From NCBI GenBank assembly GCA_049699975.1, contig JBNAWB010000001.1, positions 24,534-88,533 on the forward strand: a stretch of 64,000 bases of DNA, in the 5' to 3' direction. The DNA is from Thermodesulfobacteriota bacterium. GTDB lineage: Bacteria > Desulfobacterota > SM23-61. The position numbers and the translations under genes are program-made. Every line of letters begins with the position of its first letter. Within the stretch, counting starts at the first letter, position 1. This document shows positions 1 to 64,000 of the stretch, one piece after another. The notes beneath the pieces are model-generated. The model was not told where the DNA came from. It did not search any database and saw only the letters and a program-made list of their open reading frames with translations.

Positions 1-1
1 A

Positions 2-523
2 ATCCACCGTCGACTTACTTGGAAAAAGCTGAAAATGGCTGTCCTGCGCACATTAGGTGTGACCTGTATGGCCATGTGGATAGTAATCGGGGCTAAGTGT
101 TTTTCTTCTATCTATACGGCCGGCGGAGCTTCTGACTTTATCCTTTCTTTAGTTAAAGATCTCCAAGTCCCGCCCCTACTTATGATCGGCATTATGCAAT
201 TCATCTTTTTTATCTTAGGCATGTTTATCGACCCAGTGGGCATGTGCATGATCTGTTCTCCCGTCTTTCTCCCGATCGTGACTACACTCGGGTTTGACCC
301 TACTTGGTTTGGCATTCTTTTTATTTTAAATTGCGGGATGGCTTATATTACCCCTCCTTTCGGCTTTAATCTTTTCTACATGCGCGCCATAGTGCCAGAA
401 GATTGTAGTATGGGTGAAATATATAACTCCGTCTGGCCCTGGGTTATTTGTCAAGCAATAGTCTTGATTTTAGTCCTGCTCTTTCCCGAAATCGGTATGT
501 GGCTTCCCAACCGCATGAAATAA
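2..523 (+). CDS. TRAP-type C4-dicarboxylate transporter large permease (DctM family), C-terminal portion; 5' end lies outside the window
   Basis: The reading frame is open from the window edge. The product is hydrophobic and multi-TM, with a PPFGFNLFY motif typical of DctM C-termini. Confidence 0.55.
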   Translation: MHRRLTWKKLKMAVLRTLGVTCMAMWIVIGAKCFSSIYTAGGASDFILSLVKDLQVPPLLMIGIMQFIFFILGMFIDPVGMCMICSPVFLPIVTTLGFDPTWFGILFILNCGMAYITPPFGFNLFYMRAIVPEDCSMGEIYNSVWPWVICQAIVLILVLLFPEIGMWLPNRMK

Positions 524-644
524 AAACTTTCCCACATAATTATTTATCTTATTAGTTTTAAAGTTTGTCCATAAATTGACGATACCTTTTTGGGTAATCC
601 TTAAATTTTTTGGCGAATTCGTCAGATATACTAATGAGGGTAAT

Positions 645-1199
645 ATGGATGAACCCAAGAAAAGAATAAATTCGCAAAATGATTTAGAGAATAGTTCTCT
701 TGTTTCTGAAAATAAGGAAGCTACGCCGCTCGGTCCTCTTAAAAATAATAAAAAAAAGTTCTTAAAATTGGGATTAATTTTAATATTTTTAATTGCCAGT
801 GGAGTTGGGTTGGCTTTTTATTTTCAGCTAATAGAAATGCCTTCCCCAGCTAAAAATAAAGAAGCAAAAGCCAACGAGCCGGCTAAAGAAATTTCCGTAG
901 GACCCATGATTAAACTTAGTCCGCTTATTATAAATTTGAATGAAACAGAAGGTAGACATTTCCTTAAAGTCACTTTAGTTTTAGAAGCAGAGCAAGCTAA
1001 ATTTTTAGAGGAAATCCAAGCCAAAACTTCGCAAATTACCAATATGATTATAATCCATCTGAGTGATAAGAAACTTGCAGATATTCATCAGCGGGATGCT
1101 AAAGAAAATTTAAAAAAAGAACTTTTAGAAAAAATGTCTAACCTAATAGGCGGAGGGAAGGTCAAGCAAATTTATTGGGAAGAATTCATATACCAATAA
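645..1199 (+). CDS. fliL: Flagellar basal body-associated protein FliL (paralog 1)
   Basis: There is a single N-terminal TM segment, and the C-terminal FliL-like region (LIINLNETEGRHFLKVTLVLE...IYWEEFIYQ) resembles the second fliL at 13814. An AGGGT Shine-Dalgarno precedes ATG 645; the longer frame from 576 is less likely. Confidence 0.7.
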   Translation: MDEPKKRINSQNDLENSSLVSENKEATPLGPLKNNKKKFLKLGLILIFLIASGVGLAFYFQLIEMPSPAKNKEAKANEPAKEISVGPMIKLSPLIINLNETEGRHFLKVTLVLEAEQAKFLEEIQAKTSQITNMIIIHLSDKKLADIHQRDAKENLKKELLEKMSNLIGGGKVKQIYWEEFIYQ

Positions 1200-1361
1200 T
1201 AAGAGGAAAAATTTGCCTATCCTTATTTGTTGATTTTAAAAAGTCCGCTAAATAACCGCTAATGATCGTGGTCATGAATTTTTAAAAATTGATAATAATT
1301 AAAGCAATTTAAGATAAAAAATTAAAAAATAAAGGCGGTTAAAAAAAGCATTAAGTTTTTA

Positions 1362-1376
1362 GGCATATGAATTGCA
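1362..1376 (+). promoter_or_regulatory. Sigma-54 (-24/-12) promoter: aGGCATatgaaTTGCAt
   Basis: GG and GC elements are spaced exactly as in the TGGCAC-N5-TTGCA consensus. The site lies 35 nt upstream of ORF 1413. Confidence 0.6.
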
Positions 1377-1412
1377 TAGAAGATAATTGAATAAATTTTT
1401 GAGGAAGTGGCG

Positions 1413-1868
1413 ATGAAGATAAAAGGCCTTAGCGAAAATATAAATTCGCTATTAGCAGCAAAGAATAAAAAAAATATTTTGCCGGAGAAAACTAATTTTC
1501 AAGATGTGCTCCATAAAGCTTGCACGAATATTAAAGAGAATAAACCAGAAATCTCTTTTTTATGCCCAACATCAATTAACTTTCCTCAGCAAATAAATAC
1601 AAATAGGTTCATTATGAATTCCTGGGGAATAAAAACTATAGAAGATACTTTGGACCTCTTAGAAAATTATAAAGATCATCTTCTCAATCCTAACGTTTCC
1701 ACAGAAGAATTGAAAAAAGAATTAATTATTTTAAATAACAAAGCAGATGAAATGGGTCGCATCTTCCAGAGCGAAGGAGTTGACAAAGACCTCTTGAAAA
1801 TCGTAGAAGAAATTAAAATGCTTTCTAAGGCGGAAGTAGAAATAATTAATCGCGGAGATTATGATTGA
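1413..1868 (+). CDS. Hypothetical protein, first gene downstream of a sigma-54 promoter and upstream of the flagellar activator
   Basis: ORF with a GAGGAAG Shine-Dalgarno 7 nt upstream of ATG 1413. No recognisable family; C-terminus is acidic and predicted helical. Confidence 0.5.
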   Translation: MKIKGLSENINSLLAAKNKKNILPEKTNFQDVLHKACTNIKENKPEISFLCPTSINFPQQINTNRFIMNSWGIKTIEDTLDLLENYKDHLLNPNVSTEELKKELIILNNKADEMGRIFQSEGVDKDLLKIVEEIKMLSKAEVEIINRGDYD

Positions 1869-2230
1869 ATATATCCTCTGCCCTTTTTCTAAAACCCTCT
1901 TTTTTACCTCTTCTCTATCTTTTCTGAGAGCAAAAATTTTCAAAAAGTCAAAAATGTGACTCTCACTGAAAATATTTTTTTGACTATTTTGGGGAATTTT
2001 ACTTTTTGGACCGCACTTTAAATAGCCTAACTTTCGGTAATTAAATAATTCTTTATGAATGGCACAATAATTGCTGTCTAAATTAACCGACATTAACCGA
2101 CAGAAGTTTAGAAGATTTCAAAATTATCTTTAAGAAGCAATATTATCAACCATGATTGATAAATATGAAAGTCTTCTTTTAGATCCTTAATCCTGGATTA
2201 AATCAAATTTACTATTGGGGATAATTATCT

Positions 2231-3331
2231 ATGAATGGTCTGGAAACGGTTAATAAGGATGTAGAAGAAAGAAGTAGAGAAAAGAAGAGTTCTATCCCAA
2301 AATTATTTGCTGAAGCCTTACCAGAGGCCAATGGCCGCCAAATATTTAAAGAATTTTTAGCCGCCTTTTCCGGTTCTCCACCCCTTATTACTCAAAACAA
2401 GAAGATGCTGGAAATTCTTGCTTTATGTCAAAAAATTGCCTCCAGCAAAGCCACCGTTCTTCTGCAAGGCGAAAGCGGGACCGGAAAAGAACTTTTAGCT
2501 AAATATATCCATTCCTTAAGTCCGCGGAATAAAGGACCTTTTGTAGCGGTAAATTGTGCTTCTTTACCTGAGTCTTTATTAGAAAGTGAATTATTTGGCC
2601 ATGAGAAAGGTGCATTCACCGGAGCCATTGCCAAAAAAATAGGCAAGTTTGAGTTAGCTCATGGCGGAACCATCCTTTTGGATGAGATTAGTGAGATGAA
2701 TACTTTTCTCCAAGCCAAGATTTTAAGGGTGCTCCAAGAAAGCGAAGTGGACCGTATTGGTGGCCATCACCCTATTCCCATCGATATTCGAGTCATTGCC
2801 ACAACTAACCGGCATTTAGAGACCAGTGTGCAAAAAGGAGAATTTCGGGAAGATTTATATTATCGTTTGAATGTAGTTAATATAAAAATACCGCCCTTAA
2901 GAGAACGTCCCGAAGATGTTCCCCTCTTGGCCGATCATTATCTAAAATTTTACGCCCAAAATTATGGGCGGGCCGTGGAAAATATATCTCCCGCAGCCTT
3001 AGCTTGGCTCCAAAATCAGGAGTGGAAAGGTAATATAAGAGAACTTAAAAATAAAATAGAGTATGCGGTGCTGGTCACAAATAAGAACTTTTTAGATGTA
3101 GATGATTTTGCAGAAAAAGAAGGGACGCTGATTGAACCCAACCTCTTTCCCGCCCATGATTCTTTGTGCTTAAAAGATATGGAAAGGAGGTTAATTTTAA
3201 GAGCACTGGAGGCCACTAAAGGCAACCGCACGCAAGCTGCTAAAGTATTGGGGATCAGTATTAGAACATTAAGAAATAAGCTCAATGAATATAAAAAAGG
3301 TAATAGAGACTTAAAAATTTTTGAGGATTAA
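2231..3331 (+). CDS. Sigma-54-dependent transcriptional activator (bacterial enhancer-binding protein) lacking an N-terminal receiver/regulatory domain
   Basis: Walker A GESGTGKE, the GAFTGA sigma-54 contact motif and an R-finger region are present, followed by a C-terminal Fis-type HTH (TQAAKVLGISIRTLRNKL). Only about 55 aa precede the AAA+ core. Confidence 0.9.
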   Translation: MNGLETVNKDVEERSREKKSSIPKLFAEALPEANGRQIFKEFLAAFSGSPPLITQNKKMLEILALCQKIASSKATVLLQGESGTGKELLAKYIHSLSPRNKGPFVAVNCASLPESLLESELFGHEKGAFTGAIAKKIGKFELAHGGTILLDEISEMNTFLQAKILRVLQESEVDRIGGHHPIPIDIRVIATTNRHLETSVQKGEFREDLYYRLNVVNIKIPPLRERPEDVPLLADHYLKFYAQNYGRAVENISPAALAWLQNQEWKGNIRELKNKIEYAVLVTNKNFLDVDDFAEKEGTLIEPNLFPAHDSLCLKDMERRLILRALEATKGNRTQAAKVLGISIRTLRNKLNEYKKGNRDLKIFED

Positions 3332-3336
3332 TAAAA

Positions 3337-3753
3337 ATGAGCGAACTCTTAGGGAGAAAATTATTCGATAAAACCATTCTTTATCTCCAAAGGTCTTTGG
3401 GCTTGAGGACGTTAAACCAAAGAGTTATTAGCAATAATATTACTAACGCGCACACCCCTGGATACACTCCTAAAGAAATTCCTTTTCAAAGATTATTAGA
3501 TCAAGCTTTAGAAAAAGCTAATGGCCTTTTTATAGCTAAAACCAATGCCCAGCATTTGCCTAATTATCCTGAAGAGAGTTACCTGCTGGAGGCAATGGAA
3601 GAGAAACTTTCCTCGCTGCCTACTGATGAGGAAGTGCAGATAGAGAAAGAAATGGCTAAATTAGCTGCCAATAATCTCATGTTTCAAGCAGAAGTGCAAG
3701 CCCTTTTAAAGAAATTAGAAGCTTTGAAACTAACTATCTCAGAAGGGAGGTAA
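3337..3753 (+). CDS. flgB: Flagellar basal-body rod protein FlgB
   Basis: N-terminal rod motif (ISNNITNAHTPGYTPKE), appropriate size, and position immediately before flgC. Confidence 0.85.
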   Translation: MSELLGRKLFDKTILYLQRSLGLRTLNQRVISNNITNAHTPGYTPKEIPFQRLLDQALEKANGLFIAKTNAQHLPNYPEESYLLEAMEEKLSSLPTDEEVQIEKEMAKLAANNLMFQAEVQALLKKLEALKLTISEGR

Positions 3754-3760
3754 GCATTAT

Positions 3761-4267
3761 ATGAATTTATTAAGAGCCATGGCCATCAGTGCCAGCGGCC
3801 TGCAGGCCCAAAGATCGGTAATCAAAGCTACGGCTACCAACTTGGCGAATACCCAGACTATAAACCCGGAAAATGGGCTGCCCTACCCAAAAAAATCGGT
3901 CATCTTCTCTCCCCAAAATTATGGCCAGCCTTTTTTAGAAATTCTCCGAAGCAAATTGCCTTGGCCACAAAGCTTAGCTAGAACCCATATTGCCCATCTT
4001 CCCCCGTTAGAATTTTGGACTCCAGATTATGCGCCGCGACCTGAAGGTGTGACCGCGGAGATAATTACTGATCAGGAAGGATTCAAAAAAATATATGATC
4101 CTACTCACCCCCAGGCTGATGAACACGGATATGTTCTTTTGCCCGACATCAATTTGGTAGAAGAAATGGTCAAATTAATGATGGCCGTGCGGCAATACGA
4201 AGCGAATGTAACTTCATTTAACTCCATTAAAAATATGATCATGAAAGCTTTAGAAATTGGGAAGTAG
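3761..4267 (+). CDS. flgC: Flagellar basal-body rod protein FlgC
   Basis: N-terminal SASGLQAQRSVIKATATNLANTQT and C-terminal VEEMVKLMMAVRQYEANV rod-family motifs. Confidence 0.9.
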   Translation: MNLLRAMAISASGLQAQRSVIKATATNLANTQTINPENGLPYPKKSVIFSPQNYGQPFLEILRSKLPWPQSLARTHIAHLPPLEFWTPDYAPRPEGVTAEIITDQEGFKKIYDPTHPQADEHGYVLLPDINLVEEMVKLMMAVRQYEANVTSFNSIKNMIMKALEIGK

Positions 4268-4288
4268 AAAAAAATTCGAGGTGCGCAG

Positions 4289-4597
4289 ATGGATGATTTA
4301 AAAGTGCAAGGAGGTAGGCTTAAAAATTGGCCGGAATTACCAAATTTAAACAGCCCTTACCAAACCGATCAGAAATTTACTTTAGACTTTCAGGAATTTT
4401 TGCAAAAATCTCTGGCCGAAACAAATAGGGAAATGATCAAGAGCGATGAGCATATTAAAGAAATGATCGGGGGGCAAAAAGACGTACACGAGACTATGAT
4501 CGCCTTAGAGGAAGCAAACCTTTCCTTACGTTTACTGCTGCAAATAAGAAACAAGTTGCTTGCTGCTTATGAAGAGATTATGCGCCTGCAGTTCTGA
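4289..4597 (+). CDS. fliE: Flagellar hook-basal body complex protein FliE
   Basis: About 100 aa, with the conserved FliE C-terminus and a position between flgC and fliF. Confidence 0.8.
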   Translation: MDDLKVQGGRLKNWPELPNLNSPYQTDQKFTLDFQEFLQKSLAETNREMIKSDEHIKEMIGGQKDVHETMIALEEANLSLRLLLQIRNKLLAAYEEIMRLQF

Positions 4598-4609
4598 AAG
4601 GAGTAAGCT

Positions 4610-6247
4610 ATGGCGACATCTTTAATTGATCAAATGCAAAAACTCTTGAATTCTCCAACTAAAAATAGAAATTTAGCTGTCGCTTTAATCCTCATTTTAT
4701 CTTTGGTCAGTTTTGGTTCTTTAATTTATTGGAACAATACTCCTGACATGCAAATTTTGTTTACTAACCTTATGCCAGAAGATGCGGGAGAAATAGTGCA
4801 TAAATTAAAGGAGAAAAAGATTCCTTTTAAGATTGCCCATAATGGTACCGCCATCTTGGTTCCCCGAGATCAAGTCTACGATACTCGCCTGGCTTTAGCT
4901 TCGGAGGGCCTACCTAAAGGAGGAGGCATAGGATTTGAAGTTTTTGACCGCCAAAATTTAATTACCACAGATTTTATGCAAAAAATGAATTATCAAAGGG
5001 CGCTGCAGGGTGAGTTAAGTCGGACTATTAAACAAATTAAGGCGATAGAGCAAGTACGTGTCCATATTGTCACTCCTAAAGAATCGCTCTTTATCAGTGA
5101 ACAGAAAAAACCCACCGCGTCAGTATTTATTAAAACACGAGCAGGGGCCTCCTTAGAACCTGCCCAAGTAGAGGGGATTATCCATTTAATAGCCAGTTCA
5201 GTAGAAGGATTGGAACCGGGCAATGTAACTGTGGTCGATACTTCGGGAAAAATTTTATCCAAAAAAAGTCTCCCTAATTCTTTGGCTTCCTTAACAGCCA
5301 GCCAAATAGAATTTCAAAAGAATATTGAAGAAAGCTTAAAGAAAAAAGTGCAGACCATGCTGGAAAATGTTTTGGGAGCCCATAGAGTTATTGCCCAGGT
5401 TACCGCGGATATTGATTTCCAACAAGTGGATATATCGGAAGAAAAATTTGATCCCCAGGCTATAATCCGCAGTGAACAGAAGATAATCGAGCGCAATCTA
5501 ATGTCTTCAGGAGTGAAGAAAGGGGAGGAGGAGAAAGGTGTCCCACCGGATAAGGAAAAATCTTTAAACCCTCCCAAAGTTACGGGCGAGACAAGCGCCA
5601 ATAAAATGCTTAATAGCCCCTGGCCATTTAATGCTAATTCTTTAGAAAGGCAAAACGAAATTCGTAATTATGAGATCTCTAAGATAAATAAGCATATAAA
5701 AAATCCCGTGGGCACCCTAAAAAGACTCTCCGTAGCTGTAATGGTTGATGGCACTTATCAAGAAATGGTGGATAGCAAAGGTAAGAAAACCAAAAAGTAT
5801 TTACCTCGGCCCCCGGAAGAAATGAAAAGTTTGGAGAATATTGTTAAGAAAGCTGTGGGATTTAACCAAGAGAGAGGGGATCAATTAGAAATTATAAATA
5901 TGCCTTTTAATTTAGCCGCCAATGAAGAAGAAGAGATGAAAGCAGCTCCCCGGGAAAGTATCTGGAAGGAATATTTGCCCATCGCTTATAAACCGCTGAC
6001 CAGCTTAATTTTAGCAACCCTTTTTATCTTTTTCGTAGTTAGACCTCTTTTGAAGAGAATGTCGTTTTCCATGAAAGAAACTATGGCGCCGACAGAGCTT
6101 GCTCCTGTTCCAGCTATTGCACCAGAAACCGCCCCTGAACCGAAGCAATTGGACTTACGGACGCAAACTATAAAATTAGTAAAAGGAGATGCTGAACGGG
6201 CAGCAGGCGTAGTGAAGGCTTGGATCAACGAAAAAGGTGAGAGGTAG
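4610..6247 (+). CDS. fliF: Flagellar MS-ring protein FliF
   Basis: 545 aa with N- and C-terminal TM segments and the conserved YscJ/FliF core (EQVRVHIVTPKESLF, GLEPGNVTVVD). Confidence 0.9.
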   Translation: MATSLIDQMQKLLNSPTKNRNLAVALILILSLVSFGSLIYWNNTPDMQILFTNLMPEDAGEIVHKLKEKKIPFKIAHNGTAILVPRDQVYDTRLALASEGLPKGGGIGFEVFDRQNLITTDFMQKMNYQRALQGELSRTIKQIKAIEQVRVHIVTPKESLFISEQKKPTASVFIKTRAGASLEPAQVEGIIHLIASSVEGLEPGNVTVVDTSGKILSKKSLPNSLASLTASQIEFQKNIEESLKKKVQTMLENVLGAHRVIAQVTADIDFQQVDISEEKFDPQAIIRSEQKIIERNLMSSGVKKGEEEKGVPPDKEKSLNPPKVTGETSANKMLNSPWPFNANSLERQNEIRNYEISKINKHIKNPVGTLKRLSVAVMVDGTYQEMVDSKGKKTKKYLPRPPEEMKSLENIVKKAVGFNQERGDQLEIINMPFNLAANEEEEMKAAPRESIWKEYLPIAYKPLTSLILATLFIFFVVRPLLKRMSFSMKETMAPTELAPVPAIAPETAPEPKQLDLRTQTIKLVKGDAERAAGVVKAWINEKGER

Positions 6248-6251
6248 AAAC

Positions 6252-7271
6252 ATGGCCACCCAAACCATTACTGGACCGCAAAAAGCAGCCATCTTGTTGT
6301 ACAGCTTGGGAGAAGAGTTAGCCACAGAAATCGTGAAGAAGTTGGACGAGTCCGAAATAGAAAAGATTGGCCAATCCATGGCCAATATTTCCAGTATTTC
6401 TCCCGAGACAATAGAGACTATTTTAGGGGAGTTCCATCAATTAGCTGGTAAATCTTCTTTCCTGCCCCCGTTAAGCCCTGCGGGTAAAACTCTTTTTCTT
6501 AAGAATATTTTGACTAAAACTTTAAATGGCGAAAAAGCCCAAAGTCTCTTAGAAAAATTTAAAGAAGAGAAAAGATGGAATTTATTTAAAAAATTAAGCC
6601 AATTAGACTCCAGGGCTTTATTTAATTTCCTAAAAAATGAGCATCCGCAAATTATTGCGGTGATCTTGGTTCATCTGGATCCGCGGCAAGCCGCAGCAAC
6701 TTTAAGAGAATTTCCTAAGAATATGCAAGCAGAAATATTATACCGCATTTCCCAAACAGAAAACGTTTCCCAAAACATTTTGGAGGATATCGATCGTTCT
6801 TTGCAAAAAGAGATCATGCAGGTTGAGCATTTGGAAAGAGGGAAATTAGGTGGTATCCAATCGGTGGCCGAGATATTAAATCAAATGGATAGTGAGACGG
6901 AAGAAAATATCCTGCAGCAGATGGAAGAGTTTAAAAGCGGGATCGCGGAAGAAGTTAGAAAATTGATGTTTATCTTTGAAGATTTGGGAGAAATTGATGA
7001 CCGCAGTATGATGGCCATTTTAAAAGAGGTCAATAATGAGACGCTAAAATTGGCTCTTAAAACAGCCTCGGATAGATTGAAAGAAAAAATTTTCAAAAAT
7101 ATGTCGGAAAGAGCGGCCCAAATGTTGAAAGAGGATCTGGAAATAATGGGGCCAGCTCGCTTGAAAGATGTGGAAAATGCTCAACAGGAGATTATTAAGA
7201 TAGCTAAAAAGTTAGAGGCGGAAGGGAAAGTCATGTTGCTAAATAAAGGGAAGGAGGAAGTTTTTGTTTAA
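6252..7271 (+). CDS. fliG: Flagellar motor switch protein FliG
   Basis: FliG N-terminal, middle and C-terminal domains with the charged C-terminal helix region. ATG 6252 is preferred over the GTG at 6237. Confidence 0.9.
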   Translation: MATQTITGPQKAAILLYSLGEELATEIVKKLDESEIEKIGQSMANISSISPETIETILGEFHQLAGKSSFLPPLSPAGKTLFLKNILTKTLNGEKAQSLLEKFKEEKRWNLFKKLSQLDSRALFNFLKNEHPQIIAVILVHLDPRQAAATLREFPKNMQAEILYRISQTENVSQNILEDIDRSLQKEIMQVEHLERGKLGGIQSVAEILNQMDSETEENILQQMEEFKSGIAEEVRKLMFIFEDLGEIDDRSMMAILKEVNNETLKLALKTASDRLKEKIFKNMSERAAQMLKEDLEIMGPARLKDVENAQQEIIKIAKKLEAEGKVMLLNKGKEEVFV

Positions 7272-7983
7272 GAATTTGTCTTGGAGCAATACAAAAGATG
7301 AAGGAGAAAAGAAAGAAATTTCAGTAGATTACCGAAGGAGCCCTTTTGCGCCCAGCCCCATGGCTTGGCCCCGGATCAATCCCGGGATAAAAAATAACTT
7401 TCGCCCTGCTTATTGGGAAAAGTTGGAAAATGAGATAATCCAACAGGCTAAAGAGAAAGCCTTCTTTATAGAAAAAGAGGCTTATGAAAAAGGGTTTGTC
7501 CAAGGGGAAAAAAATGGTTGGGAGATGGCCCAAAAGAAATTAGCCGTTCTTTGGGATAATTTTCAAAAGCTCTTCCATGAATTGGAGAAGAAACTGGAAG
7601 AGCTTTATAGCCAAAATGAACGGGCATTGATCAAACTCGCTTTAGAGATAACTAAGAAAATATTACAACAAAACCACCTCCACTTAGAAGACACTATTGT
7701 AAAGACTTTATCAGCGGCCTGGCAATATGTAAAGGAAAATAAAAAAATTATAATCCATCTGCATCCCAAAGATTATGAATATCTAATGGCTAATTCCCCG
7801 CGATGGCCTTTTCCTTATGCCGAAAAAGAGTTGGGAAAAGTAGAATTGGTAGCCGATTCGACCATTTCCCGGGGGGGATGCTATTTGCAGACCGCTGTGG
7901 GAGATATTGATGCTACCTTAGAGACGCAATATGATCAACTTGTTTCTTTAATTTGGCAGAAAGTGAGCAAAGAAAGGGATTAG
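7264..7983 (+). CDS. fliH: Flagellar assembly protein FliH
   Basis: Lies between fliG and fliI, with a coiled-coil N-terminus and FliH/YscL-like C-terminus. The start (TTG 7264) is uncertain. Confidence 0.75.
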   Translation: MFKNLSWSNTKDEGEKKEISVDYRRSPFAPSPMAWPRINPGIKNNFRPAYWEKLENEIIQQAKEKAFFIEKEAYEKGFVQGEKNGWEMAQKKLAVLWDNFQKLFHELEKKLEELYSQNERALIKLALEITKKILQQNHLHLEDTIVKTLSAAWQYVKENKKIIIHLHPKDYEYLMANSPRWPFPYAEKELGKVELVADSTISRGGCYLQTAVGDIDATLETQYDQLVSLIWQKVSKERD

Positions 7984-7995
7984 GATAATAAGCGC

Positions 7996-9321
7996 ATGGA
8001 GCAGCATCCTAATTTTAATTGGCCAGCCATTTATGAGCAAATCCAGAAAGCGCAGCCTATAAAAAAATATGGTTGGGTCAATAGAGTTACGGGCATTATC
8101 ATTGAGGGGCGGGGCCCTCTTGCTGCCGTAGGCGACCTTTGCCGCGTAAAACTGAAAAATGGGGGCAAAGGGATATTTGCTGAAGTAGTGGGTTTTAAGG
8201 AAGATAGAACTTTATTGATGCCCTTGGAAGAGATAAGGGGCATTGAACCAGGCTGTCAGATAATTGCTAATGGCGCCGCTCCTCAAGGGCAAGTAGGTTT
8301 TGATCTTTTGGGAAGAGTGTTAGACGGCCTGGGCAACCCTTTAGATCAAAGAGGGCCTATTGTGGGCGATGGAGAATATCCCCTCTATGGGCAAACAATA
8401 AATCCGATATTGCGGCAAAGAATCTCTGCCCCCTTAGACGTAGGGGTTAAGGCCATAAATGCTTTATTAACTTTGGGCAAAGGGCAGAGAATTGGAATTT
8501 TTGCGGGTTCGGGGGTGGGGAAAAGTACTCTTTTAGGGATGATGGCCCGCCATACTAAAGCAGATATCAATGTCATTGCCCTAATAGGAGAGCGGAGCCG
8601 CGAAGTTCGGGAATTTATAGAAAAATGTTTAGGGGAAGAAGGATTAAAGAAATCAGTTCTGGTAGTAGCCACAGCCGACCAGAACCCCATAGTTAGAATG
8701 AGAGGAGCCTATCTAGCCACTACTATTGCGGAATATTTTCGTGATCAAAAAATGGATGTTCTTTTCATGATGGATTCTATAACCAGATTTGCGATGGCAG
8801 CGCGGGAAGTCGGTCTGGCTATTGGCGAACCGCCTACTTCGCGGGGGTACACGCCCAACGTTTTTACCCAACTTCCTAAACTATTGGAAAGAGCAGGAAC
8901 TTCGGCTAAGGCGGGCAGTATTACCGGCATTTATACCGTGCTGGTGGAAGGAGATGATTTAAATGATCCCATTGCCGATGCTATCCGCGCCATTGCCGAT
9001 GGTCATATCGTTCTCTCCCGGGAATTGGCCAACCAGAATCATTATCCGGCGATTGATATATTGGAAAGCATTAGCCGAGTCATGGTTGATATTGTTTCCC
9101 CAGAACAAATGGATTGGCGAAACAAGCTTGTTTCCTTAATGGCCGTCTATAAACGCGCTGAAGATTTGATTAATCTGGGTGCCTATAAAGATGGGAGCAA
9201 CGCGGCCATAGATTTGGCGCTGAAAAAGATGCCGCAAATTGCTCAGTTTTTAAAACAGGGTATATATGAAAAATTCTCTTATCCAGAATCTCTGGAGCTT
9301 TTGCGGGCAATTTTTGAGTAA
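7996..9321 (+). CDS. fliI: Flagellum-specific ATP synthase FliI
   Basis: Walker A GSGVGKST and an F1/T3SS ATPase fold (LTLGKGQRIGIFAGSGVGKSTLL). Confidence 0.95.
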   Translation: MEQHPNFNWPAIYEQIQKAQPIKKYGWVNRVTGIIIEGRGPLAAVGDLCRVKLKNGGKGIFAEVVGFKEDRTLLMPLEEIRGIEPGCQIIANGAAPQGQVGFDLLGRVLDGLGNPLDQRGPIVGDGEYPLYGQTINPILRQRISAPLDVGVKAINALLTLGKGQRIGIFAGSGVGKSTLLGMMARHTKADINVIALIGERSREVREFIEKCLGEEGLKKSVLVVATADQNPIVRMRGAYLATTIAEYFRDQKMDVLFMMDSITRFAMAAREVGLAIGEPPTSRGYTPNVFTQLPKLLERAGTSAKAGSITGIYTVLVEGDDLNDPIADAIRAIADGHIVLSRELANQNHYPAIDILESISRVMVDIVSPEQMDWRNKLVSLMAVYKRAEDLINLGAYKDGSNAAIDLALKKMPQIAQFLKQGIYEKFSYPESLELLRAIFE

Positions 9322-9329
9322 ATGAAGAA

Positions 9330-9776
9330 ATGAAATTTAAATACTCCCTGCAGAGCGTCTTGAATTTTAAGAAAGAATTGGAGGATTTTTCGCGCCTCCG
9401 CTTGAAAGAAGCTAGCGCTGCTTTAGAGAAAAGGAAAGAGGAGATGCAAACTCAGGTTCGGCAGCGCAATCGGTGGTTTACCAAATGGCAGGAGAAGAAC
9501 CTGCAGGGGATAGATGGGAGGGAGTATTTTTTATACCAAATTTTTAATGAACATTGGCGAGATAAAATCAAAATCATAGAACGAGAGCAGAAAGCGGCCG
9601 CACAAAAAATGGAATTAGAAAAGGAAAAATTAAAGACCATTCGCCAGGAAAGAGAAGTTTTAGAAAGATTAAAAGCAAAAAAATGGAGGCGATTTTGGCA
9701 AGAGATAAATAAAAAGGAACAGAAGGTAAATGATGAAATAGTGCTTTTCAAATATAATCCGCTGCTAAAAGAATGA
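9330..9776 (+). CDS. fliJ: Flagellar export protein FliJ
   Basis: About 148 aa, highly charged coiled coil, immediately after fliI. Confidence 0.75.
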   Translation: MKFKYSLQSVLNFKKELEDFSRLRLKEASAALEKRKEEMQTQVRQRNRWFTKWQEKNLQGIDGREYFLYQIFNEHWRDKIKIIEREQKAAAQKMELEKEKLKTIRQEREVLERLKAKKWRRFWQEINKKEQKVNDEIVLFKYNPLLKE

Positions 9777-9923
9777 GGAAAATATTTCTCTCGGGAAGTT
9801 ATTTAATTGGAAATTATTGCCTAAATTAAAAACAATTCCGGTTTACTTTCCCTCCTTAAACTTCTAACTAATTAAAATCATAAAATATTTTTTTAACCCA
9901 CCCTTAGGATTTTTTCTTTTTTT

Positions 9924-9939
9924 TGGCATTTTAATTGCT
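9924..9939 (+). promoter_or_regulatory. Sigma-54 promoter: TGGCATtttaaTTGCT
   Basis: Exact -24 GG to -12 GC spacing. The site lies 16 nt upstream of the fliK start. Confidence 0.65.
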
Positions 9940-9954
9940 CGAGCAGAAGGCATC

Positions 9955-11571
9955 ATGAACATTGGGGAAAGTGTTCTAAATCTTAAATCAGAGATTATAA
10001 AAAATAATTTTTCAAATTTCGCCCAGGAGGGAGACAGTTTTTATTCATTGGTATTGGAATCATTGGAGGAAGTGCCCGAAGAGGCCAAGAAAGAAGCCAA
10101 TTCATTTCCTTGGGCGACAATTTTCTTCCCTTTGTTTAATACGGAGACATTTCCCATAGAGATAAAACCTGAAGGCCAAGAGAATAGAAAAGAAAGTAGC
10201 CCCGCGGAAGACATTTTAAAAGAGAATATGCTTCCCGAAAAAATAAATTTAGGAAAGAGGCCCACTCCAGCGGAATCCTTATCTGAAAATTTTATGACTC
10301 TCCTTAAGGAAATAAGTACAGTTTATCCCTATCCTGCAAAAGATTCGCTTCCCGGGCAGGAAGCAGCTACAGATCAGCTTGGGGAGTTAGAAGCTAACGG
10401 AGAAGAGGCCTCCCAAACCTTGGGCATAAAGGAAAACAAAATTAGATTATTCTTGGCAAGACAGAATGGGCAAGAGCAAATGGATATAGGACAAAAGGCG
10501 CCTGAGAAAATAGATCCTTTCTCCATCATAAGGGAAACCCCGCTCAATTTATCTTCGGCGGAAAGTAAGGCCATAAAGGGGGCCAATGGAGATAATCCAA
10601 ACTTTAATTCCTTAAAGAGGGCGGATAAAGAGGAGATATTTGTAGGCCGCAAGGAGCCAGCTATTATGGAAACTTTGTTAACCAAAGAGAAAATTAAAGA
10701 GGCGCTTATGGAGATGCCGGAAGAGAAATTAAAAAATGAACAAGCAAATTTTGCCTTCTTGAACAAGGAAAAAGTAGGCTCAGACAAGGAAGAATCACTC
10801 TGGCAAGATGTGGTGATAAGAAATGGCTGGCCATTTTCGGTGAAAGAAGAAAGCAGATCGATTTCCCATTTAATGAAGGAGAATAAATTTGAGCAATCTA
10901 AGTTGTGGGGAAAAGATTTTGGGGAAAACTTTGGCGGCAGGACCGATCCAGATCTCGATAATTTTCCAGCCTTAGATAAAAATTTGACTTTTTCTCTTTT
11001 TAAAGGAGAAAAAAGGGGAAATACGAAATTAGATTATTTTCCCCATTTTTCTCCTGAAGTCTCGGGCAAAGATCCCCTTTTAGGCCGAGATAACTTAGCC
11101 GAAACTGGAGGAGTCTGGGGCAAAGAGAATTTAAGCCAATGGCGGCCAGGAGAAACGGAAATTTATAAACAAATAAGTCAAAGAATAATATGGTCGATCA
11201 AAAATGATCAGGAATTAATAAAGGTTACTTTGGAACCGCCGCATTTAGGCAATATCTACATTGAGGTGACCCGGGAGAAAGAGAATATCAGGGCTAAAAT
11301 ATTGACTGAGAACCCACTCACTAAAGAATTAATAGAGCATAATTACTGGCCAATTCAAAAAATCATAGAGAAAGAAGGCTTCAGATTAGAAAGATTTGAC
11401 GTCTTTTCCCCATTAGATATGAACTTATCGGATGGGGCTAAAGGGGAGCACTTGTCCTCCAAAAGTAAAGATAGAGTTTACCATTCAGCTGGAGAAATTA
11501 AAGACCAAATCTCCTTAGAAAATAGCCTTCCCTTAGAAACCAATAATGGGGGCATAAATATCCTTATTTAA
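9955..11571 (+). CDS. fliK: Flagellar hook-length control protein FliK
   Basis: Long, low-complexity acidic N-terminal region and a conserved C-terminal Flg_hook domain (VTLEPPHLGNIYIEV). Confidence 0.8.
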   Translation: MNIGESVLNLKSEIIKNNFSNFAQEGDSFYSLVLESLEEVPEEAKKEANSFPWATIFFPLFNTETFPIEIKPEGQENRKESSPAEDILKENMLPEKINLGKRPTPAESLSENFMTLLKEISTVYPYPAKDSLPGQEAATDQLGELEANGEEASQTLGIKENKIRLFLARQNGQEQMDIGQKAPEKIDPFSIIRETPLNLSSAESKAIKGANGDNPNFNSLKRADKEEIFVGRKEPAIMETLLTKEKIKEALMEMPEEKLKNEQANFAFLNKEKVGSDKEESLWQDVVIRNGWPFSVKEESRSISHLMKENKFEQSKLWGKDFGENFGGRTDPDLDNFPALDKNLTFSLFKGEKRGNTKLDYFPHFSPEVSGKDPLLGRDNLAETGGVWGKENLSQWRPGETEIYKQISQRIIWSIKNDQELIKVTLEPPHLGNIYIEVTREKENIRAKILTENPLTKELIEHNYWPIQKIIEKEGFRLERFDVFSPLDMNLSDGAKGEHLSSKSKDRVYHSAGEIKDQISLENSLPLETNNGGINILI

Positions 11572-11587
11572 CAAAAAGGAGGGGAAC

Positions 11588-12247
11588 ATGGGACTAACTG
11601 GAGCAGCAACTGTAAGCAATTCTAAGGCCACCATAACTCAGTCGCCAATAAAAAAGACACTTACCCAAGAAGATTTCATAAACATCTTGGTAACCCAAAT
11701 GAAGTATCAAAATCCCTTGGAACCATTAAATAATGAACAGATGGCCACGCAAATAGCCCAGATGAGTAGCGTGGATGCCTTGCAAAAAATGGAACAAACG
11801 ATGAAAAATATGGCCTCAAAATATGACTGGTTAGCTAACATGCAGGCAGCGAGTTTAGTCGGCAAAAAAGTAGAAGTTGCCGGAAGCCAACTACCTTTAT
11901 TGCCTAATCAGAGCGCGGAAGGTTTTTATCAGTTACCTCAAGCGGCTAAGGTCACGATTCAAATATACGATTCTTTAGGAAATTTAGTCCGGATTATCGA
12001 AGAGGGCCGAAAGGAGATGGGCAAGCATAAGTTTTCCTGGGATGGCCAAAATAATAAGGGCGAAAAAGTCCCTGAGGGAATCTATACCTTTGTTATATCC
12101 GCAGTTGATCAGAGAGGAAATGGAGTTGCAGTCTCTTCTTCCCTGATCGGGGAGATCAAAGAAATCGCTTATGAAAATGGCACCGTTTATTTCGTGATCG
12201 GGGGCCAAAAATATAATTTAGAAAGTATTAGGTCAATTTTCAGTTAA
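11588..12247 (+). CDS. flgD: Flagellar hook assembly/capping protein FlgD
   Basis: FlgD N-terminal motif (FINILVTQMKYQNPLEPL) and a C-terminal Ig-like/FlgD domain. Confidence 0.9.
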   Translation: MGLTGAATVSNSKATITQSPIKKTLTQEDFINILVTQMKYQNPLEPLNNEQMATQIAQMSSVDALQKMEQTMKNMASKYDWLANMQAASLVGKKVEVAGSQLPLLPNQSAEGFYQLPQAAKVTIQIYDSLGNLVRIIEEGRKEMGKHKFSWDGQNNKGEKVPEGIYTFVISAVDQRGNGVAVSSSLIGEIKEIAYENGTVYFVIGGQKYNLESIRSIFS

Positions 12248-12279
12248 CAAGCAAAAATAAAAATAGAAAAGGAGGTTTT

Positions 12280-13542
12280 ATGTCGATCACCGCTTCGTTT
12301 TATTCAGGTTTAAGTGGTCTTTCGGCCCATGCCACGGCCATGCAGGTAATTGGCGACAATATTGCCAATGTGCACACGACAGGTTTTAAGGGAAGTACAG
12401 TACATTTTGCCGATGTTTTAGGCGTGGCGCTTACGGGAGTATCCGGAGGAAACCAGACCGGCGCCGGCACAGAAGTTACTTCCGTGGATTTGAATTTTAT
12501 TCAAGGATCTCTGGACACAACAAATCTCTCAACTGATTTGGCCATAAATGGCCGGGGCTTTTTTGTCGTCAAGGACTCAAGTTCCGAAGAAGTCTTTTAC
12601 ACCCGGGCGGGGCACTTCAACTTCGACAATCAAGGCTATTTTGTAAACCCGCTTGGCTATCGGGTTCAAGGTTACCTTTATGACGCTACCGGTACTTCTC
12701 TTTTCGAAAATCTGGCCGATATATGGGTAAATAAAAATAGCATGATAGATCCACAGGTTACCGGAGAAATTGATATGGTATTAAATCTGGATGCTGCCGA
12801 GTCAGTACAAACTTGGAATGAAAGCTTACCCTACGATACATCTAATTTTGCCACTTCTTTGAGCATTTTCGACTCTTTAGGCCAGTCGCATCCGATTCAG
12901 ATTTTCTTCACTAAATCAGCCGCTGCAGTTTGGGATTGGTATGCCATGATTGATGGGAGTGAACTTGATGGGGGAACAGCAGGAGAATTGGTGGAATTCG
13001 GCTCAGGAACCATAGAATTTGATAGCTCCGGCAAATTAACTACCTCTATGCCCCTCACCTTCCATTCTGGAGGACTTACTTTTGCCAATGGCTGTCCTTC
13101 CAGCGCTTGTGAGATTGATTTTACAGGTACGACCCAGTTTGGATCCCCCTCTGTAGTGCAAATAGTTAATCAAGACGGATATACTGCCGGCACCATCTCC
13201 CAGGTGAATATTGATGAAGAAGGGAATATGGTGGCTTATTATACTAACGGCAAGCGTCAAAAAATTGCCCGTTTAGTGGTGGCCGACTTTCCCAACTTAA
13301 GTGGCCTAAGTCGGAAAGGTTCTAATCTTTACCAAGCAACAACTACCTCGGGAGATCCTATATATAATAAACCTGGCGTAGGCGGCATGGGCACAATTTT
13401 CGCCTCCATGCTTGAAGAGTCTAATGTGGATATCGCGGCCGAGTTGATAAAAATGATTATCACCCAAAGAGGATACCAGGCTAACATCAAAGTAATCTCC
13501 ACTACTGATGAAATGTTAGCTCAGTTGATGAATATTCGTTAA
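12280..13542 (+). CDS. flgE: Flagellar hook protein FlgE
   Basis: Conserved flagellar rod/hook N-terminus (LSGLSAHATAMQVIGDNIANVHTTGFK) and C-terminus (ITQRGYQANIKVIST). Confidence 0.9.
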   Translation: MSITASFYSGLSGLSAHATAMQVIGDNIANVHTTGFKGSTVHFADVLGVALTGVSGGNQTGAGTEVTSVDLNFIQGSLDTTNLSTDLAINGRGFFVVKDSSSEEVFYTRAGHFNFDNQGYFVNPLGYRVQGYLYDATGTSLFENLADIWVNKNSMIDPQVTGEIDMVLNLDAAESVQTWNESLPYDTSNFATSLSIFDSLGQSHPIQIFFTKSAAAVWDWYAMIDGSELDGGTAGELVEFGSGTIEFDSSGKLTTSMPLTFHSGGLTFANGCPSSACEIDFTGTTQFGSPSVVQIVNQDGYTAGTISQVNIDEEGNMVAYYTNGKRQKIARLVVADFPNLSGLSRKGSNLYQATTTSGDPIYNKPGVGGMGTIFASMLEESNVDIAAELIKMIITQRGYQANIKVISTTDEMLAQLMNIR

Positions 13543-13549
13543 TCTGCAA

Positions 13550-13574
13550 GGGGAGGAGATATGCTTTCCTCCCC
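13550..13574 (+). terminator. Hairpin downstream of flgE (ggggagga-N9-tcctcccc), no U-tract
   Basis: An 8-bp perfect inverted repeat immediately after the flgE stop. It could be an attenuating or mRNA-stabilising stem-loop rather than a full terminator. Confidence 0.35.
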
Positions 13575-13745
13575 CTCAAATATCTGCCCAAATAATAAGG
13601 AAAAATAAAATTTAAAATCTGTCAAAGTATTGACTAAAAATTAAAAAATTGACAAAAACGGGCCAAAATCCATTCTAAAAACACCCCCCTGATTTCTAAC
13701 CTTTCAATTTTAATAATATTTTTATCTTGGCAGTTCCATAATATC

Positions 13746-13761
13746 TGGCATAAAAATTGCT
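13746..13761 (+). promoter_or_regulatory. Sigma-54 promoter: TGGCATaaaaaTTGCT
   Basis: Same core as the fliK promoter, about 50 nt upstream of the second fliL. Confidence 0.65.
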
Positions 13762-13813
13762 CATGAAAAAAACTGACATAAGTGAGTAACAAAATGGGAA
13801 AAATAACAAAAAA

Positions 13814-14269
13814 ATGAAAAAAAAGGGCTTGTTTATTTTTCTGGCTCCCTTGGTCATCTTAGGCTTGGGGGGCGGGCTAATATACTTTTTAAAACCTTCT
13901 TTTCTGACTCAATTTTTGCCAAACCATGCCGGTACCAAAACAGAGCAATATATGCCTAAAAAGGAAAAAGGGTTTCTGTATAAAATGGATCCGCTCATCG
14001 TAAATTTAGCTGATGCCGAAACATTGCATTACTTGAAAATAAAAATTGACCTGGAAAGTATGGAGGAGAAGCCCAATGAAGAATTTGAAAAAAGGCTGCC
14101 GCAAATTCGCGATAACATTCTACTGTTGCTTTCCACGAAGGAGCGGAAAGTCTTGATGGATGCCGAGGGGAAAAATAAATTGCGGGCCGAAATCCGTGAA
14201 AAAGTAAATCAGTTGCTGAAAAATTTTAAGATTAAAGATATCTATTTCACCGAGTTCTTGATTCAGTGA
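13814..14269 (+). CDS. fliL: Flagellar basal body-associated protein FliL (paralog 2)
   Basis: N-terminal TM segment and a FliL core (DPLIVNLADAETLHYLKIKIDLE...IYFTEFLIQ). Confidence 0.85.
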   Translation: MKKKGLFIFLAPLVILGLGGGLIYFLKPSFLTQFLPNHAGTKTEQYMPKKEKGFLYKMDPLIVNLADAETLHYLKIKIDLESMEEKPNEEFEKRLPQIRDNILLLLSTKERKVLMDAEGKNKLRAEIREKVNQLLKNFKIKDIYFTEFLIQ

Positions 14270-14278
14270 GTAAAAGCA

Positions 14279-15247
14279 ATGGATAAATTACTTTCCCAAG
14301 AAGAAATTGATGCTCTTTTGCACGGCATAGAAGATGGGGTCGTAAAAACAGAGTCTCCAGCGGCTAATAAAGCTGGTGATTTAATTCCCTTCGATTTTAC
14401 CAATCAAGACAAATTTGTTCATAAACGTTTGCCCAATTTAGATGCCTTAAATCAAGCCTTGGCTAAGAATTTAGGAAGTTCTTTTTCTCTTACCCTGAGA
14501 AGAACAATAGATGTAAATGCTAAACCTAAAGAGATTATAAAATTTGGAGATTTTATCTCGCGCCTGCCCGTGCCCAGCAGCCTCCATATTTTTAAAATGG
14601 AGCCGCTCAATGGCTATGCCCTCTTAGTTTTAGAGGCTAAATTAGTATTTACTTTGATTGACATTCTTTTAGGCGGTAATGGGAAAATTGGCTTCCGCGT
14701 GGAAGGGCGCGACTTTTCCAATATTGAACTCCAGTTAATTCACAAAATGGTAACTATTATCTTCAATGATTTAGAAAAAGCCTGGAGTAGCATCTATCCC
14801 ATAAAAACCAAATATTTACGCAGCGAGATTTATCCCCAATATGCGCAAATTCTTTCGGCTAATGATTTGGTAATAATCAGCCCGCTCTTCTTGGAAGTAG
14901 AGCAATTTTCCGGAACAATAAATGTTTGTCTTCCTTATTCTTCCTTGGAACCGATTAAAGAAAAATTTTATTCTGCCTACCAAAGTGAGCAAAGCAAGTT
15001 GGATGAAAATTGGCGACAGAGAATTTTAGAAAACCTTTATCAAACTGAAGTAATGGTCACGGTGGAATTAGGAAAGGGGAGATTGCCTATTCAAAAATTA
15101 ACTCAACTAAAAATAGGAGACTTAATTCCCCTAAATAAAGGAATTGGAGATCTGTTGGTAGCAAAAGTAGAAGGGCTGCCCAAATTTTTGGGCCAGGTAG
15201 GCGTCTTGGGAAATAATAAGGCCTTCCAAATTGAAGGTCAGATATAA
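14279..15247 (+). CDS. fliM: Flagellar motor switch protein FliM
   Basis: N-terminal CheY-binding LSQEEIDALL motif, a CheC-like middle domain and a C-terminal SpoA/FliN-like domain. Confidence 0.9.
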   Translation: MDKLLSQEEIDALLHGIEDGVVKTESPAANKAGDLIPFDFTNQDKFVHKRLPNLDALNQALAKNLGSSFSLTLRRTIDVNAKPKEIIKFGDFISRLPVPSSLHIFKMEPLNGYALLVLEAKLVFTLIDILLGGNGKIGFRVEGRDFSNIELQLIHKMVTIIFNDLEKAWSSIYPIKTKYLRSEIYPQYAQILSANDLVIISPLFLEVEQFSGTINVCLPYSSLEPIKEKFYSAYQSEQSKLDENWRQRILENLYQTEVMVTVELGKGRLPIQKLTQLKIGDLIPLNKGIGDLLVAKVEGLPKFLGQVGVLGNNKAFQIEGQI

Positions 15248-15265
15248 AAATATAAGGAGAGGGCT

Positions 15266-15589
15266 ATGGAATTAGAAGGAAGTGCTGCGGCAAAGAATGA
15301 TAAAAAGGAAAGCGGCCTCTTAGCCAATAATAATCTTGATTTTATTCTGGATATCCCTTTGGAGATTTCGGTAGAAGTAGGCAGAGCTAAATTATCGATC
15401 GGAGAACTTTTAAAATTAGGGCAGGGATCGGTAGTGGAATTAAATAAGTTAGCCGGCGAGCCTTTAGAGATTTTCGTCAACGGCAAATTGATGGCCCGGG
15501 GTGAAGTTGTGGTCGTCAATGAAAAATTTGCTATCAAAGTGATGGATATTATAAATCCCACTGAAAGGGTGAAACAAATAAGCGCGTGA
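15266..15589 (+). CDS. fliN: Flagellar motor switch protein FliN
   Basis: A 107 aa SpoA-domain protein (LDIPLEISVEVGRAKLSIGELLKLGQGSVVEL). Confidence 0.85.
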   Translation: MELEGSAAAKNDKKESGLLANNNLDFILDIPLEISVEVGRAKLSIGELLKLGQGSVVELNKLAGEPLEIFVNGKLMARGEVVVVNEKFAIKVMDIINPTERVKQISA

Positions 15590-15596
15590 GGGGAAA

Positions 15597-15974
15597 ATGC
15601 TTTGGATAATTGTCAAAATGTTCTTAGCTTTAGGGCTGATGGGCGTACTTCTTTTCTTTTGCCTAAAATTTTTTAAACGCGTAGGGTTAAGCGGAGTTAA
15701 TGACCCGGCCTCGGGGGGGGTTAAAGTTTTAACTAATAAATTGATTGCTCCCCAAAGGTATATCACTTTAGTAGAGATCGGAGATGAAATATTTGCCTTA
15801 GGTATATCTCCGCAACATATTTCTTTTCTCACCAAAATCGACCATAAAGAATCATTGCTCCGCAAGATATCCCCTTTAAACACGGTTAATAATTCGGCTA
15901 AATGGTTTGGACTTTGGAAATCGCCTTCCCTACGACAAAATTTAGCCTGGGCAAGGGAGAAAAATGAAGATTAA
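15597..15974 (+). CDS. fliO: Flagellar biosynthesis protein FliO
   Basis: Small single-TM protein between fliN and fliP, with a FliO-like C-terminus. Confidence 0.7.
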
Positions 15975-16731
15975 AATTTGGTGGGTACCTATAATCTTAT
16001 GTACATTATCTCTTTTCTGTTTTTCCCTTTCTTGGGGGCAGGCTCCTTCTGCTTGGCCTTTACCGACTATAACTTTGGGAGTTAAAGAAGCCAAAGAACC
16101 AGGGGAAATTGCGGTGGCCCTGCAGATTTTAATTCTCTTAACTGTGTTATCTCTTGCTCCCGCAATCTTAATTATGATGACTTCTTTTACGCGGTTAATA
16201 GTAGTTTTTTCTTTGCTCCGTCATGCCTTGAGCACGCAACAAATGCCACCTAATCAAATTTTAATTGGCTTAGCCCTTTTTTTGACTATATTCATCATGT
16301 CTCCGGTCTGGACGGAGATAAATGCCCAAGCGCTAGTTCCTTATAAAGAGAAGAGGATTACCCAAGAACAAGCTCTGGAGGCCGGTCTTAAGCCTCTGCG
16401 CCAATTTATGGCCAAACAGACGCGGGAAAAAGATATAGCCTTGTTTGTGAATATCGCCAAAATACCGCGTCCGCATAGTTGGGAAGATATCCCAACGACG
16501 GTTTTAATTCCTGCTTTTATGATCAGTGAACTAAAGACGGCGTTTCAGATAGGTTGTATTCTTTATCTACCTTTTTTGATAATAGATTTTGTTGTTTCCA
16601 GCATCATTTTGTCCATGGGCATGATTATGTTGCCACCCGTAATGATCTCTTTGCCTTTCAAGATTTTATTATTTGTTTTAGTGGATGGTTGGAATTTACT
16701 CGTGGGTTCATTAATAAAAAGTTTTCAGTGA
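15964..16731 (+). CDS. fliP: Flagellar export apparatus protein FliP
   Basis: Signal peptide and conserved FliP TM core ([27 protein letters not shown]). Confidence 0.9.
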
Positions 16732-16740
16732 GGAAGGCAC

Positions 16741-17010
16741 TTGACTCCGGATTTTGTAGGCCAGATTGCCAAAGAAGCTATTGAAGTTATTTTATTCATT
16801 TCTTTACCTTTCTTAGGCGTGGCCTTAATAGTAGGCTTAATCATCAGTATTTTTCAAGCAGCCACGCAAATTCAAGAGGCTTCTTTGCTTATCGTGCCTA
16901 AAATAGTTGTTTTTTTACTTACCCTACTCTTGTTGTCTCCTTGGGTAATGCAAAAAATGATTGGTTATACCGAAGACCTTTTGGCTAATCTGCCCCGGTA
17001 TGTGCATTAG
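16741..17010 (+). CDS. fliQ: Flagellar export apparatus protein FliQ
   Basis: An 89 aa two-TM protein; FliQ family by size, context and hydrophobicity. TTG start. Confidence 0.8.
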   Translation: MTPDFVGQIAKEAIEVILFISLPFLGVALIVGLIISIFQAATQIQEASLLIVPKIVVFLLTLLLLSPWVMQKMIGYTEDLLANLPRYVH

Positions 17011-17031
17011 CCAGATGAGGAATAAGCAATC

Positions 17032-17814
17032 ATGCTGTGGGGAGCATGGCCTTTCGAACAAATAAAAACTTTCATATTAATTTTAATGCGCGTAACTGCG
17101 GTCCTGTTTTTTATGCCTGTTTTAGGAACGCGCAATATTCCAGCAGTTTCCAAAATTGGGTTAAGCATGATCATTAGCTTACTCCTACTTCCTTTAGTAA
17201 AGATCGATCCCCAAAGTTTTCCTAAGGAGCCTTTATTTTTTGTTTCTTTGTTGCTGAAGGAAATTATTTTGGGAATGGTCTTGGGCTTATCCGTTAAAGT
17301 TATTTTCGCGGGGGTCCAGGCTGGAGGCCATATTTCCGGATTCCATATAGGATTTACTATGGCCCAGATAATTGATCCGCAATCTGAATCACAGGAAACC
17401 GTCTTAACCCAACTATATTTTTTTCTAAGTCTCTTAATCTTTTTGGCGATAGATGGACATCATTGGTTCATTCGCGCTTTAACTTATAGTTTTGAATTTA
17501 TTCCTCTGGGCAGCTTTTTCTTAAAAGCACAATTAGGGGAACATTTGCTAAAGCTTTCGGGAACTATATTTATTATTGCCGTTAAGATAGCCGCGCCTAT
17601 TTTGGTCGCTTTATTCTTAGTGCAAATGGGCTTAGGTATTTTGGCCAAAGCTGCGCCGCAAATAAATATTATGATGACCAGTTTCCCCTTAATAATTGCC
17701 GTGGGCTTGTTAATTTTAGCGCTCTCTACGACCCTAGTGATGGATTATTTAAAAGAGATTTTTCTGGGAGGAAGCCGCGGGTTAGTTTTGGAAATTCTAC
17801 CCCTGGCTAAGTAA
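17032..17814 (+). CDS. fliR: Flagellar export apparatus protein FliR
   Basis: A 260 aa polytopic membrane protein between fliQ and flhB. Confidence 0.85.
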   Translation: MLWGAWPFEQIKTFILILMRVTAVLFFMPVLGTRNIPAVSKIGLSMIISLLLLPLVKIDPQSFPKEPLFFVSLLLKEIILGMVLGLSVKVIFAGVQAGGHISGFHIGFTMAQIIDPQSESQETVLTQLYFFLSLLIFLAIDGHHWFIRALTYSFEFIPLGSFFLKAQLGEHLLKLSGTIFIIAVKIAAPILVALFLVQMGLGILAKAAPQINIMMTSFPLIIAVGLLILALSTTLVMDYLKEIFLGGSRGLVLEILPLAK

Positions 17815-17816
17815 AC

Positions 17817-18893
17817 ATGGCTGAAGAATCTTTTGCGGAAAGAACAGAACAGGCTACGCCGCGGCGACGGAGGGAGGCCCGCCGCAAAGGACAGGTGGCC
17901 AAAAGTAGAGAAATTCCCGCAGCCGCCATTCTCTTATTAGGCAGCTCTATTCTTTATCTTTTAAGTTCTCATTTTTATAATTGCTTTTCAAAACTAATGG
18001 TTAATTTTTTGCACCAGATAAAAGATCTGGAGCTAACCCCGGCTAACCTGCTCTCCTTACAAAAATATATCTTCTATGAGCTCTTTCTCATTATGGGACC
18101 TATTTTGCTCACGATTTTGGCCATGGGGATTATCAGCAATTATGCGCAAGTAGGCCATATTTTTGCTTGGGAGCTAATTCAACCGAAATTTTCTAAACTA
18201 AATGCTTTGCAAGGGTTGCAGCGCATATTTTCTAAAGAAACTATAGTGGAATTAATAAAGGCCTTAGCTAAGTTCCTGATTGTGGGTACAGTAGTCTATT
18301 ATACGATTGAGGGAGAAACCGTAAAGATATTAAACCTTGCTGGTCAAGAGCTGGCGACCATCGTCAATTATTTAGGCCGCATTTCCTTCATTATGGTCAT
18401 AAAAGTTAGTTTGATTATTTTGATCTTAGCCATATTTGACTACCTTTACCAGAGATGGCGGTATGAAAAAAGTTTACGCATGAGTAAACAAGAAGTTCAA
18501 GAAGAATTCAAGCAAACCGAGGGGGATCCTTTAGTTAAATCGCGCCTAAAAAGCAGGCAACGGAGTCTGGCCCGCCAGCGGATGATGAATGAAGTGCCCA
18601 AGGCAGATGTAGTCATTACTAATCCCCAGCATTTGGCTGTAGCCTTGGGGTACAAAAAAGAAGAAATGGTGGCCCCGAAAGTGTTGGCCAAGGGGGCGGG
18701 ATTGATTGCGGAAAAAATAAAAGAAATTGCGCGGGCCCATAGTATTCCCATCATCGAGAACAAGCCTTTGGCGCAAATAATTTATAAATCTGTAGAAATA
18801 GGAGAGATGATTCCCTCGAGTTTATATCAAGCGGTAGCTGAAGTTTTAGCTTATGTCTATACCATGAAGATGAATTTTAAGAGAGCAAGGTAA
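17817..18893 (+). CDS. flhB: Flagellar export apparatus protein FlhB
   Basis: N-terminal TM domain and an NPxH-like autocleavage region (VVITNPQHLAVAL). Confidence 0.9.
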   Translation: MAEESFAERTEQATPRRRREARRKGQVAKSREIPAAAILLLGSSILYLLSSHFYNCFSKLMVNFLHQIKDLELTPANLLSLQKYIFYELFLIMGPILLTILAMGIISNYAQVGHIFAWELIQPKFSKLNALQGLQRIFSKETIVELIKALAKFLIVGTVVYYTIEGETVKILNLAGQELATIVNYLGRISFIMVIKVSLIILILAIFDYLYQRWRYEKSLRMSKQEVQEEFKQTEGDPLVKSRLKSRQRSLARQRMMNEVPKADVVITNPQHLAVALGYKKEEMVAPKVLAKGAGLIAEKIKEIARAHSIPIIENKPLAQIIYKSVEIGEMIPSSLYQAVAEVLAYVYTMKMNFKRAR

Positions 18894-18899
18894 TAAAAA

Positions 18900-21008
18900 A
18901 TGGCGGAAAAGAGAACTTCATCCTTATCTTTGCCTGGAGAAAAAGTAAGAATTGATCGCTCCGAAATTCTCATGGCCTTAGGGGTAGCTACTATCCTGCT
19001 GATCATGATCATCCCTTTACCCCCTTGGCTATTAGATATTTTCATTTCCTCTAGTATTACCATTGCTTTATTGATCTTGTTGACTGCTTTTTACGTACGC
19101 CAACCCTTAGAGTTTTCCACATTTCCTTCTGTGTTACTCATAACTACCCTTTTCCGTCTTTCTCTAAATATTGCCACGACCAGGGTTATCCTTCTGCATG
19201 GCAACGAAGGAACTGGAGCAGCGGGGGTAGTAATTAAATCTTTTGGCCACTTTGTCGTGGGGGGGAATTATGTTGTCGGCTTCATAATTTTCATCATCTT
19301 GGTCATCATAAATTTTGTGGTCATTACCAAAGGAAGCGGCCGGATTGCTGAAGTAGCCGCCCGGTTTACTTTGGATGCTATGCCTGGAAAGCAAATGAGC
19401 ATTGATGCTGATTTAAATGCCGGCCTTATTGATGAACAAGAGGCCAGGAGAAGAAGGGCCCAAGTATCCAGAGAGGCTGATTTTTATGGCGCCATGGATG
19501 GAGCGAGCAAATTTGTCAGGGGCGAGGCTATTGCTGGCATACTTATTATCTTAGTCAATATCATTGGTGGTTTTACGATCGGCGTTTGGCAACAGAATTT
19601 ACCCCTTTTGACGGCGGCGCAAACTTACACCATTCTCACTATCGGAGATGCCTTGGTTTCGCAAATTCCCGCCCTTATTATTTCCACTTCGGCTGGTATT
19701 ATTGTCAGCCGGGCCGCTTCGGAATTTAATATGGGGAAAGAGTTGAGTCGCCAATTTAAAGTCCAGCCGCAAGCCATCTATCTCTCCGCAGGAATCCTCT
19801 TCTTCTTAGGATTAATTCCCGGGTTACCCCATATTCCTTTTTTCCTGTTGGCTATCTTAGTTGGCTTAATTGCCCACCGAGCTTATCAAGAAGAACAAAG
19901 AAGAGCAGATTTAAGGAGAAAAGAAACAGAACAAAAAGTGGCTGCAACTCAAAAAACTGAGAATATAGAGGCTTTATTGGGATTAGACCGGCTGGAATTA
20001 GAAGTAGGCTACAGCCTCATTCCTTTAGTTGATGAAGAGCAAAATGGTGACCTCCTGACGCGCATTCGTTCTATTCGTCGCCAGATGGCTGCAGATTGGG
20101 GGTTTATAGTTCCTCCATTGCGGATTCGCGATAACCTCCAACTTAATCCCGGAGAATATAGAGTGCTCATCAAAGGCAATGAGGTGGCCCGGGCCGAAAT
20201 CATGACCGGTCATTTCTTGGCCATCGATCCCGGAGAATTAAAATATAAGATCGAAGGGATTCCTACGCAAGAACCAGTTTTTCAATTACCCGCTCTATGG
20301 ATTCCGGAAAGCAAAAGGGAAGAAGCTCAAATTGCCGGTTACACAGTAGTTGATAATTCAACCATCTTGACGACGCACTTGACGGAGATTATAAAAAACC
20401 ATGCTGCTGATTTGTTAAGCCGTCAAGATGTGCATAAGCTTTTAGAAAATTTAGCGCAAAATTATCCTAAGGTGGTAGAAGAATTAACCCCTAACCTTCT
20501 ACCTTTAGGGACTATCCAAAAAGTTTTGCAAAATTTACTGCGCGAACGAGTACCCATAAAAGATTTGTTAACTATTATGGAAACACTCTCCGATTATGCT
20601 TCTCTAAGCAAGGACCCTGATCTGCTTACAGAATATGTGCGCCAGAAATTAGGCCGCACCATCACCAAAAATTATGAAAATAAAGAAGGGGTGCTGCCGA
20701 TTATTACTTTAGAGCAGAAATTGGAGGATACTTTGCGGGAAAAAATTCAAAGAGGCGAACAGGGTTCATATCTGGTTTTAGAACCAATCTGGGCCCAAAA
20801 ATTATTAGCAGCTATTAAACAAACCTGGGAGCAAGGTGGGCAAATGGGCTATCCTCCTGTGCTTCTATGTTCTTCTGTATTAAGACGCCATTTGAAAAGA
20901 CTTTTGGAGCGCTTTATGCCCCAGGTGGCTGTTTTGGGACACAATGAAATTGCCTCCCCTACTAAAATTAAGTCTTTAGGGACGGTGAGCTTAGATTATG
21001 CAGATTAA
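18900..21008 (+). CDS. flhA: Flagellar export apparatus protein FlhA
   Basis: 702 aa with an N-terminal 8-TM domain, the FHIPEP region and a C-terminal cytoplasmic domain. Confidence 0.95.
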   Translation: MAEKRTSSLSLPGEKVRIDRSEILMALGVATILLIMIIPLPPWLLDIFISSSITIALLILLTAFYVRQPLEFSTFPSVLLITTLFRLSLNIATTRVILLHGNEGTGAAGVVIKSFGHFVVGGNYVVGFIIFIILVIINFVVITKGSGRIAEVAARFTLDAMPGKQMSIDADLNAGLIDEQEARRRRAQVSREADFYGAMDGASKFVRGEAIAGILIILVNIIGGFTIGVWQQNLPLLTAAQTYTILTIGDALVSQIPALIISTSAGIIVSRAASEFNMGKELSRQFKVQPQAIYLSAGILFFLGLIPGLPHIPFFLLAILVGLIAHRAYQEEQRRADLRRKETEQKVAATQKTENIEALLGLDRLELEVGYSLIPLVDEEQNGDLLTRIRSIRRQMAADWGFIVPPLRIRDNLQLNPGEYRVLIKGNEVARAEIMTGHFLAIDPGELKYKIEGIPTQEPVFQLPALWIPESKREEAQIAGYTVVDNSTILTTHLTEIIKNHAADLLSRQDVHKLLENLAQNYPKVVEELTPNLLPLGTIQKVLQNLLRERVPIKDLLTIMETLSDYASLSKDPDLLTEYVRQKLGRTITKNYENKEGVLPIITLEQKLEDTLREKIQRGEQGSYLVLEPIWAQKLLAAIKQTWEQGGQMGYPPVLLCSSVLRRHLKRLLERFMPQVAVLGHNEIASPTKIKSLGTVSLDYAD

Positions 21009-22029
21009 AAGTTTTCGAGGCTATGATATTCAAGAAGTATTAAAGCAAGTGAAAAAGGTTTTCGGGCCAGAGGCGCTGATCATTTCTACCAAGACCATTA
21101 AGCCACCGCCTGATCGGTTATGGCGCGGAGAAAGATCGCTAGTGGAAGTGGTTGCCGCCTTAGATTTTGCTAAGCAAAGTCTTGGGCTAGATAATGCCTC
21201 GGGTGAAGCTGAAAAAGAAGATTTAAGGCAAGGAAAAGATCCGGCCCTCTTGATCTCAAATCCATTGGCGGCCAAGATGTGTGCCCGGGGTCTTATGCCC
21301 GAGTTTGTAGCGGAAATAGCCGCCGAATATGAACATCTCCAAGCCAAGAAAGAGAAAGAAAATAATTGGCAAAATTTTCAAGAATTTGTTTTGTGGCGAA
21401 TTATGCAATCTGTGGAAGTGACCGGATTAGATTTAGAAAGAAAGAAGATATGGGCTTTTGTTGGCCCCACGGGCGTAGGCAAAACAACTACTATAGCTAA
21501 ATTAGCGGCTCTTTATCATTTACGTTACCAGAAAAAAATTGCTTTGATTACCTTAGACACTTTTCGCATTGGCGCCATAGAGCAATTGCAGACGTATGCG
21601 CAAATTTTACAGCTTCCCTTGCAAGTGGCGAAAGATGGAGAAACTTTACGCCAGGCCATTAATAATAATGTGGATCGGGATTTAGTGCTTATAGATACAG
21701 CTGGGCGGAGCCCTCACCAGCAGCTAGACCTGGAAGAGTTAAAAAATTTTTTAGGCGCCCATGGGCAAGTTGACTGCCACTTAGTCTTGAGTGCGACTAC
21801 CAAAGAAGCCGACTTAATGTTTAGTATTCAACAATTCAATATTTTCCCGGTGAAAAGCTATATTTTTACGAAGATTGATGAGACCAGAGACCATGTGGCC
21901 ATTTTTAATCAACTATGGCGCTTCCCGAAGCCTTTGTCTTTTATGACTAATGGGCAGAGAGTACCCGAAGATATAGAACTGGCGACTAAAGGGAAGGTTG
22001 CGAATTTAATCAGGCAAAATATTAATTAA
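20998..22029 (+). CDS. flhF: Flagellar biosynthesis GTPase FlhF (SRP-type)
   Basis: G1 motif FVGPTGVGKTTTIAKLA and SRP54-type GTPase motifs (DTAGR). Confidence 0.9.
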   Translation: MQIKSFRGYDIQEVLKQVKKVFGPEALIISTKTIKPPPDRLWRGERSLVEVVAALDFAKQSLGLDNASGEAEKEDLRQGKDPALLISNPLAAKMCARGLMPEFVAEIAAEYEHLQAKKEKENNWQNFQEFVLWRIMQSVEVTGLDLERKKIWAFVGPTGVGKTTTIAKLAALYHLRYQKKIALITLDTFRIGAIEQLQTYAQILQLPLQVAKDGETLRQAINNNVDRDLVLIDTAGRSPHQQLDLEELKNFLGAHGQVDCHLVLSATTKEADLMFSIQQFNIFPVKSYIFTKIDETRDHVAIFNQLWRFPKPLSFMTNGQRVPEDIELATKGKVANLIRQNIN

Positions 22030-22046
22030 AGGATTGAGAAAGAGAT

Positions 22047-22943
22047 ATGGATCAGGCCGAACAACTGCGCATCATGATGAACAAGCAGACTTTTATAAGT
22101 CCAGATAAATTTCCCCGCCTTATTTCTATAAGTAGCGGTAAAGGGGGCGTGGGCAAGACCAATATAGTGGTAAATTTGGCGTTGGCTTTGGCAAAATTGC
22201 GCAAGAAAGTTTTAATATTTGATGCGGACATGGGGTTGGCTAATGTCAATATCCTTTTAGGGTTGGTCTGCCCCTATAACATCGAGCATCTTCTAAAAAG
22301 AGAAAAAAAGATGGAAGATATTTTAGTTGCTGGCCCTGAAGGCATAAATATTTTGCCAGCCAGTTCGGGCTTTTTAGAAATAGGGCGGCTGCCCGAATCA
22401 CAGCAACATTTTTTAATAAATGAGCTGCACCAAGTAATGAAGGCTGTGGATATTTTATTGATCGATACAGCCGCGGGAATCTCGGCTAATGTGGTGTATT
22501 TTAATTTAGCTGCCGAAGAAACGATTGTGGTCCTCACCCCCGAAGCTACTTCTTTAGCCGATGCCTATGCTTTAATAAAAATTTTGTTCGCGGAGCATGG
22601 CAAGAAAAATTTTTCTATTTTAGTTAATGCCGCCCGGAATAGCCAGGAAGCAGAGGAAGTTTTTAAAAAAATTACAAAAGTTGTACATCACTTTTTAGGG
22701 GATCTTACTTTAGATTATTTAGGATTTATACCTTTTGACAGCCGCATTGGGGAAGCAGTTAGGCAGCAAAGAGCCGTTTTAGACCTCTTCCCTCAAGCCC
22801 GCTGCAGCCGTTATTTTTTAGAAGTGGCCCGCCTGCTTGATAAGAAGAAGACCGTCCATGTATTGGCAGGGAGGGAATCCTTGTTCTGGAGGCCTGGGCA
22901 AAATTTTGGTTTTAGGGGAGGAAAAATAGGAGGAGAAAATTGA
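22047..22943 (+). CDS. flhG: MinD/ParA-family ATPase FlhG (FleN), flagellar number regulator
   Basis: Deviant Walker A SGKGGVGKT and a position between flhF and fliA. Confidence 0.85.
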   Translation: MDQAEQLRIMMNKQTFISPDKFPRLISISSGKGGVGKTNIVVNLALALAKLRKKVLIFDADMGLANVNILLGLVCPYNIEHLLKREKKMEDILVAGPEGINILPASSGFLEIGRLPESQQHFLINELHQVMKAVDILLIDTAAGISANVVYFNLAAEETIVVLTPEATSLADAYALIKILFAEHGKKNFSILVNAARNSQEAEEVFKKITKVVHHFLGDLTLDYLGFIPFDSRIGEAVRQQRAVLDLFPQARCSRYFLEVARLLDKKKTVHVLAGRESLFWRPGQNFGFRGGKIGGEN

Positions 22944-23737
22944 AAAATAAAAATAATTATTATCAAGGCTATCAAAGATTATTGAATTTTCCTTCATCTT
23001 GGAATGATTTCTCCTCGCAGAAAGAAGAAATGATCTTGAAATATGCCCCCTTAATTAAACAGGTTGTGGAACGGTTAGCCATCCGCCTTCCTGCGCATAT
23101 AAACAAAGAGGATTTATTCAGTGCCGGCCTAATAGGACTGCTGGACGCGCTGGCTAAATTCGATCCCGAAAAAAAAGTGAAATTTGAGACCTATGCCGAA
23201 ATTCGCATTAAAGGAGCGATCTTAGATGAATTGCGATCTCTGGATTGGTTTTCCCGTTCGGCGCGGCAAAAAGCTAACCATTTAGAAAAAGTTCTGCATG
23301 CTTTAGGTATGAAAAAAGGAGGAGATCTCGAAGACGAAGAGATAGCTCAAGAGATGGGCCTTTCTTTAAGGGAATATTATGATCTCCTCAATGAAATTCG
23401 GGCGGTCAATTTATTGGATCTCGAAAGCATAGAAGAAAAGCTCTTGCCCAATGGCGAAAAGAATTTATTTAATCTAATAACCGGAGAAATGGAAAATCAT
23501 CCTTTACATGAAATTACCTGGCAAGAATTAAAAAAAGATTTGGCTAAGGCCATAGAAGAGTTGGCGGAGAAAGAAAAGATTGTCTTGAATTTATATTATT
23601 ATGAGGAACTTACTTTAAAAGAAATTGGAGATGTCTTGGGTTACACGGAATCACGTATATGCCAAATACACGCCAAGGCCATTCTGAAATTACGGGCCAA
23701 ATTGAGGGAATATTTGGGAACAGAGGAGGCATCTTAA
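22940..23737 (+). CDS. fliA: RNA polymerase sigma-28 factor FliA
   Basis: Sigma-70 regions 2, 3 and 4 (region 4 HTH LKEIGDVLGYTESRICQIHAKAILKLR). TTG start preceded by AGGAGGA; an ATG start at 23030 is also possible. Confidence 0.85.
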   Translation: MKNKNNYYQGYQRLLNFPSSWNDFSSQKEEMILKYAPLIKQVVERLAIRLPAHINKEDLFSAGLIGLLDALAKFDPEKKVKFETYAEIRIKGAILDELRSLDWFSRSARQKANHLEKVLHALGMKKGGDLEDEEIAQEMGLSLREYYDLLNEIRAVNLLDLESIEEKLLPNGEKNLFNLITGEMENHPLHEITWQELKKDLAKAIEELAEKEKIVLNLYYYEELTLKEIGDVLGYTESRICQIHAKAILKLRAKLREYLGTEEAS

Positions 23738-23754
23738 GTTCTTAGGAGGGGAAA

Positions 23755-24141
23755 ATGGTAGACCTGAAAATGAAAATATTAGTCGTTGATGATTTTGCCA
23801 CCATGCGGCGCATTATCAAAAATATCTTAAAGGATTTGGGATACGAAAATATTTTCGAAGCAGATTCTGGGCTTTCAGCCTTAGAAATTTTAAAAAGAGA
23901 GAATATTAATTTTATTATTTCCGATTGGAATATGCCGCAAATGTCGGGCATCGAGCTCTTAAAAGCAGTGCGCAATAGTGAGCTTTGGAAGGATATCCCT
24001 TTTTTAATGGTTACCGCCGAAGGGCAAAAGGAGAATGTGCTGGAAGCGGCCAAAAATAAAGTAAGCAATTATATTGTTAAGCCTTTCACGGCTGAGGTTC
24101 TGAAAGAAAAAATCAATAAAATTTTTGAAAACAGAAAATAA
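23755..24141 (+). CDS. cheY: Chemotaxis response regulator CheY
   Basis: A 128 aa single receiver domain (DD...D...T...K pattern; ILVVDDFATMRRII..ISDWNMP..G). Confidence 0.9.
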   Translation: MVDLKMKILVVDDFATMRRIIKNILKDLGYENIFEADSGLSALEILKRENINFIISDWNMPQMSGIELLKAVRNSELWKDIPFLMVTAEGQKENVLEAAKNKVSNYIVKPFTAEVLKEKINKIFENRK

Positions 24142-24160
24142 AAAAACTCTTAGGGCAGCT

Positions 24161-24376
24161 ATGCCTGATGATTTTTTTACGTTAAATAAACTTAAGCAGA
24201 TGTCTTCTTTGGGCGGACCTTTAGACGCCAAAACAACCCCGGTAGCCAAAGATTTAGGAAAAGCTAAAAAGAAGCGGGAGAAAAAAGAGGAAAAAAATAA
24301 GCTGGCAAGTGAGGAACAAGAACAGAAAGAAAAAGGAGATTTGTCAAGGGGGAAAATTGTGGATATCTTAGTATAG
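24161..24376 (+). CDS. Small lysine/glutamate-rich hypothetical protein
   Basis: ORF overlapping the cheY 3' end. Highly charged and low-complexity; could be non-coding. Confidence 0.25.
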   Translation: MPDDFFTLNKLKQMSSLGGPLDAKTTPVAKDLGKAKKKREKKEEKNKLASEEQEQKEKGDLSRGKIVDILV

Positions 24377-24454
24377 GCAGAGACTTTAATTATCACCCTC
24401 ATCTTGCCTCCCCCTTTGGGGAGAAGAAGGAAAAGGATTTATTAAACAGAAAGG

Positions 24455-24940
24455 ATGGCTATGAAGTATATACCTTTGGAAATGTGGTTCTTAATTATAG
24501 GAGCAAGCATCCTTATTTCTTCTTTGATAACCATTATTTGTTATAAAAAAATTTCTAACCTAATTTGGGCCCAAAGGATTAAAAATAAAAATCTCTGGAG
24601 CAAAAATTTCTTACCCATTATCGAAGAGTTGAAAAGCGTGCTTAAAGAAGCCGAAGACTTCTCCCACAATTTTTCCAGATTCTTAGAAGAAAGAAATAAA
24701 CTTTTCCATTCTTCGGCCTGCGGAAAAGAATTAGATAATAGCCAAAAGGAATTTGTAGCGCAGAGGCCAGATAATATGAAGACTTATTCCCCGGCCGCAA
24801 ATAGCTTAAGGCAAAAAACTATCCATATTTGCCAACTCGCTTCGGCCGGATGGGCAGTTGCTGATATCGCTTGGCAACTTGGCCTCTCTCGAGAAGAAGT
24901 GCAGTTGATATTAAATCTTTCCCAGAAGGCCACTAATTAG
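24455..24940 (+). CDS. Membrane-anchored protein with C-terminal helix-turn-helix (unknown function; possibly DUF2802-like flagellar-locus protein)
   Basis: N-terminal TM helix (FLIIGASILISSLITIICY) and a C-terminal HTH-like segment (ICQLASAGWAVADIAWQLGLSREEVQLILNL). Confidence 0.5.
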   Translation: MAMKYIPLEMWFLIIGASILISSLITIICYKKISNLIWAQRIKNKNLWSKNFLPIIEELKSVLKEAEDFSHNFSRFLEERNKLFHSSACGKELDNSQKEFVAQRPDNMKTYSPAANSLRQKTIHICQLASAGWAVADIAWQLGLSREEVQLILNLSQKATN

Positions 24941-25154
24941 ATTTTTGGCCTCTCTTCCCTCTCTTAGAAGAGCCTCCTAATCATGGAAATTTTTAGGCAA
25001 AAAATTCCCGCCGTTCATTAAGGGGGAATTTTTTTCCGCCTATTTTTCCAGCGATGGTCGCAGGAGGGAAAAATCTTATTAAAAAATAATAATGATTTTC
25101 ATAAATTAGAAGGTTTAAGGCGTGAAAACTAAAAAACATCTATAAGAAAGACCG

Positions 25155-25170
25155 GGCATACCGTTTGCAA
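25155..25170 (+). promoter_or_regulatory. Sigma-54 promoter: gGGCATaccgtTTGCA
   Basis: Correct GG-N10-GC geometry, about 30 nt upstream of flgF. Confidence 0.6.
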
Positions 25171-25202
25171 ATTTATGAATAAGCAAACTGGGAGGTAGAG
25201 TT

Positions 25203-25913
25203 TTGAAGAGTGTATATACAATAGGCGCAAATGCTTTGTTGAGGCAAGAAAAAAGATTTGCCCTCATCGCCAATAATCTAAGTAATGCCCATACCATAGG
25301 GTTCAAAAAGGAAACCCCTTCTTTTAAAGAGATTATAGGGCAGGCCTGGGGTGGAAAATTCGAAAAAGAAGTAATCGAAGATTACCAAATTAGTTTTCGC
25401 CAAGGAGATTTGCAAGTTACTAATAATGATCTCGACTTGGCTATAGAAGGGGAAGGTTTTTTTAAAATTAAAACTCCCCAGGGTATGCGTTACACGCGCA
25501 ACGGTCAGTTCCGTTTGGATAGAGATCAGAAATTAGTACAGGCAGATGGCTTTCCCGTAATGGGTAGGAGAGGAGAAATTTATATAAAAGGCGGAAAGGT
25601 AAGGGTCGAGGCGAATGGGTTGATCAAAGTGGATAACCAAGAAGTGGATCAATTGGCCATAGTGACCTTCGCTAATTTAAAAACTCTCCAGAAAGAAGGA
25701 CAAAATTTATTCCAACTGTCTTCGCCTCAAGAAGAGAGGGAGGCGGACAAGGCAGTTATTCATCAAGGTTTTGTAGAAACGGCCAATGTTAATGTAATCG
25801 AAGAGATGATTGCCCTTATCGATACTCATCGAAATTTTGAAGCATATACGCGCCTGCTGCAAGCCAATGATGAATTGGACGCCAAAGCAGCAAATGATTT
25901 AGGAAAAGTATAA
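25203..25913 (+). CDS. flgF: Flagellar basal-body rod protein FlgF
   Basis: Rod-family N- and C-terminal motifs. TTG start with a GGGAGG Shine-Dalgarno. Confidence 0.85.
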   Translation: MKSVYTIGANALLRQEKRFALIANNLSNAHTIGFKKETPSFKEIIGQAWGGKFEKEVIEDYQISFRQGDLQVTNNDLDLAIEGEGFFKIKTPQGMRYTRNGQFRLDRDQKLVQADGFPVMGRRGEIYIKGGKVRVEANGLIKVDNQEVDQLAIVTFANLKTLQKEGQNLFQLSSPQEEREADKAVIHQGFVETANVNVIEEMIALIDTHRNFEAYTRLLQANDELDAKAANDLGKV

Positions 25914-25927
25914 AAGGAGGGAAAATT

Positions 25928-26710
25928 ATGCTCCGTGGTCTTTGGACAGCCGCCACAGGAATGGCTTGTCAACAAACAAATTTGGCCTCTATAGCCAATA
26001 ATTTAGCCAATGTTAATACTAACGGCTTTAAGAAGAGTCGGGTAAATTTTCAGGATTTGATGTATCAAAATCTACGCACGCCAGGATCAACCACTTCGTC
26101 TGGAGGGCAATTGCCCGCCGGCATTCAAATCGGCATGGGAGCGAAAGTAGTGGCGGTGGAAAAAGTTTTTACCCAAGGAGATTACACTCAGACTAAGAAC
26201 CAATTAGATATGGCTATAGAAGGGAAAGGCTTCTTCAAATTAATGAGCATGGGGAGAGAAGTCTATACGCGCTCGGGAGCTTTTAAATTAGACAAGGACG
26301 GTTACATCTGCGATAGCAATGGTAATCGTCTCCAACCAGAATTTGCGGTTCCGGCCAAAACAGCTACGATAACTATAGAGCCTGGTGGAAAAATAGTTTG
26401 CGCAGGCTCAGATGGCAAAGAGTTAGGAAGCGTGCAGATTCAACTTTTCAATTTCCCCAACCCGGCAGGTCTCCAATCTATTGGCCATAATTTATTTGTT
26501 CCCTCCGATGCTTCTGGGGAAGCCGTCCAAGGAAATCCAGGATCCGATGAATTTGGGACCATTCTCCAAGGATTTTTAGAAATGTCTAACGTGGATGTGG
26601 TGGAAGAAATGATTAATATGATCATGACCCAAAGGGCCTATGAAATCAGTTCGAAAGTAATCCAGGCCGGAGATGATATGTTGCATATGGCCTCCAATTT
26701 GCGGAGATAA
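25928..26710 (+). CDS. flgG: Flagellar distal rod protein FlgG
   Basis: Motifs LWTAATGMACQQTNLASIANNLANVNTNGFK and MTQRAYEISSKVIQAGDDML. Confidence 0.9.
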   Translation: MLRGLWTAATGMACQQTNLASIANNLANVNTNGFKKSRVNFQDLMYQNLRTPGSTTSSGGQLPAGIQIGMGAKVVAVEKVFTQGDYTQTKNQLDMAIEGKGFFKLMSMGREVYTRSGAFKLDKDGYICDSNGNRLQPEFAVPAKTATITIEPGGKIVCAGSDGKELGSVQIQLFNFPNPAGLQSIGHNLFVPSDASGEAVQGNPGSDEFGTILQGFLEMSNVDVVEEMINMIMTQRAYEISSKVIQAGDDMLHMASNLRR

Positions 26711-26717
26711 GCTTAAA

Positions 26718-27464
26718 ATGGTTAGGTCTAAGATTTTAAAAATATATCTGATATTAATTCTTTATTCAGCAATCCTGATTTACTCTTTAGCTCACTCTGA
26801 AACAAAGGCCGACCTCCAAAACGGTTATATCATCGAAGCAGAAAGAGTGATGCGGATTTTAGAAGATTTTTTAAAGACTAACTTGGAAAAACAAAATCGC
26901 TCAGTCAAAATAAGCGAGATTCGCGGTTTTAAAAAAATTTTCCTACCCGAAGGAGTTCTATCCTGGGAAATAAAACTTCCTGATAGATTCTTCCAGGGGG
27001 GCGGTATTCCAGTTACTTTAACCTTCTATATAAATGGTCGCAAAGTTCAAGAGGTTCATTTTCAAGCTCAAGTTGAGATTTATGCCTGGGTAGTGGTGGC
27101 TAAAAATTATTTGCCCAAGCATCAGCTCATTAAAGAAAGCGATGTTCATCTTGTTTATCGGAATATTACCAAATATCCGGCCGATGTTCTTACGGAGACT
27201 AAAGAAGTTATAGGGAAAAGAGCGAGTCTCCATATAAATGCTTGGGAAGTTTTGCGCAAATCTATGGTGGAAGTGCCCCCCTTAGTGAAAAAAGGCGACT
27301 ATGTAACGCTCTTGGCCGAAAATGAGGGCTTTCGGATTACGGCTATAGGGGAAGTGAAGGAAGAAGGGCGTCAAGGTGAAATAGTGAAGGTTTTAAATAT
27401 TTCCAGCAAAAAAGAGATATTTGGCCGAGTTTTGGACAGTCAGACGGTGCAGGTAGATTTTTAG
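26718..27464 (+). CDS. flgA: Flagellar P-ring assembly chaperone FlgA
   Basis: Signal peptide, C-terminal SAF-like domain, and context between flgG and flgH. Confidence 0.7.
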   Translation: MVRSKILKIYLILILYSAILIYSLAHSETKADLQNGYIIEAERVMRILEDFLKTNLEKQNRSVKISEIRGFKKIFLPEGVLSWEIKLPDRFFQGGGIPVTLTFYINGRKVQEVHFQAQVEIYAWVVVAKNYLPKHQLIKESDVHLVYRNITKYPADVLTETKEVIGKRASLHINAWEVLRKSMVEVPPLVKKGDYVTLLAENEGFRITAIGEVKEEGRQGEIVKVLNISSKKEIFGRVLDSQTVQVDF

Positions 27465-27472
27465 GAGGGAAA

Positions 27473-28168
27473 ATGCCTAAATATATAGCCCAAAGATATT
27501 GCTTATTAATATTCTTCTTGATTTTGGGGGGCTTGGGGGGGTGTATGATGAAACCATCGCCCACCTGGAAATCTTCCCCTGCGCAATTAAAACCTATATC
27601 TCCTCTTCCTTCGCCACCGGCGCCCATAAGTGAAGGTTCTTTGTATTCTCCCCAGATGGGGGTAAATTGGTACACTGATCTAAAAGCCAGAAACGTCGGG
27701 GATATAGTAACCATAAACATTGTGGAATCAGCGAAAGCCTCCAAGAATGCTTCCACCAAGACTTCCCGCAATTCCGAATTTGGAGCGAGTTGGAGCGGCG
27801 TCCTATCTAAATTGAGTGGTAATTGGTTTGGTGATGAACATAAAGCTTCTTTTGATAATGAATTTGAAGGGAAAGGTGAGACTACCCGTAGTTCCCAATT
27901 AAACGCTTATATTACCGCCCAAGTAATCCAGGTCTTGCCCAATGGGAATTTAGTAATTCAAGGATCGCGCGAAGTGCGGGTTAATAACGAAAATCAATAT
28001 ATTAATATTCAAGGAATAGTTCGTCCGGAAGATATTTCGGCCAATAATATAGTCCTTTCTACCTTTATCGCCGAGGCCAAGATTGAACTTACGGGCCAAG
28101 GAGTTATTGCCGATAAGCAAAGGGCCGGGTGGTTTACCAGAATCTTAGATTGGATCTGGCCATTTTAA
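27473..28168 (+). CDS. flgH: Flagellar L-ring lipoprotein FlgH
   Basis: Lipobox LGGLGGC and a conserved FlgH core (NVGDIVTINIVESAKASK...). Confidence 0.9.
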   Translation: MPKYIAQRYCLLIFFLILGGLGGCMMKPSPTWKSSPAQLKPISPLPSPPAPISEGSLYSPQMGVNWYTDLKARNVGDIVTINIVESAKASKNASTKTSRNSEFGASWSGVLSKLSGNWFGDEHKASFDNEFEGKGETTRSSQLNAYITAQVIQVLPNGNLVIQGSREVRVNNENQYINIQGIVRPEDISANNIVLSTFIAEAKIELTGQGVIADKQRAGWFTRILDWIWPF

Positions 28169-28194
28169 ATAGTTATAAAAGAGGAAGAAGAGCA

Positions 28195-29382
28195 ATGAAA
28201 AAGGGCTTTTTCCAAATTTTATGTTTGTTCATGATTCTTGCAATTTTTTCCTCCCCTTCCTGGGGAGCGCGTTTGAAGGATATTGCTACTTTTAAAGGAA
28301 TTCGGAATAACCAATTAATCGGTTATGGGTTAGTAGTGGGCCTCAATGGCACGGGGGACAGTCCGAATGCCGAGTTTACCATCCGTTCGATCAGCAATAT
28401 GTTAGAAAGGATGGGCGTCCATATTCCCCAAGAGCGGCTCAGTCAAATCAGATTGAAAAATGTAGCCGCGGTAATAGTAACCGCATCTTTGCCTCCTTTT
28501 TCTAAAGTGGGAAATAAGATTGATGTGCATGTTTCTTCTCTGGCTGATGCTACTTCCTTAGCTGGGGGCACTCTTCTTTTAACCCCCCTCATTGGCCCTG
28601 ATAAACAGGTATATGCCTTAGCCCAAGGACCCATCGCCATAGGTGGCTTTGCTTTTTCTGGAGCTTCAGGCAGTGGTGTGCAGAAAAATCATCCCACAGT
28701 GGGTATCATTACCCGCGGGGCAGTGATTGAGAGAGAAGTACCCGTTTCTTTAAACGGGAAAAAGGAGCTTTTTCTTACGCTCTTCAATCCCGATTTTACT
28801 ACTGCCGAAAAAGTTAAAGAGGCGATCAATCATCTTTTAGGATTGAGCTATGCTTCTTGTGTTGATTCGGGAACTATTCAGATAGATGTACCTTATTCCT
28901 ATCAGCAACGAATTCCCCAATTGATCTCTTTATTGGAGCAGATTGAAGTAACTCCAGATACCGTAGCGAAAGTGATCATAAATGAAAGAACGGGCACCCT
29001 TGTTTTGGGAGAGAAAGTGCGCATTTCTACCGTGGCCGTGGCCCACGGAAATTTAAATATCCAAATAAAAGAGAAATTGCACGTCTCGCAACCCAATCCT
29101 TTTGCTCCCCCAGCTCCGCCGGGTACCCCAACTACGGTTGTTCCTCCTCGGGAAGGCACAGGTACTATTGTTACTCCGGGATCAGCTACAGTTGTTACGC
29201 CGGAATCAACCATAGGGGTGAAAGAAGAAAGAAAAGGATTAGTAGTTTTATCTGAAGGGGTAGATTTAGGAGAGTTAGTGAGAGCACTCAATGCATTAGG
29301 AGTAACTCCTCGGGATTTAATAACAATTTTGCAGAGTATTAAGGCCGCGGGAGCCTTGCAAGCAGAGCTGGAAATCCATTAG
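28195..29382 (+). CDS. flgI: Flagellar P-ring protein FlgI (with proline/threonine-rich tandem-repeat insertion near C-terminus)
   Basis: Signal peptide and FlgI core (RLKDIATFKGIRNNQLIGYGLVVGLNGTGD). An insertion of about 40 aa (PPAPPGTPTTVVPP...TIVTPGS ATVVTPES) lies within nt ~29095-29225. Confidence 0.9.
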   Translation: MKKGFFQILCLFMILAIFSSPSWGARLKDIATFKGIRNNQLIGYGLVVGLNGTGDSPNAEFTIRSISNMLERMGVHIPQERLSQIRLKNVAAVIVTASLPPFSKVGNKIDVHVSSLADATSLAGGTLLLTPLIGPDKQVYALAQGPIAIGGFAFSGASGSGVQKNHPTVGIITRGAVIEREVPVSLNGKKELFLTLFNPDFTTAEKVKEAINHLLGLSYASCVDSGTIQIDVPYSYQQRIPQLISLLEQIEVTPDTVAKVIINERTGTLVLGEKVRISTVAVAHGNLNIQIKEKLHVSQPNPFAPPAPPGTPTTVVPPREGTGTIVTPGSATVVTPESTIGVKEERKGLVVLSEGVDLGELVRALNALGVTPRDLITILQSIKAAGALQAELEIH

Positions 29383-29401
29383 AAATTTAAAGTTTAAGAA
29401 A

Positions 29402-29848
29402 ATGGAAAAAGGGCCGATACAAAATGTAAAAAATTTACCCAATCTCCTTTCCCCTATGGACAATTTTAATAAAGGGAAATTGGATGAAGAAAGAGCTAAA
29501 AAAGTTTGTCGAGAATTTGAATCCTTATTTTGGAAAGAAATCTTCAAATTGATGCGGAAAATGACCTGGGGAAAAGGATGGGGGAACAATAGCGAGTCAG
29601 GAAATGAAATATACCAAACCCTTTTAGAGCAAGAAGTGAGTAGAACCCTGGCTCAGAAAAAAGGATTAGGGATAGGAGAGCTAATTTATAAACAGATTAC
29701 CAATCAGCAAAAAAATAAAAGTAACCTTTCACTCTCCCCTCTTCCCAGCGGGGAGAGCCCCTTACCTTCTCCGCTCCTTAGTGGGGAGAGCCCCTCACCT
29801 TCTCCTCTCCCCATTGGGGAGAGGCAAGGTGAGGGGGAATTAAAATGA
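29402..29848 (+). CDS. flgJ: Flagellar rod-binding protein (FlgJ N-terminal domain only; no muramidase domain), with repeat-encoded C-terminal tail
   Basis: Rod-binding motif FESLFWKEIFKLMRK...GNEIYQTLLEQEVSRTLAQKKGLGIGELIY. The C-terminal 40 aa (SPLPSGESPLPSP... x3) are encoded by tandem hairpin repeats at 29732-29842. Confidence 0.75.
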   Translation: MEKGPIQNVKNLPNLLSPMDNFNKGKLDEERAKKVCREFESLFWKEIFKLMRKMTWGKGWGNNSESGNEIYQTLLEQEVSRTLAQKKGLGIGELIYKQITNQQKNKSNLSLSPLPSGESPLPSPLLSGESPSPSPLPIGERQGEGELK

Positions 29849-29897
29849 ACACTTGCTTGAGGCTTTGCCTAAAGAAATTAGGCGCGGAGAATAGGCA

Positions 29898-30386
29898 ATG
29901 GAAGAATCTACCGGGCAATTTAAGGATTTAGAAGAGTTAATGGTTGAAGAAATCCGTCAATATAACTTATTAATTGAAAAGATCAAAGAAGAAGGGCAAT
30001 ATTTGCGACAAAATTCTGTGGAACTTCTGCTTAAATCTATTAGCCAAATTGATAAACAAAGAGAAATTTTAGTGAAAATAAATGAAACCCTGAGGAAAGA
30101 ATTGAAAAGGGCAGCTAATTCATCTGAACTTAAAGAAGAAATTTTGGCTCACGCTCTGCCACTCCCAATTTACCATAAATGGCAGAGGCACCAAAAAGAA
30201 GTGGCCCACTTAAAGGAAAGAGTCCATAAATTAAATTTACAGAATAAGGCATTCATCCAAGAAATTCTTGCTTACTGGAGAGAATTAATGGATTTGATCG
30301 CTTCTTCCGGTAGTAACCTTTCATACCATTGGGTTAAGGGTAATAATCCAAAAACAAATCCATTCTTCTTAAATCAGCGAGTGTAA
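29898..30386 (+). CDS. flgN: Probable FlgN-family export chaperone for FlgK/FlgL
   Basis: About 160 aa, helical and charged, immediately upstream of flgK. Confidence 0.5.
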   Translation: MEESTGQFKDLEELMVEEIRQYNLLIEKIKEEGQYLRQNSVELLLKSISQIDKQREILVKINETLRKELKRAANSSELKEEILAHALPLPIYHKWQRHQKEVAHLKERVHKLNLQNKAFIQEILAYWRELMDLIASSGSNLSYHWVKGNNPKTNPFFLNQRV

Positions 30387-30388
30387 GA

Positions 30389-31840
30389 ATGTCTGGAGTT
30401 AGCGGAGTATTCAATATAGCTAAAGGTGCTTTGCAGGCTCAATTGGTCGCTATGCAAGTGGCCAGTCATAACTTAGCCAATGTAAATACCCCTGGGTATA
30501 CGCGCCAAATAGCCTTATTAGAAACCCAACCCTCAGCTTCCACAGGCCGGTTGAATTTAGGCCTGGGAGTGACCGTGCAATCTATAACCCAAGCAGTAGA
30601 TATTTATACTACGCAGACTATCCATAAAAACATTGCTGACCTTTCCGAGAGTGATACCAAAGCTTCTATATTGAATTATATTGAGAGTCTTTTTAATGAT
30701 ACTTCGGGCACGGGTCTTGCTCAGGCGTTGAGTGAGTTTTGGAATGCCTGGCATGACTTGGCTAATAATCCGAGCGGGATTGGCGAGCGCACTTCCCTTT
30801 TGGGAAAAGCCGAAAACCTTTGTAGCTTTTTCCATTCCTTAAGAAACAATTTAAGCCAAATTATGGAGCAAGCAAATGCCAGTATTGCTATCGCCCTCCA
30901 GGAAGTGAATGTGATCACCTCCCAAATTGCCAAATTAAATGGGAAAATTTTGGAAGCCGAATCTGCCGGAGCTGTGGCCAATGATTTACGTGACCAAAGG
31001 AATATTTTGTTAGAAAAATTATCAGACTACTTAGGCAATGTATATTTGGAAGATGAAAATGGGGGCTTGAAAATTTGGGTGGGTCAGGGCATAAGATTGG
31101 TTGACGGCCTTGAGTATTGGGAATTAGAAAGCAATGACGGAAAAATATTTTGGAATGATATTCCCGTAGATATTAGTAAAAGGTTGATCGGTGGCAAGAT
31201 CGGAGGTTGGTTAGATATTCGAGATGAAATAGTTCCTCAGTATATGGCCAACCTTGATGAATTAGCCGGCACGCTCATCGCCCAGGTGAATACGCTGCAT
31301 TTTACAGGCTACACCCTGGAGGGAGAAACAGGAAAATATTTTTTCAAAGATTTCCAAACTGCTCCGGAGTTGCCCAATTCCTCGGATTATACCAATGCGG
31401 CAGCTTATATACAATTGAGTACGGATGTCCTTGGTAATCCGCGGAATATCGCCGCCGGAGGAAGCACAGGTGATCCAGGAGATAATGAAAATGCTTTAAA
31501 AATATTAAATATCCAGAATGATGATACTAACTCCATTACCAAATGGGTTTATAACCAACGGGGAGATTCCCGCACGAGCATTTCCCTGAACGTTACTTTA
31601 GATCATTATTACCATAACCTCACCGGCGAAATAGGGCTTTTGACTGAGCAAATGCAACAAAAGCAGGAATTTATGCAGACATTTTTAGATCAATTAAGAA
31701 CAGTGCGTGATTCAGTCTCCGGGGTAAACGTAGATGAAGAATTGGTGGAAGTAATGAAAATTCAGCGGGGTTTTGAAGCGGCCTCAAAATTAATAGCAGT
31801 TGCCGATCAAATGTTGCAAAGTTTATTGGAGATCAGATAA
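30389..31840 (+). CDS. flgK: Flagellar hook-associated protein 1 FlgK
   Basis: Rod-family N- and C-termini (ALQAQLVAMQVASHNLANVNTPGYTRQ) and HAP1 size. Confidence 0.9.
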   Translation: MSGVSGVFNIAKGALQAQLVAMQVASHNLANVNTPGYTRQIALLETQPSASTGRLNLGLGVTVQSITQAVDIYTTQTIHKNIADLSESDTKASILNYIESLFNDTSGTGLAQALSEFWNAWHDLANNPSGIGERTSLLGKAENLCSFFHSLRNNLSQIMEQANASIAIALQEVNVITSQIAKLNGKILEAESAGAVANDLRDQRNILLEKLSDYLGNVYLEDENGGLKIWVGQGIRLVDGLEYWELESNDGKIFWNDIPVDISKRLIGGKIGGWLDIRDEIVPQYMANLDELAGTLIAQVNTLHFTGYTLEGETGKYFFKDFQTAPELPNSSDYTNAAAYIQLSTDVLGNPRNIAAGGSTGDPGDNENALKILNIQNDDTNSITKWVYNQRGDSRTSISLNVTLDHYYHNLTGEIGLLTEQMQQKQEFMQTFLDQLRTVRDSVSGVNVDEELVEVMKIQRGFEAASKLIAVADQMLQSLLEIR

Positions 31841-31843
31841 AAA

Positions 31844-32725
31844 ATGCGCGTAGCTACCAGGACTATATACTATAACTTGGAAAAGAAACTCCTTTCCTTG
31901 GAAGAAAAACAGCAAAAGATAAATGAACAGATAGCTTCAGGAAAGATCCTCAATAAACCATCAGATAATCCGCTGGCCATGATCAATGTTCTCCACTTGA
32001 AGAAGGCATGGGCGCAGGTGCAACAATACCAGCGGAATATGGAAACGACCAAAACTTGGCTAAATTTAACAGAATCGGCGCTGCAGCAGACGGAAGAATT
32101 GATCGGCCGGGCTAAAGAAATTGCTACCCAAATGGCTAGTGATACCCAAAATGCCGCGACTAGAGCTTTGGCGGCTAAAGAAATAGATCAACTTATAGAT
32201 CAGGCAATTTCTTTGGCTAATAGCGAGTTAGGGGGAAAATATATTTTTGCAGGTTATAAGGTTAATACTGTTCCTTTTTCCAAGGTGAGCGGATCCGTTC
32301 AATATAACGGCGATACTAATACAATTCAAATTCCCATTGGCCAAGAGGAAACTTTGGCAATCAATAAAGATGGGCAGACCGCCTTTATGGAGGCTGATAT
32401 TTTTACTGTATTAGGGAGTCTCAAAACTGCGCTGGAAAATAATCAGACAGCAGAAATTCGGCAGCAGTTAGAAAATCTCCAAGAGGTCGCGGATCATTTC
32501 AATAATCAAATAGTTGATATTGGGTCCCGACTGAACCGCTTGGAAGCCAAACAAAATATTCTTAAAGACCTGGATCTTTTCTTTCAAGAGAGAATCTCAG
32601 AAGAAGAGGATGCGGATATTTCCGCTTTAGTTGTGGATTTAAAGGCGAAAGAATTGGCTTATCAGGCGGCCCTGCTCTCTTCAGCAAAAATCCATGAGTT
32701 AACTTTATTAAATTATTTGCGTTAA
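31844..32725 (+). CDS. flgL: Flagellar hook-associated protein 3 FlgL
   Basis: Flagellin-like N-terminus with the typical FlgL motifs, and appropriate size. Confidence 0.85.
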   Translation: MRVATRTIYYNLEKKLLSLEEKQQKINEQIASGKILNKPSDNPLAMINVLHLKKAWAQVQQYQRNMETTKTWLNLTESALQQTEELIGRAKEIATQMASDTQNAATRALAAKEIDQLIDQAISLANSELGGKYIFAGYKVNTVPFSKVSGSVQYNGDTNTIQIPIGQEETLAINKDGQTAFMEADIFTVLGSLKTALENNQTAEIRQQLENLQEVADHFNNQIVDIGSRLNRLEAKQNILKDLDLFFQERISEEEDADISALVVDLKAKELAYQAALLSSAKIHELTLLNYLR

Positions 32726-32728
32726 ATT

Positions 32729-32853
32729 ATTAATGAGCGCATTAAATAAATGACATATGCTGTTCTTAACCCCTTATCCTAACCCTCTCGCCAGGCATGG
32801 GGAGAGGGGAAGGTAAGGGGAATAAGTGTAAATATTTAATCGCTCCGAGTAAT
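32729..32853. mobile_element. MITE-like repeat, copy 1 (imperfect 21-bp terminal inverted repeats tattaatgagcgcattaaata / tatttaatcgctccgagtaata; internal ctctcgcc...ggggagagggg hairpin)
   Basis: Near-identical to 62075-62221 over both arms. Located between flgL and csrA. Confidence 0.7.
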
Positions 32854-32888
32854 AAATAGAGCAGTCATTTTTGCCAGGGAGGGTGAAA

Positions 32889-33110
32889 ATGCTGATTTTA
32901 ACTAGGAAGATAGGCGAATGCATCGTCATCGGGGACAAGATCAAGGTCTATGTAATAGATGTCCGCGGTAAGCAAGTGCGCTTAGGTATTGAGGCCCCGG
33001 TTGAAAATGTTATTTATCGGGAGGAGATTTTCCAGAAGGTCATAGAGGAAAACAAATTAGCCGCCGAGGCAGTTCAATACCACTTCTCGAAGATTAAAGA
33101 AAAGGAGTAA
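32889..33110 (+). CDS. csrA: Carbon storage regulator CsrA
   Basis: MLILTRKIGE.I.IGD.I.V.V..V.G.QVRLGIEAP...I.REEI, with a GGGAGGG Shine-Dalgarno. Confidence 0.9.
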   Translation: MLILTRKIGECIVIGDKIKVYVIDVRGKQVRLGIEAPVENVIYREEIFQKVIEENKLAAEAVQYHFSKIKEKE

Positions 33111-33118
33111 GAGATAAA

Positions 33119-33553
33119 TTGAGAGTCACCACTTCTCGTTTTGGAACGATAGACATTGAGGAAAAACAGGTTATTCGCATGCCGGAAGGCATGATTGGTT
33201 TTCCTGATTTTCGAAACTATGTTCTCTTAGAGCATAAAAAAGAATCTCCTTTTTGGTGGTGGCAGTGTCTAGATGCACCTTCTTTGGCTTTTGTCCTTAC
33301 AGATCCTTTGCTCTTCAAACCAGATTATGAAGTACAAATAAGTCCGGAAGATGAAGAAATATTGCAGGTTAAAGAGGCGGCAGGAAACTTGAAAACTTTA
33401 GTCGTCGTTAATATATCGCGAGACACTCCACCCATCATTACTGCTAATCTCCTTGGCCCATTGGTAATCAATGTGGCTAAGAGACTCGCCCGCCAAATTA
33501 TTCAATTCCAGAATTCTTATTCCCACCGTTTTCCCCTTCCCTTAAGGTTATAA
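33119..33553 (+). CDS. fliW: Flagellar assembly factor FliW (CsrA antagonist)
   Basis: FliW family (FGTIDIEE..VIRMPEGMIGFPD...YVLL). TTG start. Confidence 0.85.
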   Translation: MRVTTSRFGTIDIEEKQVIRMPEGMIGFPDFRNYVLLEHKKESPFWWWQCLDAPSLAFVLTDPLLFKPDYEVQISPEDEEILQVKEAAGNLKTLVVVNISRDTPPIITANLLGPLVINVAKRLARQIIQFQNSYSHRFPLPLRL

Positions 33554-33582
33554 GGGAGGTCAGGCAAGTCCGCAGGGCGTGG

Positions 33583-33648
33583 CCATCTCTTTAATTTCAA
33601 TGAGTTACGAGATCGCCGCGGTCTGCATGCTCCCTCGCGATGACCTTA
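33583..33648 (+). repeat. GC-rich structured intergenic repeat, family 2, copy A
   Basis: About 85% identical to the reverse complement of 50180-50250. Contains the palindromic core gctccctcgcga. Confidence 0.6.
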
Positions 33649-33745
33649 CTACACAGTCTCAATGAAGAGAGGATTAGAGTGAGGGGATAAATTATAAGTA
33701 AGGTAATTTGGGCATGGGGTCGAGTTGTATCAAAGAAGATGAAAA

Positions 33746-34060
33746 TTATTTCAAAATCTCGGCTAAAAATTCTTTAGCCAACTTTTCTGATAATGCCTGG
33801 ACATCAACTTGATATTTTCCCTCCGCAATCAATTCTTTCAATTTCGCAATTTTTGCGGATCTTTGTTCAGGTATGCTTTGGAGAAAAGAATAAATTTGTT
33901 GCAGCTCTTTAGATGCCTGAGAAAGTTCCACTTTGTCGCTTGCTTCCCCAGGAGATTTCTTAGCATCTAAGGCTACTTTTCTTTGTTCCGCCGAAGTAAG
34001 TTTTTCGGATTGGGTTATTACTCCGGTCGCTTGATCGGGTTTTACATTCGTCACTGTCAT
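33746..34060 (-). CDS. flgM: Anti-sigma-28 factor FlgM
   Basis: About 104 aa with the conserved FlgM C-terminus (RSAKIAKLKELIAEGKYQVDVQALSEKLAKEF). Confidence 0.8.
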   Translation of the reverse strand: MTVTNVKPDQATGVITQSEKLTSAEQRKVALDAKKSPGEASDKVELSQASKELQQIYSFLQSIPEQRSAKIAKLKELIAEGKYQVDVQALSEKLAKEFLAEILK

Positions 34061-34113
34061 GAAGATTTTCTCCTTTATGAGAAAAAAATTTAAAATTTTA
34101 TTTTTCTAATTAT

Positions 34114-34140
34114 TTTTCGGCAAATTTAAAAGAAACTTTA
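34114..34140 (-). promoter_or_regulatory. Sigma-28 (FliA)-type promoter for flgM: TAAA-N15-GCCGAAAA (read on - strand)
   Basis: The reverse complement of 34114-34140 reads TAAAgtttcttttaaatttGCCGAAAA. Confidence 0.55.
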
Positions 34141-34294
34141 ATTTTTCTAATCACCCCCCGCTTAGATAAATAAAAAATAAATTAACTCGGCAAATTTTGC
34201 AACCCTTTTTTGTTTGGTCAGGCCTTTTTTGCCTATTTAATCTTTCTATCAATTTTAACTATTAGAAAAAATTAGGGTTTTTAAATTCATCTTC

Positions 34295-34310
34295 TGGCAT
34301 ATCCTTTGCT
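34295..34310 (+). promoter_or_regulatory. Sigma-54 promoter: TGGCATatcctTTGCT
   Basis: Correct -24/-12 spacing, about 40 nt upstream of the first gene of the glycosylation island. Confidence 0.6.
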
Positions 34311-34351
34311 GAAATTAAAATATGGAATTTTTCTTGTAAGGAGGAATAAAA

Positions 34352-35071
34352 ATGGGCATTTTGGCAAATGTTACAGCGGCCATATTGGCTGGTGCTTGGG
34401 ATCCTTCCTTCCGTCGCTTCTTTCCTGATCAGCCTAAAGTTTTAACAGAAATTGGAGGTAGGCCTTTTCTTTCTTATATATTGGACCATTTACAATTATT
34501 TGGATTGAAAGAGATAGTCCTGTGTACTGGCTACCGCGGCGAGAAGATAGAAGAAGTATTTGGCAGTAGTTATAAAAGTATGCGCCTTTGGTACTCAAAA
34601 GAATTTTCTCCTCGCGGCACAGGAGGAGCGCTGAGGCTTGCCCTACCCTTCTTTAGATCAGCGCAAATTTTAGTTTTAAATGGTGATTCCTTTTGCGAGG
34701 CCAACTTGGAATCTTTTTGGCGCAGCCACATGGCCTGGGGCGCTGATGTGAGTATTGTATTAACCATGGCTCCGGAAAAATCAGGCTATGGGGTTGTAAT
34801 AACGGATGAAGACGGTTTTGTTTATAAATTTTCCGATAAGAAATTATTAGGTTCTTATGGCTGGGTAAATGCAGGCATTTACTTAATCAAACGTAATTTA
34901 ATTAGAAGTATTGCCCCTGGAAGACCAGTTTCCTTGGAAAGAGAAATGTTTCCTTCCTGGAGAGGACAAAAAATTTTCGGCCACCGCTTAGCCAGTAAAT
35001 TTTTTGAAATAAAAACTCCAGAAAACTATGGGCAAACTGATCTTATCTTTGCTTTTAGCAAGTCTCTATAA
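34352..35071 (+). CDS. Sugar-phosphate nucleotidyltransferase-like protein (divergent G-loop)
   Basis: NTP_transferase fold (AILAGAWD..FRRF...KVLTEIGGRPFLSYILD, GYRGEKIEE), but the canonical GGxGTRLxPLT signature is replaced by GAWDPSFRRF. Confidence 0.6.
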   Translation: MGILANVTAAILAGAWDPSFRRFFPDQPKVLTEIGGRPFLSYILDHLQLFGLKEIVLCTGYRGEKIEEVFGSSYKSMRLWYSKEFSPRGTGGALRLALPFFRSAQILVLNGDSFCEANLESFWRSHMAWGADVSIVLTMAPEKSGYGVVITDEDGFVYKFSDKKLLGSYGWVNAGIYLIKRNLIRSIAPGRPVSLEREMFPSWRGQKIFGHRLASKFFEIKTPENYGQTDLIFAFSKSL

Positions 35072-35147
35072 ATATGCTCTAATCAAAATTAAATTTTTTC
35101 CAAATTACAGCGCGAAAAAATATTTAAAAGATAAAAGGAATAAATAT

Positions 35148-35684
35148 ATGGATGTATTACAAAATAAAGAAGAATTGGAAAAATGGTATGAAAATCCGGA
35201 TCCTTGGGGGTATGAAAAAAATCCTGAAGATCTTAACAGAAAAGCCATACTGCTTTCAGCAATTCCCAAAAAGCCCTATAAAAAAGTTTTAGATATAGGG
35301 TGCGGAAATGGCTTTATTACTAATTCTCTTCCTGGAGAAAAAATTATCGGCATAGATATTTCTTCTCGGGCAATCGAGTATGCGAAGAGAACTTGTCCCC
35401 CTCATATTGAATTTTTTCCCTATTCAATTTTTGACCTTCCTTTTTTAGGTTGGGGAAAAGATTTTGATCTTATAGTCATAACTGGAGTCCTATATCCCCA
35501 GTATATAGGTAATAGTGAAAAGTTAATTTATACAATCATTGATGATCTTTTGATTTGTAGGGGGATATTAGTTTGTTGCCATATTGAAGAATGGTATTCA
35601 GCTCGATTCCCTTATATTACTTTGCATAGAGAATATTATTCTTATCGAGAGTATGTTCATATTCTGGAGGTATATTTAAAATGA
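35148..35684 (+). CDS. Class I SAM-dependent methyltransferase
   Basis: Motif I VLDIGCGNGFIT. ATG 35148 with an AAAAGGA Shine-Dalgarno; the longer frame from 35028 overlaps the upstream gene. Confidence 0.7.
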   Translation: MDVLQNKEELEKWYENPDPWGYEKNPEDLNRKAILLSAIPKKPYKKVLDIGCGNGFITNSLPGEKIIGIDISSRAIEYAKRTCPPHIEFFPYSIFDLPFLGWGKDFDLIVITGVLYPQYIGNSEKLIYTIIDDLLICRGILVCCHIEEWYSARFPYITLHREYYSYREYVHILEVYLK

Positions 35685-38600
35685 TCCTTTTGTACCACAA
35701 AGTTTACCCAGAGTCACCATCTATATGGTGGGTAACTCCCAATGAGTTCTGGAGACAAATGGAAGAATTAAGGCGTTGTCAAGTTGTTTATTTAGACGAA
35801 TATGACCCAAATAATCCAGATCAAGTAGTTATAACTTTTGATGGCATATACGAAAATGTATTTACCCATGCCTTTCCTATCTTGAAAAAGTTTGGATACC
35901 CTTTTGAACTTTTTATTATTGGAAACTTCATTGGCAAAAATAATAGCTTTGATCAAGGAGAGCCTCTAATTAATTTTGCTGGCTCCGCTCAGCTAAGAAG
36001 TATGGTTCAGCATGGTGGACGATTACAATGGCACTCTTGGTCTCATCCAGATTTAAGTAAAATCAACAAAAAAGAAGAAATAGAGTCTGAGATTTTTATT
36101 CCTGCCCATATAAGAGATTTAGATCCAAAGGGATTTGCTTGGTTTGCTTATCCTCATGGACGTGTGCCATCTTTTGGGCAGCAGATCATAAAAGATTTTT
36201 TCAAAGGAGCTGTTTTATGTGATCAAGGAAAAGATTACGATCTCTATAATCTTAAAAGGATAACAGTTACTAATAAAACAAGTTTTGCTAAATCGACTGT
36301 ATCTTTAATTATAGCCAATTACAATTACGGACGTTTTGCAGCAGAGGCTATCGAATCAGCTATTCACCAAACTGTTCAACCGGATGAAATTCTTTTTATC
36401 GATGATTGTTCAGAAGACAATTCTATGGAGGTAGCGAACCGTTACAAAGAAAAAATAAGAATTGTTAGAAATGAGAGAAATTTAGGTATAGTTGATAATT
36501 TTAACAAAGCAGTTTCTTTAACTTCGGGGAAATATATATGCTTTTTAGGGGCTGATAATCGCTTGCGAAGCGACTATATAGAAAAATGCAAATTAGCTCT
36601 GGACTTGCATCCACAGGCCGCGATCGCTTATACAAATATTATTATTTTCGGCCCCCGAGCAGAAATTCTTGCACATAAAGTCCATGCCTCCCCTATAGAA
36701 GAATGCAAGGAAATTTTTTTATGGCGATTTCCTGAGTTTACTGACGAAACAAAGCAACTCCTCAGATCAAGGAATTTTATCCATGGCTCGTCCATGTATA
36801 GGCGAGAAGCCTTCGAAGAGGTGGGTGGCTACAAAAAATCTAATGGCCCCGAGGATCATCATCTATTTATACGCATTATAGATAAAGGATGGAAAGCTGT
36901 TCTATGCCCCGAATTCTTACTTGAATATCGGCAACATTCCAATGATCAAGCAAACACATATCTTAATATGGGTATAGAATTAGCTTTCCTTCGACGACAA
37001 TACAATTTGTTAATTCAGCAATTGGAAGCTTTAATGAAAAAAGAAAAAATAATTCAACAAACCCTTCATCAAGTATCTACTCATGCCCAACAAGAGAAGG
37101 TAGAAGAGGCAATTGAAATAATCCTCGAAACTTTAAGGAAATTTCCCGAGCATGGGAAACTGATCTTACAATATGCTCTACTTCTTAAGCTAAAAGGATC
37201 TGCTGATCAAGCCAAAAAGTACTTTGAGTATGCTCTTCTTTATAATCCTAATTTTAGAGAATTAGAGAAATATTATAATGATAAAAATATTCGCCCCCCA
37301 AAAGGCGTTGGCAATAGTGAGGGAGTTATATTGGGCCAAAATACTACCCCAAAAGTAGATCAAGTGATAGATCCAACTCCTGAAGGAGCCAATGCAGACT
37401 TAGAGGCAATTATGAAACGGAAGCAAACTCAAGTAAATAGTAATGAAAATTCAAAAAATGATACAAATTTATCCACAAAAAAAGAAAATCAAAATGGGGT
37501 TAGAGTTTCTATAATAATTCCTGTTCATAATCAATTGGAATTTACGCGAAATTGTTTAAAAGGTATTTTTGAGCATACAAATGAAAGCTATGAGCTGATA
37601 ATAGTAGATAATGCTTCATACGATGGAACAAGAGAATTTATTTTGGGGCTAAAGGAGTACCCGATAAGGCCTTTATTTTTGTCAAGCAACATTGGTTTTG
37701 GAAGGGCTTGTAATTTAGGCGCTAAAATTGCAAAAGGTAAATATCTTGTTTTTTTAAACAATGATACAGAAGTAACCCATGAATGGCTTAAACCATTAGT
37801 TCAGTTTATGGAAAATAATTCTGATTGTGGTGCGGTAGGATCAAAACTTGTTTATCCTGATGGAAGACTTCAGGAGGCTGGAGGAATTATTTTTGCAGAT
37901 GGCCAGGGTTGGAATTATGGTCGGGGAATGGATCCATCTGACCCTCGTTTTAATTTTGTCAGAGAAGTTGATTACTGTTCAGGGGCGGCGCTAATGATTC
38001 GAAAAAATGTATGGGATGAAATAGGAGGTTTTGATTTGCGCTACGCCCCAGCCTATTATGAAGATACAGACTTGTGCTTCGAGATCAGGAAGCGTGGCTA
38101 CAAAGTATATTATCACCCCAGAAGCGTTGTCCTTCATCATGAAGGAAAAACAGCAGGTACAGATCTTCAGTCGGGATATAAAAAATATCAGGAAATAAAC
38201 CGCTTTAAATTTATCGGAAAATGGAGAGCGGAACTAAAAAAACAATTTCCTAATGATCCTAGAAATGTATTTAAAGCCTCTGATAGACGGGCCATGAAGA
38301 ACATTTTGGTGATAGATGCTTTTCTTCCTTTTTATGATAGAGCTTCTGGTTCTCTCCGTTTATTTCAAATTCTAAAAATGTTGAAGAAATTAAAATTCCA
38401 TATAACTTTTCTGGCTAGGGACGGCTCTTTGGAAAGTCAATATCGCCCAGTTTTAGAAGAGATGGGGATAGAAGTTTATGCTGGGGATTATGAAGCTATG
38501 AAGGCTGCAGGATATAAAGATAACCCATGGCATTCTATTTCTTACGACTCTCTTTTTAAATATCGATCATATGATTTTGCGTTAATTGAATTTTGGGAAG

Positions 38601-40864
38601 TGGCAAATTATTACAGTCCCATTATAAGAAAATTTTCTCCCCAAACAAAGATAATTATTGATACAGTGGATATTCATTTTGTTAGAGAAATGCGCGAGGC
38701 TGAACTAAAGCAAAATCCTGAACTTAAAAGGAGAGCATTATTAAATAAAGAGAGAGAAATAGCTGTTTATAATAAGGCTGATAGAATTTGGGTGGTAACA
38801 GAGAACGATAAAAAGGCTATAGCAAATCTCGTAAATAATATACCAATTGATGTCGTGCCCAATATTCACGAAAGAAATGATTTTATAAAAAAATATGAAG
38901 AAAGTTCAGATCTTCTTTTTGTGGGCAACTTTAACCATCCACCTAATAGAGATGCAATTCATTTCTTTTGTCGAGAAATTTTTCCTCTTATTAAAAAGAA
39001 ATTATCGGGAGTGAAATTTTATATCGTGGGCAATAATCCTCCAGAAGATATTAAAATGTTGGCTTGCTCGGAGATAATTGTGACAGGTTATGTCCCAGAT
39101 CTGAGTCCTTATCTTAAAAATGCCAGAATCACTGTAAGTCCTTTGAGGTATGGAGCAGGAATGAAGGGAAAGATTGGAGAGGCTCTTTCCTGGGGATTAC
39201 CTGTTGTTACTACTTCTGTCGGGGCAGAAGGGATGGAATTGATAGACGGAGAAGATGCCTTGATTGCAGATTCTCCTGAGGAATTTGCCGAGAAAGTAGT
39301 TCAGCTTTATCATGATCCTATTCTCTGGAAAAATTTGTCCGATAAGGGAAAGAAAAAGGTCGAAATTAATTGGGCTCCAGAAGTTATAAATAAAAAATTA
39401 GCAGAAATCTTTGGATCGGAAAAATTGCAAGTGGAAGAAAGGCTTATTTCAATAATAATACCTATGCACAATCAATTCAAATATACAAAAAAATGCCTTG
39501 AAAGCTTATTTAATTATACAGATGTACCTTTTGAATTAATAATTGTCAATAATGGATGTACAGATGAAACCCCTGAATATTTAAAAGCAATTAGAGAAGG
39601 AAGGCAGTCTATTGCGGGTTGGAAGTTTTTTGCAGAAGAAAATGGAGAAATAAAAGAAAAAAGATTTGGTGGGAAAAGGAAAAATAAAAAGAAAAAAGCT
39701 ACAAAATATTTCTACTGCAAAAGGTTTAAAATAATTTCTAACGATAAAAATATGGGATTTGCTGCAGGTAATAACCGAGGAATAGCAGAGGCAAAAGGAG
39801 ATTATATCCTCCTCCTAAACAACGATGTGGTGGTTACTCCAGGATGGTTAAAAAGAATGTTGAATATAGCCGAAAGAAAATCCGAAATTGGTATAATTGG
39901 ACCAATGTCCAATTACGTTTCTGGGCCTCAACTCCTTGAGGATGTAAAATATAATATCCACACCTTAGAAGGGCTTAATGAATTTGCGATTCAATATGCT
40001 CAAAAAAACCAGGGACGAGCAAGACAATTCTGGAGAGTTGTAGGCTTCTGTATGCTCATTAAAAAAGCAGTTATAGAGAAAATAGGAGGATTAGATGAAA
40101 GATATGGAATTGGGAATTTCGAAGACGATGATTTTTCAATTAGAGCGCGGCTCGCAGGTTTTGAATCCTGGATTGCTGAGGATAGTTATGTCCATCATTT
40201 TGGTAACAGGACGTTTATAGGAGAGTCCATAGAATATTCTGAAAGCTTAAAGAGAAATTGGGAAATATTCAAAAAGAAATGGGGGATTCCGGAGGATATC
40301 GAGTACGGAGCTAAGTATGATCTGGGTTGGATTTTAAATCAAGACTTTGATCCAATCAAGCATTATTACCCAATAAATGCAGATGAATTATCAATTTATC
40401 AGGGCGAGGCATTATTTAATATGGGGGATATGGAAGGAGCAGAACATATTTTTCAAAGAATTCTCTCTTGGGATCCTAAAAATGTAGATGTTTTAAATGA
40501 TTTGGGAGTCATTTGTTTCCAAAAAGGAGAATTCGAGCAGGCAATTGCTTATTTTAACCAAGTCCTAAAATTGAACGAAAATCATTCCGAAGCTTTAGAA
40601 AATTTAGGAAATTGTCTTATTGCCCAAAGTAAGTTTGGAGAAGCAATCTCCTACTACGAAAGGGCTTTGAATTTGAGGCCAAGAGATGTAAGCCTTCTAA
40701 ATTCTCTTGCCAATTGTTTTATCCACTTAGAAGACTACGCCAAGGCCGAAGAGGTTTATAAAAAATCTTATCAGATAGATAACCATCAGATTCATGTAAG
40801 GGAAATCATTAACGAGATAGATAAGATGAAGATGTTCGAAAATCAAGGGAGCATGGTTACATGA
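35681..40864 (+). CDS. Giant multi-domain glycosylation enzyme: polysaccharide deacetylase (CE4/NodB)-GT2-TPR-GT2-GT4(GT1-fold)-GT2-TPR (1727 aa); candidate flagellin glycosyltransferase
   Basis: CE4 motifs ITFDG and HSWSHPD at the N-terminus, then three GT-A modules (SLIIANYNYGRF...DDCSEDNS; VSIIIPVHNQLEF...IIVDNASYDGT; ISIIIPMHNQFKY...NNDVVVTPGWL), one GT-B module (...SPLRYGAGMKGKIGEALSWGLPVVTT), and TPR repeats in the middle and at the C-terminus. Confidence 0.8.
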   Translation: MILLYHKVYPESPSIWWVTPNEFWRQMEELRRCQVVYLDEYDPNNPDQVVITFDGIYENVFTHAFPILKKFGYPFELFIIGNFIGKNNSFDQGEPLINFAGSAQLRSMVQHGGRLQWHSWSHPDLSKINKKEEIESEIFIPAHIRDLDPKGFAWFAYPHGRVPSFGQQIIKDFFKGAVLCDQGKDYDLYNLKRITVTNKTSFAKSTVSLIIANYNYGRFAAEAIESAIHQTVQPDEILFIDDCSEDNSMEVANRYKEKIRIVRNERNLGIVDNFNKAVSLTSGKYICFLGADNRLRSDYIEKCKLALDLHPQAAIAYTNIIIFGPRAEILAHKVHASPIEECKEIFLWRFPEFTDETKQLLRSRNFIHGSSMYRREAFEEVGGYKKSNGPEDHHLFIRIIDKGWKAVLCPEFLLEYRQHSNDQANTYLNMGIELAFLRRQYNLLIQQLEALMKKEKIIQQTLHQVSTHAQQEKVEEAIEIILETLRKFPEHGKLILQYALLLKLKGSADQAKKYFEYALLYNPNFRELEKYYNDKNIRPPKGVGNSEGVILGQNTTPKVDQVIDPTPEGANADLEAIMKRKQTQVNSNENSKNDTNLSTKKENQNGVRVSIIIPVHNQLEFTRNCLKGIFEHTNESYELIIVDNASYDGTREFILGLKEYPIRPLFLSSNIGFGRACNLGAKIAKGKYLVFLNNDTEVTHEWLKPLVQFMENNSDCGAVGSKLVYPDGRLQEAGGIIFADGQGWNYGRGMDPSDPRFNFVREVDYCSGAALMIRKNVWDEIGGFDLRYAPAYYEDTDLCFEIRKRGYKVYYHPRSVVLHHEGKTAGTDLQSGYKKYQEINRFKFIGKWRAELKKQFPNDPRNVFKASDRRAMKNILVIDAFLPFYDRASGSLRLFQILKMLKKLKFHITFLARDGSLESQYRPVLEEMGIEVYAGDYEAMKAAGYKDNPWHSISYDSLFKYRSYDFALIEFWEVANYYSPIIRKFSPQTKIIIDTVDIHFVREMREAELKQNPELKRRALLNKEREIAVYNKADRIWVVTENDKKAIANLVNNIPIDVVPNIHERNDFIKKYEESSDLLFVGNFNHPPNRDAIHFFCREIFPLIKKKLSGVKFYIVGNNPPEDIKMLACSEIIVTGYVPDLSPYLKNARITVSPLRYGAGMKGKIGEALSWGLPVVTTSVGAEGMELIDGEDALIADSPEEFAEKVVQLYHDPILWKNLSDKGKKKVEINWAPEVINKKLAEIFGSEKLQVEERLISIIIPMHNQFKYTKKCLESLFNYTDVPFELIIVNNGCTDETPEYLKAIREGRQSIAGWKFFAEENGEIKEKRFGGKRKNKKKKATKYFYCKRFKIISNDKNMGFAAGNNRGIAEAKGDYILLLNNDVVVTPGWLKRMLNIAERKSEIGIIGPMSNYVSGPQLLEDVKYNIHTLEGLNEFAIQYAQKNQGRARQFWRVVGFCMLIKKAVIEKIGGLDERYGIGNFEDDDFSIRARLAGFESWIAEDSYVHHFGNRTFIGESIEYSESLKRNWEIFKKKWGIPEDIEYGAKYDLGWILNQDFDPIKHYYPINADELSIYQGEALFNMGDMEGAEHIFQRILSWDPKNVDVLNDLGVICFQKGEFEQAIAYFNQVLKLNENHSEALENLGNCLIAQSKFGEAISYYERALNLRPRDVSLLNSLANCFIHLEDYAKAEEVYKKSYQIDNHQIHVREIINEIDKMKMFENQGSMVT

Positions 40865-42609
40865 AAAAAGGTAAAGGTATCAAACTTTCTCTTTGTATGA
40901 TTGTGAAAAATGAAGCCCATAATCTAAAGGATTGCATTCACCCCTTAAAATCAATTTTAGATGAAATCATTGTAGTAGACACCGGTTCTACGGATCAAAC
41001 GAAGGAAGTGGCCAAAAGCTTGGGTGCTAAGGTTTTTGATTTTCAGTGGTGTAATGATTTTTCTGCTGCCCGAAATGATTCCATCCGCCATGCTACCGGT
41101 GATTATATCCTCTGGCTCGATGCGGATGATCGAATTGATGAACAAAACATCAAAAAAATCGGGCAGTTAAAGAATAGTTTATCAGCAAGCAGAGATAAAG
41201 CCTATTATTTAATAATAAATAGCCAATCACCTGTAGATGGAGAGACTCGTTTTCGGCAAATAAGAATATTTCCAAAGATAAAAGGGACTCTATTTGAAGG
41301 AAGGGTCCATGAGCAAATTTATTATAGCCTTAAACGCCAAGGAATAAAATTTGAGAATATGGATATTGAAATTAGACATATAGGGTATTCAGATTCTGAA
41401 ACCATTATTAAAAAAGCTCAAAGAAATCTTTCTATAATTGAAAGCGAACTGAGCGTAAAACCTAATGATTTAATATTACATTATAATGCCGCGCGTACTC
41501 TGGCCATGATTGGCCGAAAAAAAGAAGCAATTTATCATATGAAAATTATAACCAAAAATAAAAATATCAGAAAGCGGGAAAAACAATTCTATTTGGAATG
41601 CGCATTATTGATGGGCAAGTATTACGTTGAATTAGGGTCATATGGAGAGGCTGTTTCCATCTTTTCTGAATTAAGCAAAGATTTTAAAGATAATGCTTTA
41701 GTCCATTTTTGCTTGGGGCAAGCTTATTTCCATTCCCGAAATTACGACCAGGCAATAAAGCATTTTCACGAGTCGCTCCTTTTCCCTTTAGAAGTTGGTC
41801 TATTGCCGATTAACCTAAACCAGCTACGTTACGATTTACATTATAGCCTAGGCCAATGTTTTTTAGAAAAAGGCCAGAATGAATTAGCTAAAAATAATTT
41901 TTTAAGATCTTTGCAATTTAGAAATGACTTGCCTAAAAGTTACCAAGCCTTAGGCCTATTATATCTTAAAGAGGGAAATTTTGAAGAAGCAATTAAGTAT
42001 TATGAGAAGGTCATTTTGTCAGAAAGAGCTACCGATCAAGATTATACAAACGTGGGTTTGGCTTATCGAAAGCTTGGCCTATATAATCAAGCAGAGGAAG
42101 CTTTCCAAAAAGCCTTAGAGATCAATCCTCAAAGAATAGAAGCCTTAACTAATTTAGGACATCTCTATTATGCAAATAAAGATTACTATAAAGCAGAGGA
42201 ATTTTTTAAAATGGCTTTAACCTATGATGCCAATTTAATTGATATAAGATTAATCTTAAGTGATATTTATTTTCGCTTTTACGAGATCGAAAATTTAATA
42301 TCGCAATGTGATGCTCTTTTGAGAATTCTTAATTTACCTCGCCACATCACCATAAATAATTTCGCAGAAATAAATGCTTTATATAAGAAAATGGCCGAGA
42401 TTTTTTCTGCCCTTGGGCAAGAAAGGTTCGCTCTTTTAGCCTGGAAAACAGCTTTTTTAATTTATCCCCAGGAAGAAATCTTGGAAATGATCATCAACAA
42501 AGCAATCACTTTAGGATTGAAGGAAAAAATAATAAGAGAATTGAATGAGATAATAGAGTTTTACAAGCAGAAGGAAAAGACTGAGGAAGTTTCTTTTTTG
42601 GCCAACTAA
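40861..42609 (+). CDS. GT2-family glycosyltransferase fused to C-terminal TPR repeats
   Basis: N-terminal GT-A domain (LSLCMIVKNEAHNL...VVDTGSTDQT...WLDADDRI), then about 350 aa of TPR repeats. Confidence 0.8.
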   Translation: MKKGKGIKLSLCMIVKNEAHNLKDCIHPLKSILDEIIVVDTGSTDQTKEVAKSLGAKVFDFQWCNDFSAARNDSIRHATGDYILWLDADDRIDEQNIKKIGQLKNSLSASRDKAYYLIINSQSPVDGETRFRQIRIFPKIKGTLFEGRVHEQIYYSLKRQGIKFENMDIEIRHIGYSDSETIIKKAQRNLSIIESELSVKPNDLILHYNAARTLAMIGRKKEAIYHMKIITKNKNIRKREKQFYLECALLMGKYYVELGSYGEAVSIFSELSKDFKDNALVHFCLGQAYFHSRNYDQAIKHFHESLLFPLEVGLLPINLNQLRYDLHYSLGQCFLEKGQNELAKNNFLRSLQFRNDLPKSYQALGLLYLKEGNFEEAIKYYEKVILSERATDQDYTNVGLAYRKLGLYNQAEEAFQKALEINPQRIEALTNLGHLYYANKDYYKAEEFFKMALTYDANLIDIRLILSDIYFRFYEIENLISQCDALLRILNLPRHITINNFAEINALYKKMAEIFSALGQERFALLAWKTAFLIYPQEEILEMIINKAITLGLKEKIIRELNEIIEFYKQKEKTEEVSFLAN

Positions 42610-42615
42610 ATATTT

Positions 42616-42641
42616 AAGTTTTCTCACAAGCGGACGATAAA
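42616..42641 (+). promoter_or_regulatory. Sigma-28 (FliA)-type promoter for flagellin: TAAG-N14-GACGATAA
   Basis: One mismatch each from the TAAA / GCCGATAA consensus. About 90 nt upstream of fliC. Confidence 0.55.
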
Positions 42642-42731
42642 TAATTCGACAAAAGCCCGGGCTCAAAGTCAAAATTAATTCAAATCATGGGCAAGGATGC
42701 CCAAAATTAAAAAATCAAGGAGGAAAAAACT

Positions 42732-43568
42732 ATGGCACTAAGAATTAATACTAATGTGGCGGCTCTAAATGCCCATCGGCAACTTACGGATACTGACGCC
42801 AGATTGTCAGTGTCTATGGAAAGATTGTCATCCGGCTATAGAATTAACAAAGCTAAAGATGACGTAGCCGGACTTTCCATCGCTAACAAGTTCAGAATGG
42901 AAGTAAGAAGCCTGAGAATGGCGCAACAGAACGTTTCCCAGGCGACAGCCATGTTACAAATGGCTGAAGGAGGTGCCCAGAAGATTGAGTCTATTATTGA
43001 ACGTTTAAAAGAATTGGCGACTCTTGCTGCTTCAGATAATACGGATAGCACTGGGAGAACGAGTCTCAATGCTGAGGCAGAAAAACTTATTTCAGAAATA
43101 GATCGGATAGCCAACGACACTAAATATAGTGGCACAGCTATGTTGAATGCTGCCATTAGTTTTAATTTCCAGGTTGGTTCAGGGAATACCGCCACTGAGG
43201 ATCGGATTGCCGTGAGCACCAGTGATGGCTTATTATCAAACGACTTGGGATTAAATTCTTTATCCCTAAGCAGCTTAGCTTCTGCTCAGGAAGCTTTAAC
43301 TTCTATTGATAATGCTTTGACTTCGGTTAATACGATATTAGGCGAAATTGGTGCTGCCCAGAGTAGATTGGAATTTGCCGCTGCTAATTTAGCCATTACA
43401 ATAGAGAATATTGCCGCTACTGAATCGACCATCAGAGATGTGGATATGGCCTTCGAAGTGGTTAACTTTACCAAGAATCAGATCTTGCTCCAGGCAGGAA
43501 CAGCCATGCTTGCCCAGGCTAATATGGCTCCGCAGAGCGTTCTCGCCTTACTTGGCGGTGGCCGTTAA
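42732..43568 (+). CDS. fliC: Flagellin (short, 278 aa)
   Basis: Conserved flagellin N-terminal D0/D1 (MALRINTNVAALNAHRQL...LSSGYRINKAKDDVAGLSIANK) and C-terminal D1/D0 helices. Confidence 0.9.
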   Translation: MALRINTNVAALNAHRQLTDTDARLSVSMERLSSGYRINKAKDDVAGLSIANKFRMEVRSLRMAQQNVSQATAMLQMAEGGAQKIESIIERLKELATLAASDNTDSTGRTSLNAEAEKLISEIDRIANDTKYSGTAMLNAAISFNFQVGSGNTATEDRIAVSTSDGLLSNDLGLNSLSLSSLASAQEALTSIDNALTSVNTILGEIGAAQSRLEFAAANLAITIENIAATESTIRDVDMAFEVVNFTKNQILLQAGTAMLAQANMAPQSVLALLGGGR

Positions 43569-43594
43569 TCTGCTTTAAAACAAATTTAAGCAAA

Positions 43595-43629
43595 GGGGAA
43601 GGGGAGTTTACTCCTTCCCCTCTTTTCTA
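43595..43629 (+). terminator. Rho-independent terminator after flagellin
   Basis: Stem ggggaaggggag / ctccttcccc with loop ttta, followed by tcttttct. Confidence 0.7.
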
Positions 43630-43645
43630 TTAAAGGAGGGGTGAA

Positions 43646-44008
43646 GTGAAGATCGGAGATGTGACCCAAAATATTGTGCACCCTCCTTCTACGCCCGATT
43701 CTCTTCAGGTCTCAGGGAAAAAATTTGAGAATCCTATAAAGAGCGATGAAAATATAGCAAAATTCCTAAAATCATTTTCTGAAGAACAACAAAAAGCCAT
43801 TCAGGACTTAGCCGAACGAATCAACGAGTTCGCCAAAGGTAACCAATTTAGCCTGAAATTTATTCCGGAAAAAGATTCGGGGATGGTCATAATCAAAGTT
43901 TACGATGCCAAAGGAAAGCTGATTCGACAGATACCCTCTGAAGAACTTATAAACCTTGCAGAGAAAATTGGGAAGAAGATTGGATTTTTGTTAAATGTAA
44001 AAATGTAA
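43646..44008 (+). CDS. flaG: Flagellar protein FlaG
   Basis: About 120 aa with the FlaG C-terminal motif (VIIKVYDAKGKLIRQIPSEELINLAEKI) and a position after fliC. Confidence 0.7.
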   Translation: MKIGDVTQNIVHPPSTPDSLQVSGKKFENPIKSDENIAKFLKSFSEEQQKAIQDLAERINEFAKGNQFSLKFIPEKDSGMVIIKVYDAKGKLIRQIPSEELINLAEKIGKKIGFLLNVKM

Positions 44009-44111
44009 TATTCATATATAAATTCTCCTCACTCTTTCCCCTGGTCGAGTATTGGCGACTCTCCCCAGGGGAAAGAAGGTAAAATGAACAGATTAATTTG
44101 GAGGAAAATAA

Positions 44112-46478
44112 ATGGCCGGAACCAGTATGGTCAGCGGCTTGGCAAGCGGCCTGGATTGGCAAAAAATCATTGAACAGTTAAGAGCAGTAGAGCATAAAAG
44201 AATTGATCTTATTGAAAGCAGAAAGAAAACATACACGGACAAACTCAGTGCCTGGCAAGCAATAAATACTAAACTCCTATCTTTAAAAACCACGGCCGGA
44301 AAACTCAATAAACCTGCGTATTTTAATCTTTATACTGTTTCCCTTTCTTCAAATACTACTACCGACGCTGAGGACATCCTCTCCGCCACGACCACGACAA
44401 GTGCTGCCCCTGGTTCTTACCAAATCAAAGTAAATTCTTTGGCCAGCGCGCAAAAGCTTTCCTCGACGAGCTTTGCCAGCCAGACGGCAGCTCTGAATCT
44501 TTCTGGAGACATAATCATTGGCGGGCGAACGGTTTCCATCTCTACCACGGATAGCTTATCCTCTATCCGCCATAAAATCAACGCGGTTAATTCGGGTGCT
44601 AATGCTTCGCAAGTGACGGCCTCGATCGTTAATTATGGAAATGAAGGCTATAGATTAATCTTGACTAGTGATGAAGAAGGATCAGCAGGAATAAGCCTCC
44701 TTAATGGCGGAGCAACGGACCTGCTTGGTTTGCTCGGGTTCGTTGATGCGGCGGAGAAAACAGCGAAAAATATAATAGCCGCGGGACACAAGAGTGATGC
44801 CTTTTCTGAGGCAGATGAGGCCATCGGAGGTGCCAATCTTCTTAATTTAACTTCTCCCCAAAGTGGGGAAGTGACCATAGTTATTAATGGAATTTCCAGG
44901 TCTGTAGCGATTGATTTAGCCACGGATTCATTGAATACCATAAGAGAAGCCATTAATAATGCTTTCAACGGAGTATTTACCTCAAATCCAGCTTCGGTAA
45001 TAAGTGAAACAGCTGAAGATGGGAATACTTTTTATAGGCTTTTAATTGAAGGAAGTACAATCGCTTATACCGATACCAATAATATTTTAGAAACTCTTGG
45101 CATCTTAAAAAGAGGCGGCGTTTCCGATGAAAAGGGTGTTACGGGCGACATCCAGAACACTATCGGCGGGGTTTATATCACCTCAGCAACTTTAATAAAA
45201 GATATCGATGGTTATAACGATTATGCGGTGGGAGATACCATTGAATTAACTGGTACAGACACATCAGGCAATGCGGTTAGTTATTCTTTTGTTATCAATG
45301 ATACCACTACTGTGGGAGAATTGCTGACCGCTATTGAAAATCAATATGGGTATGTTACTGCTCAAGTAACCGCCGATGGGAAAATCAGAGTGTTGGATAA
45401 TGAGCTTGGGGATACAGATCTATCTGTAATTCTTACTCCCAGCAAATCCACTATTAAATTTGATAGCGATTATGATTTAGGGGCCTTAAGTACGATAAGA
45501 GCCAGGCAGATTCAGGCCGGGGCAAATGCCAGTATTACCATTGATGGAGTGGAGGTCACAGCCAGCTCCAATATGGTCGATGATGTAATTCCTGGGGTAA
45601 CGTTGAATTTGAAAAAGGCGGCCAGCGATACCACCGTTACCCTCAATATTAATAGAGATTATGCTGCCGTAAAGGAGAAAATCGAGGAGTTCGTAAATGC
45701 CTATAATGAGGCTATAGAAGCCATCAATAGTCATTTAAGATACAATGAGACAACTAAGGAGCCAGGAGGAATATTATTTGGAGACAATACTTTAAAGACG
45801 ATAAAATCAAGTCTTACCCAGATTATTTTGAATAGAATTGCAGGAGTATCAGATAATTTTTCTACCCTTGGTCAATTCGGTATTAGACTTAGCAACGATG
45901 GCAAACTGAGCATTGAAGAAGATACATTAAATGATTATTTAGCAAGCAATTTCGATGACCTAAAAAGGCTTTTTGTGGCCGATTGGTCAGCGACAAATAG
46001 TAATTTAACTTATATTTATCACACGATTGACACTCAGGCAGGGACATACAATATCCAAATAACAGGCATTGATCCTGTTACTGGTTACTTCGAGACTGAA
46101 GGAGATGCTCAGGGAGAGGGCGAGTATCTGCGCGGAATCTCGGGAAATGCCAAGGGGCTGGTTCTTCGTTACTCTGGCACAGCTACAGGAGATATAGGTA
46201 GTTTTACATTAACTTATGGAGTAGCGGAGTTGCTCGACCGAGCGCTTTATTACATTACAGATTCTGTTAGCGGAACAATTGCTAATAAAGAGCAGACTAT
46301 TCAAGAAACAATCTCCAGTTTGGCCGATGATATATCAGAAATGGAAGATCGTCTCGATCGAAAAATGGCCGACTTGGAACGGAAATTTATTGCTATGGAG
46401 ACTGCTTTAAGCACCTTGCAGAGTCAGATCAGTTGGCTATCGAGCCAAATTGAAACAATTAATAAAGGATGGGGATAA
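44112..46478 (+). CDS. fliD: Flagellar filament cap protein FliD (HAP2), large 788 aa form
   Basis: FliD N-terminus (GLASGLDWQKIIEQL...LSAWQAINTKL) and the C-terminal coiled-coil FliD domain. Confidence 0.85.
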   Translation: MAGTSMVSGLASGLDWQKIIEQLRAVEHKRIDLIESRKKTYTDKLSAWQAINTKLLSLKTTAGKLNKPAYFNLYTVSLSSNTTTDAEDILSATTTTSAAPGSYQIKVNSLASAQKLSSTSFASQTAALNLSGDIIIGGRTVSISTTDSLSSIRHKINAVNSGANASQVTASIVNYGNEGYRLILTSDEEGSAGISLLNGGATDLLGLLGFVDAAEKTAKNIIAAGHKSDAFSEADEAIGGANLLNLTSPQSGEVTIVINGISRSVAIDLATDSLNTIREAINNAFNGVFTSNPASVISETAEDGNTFYRLLIEGSTIAYTDTNNILETLGILKRGGVSDEKGVTGDIQNTIGGVYITSATLIKDIDGYNDYAVGDTIELTGTDTSGNAVSYSFVINDTTTVGELLTAIENQYGYVTAQVTADGKIRVLDNELGDTDLSVILTPSKSTIKFDSDYDLGALSTIRARQIQAGANASITIDGVEVTASSNMVDDVIPGVTLNLKKAASDTTVTLNINRDYAAVKEKIEEFVNAYNEAIEAINSHLRYNETTKEPGGILFGDNTLKTIKSSLTQIILNRIAGVSDNFSTLGQFGIRLSNDGKLSIEEDTLNDYLASNFDDLKRLFVADWSATNSNLTYIYHTIDTQAGTYNIQITGIDPVTGYFETEGDAQGEGEYLRGISGNAKGLVLRYSGTATGDIGSFTLTYGVAELLDRALYYITDSVSGTIANKEQTIQETISSLADDISEMEDRLDRKMADLERKFIAMETALSTLQSQISWLSSQIETINKGWG

Positions 46479-46517
46479 TCGAGAAATATTACATATTTTA
46501 AGGAGGTTTATAAAAGA

Positions 46518-46940
46518 ATGAATAATGCCGGCTATAGGGTATACAAGCAGACAAATATCTTGACGGCAGATGAAAAAAGGCTGATTATTCTGTGTTATGA
46601 AGAAGCAATTAATAGCCTAAGATCAGCTAAAACCAATTATCTCAAGGAAAATTATGAAGCAAAAGGCCAAGCAGTCCAAAAAGCCTTAGATATCATAAAT
46701 GAATTAAGAGTGGCCCTTAATTTTGAAAAAGGAGGCATTATAGCCAAGAATCTTGATCTCATCTATGGGTTTTTAATTCGGCACATATTGGATGCAGATA
46801 TAAAAAAAGATATAAAAGGATTGGAACAAGCAGCCTCTATACTTAGCGAATTAAAATCAGCTTGGGAGCAGGTTTTTTACGGGAATAAGAGTAACCAGAG
46901 TTTATATGCTTCTGAAACCCAAGGATCTTTAATTTCCTGA
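46518..46940 (+). CDS. fliS: Flagellin-specific chaperone FliS
   Basis: 140 aa four-helix FliS family (ILCYEEAINSL...LDLIYGFLIRHI). Confidence 0.8.
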   Translation: MNNAGYRVYKQTNILTADEKRLIILCYEEAINSLRSAKTNYLKENYEAKGQAVQKALDIINELRVALNFEKGGIIAKNLDLIYGFLIRHILDADIKKDIKGLEQAASILSELKSAWEQVFYGNKSNQSLYASETQGSLIS

Positions 46941-46951
46941 AAGGCGCAGAA

Positions 46952-47398
46952 GTGGAATTGCAAGAAAAAAAATCTTTTGCCGAATCTAATTTAAAGTATT
47001 GGGAGGAGAAAAAAGATCTTTTAACTAACTACTTAGCCCTTACTAAAACTTTATATTCAGAGTCATCTCCTTATAATCTTCCGGAAATTTTTAAACTCTT
47101 AAATCAGAGACAAAAAATAATGAGCGAGATAGAGATTCTTGATAATTTACTAACAAAGATTAAAAAGAATAGGAATCTGGTTGAAGATCCAGAAAAACGA
47201 TTTCTTTCCGAAAATATTAAAAATATTCTTTCAGAAATACAATACTTAGATAATCAATTAAGCCAAAAATTCGTTTCCTGGAGAGAAGATGTGAGAAAGG
47301 AATTGATGGCTAATCAACTCACCTTGAAAACTCTCCATACTTATGCGCAGACCTTTACTTCCCCAGTTACTCCACGTTTTCTTGATTTGCGCCAATAA
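46952..47398 (+). CDS. Hypothetical protein, possible FliT-like chaperone
   Basis: 148 aa helical protein directly after fliS. Assigned by position only; GTG start. Confidence 0.3.
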   Translation: MELQEKKSFAESNLKYWEEKKDLLTNYLALTKTLYSESSPYNLPEIFKLLNQRQKIMSEIEILDNLLTKIKKNRNLVEDPEKRFLSENIKNILSEIQYLDNQLSQKFVSWREDVRKELMANQLTLKTLHTYAQTFTSPVTPRFLDLRQ

Positions 47399-47415
47399 AA
47401 GGGAATAAATTTCCT

Positions 47416-48105
47416 ATGCCTAATAATCAAGCAAATAAAATTCGTCTATGGATTGCTGAGGATGATGAAGCATTCCGCGAAATTTTGGGTAAAACTTTAG
47501 CTTGCGGTATAAGAGAAGTAAATTTATTTCCGGATGGCCAGGCTGTTTTACGGGCCCTGGAAAAAGCTTCTTTTGATATTTTAATAACTGACTTAGTGAT
47601 GGCCGGAGTGGATGGCCTGCAGCTTCTGCACGAAGTAAAGAGGGTTAATACGGAGAGCTTAGTTATCATCATGACAGGTTACGCATCGGTTGATACGGCA
47701 ATAAAGGCCATTCGCGGAGGAGCCTATGATTACATAAAGAAACCATTTAAGATAGAAGAATTAGAAATTATTATAAGTAATGCTTGGGAAAAGCTTAGAT
47801 TACAGAGAGAAAATCGCCAGCTTTTATATCGCTTACAGGAGACAATGCAAGAGTTAAAAAAATTTAAAGATTCTTTATTTAAAGAATCTTCTCACTCTCC
47901 GCGCTTACCCACCGTTTTCGACTACAAATTATCAGAATTAGACCTCATCTTAAAACAGATGGTATCCACTCCAGGAGATTTTCTTACCGAAAAAAAAGAA
48001 GAAAAAGTTATCAAAGATTTGAAAAAATTTATTGAGTGGCGCAAAGAAGGCTTAATCGATCAGCAAGAGTTTAGGATCATAAAAAAGATGCTTTTAAATC
48101 TATAA
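47416..48105 (+). CDS. Response regulator: receiver domain plus uncharacterised C-terminal helical domain
   Basis: REC motifs (IAEDDEAFREIL...ILITDLVMAGVDG...IIMTGYASVDTAIKAIRGGAYDYIKKPF). The roughly 100 aa C-terminal region has no recognisable output domain. Confidence 0.8.
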   Translation: MPNNQANKIRLWIAEDDEAFREILGKTLACGIREVNLFPDGQAVLRALEKASFDILITDLVMAGVDGLQLLHEVKRVNTESLVIIMTGYASVDTAIKAIRGGAYDYIKKPFKIEELEIIISNAWEKLRLQRENRQLLYRLQETMQELKKFKDSLFKESSHSPRLPTVFDYKLSELDLILKQMVSTPGDFLTEKKEEKVIKDLKKFIEWRKEGLIDQQEFRIIKKMLLNL

Positions 48106-48106
48106 T

Positions 48107-49009
48107 TTAAACTCCTGTTTGACTTGGTCGAGGAAATTGTGTGGGAGGCGGTAAATTATGAGGTGGGCTAAATTTTCCGCCTTCTGGGTTGATATTTTTG
48201 TCTGTAGATTCTCCTTGCTTGGGCTCAAAATTCTCTTCCAAGCTGCTTAGAATTACTACATCAACTCGGCGATTAAGAGCTCTACCCTCAGGAGTAGAAT
48301 TAGGAGCTATGGGTCGAAACTCAGCAAATCCCGTAGCCGATAATTTTTCTGGTTTAAAATTAAAGTTGCTTAGGAAATAGCGGACGACCGTGGTGGCCCG
48401 GGCCGTGGATAACTCCCAATTAGAAGGAAATTTAACAGTTTGAATGGGCACGCTATCAGTATGCCCTTCAATCCGGATCAGGTTGGGAATTGTCTCTAAG
48501 GATTTACCTAAGGCATTTAAAATGGGAATAAATTCGGGCCGGATAGAAGCTTCCCCAGAGTTAAAAAAAAGACTATCGGGCACCCTAATTACTAACCCCC
48601 GTTTTTCTAAGATATATTTAATTTGGTTAAAAGGTGGGCGTTTTCTTTGCTCAATGCCCATTAAATTATCTTCGATTTGCTTTTGAATTTCCGCAACTAA
48701 TTTTTCAAAAGCCTTCCTTTCTCTCTCCGCCAATCTTATATCAAGATCATTTATGATACCTTTGCCTATGGGAGTTGAGGTAGGCGTAAAAGCCCCAGCA
48801 TCGCGTTGACTGATTTGCACCGGAATTAATGAGCCCAAGGCCCTTTGCAGAGATTCTACTGCCGAGCCTAGTTTTTGCTCATCCACGCGGGAAATAGCAT
48901 ACATGGTGACAAAGAAAGCAAAGAGAAGAGTAATAAAGTCGGCATAAGAAACCAGCCAACGCTCTAAATTTTCATGTTCTTCATCATGTTTTTTTTTGCG
49001 CCGCGCCAT
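48107..49009 (-). CDS. motB: Flagellar motor stator protein MotB (OmpA-like), with Pro-rich C-terminal tail
   Basis: N-terminal TM with the plug/Asp region (WLVSYADFITLLFAFFV), then an OmpA peptidoglycan-binding domain. Confidence 0.85.
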   Translation of the reverse strand: MARRKKKHDEEHENLERWLVSYADFITLLFAFFVTMYAISRVDEQKLGSAVESLQRALGSLIPVQISQRDAGAFTPTSTPIGKGIINDLDIRLAERERKAFEKLVAEIQKQIEDNLMGIEQRKRPPFNQIKYILEKRGLVIRVPDSLFFNSGEASIRPEFIPILNALGKSLETIPNLIRIEGHTDSVPIQTVKFPSNWELSTARATTVVRYFLSNFNFKPEKLSATGFAEFRPIAPNSTPEGRALNRRVDVVILSSLEENFEPKQGESTDKNINPEGGKFSPPHNLPPPTQFPRPSQTGV

Positions 49010-49011
49010 GG

Positions 49012-49779
49012 TTATTTTTTCTTTTGCTCGGGAATTAAATCCGGAAGATAAGATCTAAGTTTTTCTTCTATTAATCTGGGATTTTCTCCGTTAGAAACGG
49101 AAATTACGCCTTCTAACATCATTTCACGCAAGATCATTTCATTTCTATGCCGCACCTCCAATTTAGTGGCAATAGGTAAAAAGAGCAAATTTGCTGAACC
49201 TACACCATAAACGGTAGCGACAAAAGCTACCGCAATGCCCGCGCCCAATTTGCTGGGGTCGTTGAGATTCTCCATTACATGAATAAGCCCCAAAACTGCG
49301 CCCAATATACCTATGGTGGGGGCATATCCACCAGCCGATTTAAAAATTTTAGAACTTATTTTGCCATGTTCATCTAAATATTCTAATTCAGTTTCCATGG
49401 CCTCCCGGATCAAATGAGGTTCTAACCCATCTACGGCCATAGTGAGCGCTTTCTTTAAAAAGGCATTGTCAATGTTTTTAATTTCCTTTTCCAGAGAAAG
49501 TATGCCTTCTTTGCGGGCTTTATTAGCATACTGCGTTATTTGCTTAATAATTTCTTCGGCATTTTGGGGAGGTTCTTTGAGAATTGACTTGACACCTTTA
49601 AGAGCAGCAATAACTTGTTTGAATGGATAGCTAAGAAAAACTGCCCCAAAAGTTCCCCCAATTACAATAACGAAGGCGGTAATTTGCATGATGGAGCCGA
49701 GATGCCCTCCTTCTAAGGCTTGCCCGCCTAAGACGGCCCCAATACCTAAAACGAGTCCTATAATAGATGCCTTATCCAT
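49012..49779 (-). CDS. motA: Flagellar motor stator protein MotA
   Basis: Four TM segments and the MotA/TolQ/ExbB family core. Confidence 0.9.
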   Translation of the reverse strand: MDKASIIGLVLGIGAVLGGQALEGGHLGSIMQITAFVIVIGGTFGAVFLSYPFKQVIAALKGVKSILKEPPQNAEEIIKQITQYANKARKEGILSLEKEIKNIDNAFLKKALTMAVDGLEPHLIREAMETELEYLDEHGKISSKIFKSAGGYAPTIGILGAVLGLIHVMENLNDPSKLGAGIAVAFVATVYGVGSANLLFLPIATKLEVRHRNEMILREMMLEGVISVSNGENPRLIEEKLRSYLPDLIPEQKKK

Positions 49780-49788
49780 AATTTTTGA

Positions 49789-49989
49789 TCATTCAATAGG
49801 AAGAGATGAATTAAAAACGCGGCGGCGGAATTCGATTACCCGGCGAATAATTTCGACCACTTTTTCTTGGACAGCAATTTTTTCCCCATTAGCCATGGTA
49901 ATTATAGTATCCGGGGTTTCTTCCATAAAAATTATTAAATCAGGATTGATGACTAAAGGAGTATTATTTAAGCGAGTTAAGCTGATCAT
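49789..49989 (-). CDS. flbD: Flagellar protein FlbD
   Basis: MISLTRLNNTPLVINPDLIIFMEETPDTIITMANGEKIAVQE matches the FlbD family. AGGAGGG Shine-Dalgarno before ATG; the upstream in-frame extension to 50139 is rejected. Confidence 0.8.
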   Translation of the reverse strand: MISLTRLNNTPLVINPDLIIFMEETPDTIITMANGEKIAVQEKVVEIIRRVIEFRRRVFNSSLPIE

Positions 49990-50011
49990 GGCAAAATAAT
50001 CCCTCCTGCAT

Positions 50012-50037
50012 TTTGCTATTGATATCGGAAGATTGTT
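50012..50037 (-). promoter_or_regulatory. Sigma-28-type promoter for flbD-motA-motB: TAAG-N14-TCCGATAT (read on - strand)
   Basis: Same architecture as the flagellin promoter. Confidence 0.45.
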
Positions 50038-50179
50038 GGCGAACTTAAATTGGAGAACAGCAATAAATACTAAAAAAATAATAATTTTTTTTAATGCCCA
50101 AGCTAAAAAGTGGAGAACTTCATGACGCCTCAAGAACATTTCCTCCTTACCATCTCCTCTCCTTAGGGAAACTATATTG

Positions 50180-50250
50180 TAAGGTCCTCGCGAGGGAGCG
50201 CAGGGACCGTGGCGATCTCATAACGCTTTGAAATTAAAGAGATGGTCAGG
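50180..50250 (-). repeat. GC-rich structured intergenic repeat, family 2, copy B (inverted relative to copy A)
   Basis: The reverse complement aligns to 33583-33648. It is embedded in a GC-rich island (about 50180-50340) within an AT-rich divergent intergenic region. Confidence 0.6.
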
Positions 50251-50524
50251 CTTCGCTACCTCAAGTGCGGAGTCCCTCGCCATGACGGAAAATGCGTCGC
50301 GACCCAATCTCAGTGGGCAGAGGCAGGGAAAGGGAAGTCATTGAAAATTCCAATAATAATCTCACTCTTCAGTGAGAGATTAATAATTTTTATTGCTCCA
50401 TTTAAGAAAATTAAAATTCACCCGATATTTTAACCAGACTTGGATGAAAATAAATTCTCTTCAAGAAAAGAATAAAAAGAAGAAGGAATTTTTATAAAAA
50501 ATTACCATTTAGAGGAAAGAAGGA

Positions 50525-52693
50525 ATGACTAAGGAAAAAAAAACGTTAACCGAGATTATTGAAGAAATATCCATGCAAGCAATGATTGTGGACTACGATG
50601 ATATCCAAACTTTGGGGTCAATCTTAGAGAAATTAGAATTGATCCAACAAGCAGGAGAAGATGCTGCTTTTCCTCAAAATTTGCCCCAAGCCCTTAAGAG
50701 TTTGGTTGAAAAAATTATTTTACATGAAATTCACGAAGGCCATGACGGCCTCGCTTTTCTGCGGCGCGGAGTAGGTCTCCTGCAAGAACATCTTCTTGCT
50801 CCTTCTTCTCCAAATTTAATTGAAAAAATAGAGCAATATGCCAAGGATATGACCTCTTTAGGCATAGTATTGGATATTAAGTTTTCAGAGAAAAAAGAGA
50901 AGGATTCTTCTGTCGCCAAGGAACAGATAAATTTGCAGGACATAGAACTCTATAAAGACTTTATTAGCGAAGCTCTTGATTATCTAAATAATATGGAGTT
51001 GCAGATCATTGATTTAGAACAGAATCCAGAAGACCCAGAGGTAATTAATTCAATTTTTCGGCCCTTCCATACTATTAAAGGGGTTTCTGGCTTCCTGCAT
51101 TTGCGCCAAATAAACGAATTTTCTCATGCCGTGGAAAGCCTTTTAGACAAAGTCCGGAATAAAAAAATCAAGATATCTCAGGAGCTTATTGATTTCATCT
51201 TAGAAGCGGTCGATTTATTAAAACGCATGATCCTGGATTTAAAGACCCAGATTGAGGCCGGGAGCTCAAAAACAACTTTTTTTGATATTCAACCCTATTT
51301 GGCGAAAATTGAGAATTTGGCTAATGAGGATAAATTATTACTATTACCCAGAAAAAAAGAAGCAGAAAGTCTCTCAGATTTTAAAGATGAAGAATCCTCT
51401 TCAATGGAAGAAAAATTAAGAGATTCCCAAATCACTTCTGTCCAAGAAAACAAAGAAGAAGGTAAAACAAATCTCAAAAAGTTAAAAGAAGACCCCCTTG
51501 AACAAAAACAGATAGGAGCCCAAGTTGCTGACTCCACCATAAAAGTGGATACCAAAAAATTAGACAATCTTATTGATACAGTGGGTGAGTTAGTAATTGC
51601 TCTATCTTTAGTTCAACAGAATCCTTTAGTTAGCGCCATCAAAGACCAAAAATTAATCCAAGATTTTTCTCAGCTCAAAAGGATTACAAATGAATTGCAA
51701 AAAATTTCTATGTCCTTGCGCATGGTTCCCATTCGGCAAACCTTCCAGAAAATGCATCGTTTGGTAAGGGACTTAGCTAAAAAATCAGGGAAATTAGTAG
51801 AACTGATCATGTCTGGGGAAGATACGGAAATTGACCGTCATATGGTAGATAGTCTATATGATCCTTTAGTGCATATGATCCGCAACGCCATTGATCACGG
51901 AATTGAACCGCCTGCAGTTCGCCAAGAAAAGGGAAAAAAAGAGATAGGCAGGATAAATTTAAGAGCCTATCAACATGGTGGCAATGTAGTTATAGAAATA
52001 GCCGACGATGGTCAGGGGCTTAATCGGGCAAAAATCCTCCAGAAAGCTAAAGAAAAAGGCCTCATTACTGATGAAAAATCCCTAACTAATTGCCAAATTG
52101 ATAATCTCATTTTTGAGCCAGGATTCTCTACGGCAGAAAAAGTTACCGATGTTTCCGGACGCGGGGTAGGCCTGGATGTGGTCAAGAAGGCCATTGAAAA
52201 ATTGAAAGGGAAAGTGGAAATTTTTTCTGAGGAGGGGAAAGGCTGCCTTTTTGTTATGCGTATCCCTCTAACCTTAGCCATTATGGATGGCATTATTGTG
52301 CGCAGCGGAGAGGAACGGTTTATCATTCCCACTGAATTTGTTAAAGAAGCAATAAGGCCCAGGCCGGATGAGGTTTTCACTATGCATAAAAAAGGAGAAA
52401 TGGTCAAAGTGCGGGATAGAATTTTGCCTTTAGTTAGACTTCACCAATTTGTGAATGTTAATCCTGAAAAAAATAAGCCGTGGGAGTCGTTGATTATAGT
52501 GCTTGAAGGAAATGGACACCAGAACGGCCTGATGGTAGATGATCTATTGGGCAAACAAGAAGTGGTTATCAAAAATATGGGGGAGAAATTAAAAGATGTT
52601 AAAGGAGTAGCCGGGGCTACGATCATGGGGGATGGTCGGGTGGGTTTAATATTAGATGTCCAGGAGATATTTACTAACGGTAATTGTGGTTAA
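50525..52693 (+). CDS. cheA: Chemotaxis histidine kinase CheA
   Basis: P1 HPt (H in FHTIKGVSGFL), P2, P3 dimerisation, P4 HATPase (GRGVGLDVVK) and P5 CheW-like domains. Confidence 0.95.
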   Translation: MTKEKKTLTEIIEEISMQAMIVDYDDIQTLGSILEKLELIQQAGEDAAFPQNLPQALKSLVEKIILHEIHEGHDGLAFLRRGVGLLQEHLLAPSSPNLIEKIEQYAKDMTSLGIVLDIKFSEKKEKDSSVAKEQINLQDIELYKDFISEALDYLNNMELQIIDLEQNPEDPEVINSIFRPFHTIKGVSGFLHLRQINEFSHAVESLLDKVRNKKIKISQELIDFILEAVDLLKRMILDLKTQIEAGSSKTTFFDIQPYLAKIENLANEDKLLLLPRKKEAESLSDFKDEESSSMEEKLRDSQITSVQENKEEGKTNLKKLKEDPLEQKQIGAQVADSTIKVDTKKLDNLIDTVGELVIALSLVQQNPLVSAIKDQKLIQDFSQLKRITNELQKISMSLRMVPIRQTFQKMHRLVRDLAKKSGKLVELIMSGEDTEIDRHMVDSLYDPLVHMIRNAIDHGIEPPAVRQEKGKKEIGRINLRAYQHGGNVVIEIADDGQGLNRAKILQKAKEKGLITDEKSLTNCQIDNLIFEPGFSTAEKVTDVSGRGVGLDVVKKAIEKLKGKVEIFSEEGKGCLFVMRIPLTLAIMDGIIVRSGEERFIIPTEFVKEAIRPRPDEVFTMHKKGEMVKVRDRILPLVRLHQFVNVNPEKNKPWESLIIVLEGNGHQNGLMVDDLLGKQEVVIKNMGEKLKDVKGVAGATIMGDGRVGLILDVQEIFTNGNCG

Positions 52694-52717
52694 AATTTTT
52701 TTGAGAGGGCAACTAAA

Positions 52718-53533
52718 GTGAAAAGTTTAGGGCAAGATAATTTTCAGTCATTGGATGAGGAAAAGAATAAATTTTTGGAAATAAGTTTATGGCAATCTCA
52801 AAATATGGAAGCACTGGGGGTATTGGCTTGTGGAATTGCTCATGATTTTAACAATATTTTAACAGCAATGATAGGATATACCGAACTTTCTTTGGCCCAA
52901 GTACCAGCAGATTCGCATATAAAACAAAATTTATGGGAAATATTGCAAGCTGGCCGAAGAGCCAAAGAATTAGTTAATCAGATTCTTAAATTTAGAAGAG
53001 AAAATGAGCAGGAAAATAAGGTTCTGCCAATTGTTCCGTTAATTAAAGAGGCTTACCGGCTTTTGCAAGTTAGTGCGCCGCCCAATATAAAAGTTAATTT
53101 GCAAATTGAAGACGAGAGCCAGCTTATAAGAGCCAATCCTACGCAAATATATCAAATTTTAATGAATCTTTGTATGAACGCTATACAAGCTATAGGGGAT
53201 AAAGAAGGAATGCTGCAAATAAAATTATCTTCTTGGCATGTAAATGAGGTTATGGCGGCCCAATGTCCAGACTTAAATCCAGGCCCTTATGTGTGTCTTA
53301 GCGTCGAAGATACTGGTGTAGGAATGACTCCAGAAGTTATGAGTAGGATATTTGATCCTTATTTTACAACCAAGAAAAATGGAGAAGGAAATGGCCTGGG
53401 TTTAGCAATAGTCCAGGGTTTGGTAAAGCGGCATAATGGGGCTATCTTCGTATATAGTGAACCGGGTAAAGGAAGTATTTTTCAAGTATTTTTGCCCACA
53501 ATTGAAAGTAGAGATATTGATGGGCAAAAATAA
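52718..53533 (+). CDS. Orphan cytoplasmic sensor histidine kinase (HisKA + HATPase_c only)
   Basis: H-box GIAHDFNNILTAMIGY and G-boxes (GVGMTPEV..IFDPYFTTK..GNGLGLAIV). No TM or sensor domain. Confidence 0.8.
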   Translation: MKSLGQDNFQSLDEEKNKFLEISLWQSQNMEALGVLACGIAHDFNNILTAMIGYTELSLAQVPADSHIKQNLWEILQAGRRAKELVNQILKFRRENEQENKVLPIVPLIKEAYRLLQVSAPPNIKVNLQIEDESQLIRANPTQIYQILMNLCMNAIQAIGDKEGMLQIKLSSWHVNEVMAAQCPDLNPGPYVCLSVEDTGVGMTPEVMSRIFDPYFTTKKNGEGNGLGLAIVQGLVKRHNGAIFVYSEPGKGSIFQVFLPTIESRDIDGQK

Positions 53534-53709
53534 CTAAAAATCCCTCATTGATAAAAAATAATGGGATTCTTTTATTTTTTGTGTTTTTCAAGTTCTTAAA
53601 AATTCATCCGATAAAAACGCTGTAACTCGGATAAAAGCATAGTCTCCTTATTATATGACCCACGTTTTGATAAATAAAAGGGGTATAAAGCTTTTAAAAG
53701 GGGGAGAAA

Positions 53710-54231
53710 ATGAGTCAATTAGTAACTTCAGTGAATCAAGCAATAAAAGAAATAACCAATCGCGAAGGGAAATATTTAACTTTTTCTCTCGGCGCGGAAG
53801 AGTATGGAATAGGTATTTTAAAGATTAAAGAGATTATTGGGATGCTGCCTATTACCGCGGTTCCCCGCACGCCACCTTTTGTAAAAGGAGTAATTAATTT
53901 GCGGGGAAAGGTTATTCCGGTGATTGACTTACGCGTTAAATTCGGCATGGAAGACAAAGCTTATACCGAGAAGACCTGCATCATCGTAGTTGAGATCAAA
54001 GGGAAAGATAATCCAATTCTTATGGGAATAGTAGTCGATGCTGTTTCGGAGGTTTTGAATATCAAAGCAGGGGAGATTGAAGAAACCCCTCGATTGGGGA
54101 CTAATCTCGATTTAGATTATATTTCTGGAATCGCGAAGATTAATGGTGGAGTAAAAATTTTATTGGATATTGATAAAGTATTGAACCAAGAAGGAATTAA
54201 TTTTTTAACTCAAAAATCCCATAGTGGATAA
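53710..54231 (+). CDS. cheW: Chemotaxis coupling protein CheW
   Basis: Single CheW domain of 173 aa. Confidence 0.9.
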
Positions 54232-54257
54232 ATAAGTTTATAAATAAAGGTGGAGTT

Positions 54258-55884
54258 ATGTGGGCTAAATTAAAGCTTTCCACAAAGATTTTGCTATTAG
54301 GAGTCGTTATTATATGCTGTTTCTCCTTAGTCTTTGCTTGGCTGATACCAAAAGTTAGAAGCAATATGTACGAGGCTAAGTATCAGAAAACAAAACATAT
54401 TGTTGAATCTGCCTGGGGTGTATTAGACCATTACGCCAAGCAAGCAAAGGCAAAAGTGCTTTCCGAGGAGGAAGCAAAAAGACAAGCTAAAGAAGTCATT
54501 AAGAATCTGCGTTATGACCAAGATGATTATTTCTGGATTAACGACTTAGAGCCAAGAATGGTTATGCACCCTTTTAAAAAGGAGATGGAGGGGCAGAGTT
54601 TATCAGATTATAAAGATCCTAACGGTAAAAAGTTATTTGTTGCTTTTGTAGAGGTTTGTAAGAAATCGGGTGAAGGTTTTGTGGATTATATGTGGCCCAA
54701 ACCTGGGGCCACTAAGCCCGACCCCAAAATTTCATATGTCAAATTACTCCCCGAATGGGGATGGATTATCGGTTCTGGAATTTATATTGATGATGTGGAA
54801 AAAGAAATAAATCAAATCCTTTATGTAATAATCGGCACAGTGATAGCTGTTACAATAGGGGGGCTTTTTTTGGCTTATTTAGTGGCCCGCTTTATTTCCC
54901 GATCTATTAATCGAGTTGCTCAGGGTCTAACAGAAGGTGCAGAGCAAGTGGCCTCGGCATCAGGCCAAGTTTCCTCAGCCAGTCAAATCTTGGCTGAAGG
55001 GGCATCAGAGCAAGCAGCCGGAATTCAAGAAACTTCTTCTTCCATTGAAGAAATGTCTTCTATGACGCGCAAAAATGCGGAAAATGCCAATCAAGCCAAT
55101 ATATTAGTGATGGAAACATCACGGGCTGTAGAAGAGGCCAATCAATCCATGAAAGAATTAACGCAGTCTATGAGTGAAATTTCCAGCGCCTCAGAAGAGA
55201 CAGGAAAGATTATTAAGACTATAGATGAAATTGCCTTTCAAACTAATTTATTGGCCTTGAATGCGGCGGTAGAAGCAGCTCGGGCTGGAGAAGCTGGTGC
55301 TGGTTTTGCAGTTGTGGCCGATGAGGTGCGCAATTTAGCCATGCGGGCAGCAGAAGCTGCTAAAAACACAGCTAATTTAATCGAGGGAACAGTTAAAAAG
55401 GTTCGTAATGGATCAGAAATTTTGGCGAAAACTAACTAAGTCTTTGCCAAAGGTGGCCAGCAGTTCAAAAAAGGTACAGGAGTTAGTTGGGGAAATTGCG
55501 GCCGCTTCCCAAGAACAGGCTCAGGGCATAGAACAAATTAATAAAGCAATTTCCGAGATGGATAAGGTAGTGCAAAAGAATGCGGCTTCTGCCGAAGAGT
55601 CTGCGGCGGCGGCAGAGGAGATGAATGCGCAAGCCGAAACAATGAAGGGGTTTGTATTTGAGCTTATGAATTTGATGAATGGGCAGAATGGAAATAGCCA
55701 AACGTCTTGGGAGTTGAAAAAAGTGACTCAGGGCGAAGGACCTCTTGGAAGTCAAGACCAGAAGGGTGGTAATGGAAAAAGAAAGGTGCGTTCTATAATC
55801 AGCTGCAAGAAAGGAGGGAGGCAAATAGAAGCAAAGAAACCAGAACAAATAATCCCCATGGAGGGAGATTTTAAAGAATTTTAA
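54258..55884 (+). pseudogene. Methyl-accepting chemotaxis protein (single-Cache sensor) disrupted by in-frame TAA (55437-55439) plus +1 frameshift (~55452)
   Basis: Two ORFs (54258-55439 and 55408-55884) together reconstruct a full MCP when aligned to the MCPs at 56479 and 62707. Expected ...KTNEVFAKVASSSKKV; observed KTN*VFAKGGQQ. Confidence 0.7.
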
Positions 55885-55965
55885 AACTTTTTTCTAAGCA
55901 CTTAGATTAAACTCCTTCGATTTTGGGAAGAAGGAGACTATAAATCAAAAATAGGAGGTAAAGGT

Positions 55966-56427
55966 ATGAAAAAAATTTTGGTGCTTATTTTATTGAGTTT
56001 TTTAGTATGGGGAACCGGGGGGATAGCGTTCGCTGGAGAATTTGGAACTAAAGAGGAAGCTGAAGCTTTAGTAAAAAAGGCGATCAGCATGATCAAGACG
56101 GAAGGAAAAGAGAAAGCTTTTGCTGAGATAAATAATCCCAAGGGGAAGTTTGTCGATCGGGACCTTTATATCTTTGTTTACGATATGAACGGCAAGTGTG
56201 TAGCCCATGGGTTTAACCCAAAGATGATAGGGAAGGACTTGCTTGAAATGAAAGATGCCGATGGAAGATATTTTGTAAAAGAAAGGATTGAAATTGCCAA
56301 AACTAAGGGCAAAGGGTGGCAAGATTATAAATTTACCAATCCATTGTCAAAGAAAATCGAGCTGAAGACAGCCTACATCGAGAAAGTTGATGACCTTATC
56401 GTCGGCTGCGGCGTATATAAGAGATGA
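55966..56427 (+). CDS. Secreted stand-alone single-Cache (sCache_2-like) domain protein
   Basis: Signal peptide plus Cache motifs (DLYIFVYDMNGKCVAHGFNPKMIGKD...GWQDYKFTNP). Confidence 0.65.
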   Translation: MKKILVLILLSFLVWGTGGIAFAGEFGTKEEAEALVKKAISMIKTEGKEKAFAEINNPKGKFVDRDLYIFVYDMNGKCVAHGFNPKMIGKDLLEMKDADGRYFVKERIEIAKTKGKGWQDYKFTNPLSKKIELKTAYIEKVDDLIVGCGVYKR

Positions 56428-56478
56428 TTAAGTTTTTTCATATTTATCAAAGATGATATAAAGGCGGGGAGGGTAATT

Positions 56479-58086
56479 ATGAAGATTGGGCAATTAGTTA
56501 AGGACATGAAGCTTTCTAAAAAGTTGCTCATATCCCCCATGGTGGTAATAGTCTTTTTAATCCTCCTGGGCTGGGTCTCTTACCGAGGTTTAATTAGCCA
56601 AAAAGAAGCTATGGAAGATGTTTTTCAAAATCGCTTTAAGAATTATCAAATAAGTGCTGCTTTGGTGAATGATCTCGCCACTATGCATAGCAATTTATAT
56701 AAATTAATAAGTTGGGCTAATGCTAACTACGAAGAGAAAAAAATCCAAAGCCTCGGTAAAGAACAAATAAACATGTTGGAAAAAGCTGCGCGAGGAGTCA
56801 GCGAAGTGCAGTCAAAGAATGAACTCGCTCGGGAGGAAAAAGTTCTTTTGGGAACAATTGGAACTCAACTTGCGGAATATAAAAAAGTAGCCCTCTCCGC
56901 CATTGACCTAGCCACTTCAGATCTTAATATGGCTACTATGTACATGGGGAATGCTGATGATAAATACCAAGTATTATATAAAACCTTACAAGAACTTTTG
57001 GCTTTGGAAAACAAACTGAGCCAAGAAAGTTATATTTCTTCAATGGCAAGTTATTCCACAGCAGTAAGAATGTTTTTTATTATTATGGGAATTTCTTTAA
57101 TTATTTCCATAGGCATAAGCCTGCTCACTGCACGGAAAATTACTCATCCGCTTCACCAAGCCATGAAAGTTATCCATCAGATTGCTGAGGGGGATCTGAC
57201 TCGAGAACTTAAAGTAGAATCCCGGGATGAAGTCGGGGAATTAGCAAAATCTGTAGAAATGATGCGTCTCAAAATGAGCGAAGCAGTTGGCCAGTCAGTT
57301 TCCATGTCCCAGAGCCTTGCCGAAGCTGCCGCTGAGCAAGCAGCCTCCTTGGAGGAGACTTCTTCATCTTTAGAAGAGATGACTTCCATGACCAAACAGA
57401 ATGCCGGAAATGCCCATCAGGCTAATAGTTTGATGGATAATACCCAAGAAGTGATTAAGAAAGCAGATGGCTCTATGAGGCAATTAATTGCTTCTATGAG
57501 AGAAATCTCGACGGCGAGTGAGGAAACGGTAAAGATCATTAAAACTATTGATGAGATAGCTTTCCAGACGAATTTATTAGCTCTAAATGCGGCGGTAGAA
57601 GCAGCTCGGGCTGGAGAAGCTGGTGCTGGTTTTGCGGTAGTAGCTGATGAAGTACGCAACTTAGCGATGCGGGCCGCGGAAGCAGCCAAGAACACATCAG
57701 AGCTGATGGCTGATATTATGCGTAAGATTAAGAATGGAGAGAAGCTGGTTAATGTAACCGCTGAAGGATTTAGAGAACTCACAGATAGTTCTTCTAAGGT
57801 GGTTGGTTTAATTCAGGAGATTGCTGCTGCTTCCCAAGAGCAAGCCCAAGGGATTGAGCAAATAAACAAGGCGGTCACTGAGATGAATAATCTAACCCAA
57901 AAGAATGCGGCGGCCGCCGAGGAGTTGGCTTCCCTTATGGCCATATTCAAGACCAACGGTTCTGGAGGAAAAAGTACAGGAGCTATTTCTGTATCCCCAA
58001 AGGCAGATTTTATGGATCACATTTCGCCAAAAAGATTATCCGAAGACAAAGTGATCTCTCCCAACCTAACCGAAGCCCAAATTTAA
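56479..58086 (+). CDS. Methyl-accepting chemotaxis protein (4HB-type periplasmic sensor, HAMP, MA domain)
   Basis: TM1, a helical periplasmic domain, TM2, HAMP, and a conserved signalling domain ([37 protein letters not shown]). Confidence 0.9.
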
Positions 58087-58184
58087 ACTTATAAGAAAAC
58101 TATAAAAAATAAATTTATCAATGAAAGAAAATAAGAATTTTAAAAAATTTATGGTTTTACAGTCCAATGGAAAGGAAACGCAAT

Positions 58185-58658
58185 ATGGAGTTGAAAGCGG
58201 AGTTAGTCAACCCTTTTCTATCAGCTACAGTTCATGTTTTAAAGACCATGGTCAACTTGACTCCTGTGGTAGGCAAACCATACATCAAGAAAGAAAGTTC
58301 AACAAGGGGGGACATTTCTGGCATAGTGGGCATAATCGGAGATACAGAAGGTTCCTTATGTTTGACTTTCAGCAAAAATTGCATTTTATATATTGTCAGC
58401 AAGTTGTTTGGAGAAGAACAGCAGGAGATCAATGAAGAGGTAAAAGATGCTGTAGGAGAACTGACCAATATGATTTCAGGTGATGCCCGAAGGCGATTAG
58501 AGGAAATAGGCTACCATTTTCAAGGAGCGGTGCCTTCCGTTGTGTCAGGGCCCAATCATGAAATCAAGCATATCACCAAAGGGCCTATTTTAGCTATTCC
58601 CTTTAGTACCTTAGCTGGAAATTTTATAGTGGAAATTTGTTTTAAAGGAGCAAAATAA
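58185..58658 (+). CDS. cheX: CheX/CheC-family CheY-P phosphatase
   Basis: About 158 aa CheC-like fold (ELVNPFLSATVHVLKTM...GELTNMISGDA). Confidence 0.7.
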   Translation: MELKAELVNPFLSATVHVLKTMVNLTPVVGKPYIKKESSTRGDISGIVGIIGDTEGSLCLTFSKNCILYIVSKLFGEEQQEINEEVKDAVGELTNMISGDARRRLEEIGYHFQGAVPSVVSGPNHEIKHITKGPILAIPFSTLAGNFIVEICFKGAK

Positions 58659-58675
58659 TTGATAGAGATTCACTG

Positions 58676-59527
58676 ATGTCTTACTCTTTTAATTTACCTT
58701 CTTTAGAATTAAAAGATAGTGATTTTGAAAAAATTCGTAGCCTAATTTATGACCAGTGTGGGATTAATCTTACGGAGGCGAAAAAAGAATTAGTTAAAGC
58801 ACGCTTGGGTAAAAGACTCAGAAGTGGTCAATTTAAATCATTTCGTGATTATTATGAATATGTATTAAATGATGCCTCCGGGAAAGAGCTAATTCTACTA
58901 CTTGATTCGATCGCAACGAATTTCACTTTTTTCTTTAGAGAGCCCAGGCATTTCGAATATCTTAAATCTGTTTTTCTTCCCGAAATAATGAGTAGAAAAA
59001 AGAAGGGGGATAAGAAATTGAAATTTTGGAGTGCCGGTTGTTCTTCAGGGGAAGAACCATATTCTATTGTTATGACCTTGCTTGAGGCCATAGAGGCCGC
59101 TCTGGTATGGAATATAAATGTTTTGGCCACTGATCTATCTACACAGATGCTGAAAACAGCACAGGCAGGCATTTACCCAAAAGAAAAAGTTCGTGATCTT
59201 CCGCCTTTAATGATAAAAAAATATTTTTTAAGAGGAGACGGGGAATGGCAAAATTATGTCAAGATAAAGGATCAACTTAAGCAATATATTCAATTCCAGA
59301 GACTGAATCTGATGGAGCCTTTTTCTTTTGCTGAACCCTTTGATTGTATTTTTTGTCGGAATGTCATGATTTATTTTGATAAAAATAAACAAACGAGTTT
59401 AGTGAATAGGTTTTATGAATGTTTATATCCAAGAGGAATTTTGATAATCGGTCATTCCGAAAGTTTAACGGGTGTATCCCATAATTTTAAATATGAAAAG
59501 CCGTCTATTTATAGAAAGGAGCTTTAA
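58676..59527 (+). CDS. cheR: Chemotaxis protein methyltransferase CheR
   Basis: CheR N-terminal helical domain plus SAM-binding domain (KFWSAGCSSGEEPYS). Confidence 0.9.
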   Translation: MSYSFNLPSLELKDSDFEKIRSLIYDQCGINLTEAKKELVKARLGKRLRSGQFKSFRDYYEYVLNDASGKELILLLDSIATNFTFFFREPRHFEYLKSVFLPEIMSRKKKGDKKLKFWSAGCSSGEEPYSIVMTLLEAIEAALVWNINVLATDLSTQMLKTAQAGIYPKEKVRDLPPLMIKKYFLRGDGEWQNYVKIKDQLKQYIQFQRLNLMEPFSFAEPFDCIFCRNVMIYFDKNKQTSLVNRFYECLYPRGILIIGHSESLTGVSHNFKYEKPSIYRKEL

Positions 59528-59569
59528 TAACTTTACAAAGCTCCGAGTTCATCTTTAGTAAGCAAAATA

Positions 59570-60055
59570 ATGATTAAGAATATTATTGTAGGGATTGCTG
59601 ATATGAAGATAACCAATGACCCCCAAACCAATTTGGTTACTTACGCTTTGGGTTCTTGTATCGGCGTGGCTTTGTATGATCCTTTAGTTAAAGTAGGAGG
59701 ACTCCTTCATTTTATGTTGCCTGATTCCCGTATAGATCCCCTCAAAGCCAGAAAGAATCCTTGGATGTTTGCCGATACAGCTCTTCCGCTCTTTTTGGAA
59801 GAATTTTATAAATTTGGGGGGCTCAAAGAGAGAATGAAGGTCAAGATTGCCGGGGGAGCCAAGATTTTAGATGATACAGATTTTTTTAGTATTGGCAAGA
59901 AAAATTATCTGAGCTTAAGGAAAATCCTGCAATTAAATAACGTTCCCATTAATGGGGAAGATATAGGCGGGCAGGGTAATCGAACTATTACTTTAGAACT
60001 TTCCTCTGGAAAGTTATTTGTTAAGATCTCTGGAAATGGAGTGAAGGTGCTATGA
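59570..60055 (+). CDS. cheD: Chemoreceptor glutamine deamidase CheD
   Basis: CheD family (LVTYALGSCIGVALYDP...GGLLHFMLP). Confidence 0.85.
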   Translation: MIKNIIVGIADMKITNDPQTNLVTYALGSCIGVALYDPLVKVGGLLHFMLPDSRIDPLKARKNPWMFADTALPLFLEEFYKFGGLKERMKVKIAGGAKILDDTDFFSIGKKNYLSLRKILQLNNVPINGEDIGGQGNRTITLELSSGKLFVKISGNGVKVL

Positions 60056-60915
60056 GCATGGTGGAGCAAATTATCCAGGCAAGTAATAAATTGCCTCCCT
60101 TTTCTATGGTGATTCAAAAGGCCTTGCAATTGATAGAAGATCCAAAATCCTCGGCGCAGCAAGTAGTTGAAGTTATTCAATACGATCAATCTATTACTTT
60201 TAAAGTGTTAAAGGTATGCAATTCTGCTTATTTTGGTTTAAAAAGAAAGGTAAGTTCTTTAAAAGAAGCTTTAATAATGATCGGTTTTGATCAACTTTTA
60301 CAGATAGTTTTAAGTCAGGAGAGTAGTAAAATTTTTTTAAAAGACTGCTCAGGATATGATCTCCACCACGGAGACCTCTGGAGACATTCTGTGTCCTGTG
60401 CCCTCTTATCTAAGATCATCTGTAACCATGTACATGAAATTAGATCAAATGCTATTTTTACGGCTGCTTTGCTCCATGACATAGGGAAGATGGTTCTACA
60501 TAGCTATGTAAGAAATTATTTCGCAGAAATCAAATTATTGACCGAAGAGAAGGCACTCTCTTTTTCCGAGGCAGAAAAAGCTATATTAGGTATTGACCAT
60601 GCAGAGTTAGGCGGAATGATCATGGAAAAATGGTCTTTCCCTGAAGAAATAATTTTTGCTGTTCGGTATCACCATACCCCCTTATCAACTTCTAATTATT
60701 CCCAAGTGATTGATTTAGTTTATCTAAGCGATCTAATTGCGATGATGACTGGGATAGGCGGCGGAGCAGATGCCCTTAATTATCATGGCTATGAGGAAGT
60801 CATAAAGCGCCATGCTTTTAAAGAGGATGATCTGGAACATTTTATGGTGCAATTGAGCGATCAATTAGGATTGATCGAAGAGATGTTACAAGGTCACCCT
60901 AACCTCGGCCGATAA
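60052..60915 (+). CDS. HDOD domain signalling protein
   Basis: HDOD signature (LLHDIGKMVL, HAELGG..MEKW). Confidence 0.75.
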   Translation: MSMVEQIIQASNKLPPFSMVIQKALQLIEDPKSSAQQVVEVIQYDQSITFKVLKVCNSAYFGLKRKVSSLKEALIMIGFDQLLQIVLSQESSKIFLKDCSGYDLHHGDLWRHSVSCALLSKIICNHVHEIRSNAIFTAALLHDIGKMVLHSYVRNYFAEIKLLTEEKALSFSEAEKAILGIDHAELGGMIMEKWSFPEEIIFAVRYHHTPLSTSNYSQVIDLVYLSDLIAMMTGIGGGADALNYHGYEEVIKRHAFKEDDLEHFMVQLSDQLGLIEEMLQGHPNLGR

Positions 60916-60994
60916 TAAATTCATTTGCTATAAAAAAATTGGATAGGAATAGGCTTTCTCAGCAAGTGCGGAAGGAAAAAGAAGGGGATAATAA

Positions 60995-62044
<1,050 letters not shown>

Positions 62045-62074
62045 GAAGCAAATCTGCTGGCCAGGCTAAGCGAT

Positions 62075-62221
62075 ATTAATGAGTGCATTAAATAAATGAC
62101 ATCTGCTGTTCTTAACCTCTCACCTCGGTACGAGTCGATTCCGACCTAACCTTCTCCCCACGCATGGGGAGAGGGGAGGATGAGGGGAATGATTGTAAAT
62201 ATTTAATCGCTCGGAGTAATA
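62075..62221. mobile_element. MITE-like repeat, copy 2
   Basis: Same TIRs and internal ggggagagggg hairpin as 32729-32853, with a longer internal segment. Confidence 0.7.
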
Positions 62222-62235
62222 CTTTTTCTTAGACT

Positions 62236-62640
62236 AATGAAAATTATGGGATTGAGATTTTGAAGGTTAAGGAGATTATCAGGATGGTGCCGATACGTTC
62301 CGCACACTTCTTTGTTTTTAAAAAGAGTTATCAATTTGCAGGGGAAGGTAATTCCAGTAGTTGATTTGCGGCTTAAATTTGGGATGGAAGAGGTGGAGCC
62401 TACGGAGAAGACTTGTATTGTGGCAGAGGTGAAAGGTGAAAAAGATAAGACGTTAGTGGGGATCGTGGTGGATTCCGTTTCAGAAGTTTTTGAATATTAA
62501 AGCTGGGGAGGTTGAGGAGACGCCGGCTTTTGGAGCGAAGACGGATACAGACTGTATCATGGGGATGGCCAAGATGAACGGAAATTTAAAGATCTTCTTA
62601 AATATTTATCAGATCCTCAATGAAATAAATAAAAATAATT
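62236..62640 (+). pseudogene. Decayed cheW paralog (N-terminally truncated at the MITE boundary, multiple frameshifts/stops)
   Basis: The translation matches CheW 53710 in blocks (GIEILKVKEIIRMVPI | VINLQGKVIPVVDLRLKFGMEE..EKTCIV..VKGE.D..LVGIVVDSVSEVF | KAGEVEETP), but these blocks lie in different frames. Confidence 0.7.
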
Positions 62641-62706
62641 AACAGGTCGATAAAAAGATTATAACGCCCTTCTTTAGAATTTAACGATTGAAATAAGGAG
62701 GATTTT

Positions 62707-64000
62707 ATGGTCAAAAAAATTTTTAGATTAGATACTATTAATAAGAAGTTCATGATTCCAACCTTAATGTTAGTTGTAATTTTGCTCTTGGGGTTAGGAA
62801 CGATTTTGGTTATGAACCATTATTTTTCTACAAAATCTTTAATGGAATCAAAAGCGAATTTTTTATCAACTTTCCTTAAAGAAATTAGTACCCCTTATCT
62901 CAGTAATTATGACTATCGCCCGTTAGAAGGCTTTGTTCAAGAAGCGTGTAAAGACCCCGAGATAGCTTTCGTTATTTATTACGATGATCGGAATAATCCT
63001 GTAACAACGAGCGTAAAAGAGCCAACGGATACTTCTTCTTTACTGCTTTACAGACATGAGGTAAAAAACTCTGAGGGCAGGGTTGTGGGCTCTTTTAAGA
63101 TGGGTTATAAAAAAAATGTGCTTTCAGAAATTTTGCAAGGAGGAATATTTAGAATAGGTTTGAGCATCCTGATAGCTATGGGCATAATGGCCGTAGCGCT
63201 CACATTGCTTATCCGCAATATCGGCCGATCTTTAAAAGACATTTTTAAAGGTCTAAATGAGGGAATTGATCAAGTAGCATCAGCATCTGCTCAGATTTCT
63301 TCAGCCAGCCAATCTATGGCGGAGGCAACTTCAGAACAAGCAGCGGGAATTCAAGAGACTTCTTCTTCGCTTGAAGAGATGACTTCCATGACAAAGCAAA
63401 ATGCGGAGAGCGCTAATCAGGCAAACAATTTGATGATGCAGACAAGTAAGGTTGTAGAGGAAGCAAACCAAGCAATTAAGGAATTAATTCAATCAATGAA
63501 CGAGATTTCAAAGACTTCTGAAGAGATGGCCAAGATAATCAAGACTATCGACGAGATAGCTTTTCAGACTAACCTTTTGGCTCTTAATGCAGCCGTAGAG
63601 GCGGCACGAGCTGGAGAAGCGGGGGCTGGTTTTGCCGTGGTAGCTGATGAAGTAAGAAACTTGGCTATGCGCGCTGCGGAGGCGGCAAAGAATACAGCCA
63701 GCTTAATTGAAGAGTCGGTTAAGAAAATTAAAAATGGCTCTATCATTGTTACAAAGACCAATGAAGCATTCGAGAAGGTTTCTGTTAGTTCCAAGAAAGT
63801 GGCCGAGCTCATGGCTGAAATAACAGCAGCTTCTCAAGAACAGGCCCAAGGAATTGAGCAGATTAACAAAGCAGTAGCAGAGATGGATAAAGTAGTGCAG
63901 AGGAATGCGGCTTCGGCAGAGGAGTCAGCTTCGGCAGCGGAAGAGATGAATACACAGGCTGAAACAATGAAAGGTTTTGTAGAGGAATTAATGGCTTTAG
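62707..64000 (+). CDS. Methyl-accepting chemotaxis protein, 5' portion (continues beyond window end)
   Basis: AGGAGG Shine-Dalgarno, TM, a periplasmic domain, TM, HAMP, and an MA domain highly similar to the MCPs at 54258 and 56479. There is no stop before the window edge. Confidence 0.85.

Follow-up and report, generated by a model that had tools for sequence, protein, structure and literature searches.

The closest described counterparts of the repeats considered here are the BIME/REP clusters of enterobacteria, REPINs and MITEs. In E. coli, REP sequences are known to act as 3'-end barriers and stabilisers of transcripts, and the L motif of the BIME-1/RIP element binds IHF; we know of no case in which REPs produce direct repeats at their junctions. 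A classical MITE is about 50-600 bp long and carries terminal inverted repeats matching those of a parent insertion sequence. REPINs occur in tens to hundreds of copies, and RAYT is a tyrosine transposase of the IS200/IS605-like kind, a type of transposition from which junction duplications are not expected. Structurally, REPINs are REP doublets that form hairpins and are mobilised by RAYT transposases (PMC3337134, PMC3116915), the REP ends being conserved and the spacer free to vary (PMC3337134).

The DNA analysed here, hereafter the window, is a 64-kb stretch lying wholly within a flagellar/chemotaxis cluster, as do both copies of the repeat under study. A repeat search of the window identifies these as an inverted pair of 97 nt, 79% complementary, with copy A at 33577-33673 on the + strand and copy B at 50155-50251 on the - strand; BLAST aligns the two at 80.8% identity over 99 columns (E 2e-19). 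The core of copy A common to both spans the end of a left arm, an apex, a right arm and the start of a hairpin resembling the other repeat family of the window (family 1), and the corresponding core of copy B is recovered by repeat search, alignment and BLAST. The initial annotation had described a 66-nt core at 33583-33648, inverted in copy B at about 85% identity, in a gene context between convergent fliW and flgM. Both statements hold: the alignment contains about 10 differing positions, fliW ends at 33553 and flgM occupies 33746-34060 on the - strand. Its view of the pair as a genuine second repeat type, intergenic, GC-rich and, in copy A, hairpin-forming (z -3.4), also stands, GC content being 0.52 at 33546-33684 and 0.53 at 50145-50300 against a window background of 39%. 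The palindrome it reported is only partly so: the octamer cctcgcga is itself imperfect, TCGCGA is palindromic, and CCTCGCGAGG in copy B is a perfect 10-mer palindrome.

Conservation between the copies is uneven. The apex is the best-conserved part, with the block CCATCTCTTTAATTTCAA identical at 18 of 18 positions, and the left arms are the least conserved, being about 50% alike. With up to three mismatches allowed, CCATCTCTTTAATTTCAA matches twice in the window against 0.23 expected, and the arm motif CTCCCTCGCGAKGACC three times against 0.19 expected (a count reached by none of 100 shuffles); the third of these matches, at 50272-50287, is the inverted partner of copy B's own right arm. Substitutions between the copies show no codon periodicity and every reading frame is interrupted, on which grounds a coding remnant was ruled out. 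Six-frame translation of the block and the core likewise yields short open stretches, and the translated frames have no real protein relatives. Within the same population, contig L001 differs from the window by an A to C change at 33603, in the copy A apex, and contig L128 has a single mismatch in that same stretch. The C variant at 33603 agrees with copy B and disrupts an apical base pair. The 97-nt core of copy B shows no difference by BLAST in L146 and L147, two contigs of the same organism.

Read as RNA, copy A folds into a long imperfect hairpin (unit 2) at 33546-33645 on the + strand, with left arm 33546-33589, apex 33590-33608 and right arm 33609-33645, its base overlapping the fliW stop codon and the last two codons. 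The minimum free energy is -44.9 kcal/mol (z -3.43), and 2 of 200 shuffles fold equally well. The left arm is degenerate yet still pairs. The arm motif itself is only weakly palindromic (TCGCGA). Folding also delineates the tail, a family-1-like hairpin CCTTACT...AGTGAGG at 33644-33684 (+). Copy B ends in an equivalent hairpin, CCTTAC...GTAAGG, at 50145-50184 (-), formed by the inverted repeat 50145-50162 / 50167-50184 and containing the family-1 arm motif, GGAGAGGAGATGGTAAGGAG at 50143-50162, with one mismatch. In copy B the right-arm motif CTCCCTCGCGAGGACC recurs inverted, with three mismatches, as the left-arm motif GTCCCTCGCCATGACG at 50272-50287 (+), and the arms themselves form an inverted repeat of 14 nt, 86% complementary (50184-50197 / 50273-50286). 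The order of units is thus equal in A (+) and B (-), the long hairpin unit being followed directly by a family-1-type hairpin.

A BIME-like mosaic, unit 2 and then a family-1-type hairpin, is accordingly found in both copies. The mosaic REP-type element proposed earlier is therefore a fair description, except that the family-1-like tail had been assigned to copy A, whereas it occurs in both and matches better in B. The likeness to the BIME/REP clusters of enterobacteria extends to an extragenic location, the combination of different palindromic units, GC-rich hairpins, and a position between convergent genes and at transcription-unit ends; in addition, the AT-rich central motif between inverted arms recalls the L motif of BIME-1/RIP. 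There are differences, however. The repeats have no sequence similarity to BIME/REP and lie in another host phylum, the hairpin unit is about 100 nt as opposed to 35-40 nt in REP, no GTAG/CTAC signature is conserved in both copies, and the block carrying copy B has a 10-bp junction direct repeat. The comparison with REPINs is similarly mixed. An extragenic location and presence/absence between relatives are REPIN-like, as would be a hairpin of about 90-100 nt if it is indeed built from two inverted 16-nt motifs around a spacer. Conservation, however, peaks at the apex and is lowest in the left arm, the opposite of conserved ends, and two copies are seen where REPINs number hundreds, with no RAYT gene seen in the 64-kb window. 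Structured single-stranded DNA of the sort that serves as IS200/IS605-type substrates was considered and rejected, with DNA-fold z values of -1.26 (A) and 0.05 (B).

Relatives at several distances were available for comparison. Window proteins are identical to those of the MAG GCA_049969335.1 (Thermodesulfobacteriota) and of the ENA assembly ERZ3623746. A sister population, sampled in many JGI, ENA and Logan assemblies, has FliW at 83-84% and MotA at ~99-100% identity; in more distant relatives the figures are 75-77% for FliW and 95-96% for MotA, and L152 has FliW 85-86% identical. Gene order is unchanged in the sister population and in the more distant relatives. We considered whether the 16.5 kb between the inverted copies might be an invertible segment, and rejected this: the intervening gene order is equal in relatives without copy B, and 80% identity over 97 nt makes a poor recombination substrate.

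Alignments of the cheA-flbD spacer show that relatives lack one contiguous block of ~290-300 nt containing copy B, while the flanks align well. We place this block at 50090-50381 (-), ~292 nt, with termini TTTAATGCCC... and ...CAGTGAGAGATT. It is bounded by two exact copies of the 10-mer direct repeat AATAATTTTT, at 50080-50089 and 50382-50391, which resemble a target-site duplication and which also appear in the repeat search with a spacing of 299; in our reading of the alignment, AATAATTTTT is single at the empty site of relatives. The spacer measures 534 nt in the window, and L146, from the same organism, has 536 nt. Contigs of the sister population have 230 nt (L139-L142, L150) or 231 nt (L144), and the more distant L148 has 224 nt. 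Altogether the block is missing from 10 related contigs, nine from the sister population plus L148; there is no BLAST trace of it in L143, L145 or L151, and L143 and L151 are also without it in the alignments. Because the flanks are AT-rich and of low complexity, the block ends are uncertain by ~35 nt: MAFFT shifts the gap by ~35 nt in one direction and leaves the repeat imperfect, and whether the duplication is perfect thus varies with the alignment chosen.

These features invite comparison with MITEs such as Correia of Neisseria, RUP, ERIC and Nezha, which are likewise below 300 nt and non-coding, with an AT-rich target, a junction direct repeat, an empty site in relatives and insertion beside promoters, and whose transcripts form hairpins. 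The size, the lack of coding capacity and, for copy B, the junction duplication and empty site all agree with a MITE. Unlike a MITE, the 292-nt block is without terminal inverted repeats, and no insertion sequence was found that could be its parent. A repeat search of 50040-50400 found no such repeats at the two ends of the block; the inverted pairs there are internal only (e.g. 50145-50156 / 50239-50250), apart from a weak subterminal TTCA(A)TGAC pair. Given the lack of terminal inverted repeats, and with no REPIN-like pattern of conserved ends and free spacer, the elements can be likened to MITEs and REPINs and are not proven members of either.

The block is missing from L148 too, so that a single insertion in the lineage of the window gives a more parsimonious account than a pair of deletions; the polarity we favour, insertion as opposed to deletion, hangs on this one more distant relative. 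At the level of sequence comparison, copy B is shown to have entered the window's lineage within a ~292-nt block flanked by a 10-bp direct repeat of its AT-rich target. A point against reading this as mobility is that an empty site with a single short direct repeat can also arise by deletion. By BLAST, the central 97 nt of the block alone resembles copy A, and ~200 nt have no similarity to the copy A locus, so copy B was not simply copied from A and at least one other source copy is called for; the donor of the block would then be some other, larger copy.

The insertion leaves both flanking predicted sigma-28-like promoters intact. The pattern TAAG-N15-CCGATAT has exactly two matches in the window against 0.28 expected, and these are divergent and lie outside the element: one at 50022-50047 (-), upstream of flbD-motA-motB and adjoining the insertion, the other at 50403-50428 (+), upstream of cheA and adjoining the insertion on its other side. 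The flbD-side promoter is kept in all relatives aligned and the cheA-side promoter in the sister contigs L139, L144, L150 and L151; the more distant L148 has the -10 element TCGATAA instead of CCGATAT on the cheA side. Two annotation effects were noted in this region. The insertion of copy B provides an in-frame AAGGAGGAAATG at 50139 (-), opening an ORF at 49789-50139, as a result of which the annotation of L147 calls a 116-aa FlbD where a 66-aa protein is called elsewhere; the longer call is probably a gene-calling artefact. Separately, in L143 (Ga0137716_10001087) the region expected to hold cheA, 1210-1706, carries a pair of short ORF calls, 73 aa and 62 aa long, and the sequence upstream of the cheA-flbD spacer does not align with other contigs.

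Copy A follows flgK, flgL, csrA and then fliW, in a fliW-flgM spacer that in the window is 192 nt long. The sister population has 566-596 nt at this place, L137 has 403 nt and L138 has 297 nt; the content of the spacer differs among all four lineages, and a fifth, L152, has a different fliW 3' flank. Of copy A, the sister population retains the left arm at 33556-33588, 82% identical, together with the tail sequence from 33646 on, and between these it has a different 58-nt stretch and ~370 nt of other repeats, including a family-1-like piece. The tail from 33646 is orthologous to the flgM 3' flank of relatives, 106 nt aligning with L129-L132 at 81-82% identity and 61 nt with L137 at 87%; this flgM-proximal tail is all that L137 and L138 have in common with the copy A spacer. 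The core of copy A is absent or replaced in every other lineage sampled. Contigs end inside copy A in three cases, from two assemblies of the same population, at window positions 33617, 33621 and 33632. This fits a repeat or a hard-to-sequence hairpin, with the caveat that the assemblies are low-coverage (~1.4-3x per contig names), which may account for the breaks at copy A, and that in the same MAG ordinary genes are cut by contig ends too.

Other differences were seen in these spacers. Within the fliW-flgM spacer, one 30-nt hairpin module distinguishes the near-identical sister strains L129 (10800-10830) and L130 (10800-10860). L137 has a 160-nt csrA-fliW spacer (9841-10000), whereas csrA and fliW overlap in other lineages, and this spacer has a 27-nt GC-rich piece in common, inverted, with the fliW 3' flank of L152 (1076-1164). 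The shared piece points to further small repeat modules that may move between spacers.

Family 1 varies between relatives as well. Its arm motif, GGAGAGG-N4-GGTRAGGGG, has six matches in the window against 0.72 expected; the sites include 50143-50162 in copy B, the flgL-csrA spacer, 62168-62187 and three in 29758-29837. A direct repeat of the family, 32728-32854 / 62074-62221, is 76% identical by gapped BLAST over ~148 nt, with ungapped blocks of 77 nt at 88% and 47 nt at 94%. Family 1 fills the flgL-csrA spacer, which is 163 nt in the window versus 38 nt in L129, and the sister lineage has no copy between flgL and csrA. Three tandem hairpin modules of the family, at 29725-29845, lie inside the 3' end of a flgJ-like (rod-binding) ORF (29402-29848). 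Homology of its product to the sister-lineage protein stops at residue 103, beyond which the modules replace the C-terminus and encode a 45-residue extension, compared with 12 residues in L129. Family 1 is thus shown to behave as copy B does, in being present or absent between relatives.

No further copy of the unit 2 core came to light. There are two in the 64-kb window, and fuzzy motif searches and BLAST found no additional copy in ~200 kb of relatives' flagellar loci, a near-match at 11723 in L129 being rejected as an unrelated small hairpin. In a genome collection that does not include the source genome, the pattern CTCTTTAATTTCAAN{20,50}CCTCGCGA gave four matches, all attributable to chance; among the at least 120 matches listed for the 18-mer apex in a metagenome collection, all were chance matches of 20-28 nt; two patterns had no match in viral contigs; and blastn with the 341-nt copy B region had none in plasmid and phage collections. 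Looking for spurious ORFs called from other copies, the translated core returned no candidates in a word-indexed search and three low-complexity multi-stretch matches in an exhaustive one. No transposase gene was found within the 64-kb window of flagellar and chemotaxis genes. As only two copies are seen, to call them a family is to argue indirectly.

The small copy number speaks for a one-off event, in which illegitimate insertion (filler DNA or patch repair) would have supplied the cheA-flbD spacer with unrelated DNA and ~100 nt copied from the fliW-flgM spacer. Such an event would leave just two copies, as are seen in 64 kb, and no copy was found in ~200 kb of relatives' flagellar loci; the missing terminal inverted repeats suit it, and the 10-bp junction repeat could be microhomology. 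We nevertheless regard it as unlikely. The stretch of block with no counterpart at the copy A locus speaks against it, and A and B have diverged by ~20%, as much as the sister lineage has at the copy A tail. Moreover, family 1 and the further modules show similar presence/absence in several spacers and lineages, so this lineage clearly has active small repeats.

From these comparisons, copies A and B are probably two old, diverged copies of a short, non-coding, GC-rich palindromic repeat, mobile or selfish and similar to MITE, REP and BIME elements. The element would be a mosaic in which the unit 2 hairpin (arms CTCCCTCGCGAKGACC, AT-rich apex CCATCTCTTTAATTTCAA) is fused to a unit 1 hairpin CCTTAC...GTRAGG. 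It would presumably be non-autonomous, moved by a transposase encoded elsewhere in the genome, and its copies, being neutral in 'safe' intergenic sites, would be retained at them.

Might the repeats instead be genes? On this account they would be small regulatory RNA genes, or cis-acting RNA, of the flagellar regulon, acting for example with CsrA-FliW through the conserved apex, with both loci transcribed. The location of both copies in the flagellar/chemotaxis cluster, with copy A directly after csrA-fliW, is suggestive, as are an apex that stays 18/18 identical while the stems drift, the good RNA fold of copy A and the small hairpin with a T-rich run at the end of the copy B block. Yet of the 37 base pairs in the hairpin of copy A, 24 are kept in copy B and 13 broken, with only two compensatory changes. 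The fold of copy B is no better than that of shuffled sequence (z -1.0), and when A, B and the ortholog from the sister lineage are folded jointly, the consensus reaches just -8 kcal/mol. A conserved fold backed by covariation, which the initial annotation proposed to check for, is not borne out by these figures. The Rfam check that it called for gave no match in the window at the gathering score, and chance-level matches only at E<=10 at both loci (Rfam 15). Neither element contains a sigma-70-like promoter or a sigma-28-like one. Copy B is absent from close relatives with the same genes and promoters, and copy A's core is likewise absent or replaced elsewhere. An RNA gene is thus very improbable, and the suggestion of a small-RNA gene family fails on the want of an Rfam match, promoter, U-tract terminator and conserved fold and on copy B being a lineage-specific insertion; an ordinary small mobile repeat is most likely.

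One particular case is a CsrA sponge. CsrA-sequestering small RNAs of the CsrB/RsmZ type display many GGA motifs in hairpin loops. Here the 192-nt copy A spacer holds three GGA on the + strand and two on the - strand, at the window background of 0.016 per nt, which upholds the earlier remark that GGA is not enriched and further weighs against an RNA role. Around copy B (50087-50385, 299 nt) there are eight and seven on the two strands, slightly above background. A sponge was rejected on these counts.

A second functional possibility, compatible with a mobile origin, is that the element has been co-opted to form a bidirectional barrier between convergent fliW and flgM, to bind a nucleoid protein such as IHF through its AT-rich apex in the manner of BIME-1/RIP, or to do both. 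An intrinsic (Rho-independent) terminator consists of a GC-rich stem-loop followed at once by a U-tract. We found no U-tract terminator on either strand of 33554-33745, and the flgM terminator hairpin is degenerate in the window although clean in L137, whose tail forms CCCTCTC..GAGAGGG followed on the flgM strand by TTTATTTTT, a T-run. Both points favour a barrier; against it, the copy A hairpin itself has no U-tract and relatives manage without the element. Copy B lies between divergent promoters, so there is nothing there to terminate, and a weakly terminator-like small hairpin with a T-rich run at 50360-50377 ends the block. The bidirectional terminator-insulator suggested earlier is thus not supported as a general role, and at copy A it may be an incidental effect. 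As to a putative protein-binding site, also suggested earlier, the apex is the best-conserved part and both apexes fit the relaxed IHF-like pattern WWTCAANNNNTTR; this pattern, however, occurs at chance frequency in the window (16 observed, 17.3 expected), and an IHF site at the apex was rejected. Co-option in either form seems to us distinctly unlikely. If A and B are mobile repeats as we favour, the transcribed hairpin of copy A might still act incidentally at the 3' ends of the csrA-fliW and flgM transcripts, as a barrier or by stabilising them, a proposal prompted by the lack of a canonical terminator in the spacer and by the effect of REP in E. coli.

A less ordinary version of mobility can also be entertained. 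The block, with its 10-bp duplication, lack of terminal inverted repeats, stacked palindromic units, terminal hairpin and AT-rich spacers by sigma-28 promoters, might represent an undescribed type of non-autonomous element, or a mobile cassette whose small RNA or protein-binding site rewires flagellar control; we rate this too as rather improbable. Greater weight would attach to the elements only if an unusual transposition mechanism or a flagellar regulatory role emerged. As ordinary mobile repeats, they would be one more routine entry among the small repeats catalogued in bacteria, from a poorly studied uncultured lineage of Thermodesulfobacteriota. Even so, they make the spacers of a flagellar cluster hypervariable among close relatives and could thus serve as strain markers, and copy A, inside which contigs from two assemblies end, may fragment short-read assemblies. 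They can also mislead gene callers, as with the false start of the 116-aa FlbD, due to the insertion, and the flgJ-like protein lengthened by 45 residues, due to family 1.

Two further features of the window were noted. A short intergenic inverted repeat pairs 9847-9893 with 25081-25127 (48 nt, 81% identity). The region 62045-63563, 1.5 kb without a long ORF in a greedy ORF map, is ~70% similar to the cheW/MCP region at 53797-55237, and may be a diverged or decayed paralogous copy of it.

Follow-up and report, generated by a model that had tools for sequence, protein, structure and literature searches.

A Thermodesulfobacteriota MAG, from an uncultured bacterium of the sulfate-reducer type, carries, wedged between flgM and the flagellin gene, an operon of four genes which, judging from sequence, is probably a flagellin O-glycosylation system inserted in the flagellar cluster. 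The operon is bordered by flgK-flgL-(csrA)-fliW-flgM on its 5′ side and by flagellin-flaG-fliD-fliS on its 3′ side. An earlier note on this DNA had located four ORFs, the module order of gene 3, a 278-aa flagellin downstream, and a perfect sigma-54 promoter, and all these positions were confirmed. The features of the locus, numbered along the window (the whole 64-kb stretch of DNA that was analysed), are the following.

34295..34310, + strand: sigma-54 (-24/-12) promoter of the glycosylation operon, TGGCATATCCTTTGCT, TGGCAT-N5-TTGCT
34352..35071, + strand: gene 1, sugar-1-phosphate nucleotidylyltransferase of the GDP-mannose / GDP-heptose (HddC) type; Pfam NTP_transferase 4.7e-17
35148..35684 (open from 35028), + strand: gene 2, class-I SAM methyltransferase, weakly NodS-like; Pfam Methyltransf_31/25/11, NodS 28 bits
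35681..40864, + strand: gene 3, multi-module glycosyltransferase of 1727 aa, no transmembrane segment
40861..42609, + strand: gene 4, GmaR/SunS-type GT2 (aa 1 to ~260; DTGSTD, DADD) with a C-terminal TPR array, candidate flagellin Ser/Thr O-glycosyltransferase
42615..42640, + strand: sigma-28-type promoter of the flagellin gene, TAAGTTTT-N10-GACGATAA, read from sequence
42732..43568, + strand: flagellin, 278 aa, presumed acceptor; Pfam Flagellin_N and Flagellin_C, aligned with orthologues

Sigma-54 flagellar promoters follow the pattern GG-N10-GC, with the consensus TGGCAC-N5-TTGCW. The window contains four perfect matches to TGGCAY-N5-TTGCW, all on the + strand, versus 0.08 expected; the three sites other than that of the island stand before a sigma-54 activator (EBP) gene, fliK, and fliL. 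Upstream of the orthologous operons of two related loci, L001 and L003, the site is invariant while its flanks have diverged. By its predicted promoter, the glycosylation operon is sigma-54-controlled and of the flagellar class. An enhancer-binding protein (Sigma54_activat plus HTH_8, 2231-3331) and fliA (22940-23737) are encoded in the window, and both sigma-28-type boxes of the flagellin gene are kept in L001 and L003.

Most of the larger ORFs of the window were scanned with Pfam, and the rest are presumably flagellar from synteny with L001 and L003. Outside the island, the scanned ORFs are of the flagellar/chemotaxis type, the two exceptions being a fragment of a DctM transporter and an ORF that matches no family. 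Genes for Maf, FlmG, or the biosynthesis of nonulosonic acids (Pse/Leg) were not found among the Pfam-scanned ORFs, in agreement with the earlier note, and glycosylation of the Maf/Pse type was rejected on this ground. Similarly, neither the island nor the examined ORFs of the 64-kb window include an initiating phosphoglycosyltransferase, a flippase, a ligase, or wzm/wzt. No RNA family of Rfam was detected in the window at the gathering threshold.

In a phmmer search against PDB the product of gene 4 matches GmaR (22ao) with E=2.5e-32 over aa 9-198 and SunS (7msp) with 8e-23. Pfam places a GT2 domain from aa 10-100 and beyond, followed by TPRs (TPR_1 2.5e-31, TPR_2 5.7e-30; four repeats above threshold), and the DADD of gene 4 is aligned with the DADE of GmaR, a DxD motif. 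The protein belongs to the GmaR/SunS-type family but is not a SunS orthologue, because it scores 78.6 bits against the NCBIfam SunS model, the equivalog cutoff of which is 350. The combination of GT2 and TPR is the signature by which flagellin glycosyltransferases are predicted in the field (PMC13317340). A GmaR-like gene directly precedes the flagellin gene in six loci of two phyla (the window, L001, L003, L007, L058, and L083). The presumed acceptor has a Ser/Thr-rich central segment, with 17 such residues among the 60 at aa 141-200.

As in Listeria monocytogenes GmaR, a beta-O-GlcNAc transferase (PDB 22ao), an N-terminal GT-A domain is followed by TPRs in a protein whose gene adjoins that of flagellin. 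Gene 4 presumably moves a sugar straight from a nucleotide sugar onto Ser/Thr of cytoplasmic flagellin; SunS and ThuS, which are related to GmaR, are peptide S-glycosyltransferases. The Listeria system differs in that it adds a single GlcNAc with no extension and in that GmaR is also the anti-repressor of MogR, whereas the operon of gene 4 encodes a methyltransferase, a CE4 domain, and four further GT modules as well. The earlier note took FgtA of Paenibacillus as the model; GmaR turned out to be the closest characterised relative of gene 4, and the papers found use the name FgtA for enzymes of Pseudomonas aeruginosa and C. difficile. A TPR domain for flagellin recognition is also shared with Maf and FlmG (PMC7591256; bioRxiv 2023.12.03.569772), the catalytic folds and donors (CMP-Pse/Leg) of which are, however, different.

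Pfam agrees with the earlier description of gene 1 as nucleotidyltransferase-like and of gene 2 as a SAM methyltransferase. The top NCBIfam matches of gene 1 are Man-1-P guanylyltransferase and HddC, each under its own cutoff, and its top PDB matches are HddC (6jq8, 5e-22) and Man-1-P guanylyltransferases. The gene is found in L001 and is missing in L003. In the case of gene 2, the start at 35028, which would overlap gene 1, is doubtful: its homologues are 178 aa long, and an ATG at 35148 with an AAAGGA ribosome-binding site matches this length. The true start is therefore probably 35148, and the overlap of genes 1 and 2 is probably not real. The similarity to NodS in PDB (3ofj) is weak (E=1.6e-6), and the sequence does not decide between N- and O-methylation.

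The giant enzyme encoded by gene 3 consists of the following parts.

35681..36265, + strand: module 1 (aa 1-195), CE4-fold domain of the PplD/IcaB/PgaB type; LYH (4-6), TFDG (52-55), HSWSH (118-122), AYPHG (156-160)
36299..36931, + strand: module 2 (aa 207-417), GT2 with GT-A fold; IDD, and a non-canonical invariant GADNR where DxD is expected
36956..37270, + strand: long helix (aa 426-454), then a vestigial TPR-like hairpin region (aa ~470-530); AF2 model, TPR_2 below cutoff
37313..37504, + strand: low-complexity linker (aa 545-608), junction of two ancestral ORFs; split point in L058, L007, and L083
37505..38251, + strand: module 4 (aa 609-857), GT2; Pfam Glycos_transf_2 9e-29, VDNAS...NND motifs
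38288..39427, + strand: module 5 (aa 870-1249), GT4-type GT-B; Pfam Glyco_trans_1_4 7e-31, EX7E at aa 1183-1191
39446..40270, + strand: module 6 (aa 1256-1530), GT2; Pfam Glycos_transf_2 1.6e-28 in two stretches
40370..40861, + strand: module 7 (aa 1564-1727), TPR array of at least three canonical repeats; Pfam TPR_2 1.4e-30, TPR_1 1.7e-29

Domain mapping by Pfam (Polysacc_deac_1 at aa 44-163; Glycos_transf_2 at 208-381, 610-777, and 1256-1511; Glyco_trans_1_4 of the GT4 module at 1077-1212; strong TPRs at 1573-1701) reproduced the module boundaries proposed earlier within ~10 aa. As had been claimed, one polypeptide thus combines a CE4-fold domain with four GT modules, all intact, and with TPRs at the C-terminus, and a separate GT2-TPR protein comes after it. 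No transmembrane or amphipathic segment that could serve as an anchor is evident (maximum KD19 hydropathy 1.38). The start at 35681 is right since Y5-H6-K7 are invariant in the family; the public annotation (P0001, 1701 aa) begins 26 codons downstream of it. Exact-sequence look-ups with the gene 3 protein of the window and with P0001 gave no match.

Canonical CE4 enzymes display the motifs TFDD, H(S/T)xxH, RxPY, and LxH. Module 1 has the (beta/alpha)7 fold of CE4, and its HSWSH and LYH are invariant, with LYH at the N-terminus, an order as in IcaB/PgaB-type enzymes. It deviates in having TFDG, with a single Asp, for TFDD and AYPHG in place of RxPY. The first GT2 of gene 3 has GADNR instead of a canonical DxD. 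The activity of the CE4 domain and of this GT2 is uncertain because the canonical Asp and DxD are missing, though the variants are invariant. Module 6 is split by a lysine-rich basic insert of ~45 aa (aa ~1300-1345). The two TPR arrays that had been proposed fared differently: the C-terminal one is genuine, while the middle one reaches 20.9 bits for TPR_2 versus a cutoff of 27. It was rejected as a full module, since at the position of the window's linker (aa 545-608) relatives carry canonical TPRs that amount to ~120 extra residues; by this alignment it is a remnant of a larger, deleted TPR array. The helix preceding it, after the CE4-GT2 unit, is a coiled-coil candidate in the model.

Judging from relatives, gene 3 arose by fusion of two genes, which Ignavibacteriales-like genomes keep apart: a CE4-GT2-helix unit and a GT2-GT4-GT2-TPR unit. 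In the Ignavibacteriales-like loci L058, L007, and L083 the linker position separates two ORFs, CE4-GT2-TPR-MT and TPR-GT2-GT4-GT2-TPR. Orthologues of 1632-1858 aa, uninterrupted and with equal domain order, occur in L001, L002, L003, and L004, which come from independent assemblies (sources ENA, NCBI, Logan, and JGI). The set of methyltransferase, CE4-GT2, GT2-GT4-GT2, GmaR-like GT, and flagellin is found in Thermodesulfobacteriota (the window, L001, and L003), in the Ignavibacteriales-like L007, L058, and L083, and in L084. The GmaR-like GT and the CE4-GT2 protein are a single fused protein in L084, and in L009 this GT forms the C-terminus of an adjoining 2205-aa protein.

According to gene order, the methyltransferase gene and the N-terminal CE4-GT2 module are a conserved cassette: the homologue of gene 2 lies directly upstream of the CE4-GT2 gene, its stop overlapping the start of the latter, in about 54 of 60 genome loci. 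In ~30 genomes of many phyla, including the non-flagellated Flavobacterium, Pedobacter, and Kordia, the cassette directly follows wzm-wzt. The CE4-GT2 cassette is 46–65% identical to proteins of non-flagellated bacteria, and the GT2-GT4 pair of gene 3 is 36–42% identical to the equivalent pair in proteins of wzm-wzt loci. TPRs are absent from the N-module proteins of wzm/wzt loci (0 of ~34). Conversely, all 15 TPR-bearing N-module proteins are without wzm/wzt in their flanks (within 10 kb), and of the nine TPR-bearing loci whose flanks are informative, seven lie in flagellar clusters, usually with a GmaR-like GT alongside or fused. A phmmer search of the window and of the flanking regions in L001, L003, L007, and L058 revealed no Wzm/Wzt homologue, nor is wzm/wzt present among the called genes of L083 and L084. 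All ten Wzt proteins abutting the cassette match the cap-binding domain Wzt_C of Pfam, nine of them above the gathering cutoff. This domain reads caps such as methyl groups (PMC9445017), and chain terminators are typically multimodule proteins with a coiled coil (PMC11231755). From gene order, we infer that the cassette is a chain-terminating or capping unit. A literature search yielded no paper on a CE4-GT2/methyltransferase cassette or terminator. The cassette, tightly linked in many phyla to Wzm-Wzt transporters that read caps, may represent a terminator of O-polysaccharide chains of a new type.

In O-polysaccharide systems with an ABC transporter, the chain end is modified by a methyltransferase, a kinase, or a Kdo transferase, and the terminator protein carries a coiled coil as a molecular ruler. 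The terminators characterised so far (methyl-phosphate kinase/methyltransferase pairs, Kdo transferases) do not include the CE4-GT2 and methyltransferase cassette. As in those systems, a methyltransferase accompanies the multi-module protein, here translationally coupled upstream of gene 3, and a long helix is predicted after the putative terminator module. The presence of several GT modules in one polypeptide is reminiscent of WbdA/WbdD of E. coli O9a and of Klebsiella O4, O7, and O12 (PMC11231755, PMC3482155). Unlike those ABC-transporter systems, the island is without wzm/wzt, has added TPR arrays, lies in a flagellar context, and has a putative protein-priming GT in place of WecA-type initiation. 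The likeness to NodC/NodB/NodS of rhizobial Nod-factor synthesis and to the CE4 de-N-acetylases PplD, IcaB, and PgaB is an analogy and not membership: the NodS similarity is weak, the motif is TFDG for TFDD, and an acyltransferase is lacking.

Among flagellin systems, the multi-sugar islands (P. aeruginosa a-type, C. difficile type B, the Aeromonas heptasaccharide) attach a first sugar to Ser/Thr and extend it stepwise in the cytoplasm, as is proposed here, and they and Azospirillum have in common a glycan related to the polysaccharide chemistry of the cell. In these islands the GTs are separate single-domain proteins, and neither a CE4 domain nor a fusion of seven modules is reported for any of them. 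The a-type glycan of P. aeruginosa, which has up to 11 sugars, is a precedent for two-stage priming and extension, and Azospirillum brasilense flagellin is one for an O-antigen-like repeat glycan, the enzymes of which are not identified in the review (PMC3958885). A search of the literature on giant flagellar GTs and on FgtA of Paenibacillus found no paper describing the present system. The earlier suggestion that the architecture may be undescribed stands only to this extent: the protein joins two ORFs that Ignavibacteriales-like genomes keep separate, and its N-terminal cassette, with the methyltransferase upstream, is widespread in wzm-wzt loci.

We propose that gene 1 would supply a GDP-hexose or GDP-heptose donor. 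Gene 4, with its GT2 domain and TPR array, would bind unfolded flagellin in the cytoplasm and place the first sugar, by analogy a HexNAc, on Ser/Thr of the central segment; this primer would then be extended and finished by the 1727-aa enzyme ahead of flagellin export. Elongation would fall to the GT2-GT4(-GT2) unit, and the cassette may add an amino sugar, de-N-acetylate it, and/or methylate the chain end. The flagellar lineage would have lost the ABC transporter and gained TPR arrays and a protein-priming GT, the outcome being an O-polysaccharide-type assembly line on a protein-linked primer and not on undecaprenyl-PP-GlcNAc. The earlier note envisaged one sugar per module and a defined oligosaccharide. 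This is not the only reading, and a capped repetitive chain is equally possible because the relatives of gene 3 belong to polymerase/terminator systems.

More tentatively, and with some doubt, one may suppose that an O-antigen-type assembly line was moved from the undecaprenyl/Wzm-Wzt route onto flagellin, with a GmaR-like HexNAc prime mimicking Und-PP-GlcNAc and a TPR-equipped fusion enzyme building a capped, length-limited, possibly repetitive glycan in the cytoplasm. If so, the methyltransferase and CE4-GT2 cassette would stand for a class of O-polysaccharide terminators that is widespread but uncharacterised, and the carbohydrate-binding domain of Wzt would recognise their cap, which may be an amino sugar that has been de-N-acetylated and methylated. 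Much is known about flagellin glycosylation with nonulosonic acids and in a few pathogens, and enzymes for long or repetitive O-antigen-like flagellin glycans, as in Azospirillum, are not known. The locus is a compact candidate, with four genes and no membrane components, for the retargeting of a polymerase/terminator to a protein acceptor, which is of interest for glyco-engineering.

It is unlikely, although conceivable, that the giant enzyme and the methyltransferase make a lipid-linked (undecaprenyl-PP) surface polysaccharide, O-antigen-like or sheath-like, which is merely co-regulated with flagella, its transporter and initiator being encoded elsewhere and gene 4 at most touching flagellin. 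Proteins encoded right after wzm-wzt do share 36–65% identity with the N-terminal cassette and with the GT2-GT4 pair, and the acceptor chemistry may be unchanged because the relatives of the cassette are clearly in lipid-linked pathways. In L002 and L004, the loci of close relatives of the giant enzyme, it and the methyltransferase are outside flagellar loci and the GmaR-like GT is absent nearby, which also speaks against the flagellin reading, and the narrow flagellar export channel might block a long polymer. However, the genes that a lipid-linked pathway would need are missing from the island and the examined window ORFs, no TPR-bearing version has wzm/wzt within 10 kb, the GmaR-like GT is physically joined to the neighbouring proteins in L084 and L009, and an equal gene set adjoins flagellin in two phyla.

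The operon could also glycosylate targets other than the filament (FliD, FlgL, pilins, or many cytoplasmic and secreted proteins), the TPRs serving general protein recognition. The GmaR/SunS-type GT2-TPR family is very large (>7000 matches at E<1e-15), and most of its members are certainly not flagellin-specific; SunS modifies a peptide, and L002 and L009 have no flagellin gene within 10 kb. We nevertheless regard such a broader role as improbable, given the position of the GmaR-like gene immediately before flagellin in six loci of two phyla, the flagellar-class promoter that drives the operon, and the action of GmaR, the nearest characterised homologue, on flagellin. As for the 1727-aa ORF, an artefact, whether from chimeric assembly or from read-through between separate genes, is hardly credible. 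The modules do form two ORFs in Ignavibacteriales-like genomes, and in the window they are joined by a low-complexity linker, but the chimera that the earlier note named as a refutation is excluded because the architecture recurs uninterrupted in four independent assemblies, and a public MAG protein is 100% identical to gene 3. Besides generic GT2 matches, a scan of metagenome contigs with the N-module as a single query revealed one close relative on a 3-kb contig.

Flagellar and chemotaxis genes form a supercluster of about 60 kb that fills the window, part of a Thermodesulfobacteriota MAG, as judged by Pfam searches of its ORFs. These searches assigned a sigma-54 activator gene, fliF, fliK, flgE, fliL, flhB, flhA, flhF and fliA, a further set comprising flgK, flgL, fliW and flgM, and, downstream, motAB, cheA, cheW, MCP genes, cheR and cheB. 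Four co-directional ORFs (genes 1-4) occupy the gap between flgM and a flagellin gene, exactly where the earlier note had placed them:

2231-3331, sigma-54 enhancer-binding protein gene, without a receiver domain
22940-23737, fliA
33746-34060, minus strand, flgM
34352-35071, gene 1, short nucleotidyltransferase
35148-35684 (likely), gene 2, class-I SAM methyltransferase
35681-40864, gene 3, 1727-aa multi-module enzyme
40861-42609, gene 4, GT2 plus TPRs
42732-43568, flagellin, 278 aa

Sequence analysis detected no transmembrane segments in any of the four island proteins. The G+C content of the 8-kb island (34000-42000) is 0.35, against 0.40-0.42 in the flagellar genes on either side, and its proteins share 51-70% identity with those of a Thermodesulfobacteriota locus, L001 (L numbers denote homologous loci in other genomes), against 82% for flagellin. 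Low G+C and lower identity thus point to a fast-evolving or horizontally exchanged insert.

Pfam resolves the giant enzyme encoded by gene 3 into the following modules:

aa 44-163, Polysacc_deac_1 (the CE4 domain)
aa 208-381, first GT2
aa 610-777, second GT2
aa 1077-1212, Glyco_trans_1_4 (GT4), EX7E motif at 1183-1191
aa 1256-1511, third GT2, broken by a lysine-rich insert
aa 1573-1701, strong TPR array

A middle TPR module had also been proposed in the earlier note; its Pfam score is sub-threshold. Alignment with relatives indicates that about 120 residues of canonical TPRs have been lost from the window protein, which retains one or two helical hairpins and a low-complexity linker. The start at 35681 is correct, since Y5-H6-K7 is invariant in the family. 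The public protein, P0001 (1701 aa, 100% identical to the giant ORF), begins 26 codons too late, leaving off 35681-35758 and with it the CE4 domain's invariant LYHK. The invariant motifs of the N-terminal module are LYH, TFDG, HSWSH and AYPHG; the domain therefore retains the His-His metal site and the putative catalytic His, with one Asp of the TFDD of CE4 enzymes absent. The first GT2 has an invariant GADNR at the expected DxD position. The lysine/arginine-rich insert (…GGKRKNKKKKATKY…; 39570-39715, aa ~1300-1345) that divides the third GT2 might bind membranes or nucleic acids, or form a disordered loop.

Orthologues that keep this module order in one unbroken ORF occur in L001 (1858 aa, ENA), L002 (1829 aa, NCBI), L003 (1666 aa, Logan) and L004 (1632 aa, JGI). 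Synteny with the window is full in L001; L003 is also syntenic, without gene 1. Three Ignavibacteriales-like genomes (L007, L058, L083) have the modules split over two adjacent ORFs, CE4-GT2-TPR-MT (1042 aa; MT, methyltransferase) and TPR-GT2-GT4-GT2-TPR (about 1240-1300 aa), followed by a GmaR-like GT2-TPR gene and then the flagellin gene. This arrangement argues that two genes have truly fused into the giant ORF, with the linker at aa 545-608 as their junction.

The GT domain of gene 4 aligns with the one solved for the Listeria flagellin O-GlcNAc transferase GmaR (E=2.5e-32), DxD motif included; the peptide S-glycosyltransferase SunS is the second-best match. Gene 4 is thus a candidate GmaR-type protein glycosyltransferase within a wider GT2-TPR family that is very large and unnamed. 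The earlier note had named FgtA of Paenibacillus as a comparator; the papers found use this name for P. aeruginosa and C. difficile enzymes, so the comparator was misnamed. The underlying GT2-TPR idea stands, because GT2+TPR is the accepted mark of non-Maf flagellin glycosyltransferases (PMC13317340). Gene 1 matches Man-1-P guanylyltransferases and the GDP-heptose enzyme HddC best, all under curated cutoffs. The likeness of gene 2 to NodS is weak. Its 218-aa ORF, open from 35028, is probably over-extended, since homologues have 178 aa and there is an ATG at 35148 with AAAGGA ahead of it.

In BLAST matches to the giant protein, only the first ~455 residues (CE4 + GT2) are common to nearly all; this part is always N-terminal (46-65% identity), and the C-terminal modules differ between proteins. 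An exhaustive search for the whole CE4-GT2 unit gave roughly 60 clusters at 50% identity. Sampling one genome per species yielded 60 loci, whose neighbours were compared by phmmer, in Proteobacteria, Bacteroidota, Chloroflexota, Cyanobacteria, Nitrospirota, Acidobacteriota, Saccharibacteria, Bacillota and Actinomycetota. A methyltransferase homologue lies directly 5' of CE4-GT2, its stop overlapping the start, in about 54 of the 60, and about 30 have the order wzm - wzt - MT - CE4-GT2. Loci with this block, with or without a terminal helix (L005, L013, L016, L023-L030, L033, L038, L039, L044, L046, L051, L054, L055, L057, L060 and others), span many phyla, including non-flagellated Bacteroidota and one Bacillota genome. 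Their Wzt proteins have 400-500 aa, and Wzt_C was matched in all ten tested (above the Pfam gathering cutoff in nine). Wzt_C recognises the cap, such as a methyl group, at the non-reducing end of O-polysaccharide (PMC9445017), and characterised terminators are part of multimodule proteins that include a coiled coil (PMC11231755). From gene order only, we infer that MT + CE4-GT2-helix serves to terminate or cap the chain. The block is probably an uncharacterised type of O-polysaccharide chain terminator; a literature search for it found none.

Loci with the N-terminal module fall into two mutually exclusive types. Type A has wzm/wzt within 10 kb, no TPRs in the N-module protein (0 of ~34 loci) and often a stand-alone protein of 490-600 aa. 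Type B never has wzm/wzt within 10 kb, always has TPRs (15/15 loci) and is typically fused to more GT modules. Flanks were informative for nine TPR-bearing loci, seven of which lie inside flagellar clusters (the window, L001, L003, L007, L058, L083 and L084); the other two are L002 and L009. A GmaR-like GT is encoded nearby in the window, L001, L003, L007, L008, L058 and L083. In L084 it is joined to the CE4-GT2 protein at the C-terminus, and in L009 it makes up the C-terminus of a neighbouring 2205-aa protein. Neighbourhood analysis found it in none of the wzm/wzt loci. This pattern of co-occurrence and fusion is the strongest computational evidence that the giant and GmaR-like enzymes may act in one pathway, on a protein, flagellin. 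The pair in L009, a Syntrophales MAG, appears to be a still larger variant with different tailoring chemistry: a CE4-GT2-TPR protein fused to a radical-SAM/SPASM domain (10001-13681) and, 3' of it, a TPR-MT-GT2-GT4-...-GmaR-like-GT-TPR protein (13763-20380).

The sigma-54 promoter proposed earlier is a perfect element, TGGCATATCCTTTGCT, at 34295-34310, 5' of the operon. Four copies of the consensus are present in the window, always on the coding strand, against 0.08 expected; the other perfect sites (2060-2075, 9924-9939, 13746-13761) stand 5' of the sigma-54 activator gene, fliK and fliL. With its activator gene and these three further promoters, the cluster seems to have its own sigma-54 regulator and regulon besides fliA. 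The element is invariant 5' of the orthologous operons in L001 and L003, where the surrounding sequence has diverged. The consensus also lies just 5' of the methyltransferase gene in L004 (4894-4909), L009 (9353-9368) and L036 (9428-9443), loci that are non-flagellar or not shown to be flagellar, so sigma-54 control of the cassette may be older than its flagellar association. A separate, conserved promoter of the sigma-28 type precedes the flagellin gene, whose leader carries a conserved hairpin, GGGCAAGGATGCCC, with GGA in the loop (42689-42702) and a second GGA within the Shine-Dalgarno AAGGAGGA (42717-42724), both invariant in L001 and L003. Two-site CsrA binding is the pattern of the CsrA-FliW-flagellin partner switch, which this leader appears to match; fliW lies upstream of flagellin in the window, and csrA was called beside fliW in L001 and L003.

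Direct evidence covers the identity of the domains, conserved motifs of catalytic type, the structure of the operon and its class of promoter, synteny and the gene fusions. In the mechanism we propose, gene 4 would prime flagellin on Ser/Thr, of which the central segment has 17 in 60 residues. Chain extension would fall to the GT2-GT4-GT2 unit, for which the gene-1 product may supply mannose or heptose; the CE4-GT2 unit, with the methyltransferase, would finish or cap the chain, and the TPR arrays may grip flagellin or a partner enzyme. For P. aeruginosa a-type strains and Azospirillum, the literature records flagellin glycans of several sugars, some even repetitive in an O-antigen-like way, as well as two-stage priming and extension (PMC3958885). 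These precedents make a multi-sugar or repetitive glycan a plausible product here, of a size that must suit the export channel.

A lipid-linked polysaccharide merely co-regulated with flagella is an unlikely alternative, as no transporter or initiator was found among the window ORFs examined and the gene fusions speak against it. Proteins other than flagellin are somewhat less probable targets still, given the flagellin adjacency in two phyla. An assembly artefact would be very improbable: uninterrupted orthologues in four independent assemblies rule it out in practice. The earlier observation is therefore confirmed, and its interpretation is supported in part. Flagellin glycosylation islands are already known; what is new is one made of O-polysaccharide-type modules, including an uncharacterised MT + CE4-GT2 cassette, joined in one giant enzyme with TPRs. 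Its value lies mainly in the idea, open to testing, that a polysaccharide assembly line has been redirected to protein, and in the widespread uncharacterised cassette beside cap-reading Wzt transporters.

Between fliW and flgM, which are convergent, is a GC-rich structured element (33555-33700; MFE -50.3 kcal/mol, z=-3.1). Rfam gave no match for it, and it resembles a REP or MITE. Ahead of cheA, at 50155-50251, it recurs in inverted orientation (81% over 99 nt), and a partial copy is found in L001 at 7758-7810.
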